DNA from: an uncultured bacterium
GTDB taxonomy: Bacteria > Deinococcota > Deinococci > Deinococcales > Trueperaceae
Length of the DNA: 24,801 nucleotides
Direction: 5' to 3'
Assembly (NCBI GenBank): GCA_964489965.1
Contig: CAZBBU010000001.1
Span: 1 to 24,801 of the forward strand
Shown here piece after piece: positions 1 to 24,801 of this stretch. The translations under genes were made by a program, and so were the position numbers. The notes under the pieces were generated by a model. The model saw only the letters and a list, made by a program, of their open reading frames with translations, ran no database searches and had not been told where the DNA came from. Each line of letters opens with the position of its first letter. Within the stretch, counting starts at the first letter, position 1.

Positions 1-897
1 GAATCCTCGTTCACCATGTACAACGCCCGCCTGCTCGAAGAAGCCGGCCTGAGCATGCCCGAACAGCCCACCTGGGAACAGATCGCCGAGATCGCCTGCG
101 AACTGCACGATCCTGAAGCCGGAATCGCCGGCATCGTACTGCGCGGCAAGCCCGGCTGGGGTGACAACATGGCACCCATCACCACCGTCATCAACACCTT
201 CGGCGGACAGTGGTTCGACGCCGAGGGCCACCCCACCATCGACACTCCCGAGTGGAACGCGGCCATCAGCTTCTACGCCGACCTGGTGCAGCGCTGCGGC
301 CCGCCCGGAGTCACCGGCATCAGCTTCCCCGAGGCACTGGCACTCATGAGCCAGGGACGCGCCGGCATGTGGGTTGACGCAACCGTCGCCGCCGGCTTCC
401 TCGCCGGTTCCGAGGCCGGTCCCGACATCGCCCACGCCCTGGCGCCCGTCGGCCCCGTGGCCAAGGGCAACCAGTGGCTGTGGAGCTGGAACCTCGGCAT
501 CCCCACCACCAGTGACGCCACCGAGGCCGCCTTCCGCTTCATCATGTGGGCAACCTCCAAGGAGTACATCGAGCTGGTCGCAGAGGAGCGCGGCTGGGCA
601 GCGGTTCCCCCGGGCACCCGCACCAGCACCTATGAACGCGCCGAGTACCAGGAGGCCGCTCCGTTCGCAGCCATGACGCTTGGCGCCATCAACGCCGCCG
701 ATCCGCTCGACGCCACCGCCAACCCGCAGATCGCTCCGGGTGTGCAGTTCGTGCAGATCCCTGAGTTCCAGGGCATCGGCAACGACGTGGCCCAGCTGAT
801 CGCCGATGCGCTCGCAGGCAACATCAGCGTGGACGAGGCCCTCGAGCGCGGTCAGCGCGCCGCCGACCAGGCCATGCGCGACGCCGGCTACTACTGA
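1..897 (+). CDS. smoE: Polyol/sugar ABC transporter substrate-binding protein (SmoE/MtlE-like), 5'-truncated by window edge
   Basis: Frame is open from base 1 (ESSFTMYN...), so ATG16 is internal. Motifs LRGKPGWGDNMA, WLWSWNLGIP, VPPGTRTSTY and VQFVQIPEFQGIG resemble sorbitol/mannitol-binding proteins. Followed by two CUT1 permeases. Confidence 0.8.
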   Translation, partial: ESSFTMYNARLLEEAGLSMPEQPTWEQIAEIACELHDPEAGIAGIVLRGKPGWGDNMAPITTVINTFGGQWFDAEGHPTIDTPEWNAAISFYADLVQRCGPPGVTGISFPEALALMSQGRAGMWVDATVAAGFLAGSEAGPDIAHALAPVGPVAKGNQWLWSWNLGIPTTSDATEAAFRFIMWATSKEYIELVAEERGWAAVPPGTRTSTYERAEYQEAAPFAAMTLGAINAADPLDATANPQIAPGVQFVQIPEFQGIGNDVAQLIADALAGNISVDEALERGQRAADQAMRDAGYY

Positions 898-917
898 GTT
901 CAGGCATAACCTCCGTC

Positions 918-949
918 GTTCCGGCCGGGTCCTCTTCCCCGGCCGGAAC
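918..949 (+). other. Intercistronic stem-loop after the binding-protein gene
   Basis: GTTCCGGCCGGG (918-929) and CCCGGCCGGAAC (938-949) form a perfect 12-bp inverted repeat with an 8-nt loop and no U-tract. Confidence 0.75.
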
Positions 950-981
950 ACCCACCCTGGCCAGACAGGAGGCAACAGGGC

Positions 982-1911
982 ATGGATTCAGCCAGCGCAA
1001 GTGCCGGGCCACGGGCACCATTAAGGTCCCGCCCGAAGTTCAATGGTCGCCGCTTCCTCAGCAGTCCGGCCATCATCTATCTGATCGTAGTCACCCAGGT
1101 GCCTTTCGCCCTGACTATCTGGTTCGCCTTCAGCAACTGGAACCTGCTGCGTCCGAACAGCGCCGGCTTCCGCGGCTTCGGGCAGCTGATCCGCAATCTC
1201 ACTCGCGTACTCACCGACCCGGATTTCCTGACGGTCCTGTTCAACACCGTCTATCTGACGGTGGCGGTGGTTGTGGTCACCTTCATCCTGGGCATGCTGT
1301 TCGCCATATTGCTCGACCGCCCGTTCCCCGGGCGCAACCTTGCCCGGACGCTGCTCATCAGCCCGTTCCTGCTCATGCCCGTCGCCTCCGCCGTCCTCTG
1401 GAAGAACCTGATGCTGGACCCTTCCTTCGGCCTCTCGGCCTGGCTGATGCAGCTGTTCGGCATGCAGAGCGTTTACCTGGTCCAGGAGGCACCGATGCTG
1501 TCGATCATCGGCATCGTCTCCTGGCAGTGGACTCCGTTCATGATGCTGATCCTGCTGGCCGGCCTGCAGTCACTGCCGGACGAGACGCGCGAGGCCGCCT
1601 GGCTGGATGGCGCAGGTCCGGTCACGATGTTCCGTTTCATCATCCTGCCGCACCTGCGCCGCTTCATCGAGATTGCGGTGCTGCTTGAGGTCATCTTCGT
1701 TCTGAACATATTCGGCGAGATATTCGTCATCACTTCGGGCGGTCCGGGGCTGCAGACCACCAACCTGCCGTACCAGATCTACCTCGAGGCCTTCAGCCGC
1801 TGGAACCTGGGCATCGCCTCCACCTACGGTCTCATAGCGATCATCCTTGCCAACCTGGTCATCGTGGCCTTCGTCCAGGTGCTCAGGCAGAAACGAATGG
1901 AGACAGCATGA
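982..1911 (+). CDS. smoF: Carbohydrate ABC transporter permease (SmoF/MalF-like)
   Basis: SD AGGAGG at 967-972; multiple TM segments; EAA loop (EAAWLDGAGPVTMFRFIILPHL). Confidence 0.85.
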   Translation: MDSASASAGPRAPLRSRPKFNGRRFLSSPAIIYLIVVTQVPFALTIWFAFSNWNLLRPNSAGFRGFGQLIRNLTRVLTDPDFLTVLFNTVYLTVAVVVVTFILGMLFAILLDRPFPGRNLARTLLISPFLLMPVASAVLWKNLMLDPSFGLSAWLMQLFGMQSVYLVQEAPMLSIIGIVSWQWTPFMMLILLAGLQSLPDETREAAWLDGAGPVTMFRFIILPHLRRFIEIAVLLEVIFVLNIFGEIFVITSGGPGLQTTNLPYQIYLEAFSRWNLGIASTYGLIAIILANLVIVAFVQVLRQKRMETA

Positions 1912-2732
1912 AGAGCTCACCATTCAAGACATGGTTGTGGGCGGCAGGTACGCTGCTGGCTGCCTTCATCATGTTCTTCCCCATCCTGTGGATGGGCCTG
2001 ACCTCACTCAAGACCGAGGCCGGAGCCATCGCCTTCCCGCCGCAGTTCTTCTTCAGCCCCACCTTCGAGAACTGGCGGGTGGCCGTCTTCAGCGGACCAG
2101 TGATCGAGTTCATGATCAACACCGTGATCATCACGGTCGGCTCCACCGTCCTGGCACTCCTGCTGGGCTTCCCGGCCGCCTACGCGATGGCGTTCCACCG
2201 GACCAAACGTACCGATTCCAGCATGCTCTGGATCATGTCCACCCGCATGCTGCCGCCCGCCGGCGTCATCGTGCCACTGTTCATCCTCTTCCGCGACCTG
2301 AGCCTGCTGGACACACACCTCGGCCTGATCCTGCTGTTCGGCGCCATGAACCTGCCTCTGGTCATCTGGATGGTCACCGGCTTCATGGAGGACGTGCCGG
2401 TGGCACTGATGGAGGCCGCCAAGCTGGACGGCGCCGGACTGTGGCAGGAGTTCCGCAGCGTACTGTTGCCGCTGCTGATTCCCGGCCTGGCGGCCACCGC
2501 GCTGCTGTCGTTCATCTTCACCTGGAACGAGTTCTTCCTGGCCGTCAACCTGACCACCAGGGCGGCCTCGCCACTGTCCGTCTACGTAAGTACCTTCAAG
2601 GCCGCCCAGGGCGACCTGTTCATAGCCAAGATGTCAGCCGTGGCCACCGCCACCGCGATCCCCGTCCTGCTGGCGGGCTGGTTCGCGCAGCGGCAACTGG
2701 TCAGCGGCCTGACAATGGGAGCTGTCAAGTGA
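1908..2732 (+). CDS. smoG: Carbohydrate ABC transporter permease (SmoG/MalG-like)
   Basis: ATGA overlap with the upstream permease; STRMLPP; EAA loop (EAAKLDGAGLWQEFRSVLLPL); FIFTWNEFF. Confidence 0.85.
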   Translation: MKSSPFKTWLWAAGTLLAAFIMFFPILWMGLTSLKTEAGAIAFPPQFFFSPTFENWRVAVFSGPVIEFMINTVIITVGSTVLALLLGFPAAYAMAFHRTKRTDSSMLWIMSTRMLPPAGVIVPLFILFRDLSLLDTHLGLILLFGAMNLPLVIWMVTGFMEDVPVALMEAAKLDGAGLWQEFRSVLLPLLIPGLAATALLSFIFTWNEFFLAVNLTTRAASPLSVYVSTFKAAQGDLFIAKMSAVATATAIPVLLAGWFAQRQLVSGLTMGAVK

Positions 2733-3751
2733 TACCTGAAGAGATGCATGCCGGCCGCTTCGAACGGCCCGGAGAGATCAAAGTCACCGGCGCCGCTGTG
2801 CCCGAACCGGGCCACGGCGAGGTGCTGATAGAGGTGGCACGCGCCGGAATCTGCGGCACCGACATTCACATCCTGAAGGGCGAGTACGAGCTGGCACGTT
2901 TCCCGCTCACGCCCGGCCACGAGTTCGCTGGCACCGTCGTCAGACTGGGACCCGGCGTGATCGAACGGCAGCTGGGCGAGCGCGTCACCGCCGACCCCAA
3001 CATCCCCTGCCTCACCTGCAGCGAATGCCACCGCAGCGCCTTCAACCAGTGCCTGAATCTGCAGGTCGCTGGCGTCACGCGTGACGGCGCCTTCGCCCGC
3101 TACCTGGTGCTGCCCGAACGGGTCGTCTACCCGATAGGCGACATACCTTTCGCAGAGGCCGCCCTGATAGAGCCACTGGCCTGCGTGGCCTGGGGTTTGA
3201 AGCGCATCCGCATCTTCGCTGGTGACACTGCGCTGGTGTTCGGCGCCGGACCGATGGGCTGCCTGCTGCTTCAGGCGGTGAAGTCCGCCGGCGCCAGCCG
3301 CGTGGCCATCGTGGACCTGGAGGCGGGACGCCTGAAACTGGCCCGGGAGCTTGGCGCTGACCTTGCCATCACCCCGGGTGAGCTGGAGCAGCTTGAGGAG
3401 TTCGCCCCGCGTGGCTTCGAGCTCGTTGCCGATGCCACCGGCGTGCCCAGTGTGCTGTCGGGCGCCATCAGGCATGCGCGTGCCGGCGGCACCATCTGGG
3501 CGTTCGGCGTCGCGCCGGATGATGCCCTGATGCAGGTCAGCCCCTACGAGTTCTTCCGCCGTGACCTCTCACTGGTTGGCTCGTTCGCAGTGAACAACAC
3601 CTTCATGGAAGCCATCAACCTGATCGCCACCGGCGCGGTGAAGGTCGCTCCGCTGGTATCACACGTTCTGCCCATCAGCCAGCTGGAGGAAGGCATGCGC
3701 CTGGCCCAGCATGACCCTGATCGCATGAAGGTGCAGTTCGACCTGTCATGA
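2729..3751 (+). CDS. Zn-dependent medium-chain (polyol/sorbitol-type) dehydrogenase
   Basis: Real start is GTG2729 (GTGA overlap, GGAG upstream) or ATG2744, not 1847. GICGTDIH, GHE, structural-Zn CLTCSEC..NQC, catalytic Glu (IEPLAC), GAGPMG. Confidence 0.88.
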   Translation: MIPEEMHAGRFERPGEIKVTGAAVPEPGHGEVLIEVARAGICGTDIHILKGEYELARFPLTPGHEFAGTVVRLGPGVIERQLGERVTADPNIPCLTCSECHRSAFNQCLNLQVAGVTRDGAFARYLVLPERVVYPIGDIPFAEAALIEPLACVAWGLKRIRIFAGDTALVFGAGPMGCLLLQAVKSAGASRVAIVDLEAGRLKLARELGADLAITPGELEQLEEFAPRGFELVADATGVPSVLSGAIRHARAGGTIWAFGVAPDDALMQVSPYEFFRRDLSLVGSFAVNNTFMEAINLIATGAVKVAPLVSHVLPISQLEEGMRLAQHDPDRMKVQFDLS

Positions 3752-4713
3752 AGCGCGCCGTCATCCGGGCCGAAGGCGTCCTCGAGCTCGAGGAGGTGAC
3801 CCTGCCGGAAGTCCCGGCCAGGGGCTCCGTACGGCTCGAACCGATCGCCATCGGCATCTGCGGCTCCGACCTGCACGTGCTGGCCGGCCACCACCCGTTC
3901 GTCACTTACCCGGTCTATCCGGGACACGAAGTACTGGCCCGGGTAAGCCGGCTTGGCGAAGCCGTGGATCCCGACTGGTCGGACCAGCGGGTGGTGCTGG
4001 AGCCGTCCCTGTACTGTGGTGACTGCGCTGCCTGCCGGCGCGGTGATTACAACATCTGTGAGGAACTGAAGGTAATGGGCTTTCAGGTGCCGGGTGGAAT
4101 GGCTGGCGCCTTTGACGCCCCGGTTGACCGGCTGCACCGCGTTCCTGACGCACTGCCGGACGATGCCGCCGTGCTGGCGGAGCCACTGGCAGTGGCCACC
4201 CACGCCGTCAGGCTGGCCGGGCCAGCCGGGCGGGCGGCGGTCGTCGGCGCCGGCACCATCGGCCTGCTCTGCGCCATCGCCCTCACCCACGCCGGCTCGA
4301 GCGTCACTGTCTTTGACCCTGATGAGCGGCGCCGGCGACTGGCCGCCGAGCTGGGCTTCGCCACGGGCGAGGCGCCGGCTGAGCGGGAGTTCGACCTGGC
4401 GTTCGAGTGCGTGGGAGTTCAGGCTGCCTTACGCAGCGCCATCAGCAGCGTACGCAAGGGTGGCACCGTGCTGGTGGTGGGCGTGCACGGCAGCGACCCC
4501 GCGATACAGGCGGGGCTGGTTCAGGACTTTGAGCTGCGCCTGCAGGGCAGCCTCATGTACACGTCAGAGGATTACCGTTCGGCGTTCGAACTGCTGGAGG
4601 CGTTCGATACCAGCCGGCTGCTGAGTGACCGCTACCCGCTGGAACAGCTGGCAGCTGCCTTCGAACGCGCTGCAGCCGGAGGTGACACCATCAAGGTACT
4701 GCTGACCACCTGA
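3748..4713 (+). CDS. Second Zn-dependent medium-chain dehydrogenase (sugar/polyol/idonate-type)
   Basis: ATGA overlap; [34 protein letters not shown]. Confidence 0.88.
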
Positions 4714-4792
4714 CCTTCCCGCTGCCAGCCACCGCCGGAGAATGAACTCAGCGGTCGTGTGTGAGCCGCCTCATCTGCTCCAGCCTGCGCGT

Positions 4793-4833
4793 TATCCTCG
4801 GCACCAGTGCCCTTCGGGGCGCGTACGGGAGGA
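4793..4833 (+). promoter_or_regulatory. Putative -10 (TATCCT), 5' UUCG hairpin and SD for dut
   Basis: TATCCT 4793-4798; GTGCCC-TTCG-GGGCGC 4807-4822; GGGAGGA 4827-4833; GTG at 4841. Confidence 0.5.
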
Positions 4834-4840
4834 CGCCACT

Positions 4841-5275
4841 GTGCAGGTGAAGATAAGAAGGTTGCGTGACAGCGCCAGGCTGCCTGAGTACCAGACGGAA
4901 CAGGCCGCGGGCATGGACCTGGCGGCTGACATTGACGTGCCGCTGGTGCTGGCACCGGGCGAACGTCGGGGCATTCCCACTGGCCTGGCCATCGCCCTGC
5001 CGGCCGGCTGTGAGGCTCAGGTGCGGGGGCGCAGCGGCCTGGCCATCCGGGCTGGCGTGACCATGGCCAACGGCGTGGGCACCATCGATGCCGATTACCG
5101 CGGTGAGATCAAGGTGCTGCTCATCAACCTCGGCAGCGAACCGTTCACGGTTGAACCCGGCATGCGCGTCGCGCAGCTGGTGGTGGCCCGCTTTGAGCGG
5201 GTCGACTGGGCCGAAACCTCAGAACTCGATGACACCGCCCGTGGCAGAGGCGGCTTTGGCCATACCGGCACCTGA
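4841..5275 (+). CDS. dut: dUTP diphosphatase (trimeric dUTPase)
   Basis: All five motifs present: [43 protein letters not shown]4841 with SD preferred over ATG4742. Confidence 0.95.
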
Positions 5276-5319
5276 GCGCGGGAAGGCTTGATGATCATGC
5301 AGTTTGAGACGGAACGTTC

Positions 5320-5814
5320 ATGGGAATAAAGCAAGTTCGGGAACACCTGGCCAGGTTCGGCCAGGACGACCGCATAGTCGAGTTCGAAACCTCGAGCTCC
5401 ACCGTGGAGCTGGCGGCACAGGCGCTGGGGACCGAGCCGGCCCGCATCGCCAAGACCCTGGCCTTCCTGAACGGGGCTGACGAGAACCACGCCGTCCTGG
5501 TTGTGGCCGCCGGTGACGCCCGCCTTCACAGCGGCTCCTTCAAGCGCGCCTTCGGCTTCAAAGCCCGCATGCTGCCCGCCGATCTGGTGGAGCCGCTCAC
5601 CGGCCATCCCGTGGGCGGCGTATGCCCCTTCGCCAACCCTGACGGTACCCGCGTGTACCTTGATGAATCACTGAAGCGCTTCACGACCGTCTATCCGGCA
5701 GCAGGCAGCACCAACTCGGCGGTAGAGATGAACCTGCAGGAGCTCGAGGAGGCCAGCGGTGCGGCCGGCTGGGTGGACGTGACCCGCGTTCCCGGCGAGG
5801 CTGGGCAGAGCTGA
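5320..5814 (+). CDS. YbaK/EbsC family aminoacyl-tRNA deacylase-like protein
   Basis: TVELAAQALG, IAKTLAF, GHPVGGVCPF, VYLDESL, AAGSTNS motifs. Confidence 0.88.
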   Translation: MGIKQVREHLARFGQDDRIVEFETSSSTVELAAQALGTEPARIAKTLAFLNGADENHAVLVVAAGDARLHSGSFKRAFGFKARMLPADLVEPLTGHPVGGVCPFANPDGTRVYLDESLKRFTTVYPAAGSTNSAVEMNLQELEEASGAAGWVDVTRVPGEAGQS

Positions 5815-5864
5815 CCCGCAGCTGACCCTGTATGCGTATCCTGCCGGCAGGTGCTGCGCCGCGG

Positions 5865-5888
5865 CATAATGGCACTATCTCTGGAGGA
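5865..5888 (+). promoter_or_regulatory. Putative -10 (CATAAT) and SD for the Fe-type ABC genes
   Basis: CATAAT 5865-5870, GGAGGA 5883-5888, ATG5892; no clear -35. Confidence 0.45.
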
Positions 5889-5891
5889 ATC

Positions 5892-6860
5892 ATGCGCCAC
5901 GCAATCACCATCACCACCTTGCTGCTGCTCGGGACCACCCTGGCCCAACCCAGCGGCACCCTCAGGCTCTACACTTCCCAGCCCGACGCTGACGCTGCCG
6001 CAACGGCCGAGGCCTTCGAGGCCGCCAACCCCGGTGTCGAGGTCCAGGTGTTCCGTTCCGGTACCGAACAGGTGATCGCCCGCTTCCTGCTGGAAGCGGA
6101 GGCCGGCGAACCGCAGGCTGACGTGCTGCTGCTCGCCGACGCCCCCACCTTCGAGCTGCTCAAGGAGCGCGAACTGCTGCAGGCCCATCAGCCCAGCGGC
6201 AGCGTTGTGGACAGCAACTGGTTCGATCCGGATGGCTACTGGTTCGGGACCAAGGCCATGGCCACCCTGATCACCTACAACACCGACCTGATCAGCGAGC
6301 CCGTGACCAGCTGGGCGGAACTCGCAGCGCTGCCCGGCGGACAGGTCATCCTGCCGAGCCCGAACTACTCGGGAGCGGCCGCATACAACCTGGGCGTGCT
6401 GACCCGTGACGCCCGGATCGGCTGGGAGTTCTACGAGACCCTGGCCCAAAGTGACGTGACCCTGGTACAGGGCAACGGCGCAGTCCTGCGCGGAGTGGCC
6501 GAGGGCGAGATGCCTTATGGCATGGTGGTCGATTACCTGCCGCTGCGCGCGATGGCCGACGGGTCACCTGTCGGCGTCGTCTACCCGGAAGAGGACGTGC
6601 CGGTGATCACGGAGCCTGCCGCCATTGTGGCCGGCACCCCCAACCTCGAGGCCGCACAGGCCTTCATAGACTTCCTGGTTTCCGAGGCCGGCCAGCAGCT
6701 GACCGTGGACCTGGGTTACCTTCCGCTCAGCGACGCGGTGGCACCGCCCGCCGGCTTCCGGCCGCTCAGTGAATTCACCGTCCTGGAAGCCGATGCTGCC
6801 GACCTTGCCGCCACGCGCGAGGCCGACAAGGAGCGGTTCGCCGAGCTGTTCGGCGAGTAG
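5892..6860 (+). CDS. ABC transporter substrate-binding protein, FbpA/AfuA (Fe3+/anion) cluster; substrate uncertain
   Basis: Signal peptide MRHAITITTLLLLGTTLA|Q; LYTSQ, FRSGTE, DVLLLAD, YSGAA, GNG, GMVVDY, PVITEP motifs. Confidence 0.8.
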   Translation: MRHAITITTLLLLGTTLAQPSGTLRLYTSQPDADAAATAEAFEAANPGVEVQVFRSGTEQVIARFLLEAEAGEPQADVLLLADAPTFELLKERELLQAHQPSGSVVDSNWFDPDGYWFGTKAMATLITYNTDLISEPVTSWAELAALPGGQVILPSPNYSGAAAYNLGVLTRDARIGWEFYETLAQSDVTLVQGNGAVLRGVAEGEMPYGMVVDYLPLRAMADGSPVGVVYPEEDVPVITEPAAIVAGTPNLEAAQAFIDFLVSEAGQQLTVDLGYLPLSDAVAPPAGFRPLSEFTVLEADAADLAATREADKERFAELFGE

Positions 6861-6862
6861 AT

Positions 6863-8560
6863 TTGCCAGTCCTCGCCGCCGAAACGCCTGCACGCAACCT
6901 GCGGCGGCGCATCCTGAGTCCCATCGGCATCGCGCTGATGGGACTGCTGCTGTTTCTGGCCTTCAGCAGTGCCCTGCCCCTCGGCAGGCTGCTGCTGCGC
7001 GGACTGACCGCAGACGCCCTCGGTTGGGTGCTGGAGAACAGCCAGTCACTGCGGGCGCTGGGCAACACGCTGCGGGTATCCGTCCTGGTCTCACTGCTGG
7101 CCACCGGTTTCGGCACCATGCTGTCACTGCTGCTCGAGAGGTTCCGAGTGCCCGGCGGCTCAGCGCTGCGCGTGATGATCATGCTGCCGCTGGTCGTGCC
7201 GCCCCACATCCTGGCACTGGCCTGGCTCAGCTGGCTGGGGCAGCGTGGACACCTGAGCCGCCTGCTGGCTGACCTGTTCGGCCTGGAACGCGTGCCCTGG
7301 AGCCTGTACGGCGAACCCGGCATAGTCCTGCTGCTCACCGTCTTTGCCCTGCCCGTGGCCTACCTGACCGTGGCGGCGGGCCTGAGCCGCCTGCCGGCCA
7401 ACCTGGATGAGGCCGCGCAGATCGAAGGCGCGGGCGCCTGGCAGATCATGCGTTTCATCACCCTGCCGCTCCTGCGGCCGCACCTGCTGGCAGCCATGAT
7501 GCTCGCCTTCCTGGCGGCGGCCGGCAACTTCGGCATCACTGCGCTGCTGGGTATACCGGGTCGCTTCATCACCCTGCCCACACTCATCTACCAGCGGGTG
7601 ACCAGCTTCGCCAGCGGCGGGCTGGGGCACGCCGCTGCATTGGCGCTGCTGCTGGCTCTGGTGGCCTCTGTGGCGCTGCTGGTGCAATACAGGCTGAACA
7701 GCCGTTCCTCACAGGTGGAATCGCAGTTGGAGCGGCGCCGGAAGTTGCCGCTCAGCGGGTCCTGGCGCTGGCTGACGGCTCTTGTGTGGCTGGCCTCGCT
7801 GCTCATGGCCGTGGGGCCGTTCGTGGCGCTGGTTCTCACCAGCCTGATGAGGGCGTACGGTCTGCCGCTTGAACTGGCCAGCCTGGACCTGCGCCACTAT
7901 CAGTTCGTGCTGACCGAACTGCAGTCGTTCCCGCGGGCACTCGGCAACAGCCTGCTGCTCGCCACGCTGGCCAGCATCATCGCGGCGGGGCTGGCGACGC
8001 TGCTGGGTTACGTGCTGCTGCGGCTGAGGCGTGGGAGCTGGCTGTTGCAGCTGTTGGTTGACTTGCCCTACGCGCTGCCGGGCATCGTGTTCGCCCTGTC
8101 GCTCATCCTCGCCTGGCTGCCCTCGCCACTGCCGTTCGTGCGTGTGTACGGCACGCTGTGGCTGCTTGGCATCGCCTACGTGGGCCATTACCTGGCGTTC
8201 GCACTGCAACCGATCCAGGCGGCCTGGCGACAGTTGGACCCAAGGCTGGAGGAGGCCGCACAGCTGGATGGCGCCAACCTGCTGCAGACCATCCGCTGGG
8301 TGCTGCTGCCGATGCTGGCGCCAACCGTGGCGGTGGCGACCCTGCTTGTGTTCCTGAGCGCGGTTTCGGAGATCTCACTGTCGGCGCTCCTTGCCGGATC
8401 CGGAACGGAGACGGTGGGCTGGCTGATATTCGGGTTGGAGCAGGCCGGCACGGGTCAGCAGGCCGCGGCGCTGTCAGTTGTCCTGCTGCTTCTGCTCGGA
8501 GTGGTGGCGCTGCTTGCCTGGGCCGCGGGACGGGTGCAGGCGGCGCGCAGCGGCGCCTAG
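6863..8560 (+). CDS. Iron-type ABC transporter permease (FbpB-like, two fused TM repeats)
   Basis: TTG start 2 nt after the SBP stop; two EAA loops (LDEAAQIEGAG, LEEAAQLDGAN); about 12 TM segments. Confidence 0.88.
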   Translation: MPVLAAETPARNLRRRILSPIGIALMGLLLFLAFSSALPLGRLLLRGLTADALGWVLENSQSLRALGNTLRVSVLVSLLATGFGTMLSLLLERFRVPGGSALRVMIMLPLVVPPHILALAWLSWLGQRGHLSRLLADLFGLERVPWSLYGEPGIVLLLTVFALPVAYLTVAAGLSRLPANLDEAAQIEGAGAWQIMRFITLPLLRPHLLAAMMLAFLAAAGNFGITALLGIPGRFITLPTLIYQRVTSFASGGLGHAAALALLLALVASVALLVQYRLNSRSSQVESQLERRRKLPLSGSWRWLTALVWLASLLMAVGPFVALVLTSLMRAYGLPLELASLDLRHYQFVLTELQSFPRALGNSLLLATLASIIAAGLATLLGYVLLRLRRGSWLLQLLVDLPYALPGIVFALSLILAWLPSPLPFVRVYGTLWLLGIAYVGHYLAFALQPIQAAWRQLDPRLEEAAQLDGANLLQTIRWVLLPMLAPTVAVATLLVFLSAVSEISLSALLAGSGTETVGWLIFGLEQAGTGQQAAALSVVLLLLLGVVALLAWAAGRVQAARSGA

Positions 8561-9354
8561 CGCGGCCTGACCGTCAGTATCTGCGAGAAGCTTCCGAACG
8601 GTCCCTGCTCGTCATGCAGCACACTTTCGGTCAGCCCCACGCCGCTCGGGCCGTATGACTGGACGGAGTCGAGGCCCGTGAACTCGCCGACTGGTTCGCG
8701 GTACAGGTGTGCGGTCAGGTCCAGGTTGGGAAAGGCCACCTCTTCCGGTGCTGCACGCGCGGCCACTCCGTTGGCCACGTCGATGAGGCGCAGCATCCGT
8801 GCTGTGGGGCTCACTTCCTCGCCTGCCAGCAGCTCCACGTCACTGCGCAGCCAGTACTGCACCCGGCCGGGGCCCAGTCTGTGCTGCCAGATCTGCGCTG
8901 CCTTGACGAATCCCCCGGGCCAGTGACTGTTGGGCCAGCGTTCCATCTGCTCCCTTGGCGGCAGTGGGGCGAAGGCCGAACCGGCGTGAGCTGCGCTGTC
9001 AAAGCGGGCGGACAGCCAGGCGCGGGCCAGCACGGCCGTTCGTCCACCGTGGCTCATGCGCACCTCAACCAGTTCGATGGTGCGGCCGGGCCGGATGACT
9101 TCGACCTGGATGTCGACTGACTCCATCGGAATCGTACCCAGGATGTCACAGGACAGCCGCACGAGCTGCAGTTCGTCCGGGCGCCTCTTCGCCATGTCAA
9201 GCTGCACGACGTGGGCGAGCAGGCCGATGCTTGGTGCTATGTGCTGTTCGTTGGGATTCCAGCCGCCACCAACGTGAATTGTTGGCCTGAAGCGGGATTC
9301 TGACTCGCGTACAAAGTATGCTGCTCTCTCGGTGCTTCCGGGTTGCTGTATCAT
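8557..9354 (-). CDS. Thioesterase-like double hot-dog family protein
   Basis: GGWNPNEQH, RLSCDILG, RPGRTIELVE, DVANG, FPNLDLTAHLYREP motifs; SD GGAG upstream; shares a CTAG stop overlap with the permease. Confidence 0.8.
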   Translation of the reverse strand: MIQQPGSTERAAYFVRESESRFRPTIHVGGGWNPNEQHIAPSIGLLAHVVQLDMAKRRPDELQLVRLSCDILGTIPMESVDIQVEVIRPGRTIELVEVRMSHGGRTAVLARAWLSARFDSAAHAGSAFAPLPPREQMERWPNSHWPGGFVKAAQIWQHRLGPGRVQYWLRSDVELLAGEEVSPTARMLRLIDVANGVAARAAPEEVAFPNLDLTAHLYREPVGEFTGLDSVQSYGPSGVGLTESVLHDEQGPFGSFSQILTVRPR

Positions 9355-9444
9355 CCTGCTGGCTCCAGTGTCAGTCTAGCCGGAACGGCGAAGCTGGACC
9401 AAGACAGTCGGAGGCCCGGCCATCAAGAAGGGCACCAGGTAACA

Positions 9445-11016
9445 ATGTCTTCAGCCAGAAGTTCCTCAAACCCCAACGCAGGCAACATCGGCCTCATCTT
9501 CGTCACGCTGATAATCGTGATGCTTCTTGCCTCGTTGAGCCAGATGGTGCTTTCCAGCGCCTTGCCCACCATCGCCGGCGAGTTGCACAGCGTGGAGCTG
9601 ATGCCCTGGGTGATCACCGCCTACATGCTGAGCACCACGGTGATGATGCCCATCTACGGCAAGCTCAGTGACCTGCTCGGCCGCAAGCCATTGTTGCTGG
9701 CCGCGATCCTGGCGTTCGTGCTCGGTTCGGTGCTGGGTGGCCTGGCTCCCGACATGATCACGCTGATCATCGCCCGCGCCATCCAGGGACTGGGTGGCGG
9801 TGGCCTCATAATCCTGTCCCAGGCCGCCATCGCCGACGTGGTGCCGGCCCGTGACCGCGGCAAGTACATGGGCATCATGGGCGGGGCCTTCGCCTTCTCC
9901 AGCGTCGCCGGTCCGCTGCTCGGTGGCTGGATCACCGAAGGTCCCGGCTGGCGCTGGGCCTTCTGGATGAACGTGCCGTTGGGCGCCATCGCCCTGGTCG
10001 CCACCGTGATGCTGCTGAAACTGCCGGCCGTGCAGCGTGCCGTGCGGCCCAGCATTGACTACCTGGGCATGATGCTTCTGGTTGTGCAGACGGCCGCTGT
10101 CGTGTTGATAGGCACCTGGGGCGGATCCGTCTACGAATGGGATTCGCCGGTAATCCTGGGGCTGGCGACGGTACTGGTTGTGGCCGTGATCGCGTTCATC
10201 CATGTGGAGTCACATGCCGTTGAACCAGTGATGCCGATGTTCATGTTCCGTGAACGCAACTTCGTGCTGACCACCATCTCTTCGCTGCTCGTGGCACTCG
10301 CGATGTTCGGGGTGGTCGGTTACATGCCCACCTACTTCCAGATGGCGGTTGGCGCCAGCGCCACGGTGGCGGGACTGCTCATGGTGCCGATGATGGCCTG
10401 CATGCTGATCACTTCGATCGGCACGGGAGTGATGGTGTCCCGGTCGGGTCGTTACAAAACCATCCCCATCGTCGGGGCGTTGATCCTGACTGCCGGCGTG
10501 GCCCTGCTGTCCACAGTGCAGGCGGGAACCAGCGTGGTGCTGATCTGCGTTTTCATGGCGCTGATCGGCGTGGGCCTGGGCGCCAACATGCAGATCCTGA
10601 CCCTGATTGTTCAGAATACGTTCCGCCACGAACTGGTCGGCACGGCCACCGCAGCCAACAACTACTTCCGGCAGGTGGGCAGCAGCCTGGGCGCCGCTGT
10701 GGTGGGTGCGGTGTTCACCGTCAGGCTGACAAGCCTGCTGCAGGAGAGGTTGCCGGCAGGAGCCGCTCCTGCCGATGGCGCCAGCTCACTGACGCCTGCC
10801 TTCGTGCTGTCACTGCCTGAGGGCATCCGCAGCATCATCGTGGGCGCCTACAATGACGCACTGATTCCAGTTTTCGTTTACATGTTCCCGCTGGGTGTCA
10901 TCACTGCCGTGCTGCTGTGGTTCATGCATGAGAAGCCACTGGCCACCAAGGTGGAGCGTGAAGTCGGTGCGCCGCCGGCGTCCGGCGAGCGGCTGGCCAC
11001 CCGTTCAGCTGACTGA
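9445..11016 (+). CDS. DHA2 (EmrB/QacA-type, 14-TMS) MDR efflux MFS transporter
   Basis: SALPTI..EL, motif A GKLSDLLGRK, ARAIQGLGGGG, GPLLGGWIT, WRWAFWMNVPLG. ATG9445 preferred over 9343. Confidence 0.9.
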   Translation: MSSARSSSNPNAGNIGLIFVTLIIVMLLASLSQMVLSSALPTIAGELHSVELMPWVITAYMLSTTVMMPIYGKLSDLLGRKPLLLAAILAFVLGSVLGGLAPDMITLIIARAIQGLGGGGLIILSQAAIADVVPARDRGKYMGIMGGAFAFSSVAGPLLGGWITEGPGWRWAFWMNVPLGAIALVATVMLLKLPAVQRAVRPSIDYLGMMLLVVQTAAVVLIGTWGGSVYEWDSPVILGLATVLVVAVIAFIHVESHAVEPVMPMFMFRERNFVLTTISSLLVALAMFGVVGYMPTYFQMAVGASATVAGLLMVPMMACMLITSIGTGVMVSRSGRYKTIPIVGALILTAGVALLSTVQAGTSVVLICVFMALIGVGLGANMQILTLIVQNTFRHELVGTATAANNYFRQVGSSLGAAVVGAVFTVRLTSLLQERLPAGAAPADGASSLTPAFVLSLPEGIRSIIVGAYNDALIPVFVYMFPLGVITAVLLWFMHEKPLATKVEREVGAPPASGERLATRSAD

Positions 11017-11499
11017 TTCGGTTTCGGAAACGCCCAGGAAACTGCGGTTGTGATAGATAAGGGCGTCACTCCTGGGCCCCCGCAGTACGGACAGCACTTC
11101 GGCTGCCACGATCGTGCTGCTGCCGACCCGGATCCGCTGCAGGACCCTGGTCCGCAGGCCATAGGGAGCAGACGGCAGGTACGGTTCGCCGGTCGGAAGA
11201 ACGTCCCAGCCCTGTTCCTCTGAGAAGCGGATGCCGTCCGGCCTGGCGAAGTTGTCCGCCAGCTCGGCGTGCTCCGTTCCCAGCAGGTGAACCATGAAAC
11301 CATCAGCGCGCAGCAGGGCTGCCTGCGTGCCTGTCTCACGTGAAACATTGAAGGTGAGGGCCAGTGGCTCGAGCGTCAGTGACGCCAGGCTGGAAATGGT
11401 CATGCCCACCGGATTGCCATCCACTGTGGCGGCCACAATGGCCACCCCGGCCGGATGGCTCCTGAAGGCGTCACGAAACTTGTCAACCGTGCTTGGCAT
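11005..11499 (-). CDS. Flavin reductase family protein (HpaC/ActVB/RutF-like fold)
   Basis: FRDAFRSHPAGVAIVAA, GMTISSLASLTLEP, LIYHNRSF; SD AAGGGAG upstream. Confidence 0.88.
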   Translation of the reverse strand: MPSTVDKFRDAFRSHPAGVAIVAATVDGNPVGMTISSLASLTLEPLALTFNVSRETGTQAALLRADGFMVHLLGTEHAELADNFARPDGIRFSEEQGWDVLPTGEPYLPSAPYGLRTRVLQRIRVGSSTIVAAEVLSVLRGPRSDALIYHNRSFLGVSETESVS

Positions 11500-11548
11500 T
11501 TCTACTGGCTCCCTTGAACGCGGGCGGACGCACCTCCACCCGGAATAG

Positions 11549-11579
11549 AGTGTAAAACCTCAAGTGCACTTGAGGTCAA
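11549..11579 (-). promoter_or_regulatory. MerR-type SoxR-activated promoter for the flavin reductase
   Basis: Minus strand TTGACC (11579-11574), 19-nt spacer, TACACT (11554-11549). The 19-nt spacing is the hallmark of MerR-family activation. Confidence 0.9.
11557..11576. promoter_or_regulatory. SoxR operator (SoxR box)
   Basis: Perfect 20-bp palindrome ACCTCAAGTGCACTTGAGGT, matching the CCTCAAGT-N2-ACTTGAGG SoxR consensus. Confidence 0.93.
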
Positions 11580-11598
11580 GCGGTTGCGGTACTACAAT
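11570..11598 (+). promoter_or_regulatory. soxR promoter overlapping the operator (autorepression, leaderless mRNA)
   Basis: TTGAGG 11570-11575, 17 nt, TACAAT 11593-11598, then 5 nt to ATG11604. Confidence 0.75.
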
Positions 11599-11603
11599 GA
11601 GCC

Positions 11604-12083
11604 ATGACCGACGACCGGACAGGTGAGTACGCAGCCGACCAGCTGCTGGCCATCGGCGAAGTCAGCGAACGCACCGGAGTGGCACGCTCGGCGCTTCACT
11701 ACTACGAGGAACTGGGACTCATCCAGTCGTATCGCACCACCGGCAACCAGCGCAGATACCCCCGCCACATGCTGCGGCGCATCTCGCTGGTCACGGTGGG
11801 TCGGCGCCTGGGCATCGGCCTGGACGGCATCCGCACCGCCCTGGAAGACGTGCCCATGCAACACAGGCCCACCGATGAGGATTGGCGGCGCGCCTCGCGG
11901 GAGTGGATGCGGGTCCTGGAAGTGCGCCGCAAGGCGATCGAGGAACTGGAAGACCAGCTGCTTGGCTGCATCGGCTGTGGTTGCCTGTCGATGAAGGCGT
12001 GCGCGCTGGTGAACCCCGATGACCAGCTGGCAGAAGAAGGCTCGGGCGCCAGGATGCTGGAAGCTGCAGCGGAACTGGACTGA
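11604..12083 (+). CDS. soxR: Redox-sensitive transcriptional activator SoxR
   Basis: MerR HTH (IGEVSERTGVARSALHYYE), RTTGNQRRY, [2Fe-2S] motif CIGCGCLSMKAC. Confidence 0.96.
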   Translation: MTDDRTGEYAADQLLAIGEVSERTGVARSALHYYEELGLIQSYRTTGNQRRYPRHMLRRISLVTVGRRLGIGLDGIRTALEDVPMQHRPTDEDWRRASREWMRVLEVRRKAIEELEDQLLGCIGCGCLSMKACALVNPDDQLAEEGSGARMLEAAAELD

Positions 12084-12108
12084 CCGCGAGCGAGAAGGAG
12101 GCAGGGAG

Positions 12109-13263
12109 ATGGACTCTTACGATTATCTGCTGGTTGGCGGCGGCATGGCTGCCGACGCGGCAGCACGGGGCATACGCGAGGTCGACAGTGGCGGCAGCAT
12201 CGGCCTCTTCAGCGCCGAAACCCACGCGCCTTACAACAGGCCGCCCCTCTCCAAGGGACTGTGGCAGGACCAGACGCCGGACGAGATCATGCGTGATACG
12301 GGCGACCTGGGCGTGCACATGCACCTCAGCACCCGCATCGAAACAGTCGACGCGGCCGCCCAGACTGTGACCGACGACCAGGGCCGAACCTGGCACTACG
12401 GAAAGCTGCTCCTGGCCACCGGCGGAAGCCCCAGGCGCCTCACCGGGCCTGACGAGGGCGTCATCTACTACCGCACGCTGGCCGACTATCACCGGCTCCG
12501 CGAGCTGACTTCCGAACCGCGCCGCGTGCTCGTGCTCGGCGGTGGTTACATCGGCGCTGAACTCGCCGCGGCGCTGCGGCTCAACGGCCACGAGGTGCAG
12601 ATCGCCTTCCCTGAGCAGACACTGTTGGGGCGGATTCTGCCTGATGATCTGGGCGAGTACCTGAACAGCTATTACGGGGAGAAGGGCGTGGAAGTGCTGC
12701 CTGGCCGGCTGGTTGAAGCCGTGCATCAGACGGGCGCGCACAGTCGTGTCACGTTCAGTGACGCCAGCGAGGCTGAGGCGGACGTGGTGGTGGCCGGCCT
12801 CGGCATCATCCCGGAGCTGGAACTCGCCAGGCAGGCTGGCCTGACGCTCGACAACGGCATCGAAGTGGACCAGGACATGCGCAGCAGCGACCCGCACATC
12901 TTCGCTGCGGGCGACGTAGCCAGCGTCTGGAGTCCCGCCCTGAAACGGCGGCGGCGCGTGGAACACGAGCAGAACGCCAACGAGACCGGCCTGCACGCGG
13001 GGATGGCCATGGCCGGCGCAAGCGCACCGTACCGGAAGCTGCAGCTGTTCTACTCCGACCTGTTCGACCTGGGTTTCGAAGGCGTTGGCCTGGCGGACCG
13101 CAACCTGGAAACGGTGGCCCGCTGGAGCGAACCGTTCAGGAAAGGCACCATCCACTACCTGGAGGACGGCCGCCTCGTGGGCGCCCTGATGTGGAACGAC
13201 TGGGGCAAGGCCGACCGCATGCGCGAGCTGATCACGTCAGGAGCACCGTTCAAGCGGGACTGA
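12109..13263 (+). CDS. FAD/NAD(P)H oxidoreductase, ferredoxin-reductase/MDHAR/AIF-like
   Basis: VGGGMAA, RPPLSKG, LLATGG, GGGYIGAE, IFAAGDVA, RVEH motifs; SD-rich stretch upstream of ATG12109. Confidence 0.88.
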   Translation: MDSYDYLLVGGGMAADAAARGIREVDSGGSIGLFSAETHAPYNRPPLSKGLWQDQTPDEIMRDTGDLGVHMHLSTRIETVDAAAQTVTDDQGRTWHYGKLLLATGGSPRRLTGPDEGVIYYRTLADYHRLRELTSEPRRVLVLGGGYIGAELAAALRLNGHEVQIAFPEQTLLGRILPDDLGEYLNSYYGEKGVEVLPGRLVEAVHQTGAHSRVTFSDASEAEADVVVAGLGIIPELELARQAGLTLDNGIEVDQDMRSSDPHIFAAGDVASVWSPALKRRRRVEHEQNANETGLHAGMAMAGASAPYRKLQLFYSDLFDLGFEGVGLADRNLETVARWSEPFRKGTIHYLEDGRLVGALMWNDWGKADRMRELITSGAPFKRD

Positions 13264-13276
13264 GTTCGCATGGACG

Positions 13277-13336
13277 CCGGATTGACGGCCCGGAAGTAGC
13301 ATGCGGCAGTTCAGGCATCACGGGCCGTCAACCCGG
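13277..13336. repeat. 16-bp inverted repeat (1 mismatch), 28-nt spacer
   Basis: CCGGATTGACGGCCCG (13277-13292) and CGGGCCGTCAACCCGG (13321-13336), 13 nt after the oxidoreductase stop. Confidence 0.7.
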
Positions 13337-13348
13337 GAAGGATCATCA

Positions 13349-14017
13349 ATGAACTACCGTCACAGAATGCTCCAGCTGATTGCACTCACCGTCCTGTTAC
13401 TGGCAGGCAACTCACTTGCACAGACCATCCACCAGACGGGCAGCGTCGAAGGGACCATCGGCGGAAACAGCTATCACGCGTACACATACGCCACCGAGGT
13501 TCCCGAAGATGCGGCCGAAGGCCTGGAGGACGGTGCCGTCAAGGACATGGTGGCCGCAGCAGCAGGCACCACCCAGCACTCCGCCACCTTCAACCTCATG
13601 GACGCCGTGATGATGGGCACGGTGGAGCTCCTGCCCCCGACCATCTTTGTAACGATACTGACCAGGACTGAAAACGCCGAAGACCGCGAGCACGGCCGGA
13701 TCGACATCGATTTCTCGCTGGATCCGGAAACCCTCACGCTGAAGGGCGCAGATGACATCGCCGTGGACTGGCACCCGGGCGAACCGGACCTGAAGGAACG
13801 CTACACCCTCACGGACGGAAGCCTGGTGCTGGACAGCATCACCGTGGTGGACGAGAACACACTGGCCATCACCGGTTCGATAAGCGGCCAGCTCAGCTGG
13901 CAGACGGATTACTCACCCGAGCACAACCCTGACGATGTTCTGGACGTGGATCTTACCTTCAGCATCGAACAGGTGGTGCAGTCCGGCTCCGCCCTGGACC
14001 TGATAATGGGCATGTAA
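13349..14017 (+). CDS. Secreted hypothetical protein (acidic, Thr-rich)
   Basis: Sec-type signal MNYRHRMLQLIALTVLLLAGNSLA|Q; host-like codon usage; no family recognised. Confidence 0.75.
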   Translation: MNYRHRMLQLIALTVLLLAGNSLAQTIHQTGSVEGTIGGNSYHAYTYATEVPEDAAEGLEDGAVKDMVAAAAGTTQHSATFNLMDAVMMGTVELLPPTIFVTILTRTENAEDREHGRIDIDFSLDPETLTLKGADDIAVDWHPGEPDLKERYTLTDGSLVLDSITVVDENTLAITGSISGQLSWQTDYSPEHNPDDVLDVDLTFSIEQVVQSGSALDLIMGM

Positions 14018-14042
14018 GACCAGCCGCAAGCTAGCATTGGGC

Positions 14043-14930
14043 ATGACCAAAAAAGACCTGTCCGTCGCATTCCTGGGCCTGGGCACCATGGGACTGCCGA
14101 TGGCCGGACGCCTGCTGGATGCCGGCTTCACGACCACCGTCTGGAACCGCACCGCCGGCAAGGCCGAAGCCCTGGCCACTTCCGGCGCGACCGTCGCTGA
14201 CTCCCCCGCCGCTGCCGCACGGGACGCCGACATCGTAGTGGTGATGGTTTCTGACACGCCCGACGTCGAGGAGGTCGTGTTCGGACCGGCCGGCGCCGCA
14301 AACGGCCTGCGGTCCGGGGCACTGCTGGTGGACATGAGCACCATCTCGCCCGCCGCCACCCGCGGCTTTGCCAGCCGAGTTGCGGCAGGCGGTGCCAGCT
14401 GGCTGGATGCCCCGGTGTCCGGCGGCAGCGAGGGCGCGCAGCAGGGCACTCTCTCCATCATGGTTGGCGGCGAGGCGAAAGACCTCGAGCGGGCCCGTCC
14501 GGTACTGGAGGTGCTGGGCCGCACCATCACCCACGTGGGACCAAGCGGCGCCGGCCAGGTCACCAAAGCCATCAACCAGGTACTGATCGCCGGCACCTAC
14601 GCGGCAGTGGCTGAAGGTGTGGCCCTGGGGCTGCGCTCGGGGATAGACATGCACGCGGCCCTGAAGGCAGTCGCTGGTGGGGCGGCCGGCTCATGGATCC
14701 TGGACAACCGCGCCGGAAACATGGTGCGCGGCGAGTACCCCCTGGGCTTCAAGGTTGAACTGCACCGCAAGGATCTGGGCATCGCCCTCACGGAAGCGCG
14801 GGAACTGGGCGTGCCACTCACGGTCAGCGCCCTGGTGGAGCAGTGGGAGACCGGCCTGATCAGCCAGGGCCACGGAGACGATGACGTGTCAGCCATCGCC
14901 CGGATAGTACGGGACCTGGCGGGCCTCTGA
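14043..14930 (+). CDS. NAD(P)-dependent beta-hydroxyacid dehydrogenase (3-hydroxyisobutyrate dehydrogenase/tartronate semialdehyde reductase family)
   Basis: GLGTMG, VDMSTISP, DAPVSGG, catalytic Lys in VTKAINQ, KDLGIAL. TAGCAT lies 5 nt before ATG14043. Confidence 0.92.
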   Translation: MTKKDLSVAFLGLGTMGLPMAGRLLDAGFTTTVWNRTAGKAEALATSGATVADSPAAAARDADIVVVMVSDTPDVEEVVFGPAGAANGLRSGALLVDMSTISPAATRGFASRVAAGGASWLDAPVSGGSEGAQQGTLSIMVGGEAKDLERARPVLEVLGRTITHVGPSGAGQVTKAINQVLIAGTYAAVAEGVALGLRSGIDMHAALKAVAGGAAGSWILDNRAGNMVRGEYPLGFKVELHRKDLGIALTEARELGVPLTVSALVEQWETGLISQGHGDDDVSAIARIVRDLAGL

Positions 14931-16162
14931 CGACCAGGGCGGCTCACTTTCCGGGTTGGCGCATCGCCTGGGCCCTGGCCATCACCCAGACGGTCGGCTA
15001 CGGAGTGCTCACTTACGGCTACGGGGTCTTCACCCTGCCGATGGAGGCCGAACTGGGCTGGAGCCGGGCCCAGACCTCCGGCGCTTTCTCACTGGCACTG
15101 CTGCTGTCAGGACTCGCAGCCTTCCCGGTGGGTCGCTGGGTGGACGCCCGCGGCGCCCGCGGCATCATGAGCATCGGCTCGCTGCTCGGCTCACTGCTGG
15201 TGTTGGCCTGGTCGTTCGTGAACGGCCTGCCGCAGCTTTATCTGATTCAGGCCGGCATCGGCCTGGTCATGTCCGCGGTGCTGTACGACGTAGCGTTCAC
15301 GGTGATCGCCACCTGGTTCCGCCGTGACCGCATCCGGGCGATGCTGCTGGTCACCATGGTCGCCGGCCTGGCCAGCACGATCTTCATTCCACTGGCAACC
15401 GGCCTGGTGGAGACTCTCGGCTGGCGTGAGGCTCTGCGGGTCCTGGCCCTGCTGCTTGCGGTACTGACAGTGCCCCTGCACGCGCTGGTGCTGCGGGACC
15501 ATCCGCGTCGCCTGGGTTTTGAACCGGACGGGCGTAAGCACATGGCCAGCGAGCCTGGCAGCCCGGAGCAGTCAGAACGCAGCGTCACGGCCCGCGACGC
15601 CATCAGGTCACGAGTGTTCTGGTGGCTGGCCAGCGCCTTCACGCTTGACAGCATCGCCAACATGGGAATAGTGGCGCACGTGGTGCCGCTGTTGCTGGAG
15701 CGCGGCTATCCGGCCGGAATTGTGGCCGCAGCCGCAGGTTCGATCGGCCTGATGCAGGTGCTCGGTCGCGTCGTCTTCGCCCCGGCCAGCCGCATGATCC
15801 CGTTGGGCTTACTGGCCGTGTGGACCTACGGGCTGCGGGTTGTGGCGCTTCTGATTCTGCTCTTCACGCCGGGTGTTGCCGGCCTCTGGCTGTTCGCGGC
15901 CATCTTCGGTGTGGCCAACGGCGCCAGCACCCTGGCGCGTGCCGGACTGGTGGCCGAAACGTTCGGACCGGGGCACTTCGGTGCCATCACCGGCAGCATG
16001 ACCACCATGGTCTCGCTTCTGCACACGGTCGCGCCCCTCACGGTCGGTTTCATCAGACTGCAGACCGGCAGCTACGACGCCGCGCTGTGGCTGCTCACGG
16101 GCCTCGCGGGACTGGCAGTGCTGGCCGCCTGGCGGGCCAGGGCACAACCAAGCCTCAACTGA
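14927..16162 (+). CDS. MFS transporter (12-TMS, OFA/MCT-like); start probably CTG14927
   Basis: TM1-like text GWRIAWALAITQTVGYG lies upstream of GTG15005; motif A GRWVDARGAR. No ATG/GTG/TTG in frame between TGA14882 and 15005. End coordinate firm, start uncertain. Confidence 0.8.
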   Translation: MTTRAAHFPGWRIAWALAITQTVGYGVLTYGYGVFTLPMEAELGWSRAQTSGAFSLALLLSGLAAFPVGRWVDARGARGIMSIGSLLGSLLVLAWSFVNGLPQLYLIQAGIGLVMSAVLYDVAFTVIATWFRRDRIRAMLLVTMVAGLASTIFIPLATGLVETLGWREALRVLALLLAVLTVPLHALVLRDHPRRLGFEPDGRKHMASEPGSPEQSERSVTARDAIRSRVFWWLASAFTLDSIANMGIVAHVVPLLLERGYPAGIVAAAAGSIGLMQVLGRVVFAPASRMIPLGLLAVWTYGLRVVALLILLFTPGVAGLWLFAAIFGVANGASTLARAGLVAETFGPGHFGAITGSMTTMVSLLHTVAPLTVGFIRLQTGSYDAALWLLTGLAGLAVLAAWRARAQPSLN

Positions 16163-16169
16163 ACACTGT

Positions 16170-17633
16170 TCAGAGCGGGCGCCCGGCCTCGAGTACCCTG
16201 GAGCGCTCCAGCAGCCCTTCGCTCTCCACGTTCAGACCGGTCAGCTCAACCGGAACCGAAGCCTTGCGGAAGCCCTTGACCACAGCCTCGAGCGCGGCGG
16301 TGGCCGAGCTGTCCCACACGTGACTTGCCCTCAGGTCAAGCACCACCCGCTTCAGCCCCTTCTCATCGAAGTCAAAGGCATTCACGAAGTCCTCGGTGGC
16401 CACGAAGAACAGCTGGCCCCTCACGTGGTAGGTGCGGGTACCGTCCTTCAGGGTGCTGCTGACCTGGAACTGCTTGGACACCTTGCGGACGAAGAAGACC
16501 GCGCTGAGAATCACGCCCACGACCACGCCGAGTGCCAGGTTGCCTGTGATGACGACGACCGCCATCGTCACCAGCAGTACTATCGTGTCGCTCTTCGGTT
16601 GCCTCAGCATGCGTGGCAACGAGTACCAGTCAAAGGTCTGAATGGCCACGATCATCATGACGGCGGCCAGTGCCCCAATGGGAACCCGGCTCACCCAGGG
16701 CGTCAGCAGCAGGATGAGCACCATCAGGTACACCCCGGTGGCAAGTGACGACAGACGGCCCCGGCCTCCGGAGCGGATGTTGATGACGGACTGGCCGATC
16801 ATGGCGCAGCCTGCCATGCCGCCGAAGAAGCCACTGACGATGTTGGCGATGCCCTGCCCACGCGCCTCTGCGTTCTTGTTGCTGGGGGTGCCGGTCATCT
16901 CGTCCAGCAGCTGCGCCGTGAGCAGTGATTCGAAGAGACCGACGAACGTCAGTGTGAAGGCCAGGGGCAGCAGGATCATCAGCGTTTCGAGTGTGAAGGG
17001 CACCTGCAGCATCTGGAATGAGGGCAGCGTGGTGGGCAGTTCCCCCATGTCACCGACCGTCTGCACGTTCCAGCCGGTCAGGGCGGTCATGACGGTCAGC
17101 ACCACGATCGCGACCAGCGGCGCAGGCACGGCCTTGACCACCCGGGGCAGCAGCAGGATTATGGCGATGCCAGTGGCCACCACCACATAGGTATGCCAGC
17201 CTGCGTCCCTGAACACGTTCAGCTGCGAGATGAAGATCAGTATGGCCAGCGAGTTGACGAAGCCGGTCATCACGCTGCGGGGCACGAACTTCAGGTAACG
17301 GCCGAACCTCAGAACACCGAACAGCAGCTGGATCAGGCCCGTCAGCACGGTTGCGGCCAGCAGGTAGTCAAGGCCGTGTTCCCGCACGAACAGCACCATC
17401 ACCAGGGCCATGGCGCCCGCACCGCCACTGATCATGCCCGGCCGCCCGCCGGTGAAGGCGATCACGACCGAGATGATGAACGAGGCGTACAGCCCCACCT
17501 TCGGGTCAACTCCCGCGATGATGGCGAAGGCGATCGTCTCGGGGATCAGCGCCAGGGAGGTCACCAGGCCGGCGACCAGGTCGCCACGCACATTGCCGAA
17601 CCATTCCCGGCGGATGTAACTGGCAAGAATCAC
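16170..17633 (-). CDS. SulP family inorganic anion permease with C-terminal STAS domain
   Basis: [53 protein letters not shown] and STAS. GTG17633 has GGAG 5 nt upstream. Confidence 0.93.
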
Positions 17634-17729
17634 TTGTACTCCGTTCCAAAGAGCAATTCCGCAGGGGTCGATGCAGCGGATGAGCTTTGCTGTTTTCAAC
17701 TGTGAATGGGGCGCCCGGCCCGGGCCGGC

Positions 17730-17792
17730 ACGCAACGTCGCCAATTATGCGTCAGGCAACTTCAGAACTCAAGCGGTTTGCCGACGTTGCGT
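17730..17792. repeat. 15-bp inverted repeat (1 mismatch), 33-nt spacer, enclosing the sulP promoter
   Basis: ACGCAACGTCGCCAA (17730-17744) and TTGCCGACGTTGCGT (17778-17792). Confidence 0.7.
17744..17772 (-). promoter_or_regulatory. Putative sigma70 promoter for sulP
   Basis: Minus strand TTGAGT (17772-17767), 17 nt, CATAAT (17749-17744). Confidence 0.6.
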
Positions 17793-17796
17793 CACG

Positions 17797-18480
17797 TCAG
17801 CGAGGCCTGCTGGCCCTGAGCATCTGCCGCTTGCCGCCTGGCGGCCCGGGCAGGCGCTGCACGACCAGGCCCAGCCGTTCCAGCGTGCGCCGCACCTCGC
17901 CTTTGACCGAGTAACTGACCAGTATCCCGCCCGGTTTCAGGCTGGACACCAGGCTGCCCAGGAACTCTTCGGTCCACAGCTCACTGTTGGCTTCCGGGCT
18001 GAAAGCGTCGTGATAGACGGCATCGGCCCAGGCCAGCGGCAACCTCTGCCGCTCGGCGGCTCCCAGAAGCAGCCTCAGCGTCACGTTCGGGGCCAGTTGC
18101 AGCCGGACGCTGCCCGTGTCCGGCAGATCCGCGCGCTGAACCAGGTAGCTGTCCAGCACTTGCGGGTCACGCAAGTGACGAGCGTAATCGCAACTGGCGA
18201 CGTCGTCAGCTGCAAGCAGGTCATGCTCCAGCGACAGGTACTCGAGCCTGGTGCCGGTCGCGGTGGCCGCATCCGCACTGAGCCAGAAGTTCAGTCCCGT
18301 GCCGAAACCGACCTCCAGGACCCGGCTGGGACTGCCGGCTGCCAGGCGTTCGCCAAGGCCTGAGGCTTCCAGGAACACGTGCTTCGACTCCGTCACCGCG
18401 CCGTGCAGCGAATGGTACGCCTGTCCGTACCGCTCGCTGTGCAGGGTGAGGCTGCCGTCACCGGTCGTCTTGAGTCCCAT
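17797..18480 (-). CDS. mnmD: tRNA mnm5s2U34 methyltransferase MnmD (stand-alone MnmC N-terminal domain)
   Basis: TGDGSLTLHSERYGQAYHS, ESKHVF, VLEVGFGTGLN, DAFSPEANSELW, PGPPGGKRQMLRA. Confidence 0.9.
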   Translation of the reverse strand: MGLKTTGDGSLTLHSERYGQAYHSLHGAVTESKHVFLEASGLGERLAAGSPSRVLEVGFGTGLNFWLSADAATATGTRLEYLSLEHDLLAADDVASCDYARHLRDPQVLDSYLVQRADLPDTGSVRLQLAPNVTLRLLLGAAERQRLPLAWADAVYHDAFSPEANSELWTEEFLGSLVSSLKPGGILVSYSVKGEVRRTLERLGLVVQRLPGPPGGKRQMLRASRPR

Positions 18481-18526
18481 CCGGCTTCGAGATTACTCCG
18501 TCCGCTGGCCGGCGGGCGAGCTGTCT

Positions 18527-19603
18527 TCAGACACTCACCGGGTTCGGGATGGTCCGGCAGATCGGGTTCGTGCAACCCGGGCAGCGCAGTGAGTACTGCC
18601 GGGTGGCGACCTCGCCGCTCTGCAGATGCGCATGCACCGTCTCCGCCAGCGCGTCCATGAACCTGGGTTCCCCGTTCATCGCTGGGGCGCGCCTGAAGCC
18701 GGTCATGCCGTGCTTCCGGGCCAGCTCGGCGTACTCGATGTCCAGTTCACTGAGCGTCTCGATGTGGTCGCTGGTGAAGGCTATGCCGACCACCAGCACG
18801 TTCTTGCGGCCTTTCCTGGCGAGTTCCTCGATGACCGACTCGGTCGAGGGCCCCAGCCACGGCACCGGACCCACCTCCGACTGGTAGCTGATCATGTGCT
18901 GGTTCGCATCGCCCAGGAGTTTCATGACCTCGGAGACACTGGCGCCGATCTCGGCCGGGTAGGTGTCACCACGGTTGATGACGCTCAGGGGCAGGGAATG
19001 TGCACTGAAGAGCAACAGCACGTCGTCGCGCTGGTCTTCCGGGTACTGTTCGAGTCCCTTCCTTACGCTGTCCGCCATCGCTTCGATGAAGCTCTCCTGA
19101 ACAGGCCAGCGGTCGATGACGCTCCATCTGAACTTGCGGGCCATGCCGAGCTTGCTGAGTGCGCGCCAAAGTTCGTTCAGTGACGAGCCGGTGGTGGCGC
19201 AGGAGAACTGCGGGTACTGCGTGAAGGCGACGGCACGCTCCACGCCATCGTCCGCCATGGCCAGCAGCGCGTCGCGGCTGGTGGGGCTGGCGTAGCGGAA
19301 GGCGACGCAGAAGCCGTGCGGCGCGGTTTCAGGACTCAGCCGGTCCAGCCGTTCGACCATGCCACGGCCCTGCAGTTCCGTCCAGTCCAGGATCGGCGAG
19401 CCGCCACCGATTCCCCGGTACAGGTCCTGCACGTGCCGCGTTCTGCGCCTGGCGATGAACGGGCCGAGGTACTTCTGCATCGGCAGCTGGATAATCTCCT
19501 TGTCCGCGAACAGTTCCAGCAGGAAAGGGCCCACGTCGTCAACAGTCTTGGGGCCACCCAGGTTCATCATCACGATTCCGGTCTTGACTTTTCCGTTGTT
19601 CAT
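18527..19603 (-). CDS. hemH: Ferrochelatase with animal/fungal-type [2Fe-2S] ligands
   Basis: NLGGP, IGGGSPI, QYPQFSCATTGSS, FSAHSLP, GPVPWLGP, FTSDHIETL, C-terminal CPGCTNPIC. ATG19603 with SD GGAG preferred over 19627. Confidence 0.95.
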   Translation of the reverse strand: MNNGKVKTGIVMMNLGGPKTVDDVGPFLLELFADKEIIQLPMQKYLGPFIARRRTRHVQDLYRGIGGGSPILDWTELQGRGMVERLDRLSPETAPHGFCVAFRYASPTSRDALLAMADDGVERAVAFTQYPQFSCATTGSSLNELWRALSKLGMARKFRWSVIDRWPVQESFIEAMADSVRKGLEQYPEDQRDDVLLLFSAHSLPLSVINRGDTYPAEIGASVSEVMKLLGDANQHMISYQSEVGPVPWLGPSTESVIEELARKGRKNVLVVGIAFTSDHIETLSELDIEYAELARKHGMTGFRRAPAMNGEPRFMDALAETVHAHLQSGEVATRQYSLRCPGCTNPICRTIPNPVSV

Positions 19604-19752
19604 CCCAGCACTCCACTCAATCGGCACTGTGGCCAGTCTGCCGTCAAGCCTAGTGGTGCGCGGCCAGGGTGGTTGTCACAGTTGTGTTTGCGGGGATGTA
19701 CCGTGACACTCCCATGACATGGCGTGCGTCACCCAGCACCTAGGATGAGTCA

Positions 19753-20244
19753 GTGCATGATGGTCAACAACCGCAGGACCACGCGGCGGACCTGAGACTG
19801 GCCCGCAGCCGGCTCGCCCGGGGCATCTACCTGAGCCTCGGCCTGGTCTGTGTCGGCGCCGGCGTCATCGGCCTGTTCCTGCCGGGCTGGCCGACCACCA
19901 TCTGGCTGCTGATTGCCGCCTGGCTGTTCAGCCGCAGCAGCCCCAGGTTCTACGGCATGATCCTGAACCATAAGGTGTTCGGTCCGATCGTGCGTGACTA
20001 CCGGGCGGGCAACGGCGTACCGGTCCGCATCAAACTCATCGCCGCAGGCAGCATCGTCGTCTTCGCCGGTCTCAGTGTGGTGTTCCTGATCAGTAATCAC
20101 GTTGTGCAGCTGGTGGTTGTGGGCGTGGGCATGTTCGGGTGCGGCTTCATGTTCGGCCTGCCGACCCGCAGGCCCTACGAGGAGCTTGAGCCGGCACAGG
20201 CGCACCCGGCGCCGCTGATGACAAATGATTCAATCAGCCAGTGA
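19753..20244 (+). CDS. ybaN: YbaN/DUF454 family inner membrane protein
   Basis: GVIGLFLPGWPTTIWLLIAAWLFSRSSPRFY..ILNHKVFGP. TAGGAT lies 6 nt before GTG19753. Confidence 0.85.
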   Translation: MHDGQQPQDHAADLRLARSRLARGIYLSLGLVCVGAGVIGLFLPGWPTTIWLLIAAWLFSRSSPRFYGMILNHKVFGPIVRDYRAGNGVPVRIKLIAAGSIVVFAGLSVVFLISNHVVQLVVVGVGMFGCGFMFGLPTRRPYEELEPAQAHPAPLMTNDSISQ

Positions 20245-20290
20245 CAGGTGAATCTTTCTGCCTGTACATGGAGCAGCCATAATTACATCC

Positions 20291-20373
20291 ATAGCCGGGG
20301 GGCTAACAGGGGTGCAAACCCTATAAAAGACGAATCCCGCTTCTCTTGAAGGAGGCGGGATTCGTTCTCTTTT
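20291..20373 (+). ncRNA. Candidate ~83-nt small RNA (two mini-hairpins plus terminator)
   Basis: CATAAT 20278-20283 upstream; TAGCC-GGGG-GGCTA and GGGT-GCAA-ACCC hairpins; ends in an intrinsic terminator. No family recognised. Confidence 0.35.
20330..20373 (+). terminator. Intrinsic terminator, probably bidirectional
   Basis: CGAATCCCGC (20331-20340) pairs perfectly with GCGGGATTCG (20355-20364), followed by TTCTCTTTT; AAAA at 20325-20328 gives a U-tract on the minus strand. Confidence 0.85.
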
Positions 20374-20471
20374 GCAGAGACCCAGGCGGTTCACCGGTTG
20401 GCTCCGCGCAGGACCGGGCCCGTCCGGCTCGATTCGGGCCTGCGGTTCCGCCTCACGGGTTAGCCTGCCGC

Positions 20472-21509
20472 ATGCGCCGCTTGCCGAAACTGACCCCGGG
20501 TGACCGGGTCGCTGTTCTGTCACCCTCCTTCGCCGCGCCGGGCTTCGCCCCGGCCGTGCATGAGCAGGCTATGGAACGCATCCGCAGTGTGCTAGACCTG
20601 GAACCGGTCGAGTTCCCAACCACCAGGCAGTTGGGCGCCAGCGCCCGGGACCGCGCGGCGGACCTGAACGCCGCCTTCGCCGACCCGACCATCCGGGCGA
20701 TATTCGCATCCATAGGTGGCGACGATCAGATCACGGTCACACCGCACCTGAACGCCGAACTGATCAGGGCCAACCCGAAGCCCTTCTTCGGTTACAGTGA
20801 CAACACCAATCTGCTGAACTGGCTGTGGAGTAACGGGATTCCGGCGTATTACGGCGGCTCCACCCAGGTGCACCTGGGTGCCGGACCCGCAATTGACGAA
20901 GTTCACCTGCGATCACTGCGCGCTGCGCTGTTCAGCGGCGGCCGGCTGGAGCTGCACGAACCGGGCGAGGCTGAGGACTACGGTCCGGACTGGCTGACGC
21001 CCGCCGCTTTACATCAGTTCGGCGAGCGTGAATCGACCGAGCCATGGCACTGGTCCGGACCGGAGACGGTGGTTGAAGGCAGGACCTGGGGCGGCTGCCT
21101 GGAGGTGATTGACCAACTGGGCATCGCCGGCCAACTGCCTGAGGCGGAGCGACTCCGGGGCGCAATCCTGCTGTTTGAGACCAGCGAGGAGCTGCCGTCA
21201 GCAGACTGGGTGCTGCGCTGGCTGCGGGCGCTTGGTGAACGCGGTGTTCTTGCAGCTGCGGCCGGTGCGCTGGTGGCCAGACCACCTACCAGCAGCCATG
21301 AGGTAAGCCGTTCCGCAGCGGAGCGAGCCCGGTTGCGACTGGAGCAACGCGAGGCAGTGCTGAAGGTCACGCAGGCCTACAATCCGGATGCTGTGGTATG
21401 CATCGGCGTCCCGTTCGGGCACACCAGGCCGCAGTGGATCGTGCCGTATGGCGGCACCATCCGGCTGGACGGCGTGGCCCGCAGCGTCACTGCTGATTAC
21501 GGGCCTTAG
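20472..21509 (+). CDS. S66 family peptidase (LD-carboxypeptidase/MccF-like)
   Basis: PGDRVAVLSPS, SIGGDD, catalytic Ser FFGYSDNT, Glu LFETSEE, His FGHTRPQ. ATG20472 (TAGCCT 5 nt upstream) preferred over TTG20346. Confidence 0.9.
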   Translation: MRRLPKLTPGDRVAVLSPSFAAPGFAPAVHEQAMERIRSVLDLEPVEFPTTRQLGASARDRAADLNAAFADPTIRAIFASIGGDDQITVTPHLNAELIRANPKPFFGYSDNTNLLNWLWSNGIPAYYGGSTQVHLGAGPAIDEVHLRSLRAALFSGGRLELHEPGEAEDYGPDWLTPAALHQFGERESTEPWHWSGPETVVEGRTWGGCLEVIDQLGIAGQLPEAERLRGAILLFETSEELPSADWVLRWLRALGERGVLAAAAGALVARPPTSSHEVSRSAAERARLRLEQREAVLKVTQAYNPDAVVCIGVPFGHTRPQWIVPYGGTIRLDGVARSVTADYGP

Positions 21510-21535
21510 GACTGTGCTTTGCCGGTCTCGCCGGC

Positions 21536-22510
21536 TCAGCCCAACAGCTTGCGGATAGCCTTGGCTTCCAGCAGCGGCCTGCCCACGGAGACCTGCTCCC
21601 GCAGTCCCTGTTCCAGTTCCAGCAACCTGTCCTCGAGCGGCACCTCGAGCGACCTGGCCCTGATGGCAAGCGCGAGCTCCGCCTGCCGCAATTGCAGGAA
21701 CAGCGAGGCCTCATCCGCCCAACCATCCGGCACGGCAGCATGCGTACGGAAGCCACTCAGGAACGGCGGCAGAAAGCGGGCCGCCGCCTCCTCCGGCTTC
21801 AGGTCGGGCAGCGCCCTTACGGCGTAGTACAGCGGCATCGTCAGGTCGAATGACCAGGCGGCGTAACCAGAGTCATCGAAGTCGATGGCGGTCCATTGTT
21901 CCTGGTGCAGCAACAGGTTGCCATGATGCAGGTCGGCGTGCACCAGGCCGGCAGCTGGACCGTCAACCAGCAGTGGGGCCGCCCAGTCGCGCAGCTGAGC
22001 CGTGTTCCTTCGGAATGAGTCTGCTTCGGGGGCCAGCTCTTCGAGCCGGTGCAGGTAGCCGCTTTCAATCAGGTCCAGGCGACGTGGTCCGGGCGGAGAA
22101 TAGTCACGGCTGTGCGACTGCAGCCGCCCGAGCAGGGTCCCCCAGCCAGCCAACCGATCATCGGTCCAGTCCGCGGGTTTCAGCTGCTCACCGGGAGCAC
22201 GCCGGAAAGCTACAACCACTTTGGCGCCATCGCCCACCGTCTCAACCCAGTTTCCCGACCCGGACTGCAGCGGCGCGGCCACCGGGATTCCGGCCTGCAT
22301 GAGCGACACAAGCCAGTCGACCTCGGCCTGAACCTGGTCAGCCGTGCGATGCGAAGGCTCGATGACCTTCAATATCGCCGGGCCTGTGCTGCTGTGAAAG
22401 CTGAAAACGTGGCTTTCAAAGGCACCCAACATCGTCAGCTGCTCGGCCGCCACGCCGTACAGCCCGGCCGCATCGCCCAGCAACCCTGCCGGAACTTCAC
22501 CGTTGCTCAA
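21536..22510 (-). CDS. APH/choline-kinase-fold small-molecule phosphotransferase (homoserine kinase type II/YerI-AmiN-like)
   Basis: ILKV, EVDWL, Brenner motif HADLHHGN, IDFDD. TTG22510 has GGAGG 5 nt upstream. Confidence 0.85.
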   Translation of the reverse strand: MSNGEVPAGLLGDAAGLYGVAAEQLTMLGAFESHVFSFHSSTGPAILKVIEPSHRTADQVQAEVDWLVSLMQAGIPVAAPLQSGSGNWVETVGDGAKVVVAFRRAPGEQLKPADWTDDRLAGWGTLLGRLQSHSRDYSPPGPRRLDLIESGYLHRLEELAPEADSFRRNTAQLRDWAAPLLVDGPAAGLVHADLHHGNLLLHQEQWTAIDFDDSGYAAWSFDLTMPLYYAVRALPDLKPEEAAARFLPPFLSGFRTHAAVPDGWADEASLFLQLRQAELALAIRARSLEVPLEDRLLELEQGLREQVSVGRPLLEAKAIRKLLG

Positions 22511-22557
22511 CCGAACCTCCTGGCGAAATCCTACCCTTGGGGTAAGCTCCAGCAACC

Positions 22558-23439
22558 ATGAGCGCAGCCGCAGAACAACGAATAGGACTGGCCCTGAGCG
22601 GCGGTGGGGCCCGTTGCCTGGCTCAGGTCGGAGTGCTGGTGGCGCTCGAGGAAGCGGGCATAACGGTCGACGCCATAGCCGCCAACTCCAGCGCCGCGAT
22701 CATCTCAGCCATTTACGCGACCATAGGCAACGCTGCTGAACTGAAGCGGATTCTGCTGGACACCGACTTCGCCAAGTTGCTTGACCTGGGTGCCAGCAAT
22801 GGCCTTTCCGGCCATGACGGCATTCGCGAGTTGCTGCAACAGCACGCCGCCGGCACTTTCGAGCAGCTGGCGATTCCTTTGGCCGTGCCGGCCGTGGACA
22901 TAGAGAAGGCGGAGCTCCTGGTTTTCAGTCACGGACCGCTGCATGAACCGGTATGCGCCAGCAACGCCTTCCCCGGCCTGTTCACGCCCGTGAACCACCT
23001 GGGCAGGCACCTGATGGACGGCGGCATCATCAACAACTTCCCGGTCGACGTGATCCGCACACTCACCACTAGCCCGGTGCTGGCCGTGGACGTTCGAACA
23101 CCGATCAAGCCGGACCTGGACCTGGCTGAATCCGAGGAACCCACCGGCCTGCTTGGTCGCGTCGGCGCCCTGCTCGGCCGCAACAGCTCCGAAACGGTGG
23201 ACATCCTGATGCAGGCGTACAACATCACCCAGGACCGGCTCATCCAGGTGGCCATGGCCATGCACCCACCGGATGCGCTGCTCAAACCGGAACTGCCCGC
23301 TGAGATCGGCGCCCAGAGTTTCGACCGGGCAGAGGAGGCCATGGAAGTCGGCTACCGCTCAGCCAGCGCGGCACTTGCCCGCGGGCTGTTCGCGCAGCCC
23401 GGCCAGCAGCTTCAGCGGAACACGCCTCTGGGCAGCTAA
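22558..23439 (+). CDS. Patatin-like phospholipase family protein
   Basis: ALSGGGAR, nucleophile elbow ANSSA, ASNAFPGLFTP, DGGIINNFP. Confidence 0.88.
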   Translation: MSAAAEQRIGLALSGGGARCLAQVGVLVALEEAGITVDAIAANSSAAIISAIYATIGNAAELKRILLDTDFAKLLDLGASNGLSGHDGIRELLQQHAAGTFEQLAIPLAVPAVDIEKAELLVFSHGPLHEPVCASNAFPGLFTPVNHLGRHLMDGGIINNFPVDVIRTLTTSPVLAVDVRTPIKPDLDLAESEEPTGLLGRVGALLGRNSSETVDILMQAYNITQDRLIQVAMAMHPPDALLKPELPAEIGAQSFDRAEEAMEVGYRSASAALARGLFAQPGQQLQRNTPLGS

Positions 23440-23506
23440 GCAGAGACCACCCTCCACGATTTCTCCAGGGAAGCGGTGTCCCTACTTGCTATGGTGTCTG
23501 TCAATC

Positions 23507-24801
23507 ATGCACCGGAGCGACCTGCTCGCCACTTTGCTGGAAACACATGAGGGCGCGACCAGCGGCAACAGCAGCCTCGTGCTGCTCAGCGGCCCGGCCG
23601 GCATGGGCAAGAGCTGGCTGGCCGAAAAGTTCAGGCAGCAGCTGGATGGCTTCGCTCCGCTGGTCCGTGGCGGTCCACTGCTCCCGTCGCTGCTGCGTAC
23701 CGCCTACCCGGTCCTGCATCAGGATCGCGACGCAGCGTTGCAGCAGGTACTGCTGGCATTGCGGCCGGGTGGACCGTGGCAGGACCGGAAACTGTCAGAG
23801 GCAACAGCGCTGCAGCCGGACCGGGCTCCACTCGACCTGGCGGACGCACTGGGCCGGGCGGCGCGGCGTCAGGCGGGCATGTGCCTGATCTTCGAGGACG
23901 CTCACGCCTGGCGGGCTGAGGACCTGCGTGGCTTCGGCCGCTTCTGGCTGCGTCTGCTGTCCAGCCGGGCACCCGTGATGACAGTGGTCACTTCCCGCGA
24001 GGCGGAAACGGACTGGTGGGCTTCACTGCGACGCGACACGCTGGCCTTCGGCGGAACGGAACCGAAGCAACTCAAACTTGAGCGGTTGAACTCCGAGGCG
24101 CAGAGCCAGCTGACCGGCAGTTTCCTGCACGGGCTGTCCTACCCGAAGGAACTGGATACCTGGCTGGCGCAGCGCGCCCAGGGTCACCCGCTGCACCAGC
24201 TTGAACTGCTGCGCTTCCTGCTGCAGGGCGGCTCGCTTCTGCGTGGAGAGATCACCTGGAAGCTGCGCCTTCCGCCCGACGAGCTTCTGCCACAGGACCT
24301 GACCGAGTTGCTCGGCAGCAGACTTGCAGCGCAACCACCCGGAAACGTTCTGCGCCTGCTGCAGCTGCTGGCGCTGCTGGACCGGTCCGTTGCGGCCGAC
24401 GAGGCCGCCCGGATGCTGAGGTTGAGCCCGCATGAGCTGCAACAGCTGGCGCAGACCGGAGCCCCGGGCCTGCTGCACAGTCAGCTTGAGAACGGAGTCA
24501 CGACCTTCAGCCTGGACCACCCGCTCCTGCTGCCGGAAGTGAGGCGCCGCATGAGCGGGCAGGAAACCGCTGAAGTGCGGGCCGCCATCGTCGCGGGAAC
24601 GCCGCTCATGAGTGAGAAGGCGCGTCACGGTCGGTTGCTGCACCTGGAGGAAGCGTTGGAGTGGACCCGGCAGGCCCTCTCAGAAGCACTGGCGGGAGAC
24701 CAGTCGGCGGCCGTGGTCGAGGCCTGCGAAGCCCTCTTGCCGACGGCCAGCGGGGAGGAGAAGAACAACACCTCTGGTGTTAAGGGAGTGACATGGCACG
24801 C
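23507..24801 (+). CDS. STAND/AAA_16-type P-loop ATPase, 3'-truncated (absent from ORF track because it has no stop)
   Basis: Manual translation is open from ATG23507 to the window end. Walker A GPAGMGKS (23591-23614), Walker B CLIFED (23882-23899), GxP motif GHPL (24182), then a helical region. Extended -10 TG-C-TATGGT at 23487-23495. Confidence 0.85.
   Translation, partial: MHRSDLLATLLETHEGATSGNSSLVLLSGPAGMGKSWLAEKFRQQLDGFAPLVRGGPLLPSLLRTAYPVLHQDRDAALQQVLLALRPGGPWQDRKLSEATALQPDRAPLDLADALGRAARRQAGMCLIFEDAHAWRAEDLRGFGRFWLRLLSSRAPVMTVVTSREAETDWWASLRRDTLAFGGTEPKQLKLERLNSEAQSQLTGSFLHGLSYPKELDTWLAQRAQGHPLHQLELLRFLLQGGSLLRGEITWKLRLPPDELLPQDLTELLGSRLAAQPPGNVLRLLQLLALLDRSVAADEAARMLRLSPHELQQLAQTGAPGLLHSQLENGVTTFSLDHPLLLPEVRRRMSGQETAEVRAAIVAGTPLMSEKARHGRLLHLEEALEWTRQALSEALAGDQSAAVVEACEALLPTASGEEKNNTSGVKGVTWH

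Follow-up and report, generated by a model that had tools for sequence, protein, structure and literature searches.

What is a ferrochelatase that resembles the mitochondrial enzyme of animals doing in a bacterium of the phylum Deinococcota, and from where could such an enzyme have come? The question is raised by hemH, a gene on a contig of 24,801 nt (contig C1, here called the window) from a metagenome-assembled genome (MAG) of the family Trueperaceae, which agrees with the deinococcotal host considered in the initial annotation of this DNA.

Ferrochelatases carrying a [2Fe-2S] cluster have been characterised in Caulobacter crescentus and Mycobacterium tuberculosis, where the ligands are C-terminal, and in Myxococcus xanthus, where they lie in an internal insertion (PMC8529089). 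The bacterial clusters studied to date are reported to be far more stable than that of mammals, and the purpose of the cluster in ferrochelatase was described by Weerth, Medlock and Dailey in 2021 as 'still elusive' (PMC8529089). The same authors recorded the C-terminal motif in one of two Gemmatimonadetes ferrochelatases, as an entry in a table, and called for a broader data set; an affinity of the Gemmatimonadetes enzymes with animal ferrochelatase (FECH) is not discussed there (PMC8529089). In papers on the phylogeny of the eukaryotic haem pathway, mitochondrial FeCH is called 'eukaryotic in origin', and no bacterial sister is mentioned. Beyond the one-line table entry in PMC8529089, we found nothing in the literature on a link between the ferrochelatases of Gemmatimonadota or Trueperaceae and those of eukaryotes.

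Sequence features and predicted function of hemH

The features of the locus are collected in Table 1. An in-frame GTG at 19627 is a possible alternative start that would add eight residues to the product, but the ATG at 19603 is the likelier one, because of the GGAG at its 7-nt spacing and because it agrees with the N-termini of related proteins. The product matches PF00762 (349 bits, cut-off 27) and TIGR00109 (341 bits, cut-off 124.6) over the full length. In a phmmer search of PDB sequences, human FECH was matched over query residues 5-351 with an E-value of 2e-129 and the yeast ferrochelatase with 1e-95, as against only about 1e-32 for the CpfC enzymes of Bacillus subtilis and Listeria.

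Table 1. Features of the hemH locus, with positions in the window
Feature	Position	Strand	Evidence
hemH, predicted 358-aa protoporphyrin-type ferrochelatase with C-terminal [2Fe-2S] extension	18527..19603	-	stop-free translation; PF00762/TIGR00109; human FECH match; structural model
GGAG, Shine-Dalgarno-like, 7-nt spacer before ATG 19603	19611..19614	-	sequence inspection
Cys135 codon (QFSCATTGSS), aligned with human C196, putative internal cluster ligand	19199..19201	-	phmmer alignment; site table
C341-x2-C344-x4-C349 (RCPGCTNPICR), aligned with human C403/C406/C411	18557..18583	-	alignment; site table
Cys341 codon	18581..18583	-	
Cys344 codon	18572..18574	-	
Cys349 codon	18557..18559	-	
His202 codon (SAHSLP), equivalent of catalytic His263 of human FECH	18998..19000	-	alignment
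His280-Ile-Glu282 (SDHIETL), equivalent of active-site H341/E343 of human FECH	18758..18766	-	alignment; site table
ybaN (DUF454), divergent	19753..20244	+	Pfam PF04304; kept beside hemH in same-genus genome G001 (tblastn synteny with L111)

Cysteines occur at residues 99, 135, 341, 344 and 349 of the product, C99 lying outside the motif. Translation returned the four remaining residues, their codons and the spacing C-x205-C-x2-C-x4-C in the window exactly as the initial annotation had given them. Its equation of these residues with C196, C403, C406 and C411 of the human enzyme is borne out by the phmmer alignment, in which the difference between 205 and 206 intervening residues amounts to a one-residue gap. 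The human segments that it had quoted (KTGILMLNMGGP, IGGGSPI, LSPNTAPHK, QYPQYSCSTTGSSLN, WSTIDRWP, FSAHSLPMSVVNRGDPYP, FTSDHIETLYELDIEY and CPLCVNPVCR) can all be found in the same alignment. All four ligand cysteines are invariant in our alignment A1. In the site table of 84 rows, the column of His202 holds His in every row that has a residue there (82 of 84), and the columns of H280 and E282 hold these same residues in nearly all rows.

The enzyme does not fit among the CpfC ferrochelatases, to whose structures it is 25-26% identical: at the site of B. subtilis Tyr13 and human Met76 it has Leu, where the CpfC outgroup from Deinococcales has Tyr, and ChdC was not found in the host genome. 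An AlphaFold model of the product, built on an alignment of 32 sequences, has a mean pLDDT of 90 and adopts the two-lobed Rossmann-like chelatase fold. Superposition on human FECH (2qd3) gives a TM-score of 0.94 and an rmsd of 1.8 Å at 53% identity, and superposition on CpfC structures, which share the class II chelatase fold, gives TM-scores of 0.76-0.80 at 25-26% identity. The last 20 residues are modelled with a pLDDT of 52-62, as is expected of a ligand-bearing loop when the cluster is not part of the model.

Alignment and model together show the product, as predicted, to be a ferrochelatase of the PpfC type that has the human active-site set as well as the human cluster-ligand set. C135, C341, C344 and C349 very probably ligate a [2Fe-2S] cluster, and we predict with high confidence that the enzyme inserts Fe2+ into protoporphyrin IX.

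Relationship to known ferrochelatases and distribution

Among reviewed proteins the closest relatives of the enzyme are the vertebrate FECHs (53-54% identity), followed by the ferrochelatases of Schizosaccharomyces pombe (50%), Drosophila (49%), Dictyostelium (48%) and Saccharomyces cerevisiae (45%); the best reviewed bacterial HemH, that of Geotalea, reaches 43%. The eukaryote-like clade proposed in the initial annotation therefore stands, animal FECH being closer to the query than any reviewed bacterial HemH. The likeness to the human and animal enzyme (PDB 1HRK, 2QD3; 53% identity) extends across the catalytic core and the C-terminal extension, and the equivalents of the four cluster cysteines and of His263, His341 and Glu343 are all present. 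The query differs from human FECH in the absence of a mitochondrial presequence, in having Leu in place of Met76 and in the location of its gene on a bacterial contig. Contamination by eukaryotic DNA was considered and rejected: the contig has 65% GC and densely packed bacterial genes (SulP, MFS, S66 peptidase, YbaN), and the ybaN-hemH pair recurs in another genome of the genus (G001), whose hemH is 81% identical.

Other ferrochelatases stand further apart. The Myxococcus type has all four ligands in an internal insert that the query lacks. The alphaproteobacterial enzymes sampled have no Cys at three or more of the four aligned ligand columns and fall outside the group that joins the query with eukaryotes. 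The CpfC enzymes (B. subtilis HemH, Listeria monocytogenes), which represent the type expected in Deinococcota, lack the C-terminal extension present in the query.

The enzyme is by no means rare. It has thousands of matches in a protein database clustered at 90%, and the best 120 of them are 69-86% identical to it, bar one fish FECH model at 53%; the named entries among these 120 are MAGs of Trueperaceae, Longimicrobiales or Gemmatimonadota. In a set with one genome per GTDB species we confirmed 282 loci encoding a relative, mostly from Gemmatimonadales and Trueperaceae. The 80 loci that were compared, again mostly from these two groups, encode proteins of 58-76% identity, and nearly all full-length copies among them have R-C-(P/A)-G-C-x-N-x-x-C-R. 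Hundreds of Gemmatimonadales and Trueperaceae MAGs, annotated only automatically, contain an enzyme that is 65-86% identical, has the same motif and belongs to the same clade as the query.

The same enzyme is present in 19 of 24 relatives from the GTDB family of the host; that of one of them, G010, ends in the same 40 residues as an NCBI protein labelled Trueperaceae bacterium (P0064). The ferrochelatases of the other families of the order Deinococcales are 24-30% identical to the query, have no C-terminal extension and carry the Tyr13-type Tyr; by their sequences they are of the CpfC type. The initial annotation was ready to give up its reading if the enzyme nested in a large, already described bacterial clade typical of the host phylum, and this is largely what we found: the clade is very large (the 282 loci), it is typical of the host family, and one Gemmatimonadetes motif had already been tabulated (PMC8529089). 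The query enzyme is thus ordinary for its clade, unusual in its phylum and typical of the family Trueperaceae.

Haem pathway in the family Trueperaceae

Searches of 31 Trueperaceae genomes, including that of the host, detected ALAD in 26, HemY above the cut-off in 24, HemF, often adjoining hemH, in 22 and ChdC in one. In relatives the hem genes form a cluster that spans about 12 kb. Its full order in G020 is hemA, hemC, hemD, hemB, histidine kinase, response regulator, hemE, hemF, SDR, hemH and hemY; this is a cluster for a protoporphyrin-dependent pathway. In the only genome with ChdC, G049, chdC and cgoX adjoin a CpfC-like gene, and the ferrochelatase is only 33% identical to the query.

The suspicion in the initial annotation that a protoporphyrin-type enzyme is out of place in Deinococcota consequently holds for the phylum, in which the other families of the order have CpfC-type ferrochelatases, and fails for the family, in which HemF and HemY without ChdC are the rule. 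The PpfC-type enzyme is unusual for the phylum and typical of the family because most sampled Trueperaceae have a hemE/hemF/hemH/hemY cluster and no ChdC. On the simplest reading, the lateral gain of a hem cluster displaced the coproporphyrin route in the family. We also considered whether HemF and HemY of the family are eukaryote-like in their turn, and rejected this, as neither is especially so: HemF is closest to the bacterial structure 8t7w (human CPOX is matched at 3e-86), and HemY is closest to the Myxococcus PPO (2ivd).

Phylogeny and the origin of mitochondrial FECH

The maximum-likelihood tree that the initial annotation had proposed was computed with IQ-TREE (LG+C20+F+G4 by PMSF) on 84 rows and rooted with an outgroup of four CpfC sequences from other families of Deinococcales. 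An exhaustive HMMER search supplied 50%-identity representatives for the ingroup, to which were added named bacterial loci and, from cluster look-ups and a second search, named eukaryotes: a crayfish, a myxozoan, Fonticula, four fungi, Dictyostelium, two oomycetes, Guttulinopsis and the jakobid Andalucia. Gene context was used to characterise five of the 50%-identity representatives, the context of P0123 being uninformative. Most rows of the eukaryotic clade are metagenomic representatives, and one of these, P0155, has a clearly eukaryotic gene context. Alphaproteobacteria are represented by six sequences, namely five loci matching peptide patterns derived from the query and one representative that groups with them.

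A super-clade of 55 rows (support 99/97) unites the eukaryotes with specific bacteria. P0137 is its first branch, followed by P0134 with P0143; all three are bacterial and have hemN-hemH-hemY or hemH-hemY operons in their gene context. The rest of the super-clade comprises a bacterial clade (97/87) and a eukaryotic clade (95/88), whose sisterhood has a support of 89/46. The tree thereby lends moderate support to the placement of the bacterial clade as sister of a monophyletic eukaryotic FECH. The bacterial clade contains Gemmatimonas, Gemmatimonadales, Trueperaceae and two oddly labelled MAGs. The Trueperaceae form a single clade (98/96), which lies, weakly, inside Gemmatimonadota (84/58). Mis-binning of the contig from a gemmatimonadotal genome was considered and rejected, because the query falls within this Trueperaceae clade, among genomes of its own family.

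The alphaproteobacterial sequences form a clade of their own (100/100) outside the super-clade. A topology that joins the eukaryotes and the sampled alphaproteobacteria in one clade was rejected in the AU test (78.9 log-likelihood units, p-AU 1.5e-5), the groups compared having been defined only after inspection of the tree. Tree and test together give substance to the relevance for the origin of FECH that the initial annotation had claimed for this gene. Among the sequences sampled, no bacterial group is placed nearer to mitochondrial FECH than the clade of Gemmatimonadota and Trueperaceae.

Eukaryotic and bacterial members of the super-clade both have the four ligand cysteines, except for budding-yeast-like sequences and a few fragments; the column of Cys135 holds Cys in nearly all of the 55 rows of the super-clade and not in those outside it. 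The four-Cys motif is absent from the rows of the 84-row site table that lie outside the super-clade. Because of this distribution, we read the motif as an ancestral character of the super-clade and not as a product of convergence.

Could the bacterial clade instead descend from a eukaryotic FECH that was transferred into bacteria? The 53-54% identity of the query with vertebrate FECH and the identical Cys motif would fit such a transfer, as would the observation that the jakobid FECH matches Gemmatimonadales enzymes as strongly as it matches other eukaryotes. It is at odds with the tree, in which, rooted with CpfC, the eukaryotic clade excludes the bacterial one and both are preceded by three further bacterial branches with hemN-hemH-hemY operons, and with the genes themselves, which have neither introns nor a presequence and lie in bacterial hem operons. 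We therefore regard a eukaryotic source of the bacterial genes as very unlikely.

A history in the opposite direction can be put forward only tentatively, and we would ourselves put the odds somewhat against it as a whole. Eukaryotic FECH and its [2Fe-2S] ligands may have come from bacteria of a Gemmatimonadota type with hemN/hemH/hemY rather than from the alphaproteobacterium that became the mitochondrion. The enzyme, together with a hem cluster for the protoporphyrin route, may later have displaced the coproporphyrin route in most of the sampled Trueperaceae, and several Trueperaceae with small genomes may then have become porphyrin scavengers that kept hemH alone. The confinement of the four-Cys motif to one super-clade from which the sampled alphaproteobacteria are excluded opens the origin of mitochondrial FECH to direct tests.

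An apparently stand-alone hemH in the host genome

HMM searches of the genome to which the window belongs found no ChdC, HemY, HemJ, HemF, UroD or ALAD; the HemN model gave only a sub-threshold radical-SAM match. In tblastn searches with the 11 proteins of the G020 cluster, hemH was the only one of the nine enzymes recovered, and the kinase/regulator pair was matched on contig C206. The genomic company of a PpfC-type enzyme (hemE, hemF, hemH and hemY, without ChdC) is thus seen in the relatives, and its partners were not found in the host, where hemH is, to all appearances, the last remaining gene of haem synthesis.

This pattern would also arise if hemH were the ordinary terminal enzyme of a complete protoporphyrin pathway and the other genes were merely missing from a fragmented MAG. 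The assembly (2.15 Mb in 475 contigs, 0.5% contaminated) is 74% complete, and since the hem genes of relatives form a single cluster, one unassembled region could hide them all. However, ALAD and UroD were found in none of the five genomes of the genus (up to 92% complete), among them those of 92% and 89% completeness, and two further genomes, G018 (96% complete) and G012 (97%), keep hemH while ALAD, UroD, HemF and HemY were not found in them. The ancestral site of the gene is moreover assembled in the host genome, with histidine kinase, response regulator and MutS2 and without any hem gene, and hemH itself is found on a 24.8-kb contig among unrelated genes. Incompleteness of the assembly alone is an unlikely cause of the missing hem genes, and a complete pathway in this host seems to us rather improbable. 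Within the genus hemH itself was found in only two of the five genomes.

The reading we prefer, the retention of hemH after loss of the remaining cluster, is illustrated by the neighbourhood of the gene. G018 is identical to locus L001 and is placed by the tree as the query's next relative. Its gene order is Pta, AI-2E transporter, kinase, regulator, hemH and MutS2, and the frames of regulator and hemH overlap by 4 nt. In the host, contigs C94, C206 and C424 carry Pta, AI-2E, kinase, regulator and MutS2, with some 30 nt at the site where hemH would be expected. In the window, hemH lies between ybaN and a gene for an MnmC-like methyltransferase; among 20 related loci whose hemH neighbourhoods were compared, ybaN accompanies hemH in G001 only. 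This lone position beside ybaN contrasts with the arrangement in most Gemmatimonadales and Trueperaceae relatives, whose hemH shares a hem cluster with hemF and hemY.

The gene shows no sign of decay. Pairwise dN/dS values of hemH among the orphan lineages G000, G001 and G018 are 0.17-0.26, at a dS near saturation, and the catalytic and ligand residues are intact, which indicates that hemH is under purifying selection. The genus encodes subunit I of a haem-copper oxidase (COX1) and a haem A synthase (CtaA) and therefore needs haem.

Stand-alone ferrochelatases have precedents in auxotrophs for porphyrin or haem, such as Haemophilus influenzae. Another case is the haem auxotroph Phytomonas (PMC4870792). 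As in these organisms, hemH is kept in our host without the upstream pathway although haem is required, and this implies the use of exogenous protoporphyrin IX. Those two are host-associated, whereas the present organism, one of the Deinococcota, lives free in the environment, and, unlike in those cases, the stepwise erosion of the operon can be traced in its sister genera. That the organism imports porphyrin and does not make it is, in our estimate, somewhat the better supported view, and we hold it with moderate confidence; no porphyrin or haem importer was found.

Retention under purifying selection without a pathway would also be expected if the lone enzyme worked mainly in reverse, as a dechelatase freeing iron from imported haem, or had some other non-synthetic role. 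Reverse ferrochelatase activity has been proposed for HemH of Haemophilus influenzae. Gut bacteria that scavenge haem are known to have other dechelatases (PMC12583661). Against a reverse role, no haem-uptake genes were found adjoining hemH in the window, every catalytic residue of the forward reaction has been retained, and the cell needs haem b for COX1 and CtaA. We consider a predominantly reverse or non-synthetic function unlikely.

Conclusions

Taken as a whole, and with a probability that we put at about 0.7, hemH encodes a functional PpfC that very probably carries a [2Fe-2S] cluster and belongs to a bacterial clade standing next to FECH; the family would have gained the hem cluster, which was then eroded, and the enzyme would metalate scavenged porphyrin. 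In most sampled Trueperaceae, the CgoX-CpfC-ChdC route of the phylum would have been replaced by a laterally acquired cluster for the protoporphyrin route, made up of hemA-C-D-B, the kinase/regulator pair, hemE, hemF, hemH and hemY. In the lineage of the host this cluster would have been eroded afterwards, so that a sister genus retains only the kinase/regulator pair and hemH, and in the host genus hemH would have moved off the ancestral site to its present position alone beside ybaN. The retained enzyme would insert Fe2+ into protoporphyrin IX taken from the environment, a salvage step supplying haem b for the oxidases and for the synthesis of haem A. Metalation of environmental protoporphyrin IX is its most likely function because haem-copper oxidases and haem A synthase are still present.

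What goes beyond the initial annotation is the host, in which the rest of the haem pathway was not found, and the sisterhood to mitochondrial FECH at the level of a whole clade. The reduction of a hem operon to a lone hemH that remains under selection adds a local point, which can be followed through the sister genera. The bacterial clade also offers stable, easily expressed stand-ins for human FECH, 53% identical and with the same ligands, which could help to settle the purpose of the cluster. Within this single deinococcotal family, present-day genomes still show three states, with the coproporphyrin route in some, the protoporphyrin route in others and, as the third, a ferrochelatase on its own. 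This third state points to cross-feeding of protoporphyrin or haem in the environment among free-living aerobes.

Coproporphyrin and protoporphyrin routes in Trueperaceae

Among 31 family genomes searched, ChdC was found only in G049, where its gene is adjacent to those for a HemY/CgoX homologue and a CpfC-like ferrochelatase that is 33% identical to the window's protoporphyrin-type enzyme. To judge from this cluster, one genus appears to have kept the ancestral coproporphyrin route. The sole HemN-model match in the window's own genome (L082) reached 85.7 bits, where the cut-off is 325; a coproporphyrinogen dehydrogenase is less likely here than a radical-SAM haem chaperone of the HemW type.

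Features of the haem-related loci
Genome and contig	Positions	Strand	Feature
Window	16170-17744	-	SulP/STAS transporter, after the methyltransferase
Window	17797-18480	-	MnmC-like SAM methyltransferase (PF05430), next to hemH after a 46-nt gap
G000:C175 (L082)	1820-2341		HemN-model match
G012:C7 (L109)	3839-4540	+	233-aa protein
G012:C7 (L109)	4580-5740	-	hemH
G018:C24 (L001)	2658-9450		histidine kinase, response regulator, hemH
G020:C52:276000-292000 (L108)	2705-14877		complete hem cluster: hemA, C, D, B, histidine kinase, response regulator, hemE, hemF, SDR, hemH, hemY
G049:C1	936621-940671 (part is L100)		chdC, HemY/CgoX homologue, CpfC-like ferrochelatase

Unexpected ferrochelatase sequences

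Ferrochelatases of the same clade occur in two metagenome-assembled genomes labelled as other phyla, 'Roseobacter sp.' (L064, JAYTNY010000142.1) and 'Thermoflexales' (L066, JBBQST010000187.1). Both are 60-61% identical to the window protein and they are closely related, being sisters in the tree with support of 100/100; either the gene was laterally transferred again or the contigs were mis-binned. The Acipenser sinensis protein P0014, flagged 'UNVERIFIED_CONTAM' at NCBI, is a 526-aa ordinary fish FECH with its N-terminal exons repeated in the gene model. It looks like the product of mis-assembly, not like contamination from a bacterium.

Neighbourhood of hemH

In the window, hemH and the two same-strand genes that follow it may be co-transcribed; this order is not conserved in G001, a genome of the same genus. 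The G012 hemH, which stands without the rest of the haem pathway, is convergent with the gene for a 233-aa protein. This protein has a weak, sub-threshold match (24 bits, cut-off 27) to Flavodoxin_5, the family to which the domain of HemG-type protoporphyrinogen oxidase belongs, and as a candidate partner of hemH it might oxidise imported protoporphyrinogen.

The complete hem cluster of G020, a relative within the Trueperaceae, encloses a histidine kinase and an OmpR-type regulator, with hemB on one side and hemE on the other, and this pair may control haem synthesis. Kinase, regulator and hemH are all retained in G018, the last two overlapping by 4 nt. The window's genome has kinase and regulator with MutS2 immediately after them (contigs C94, C206 and C424). 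The kinase/regulator pair has outlasted the hem genes.
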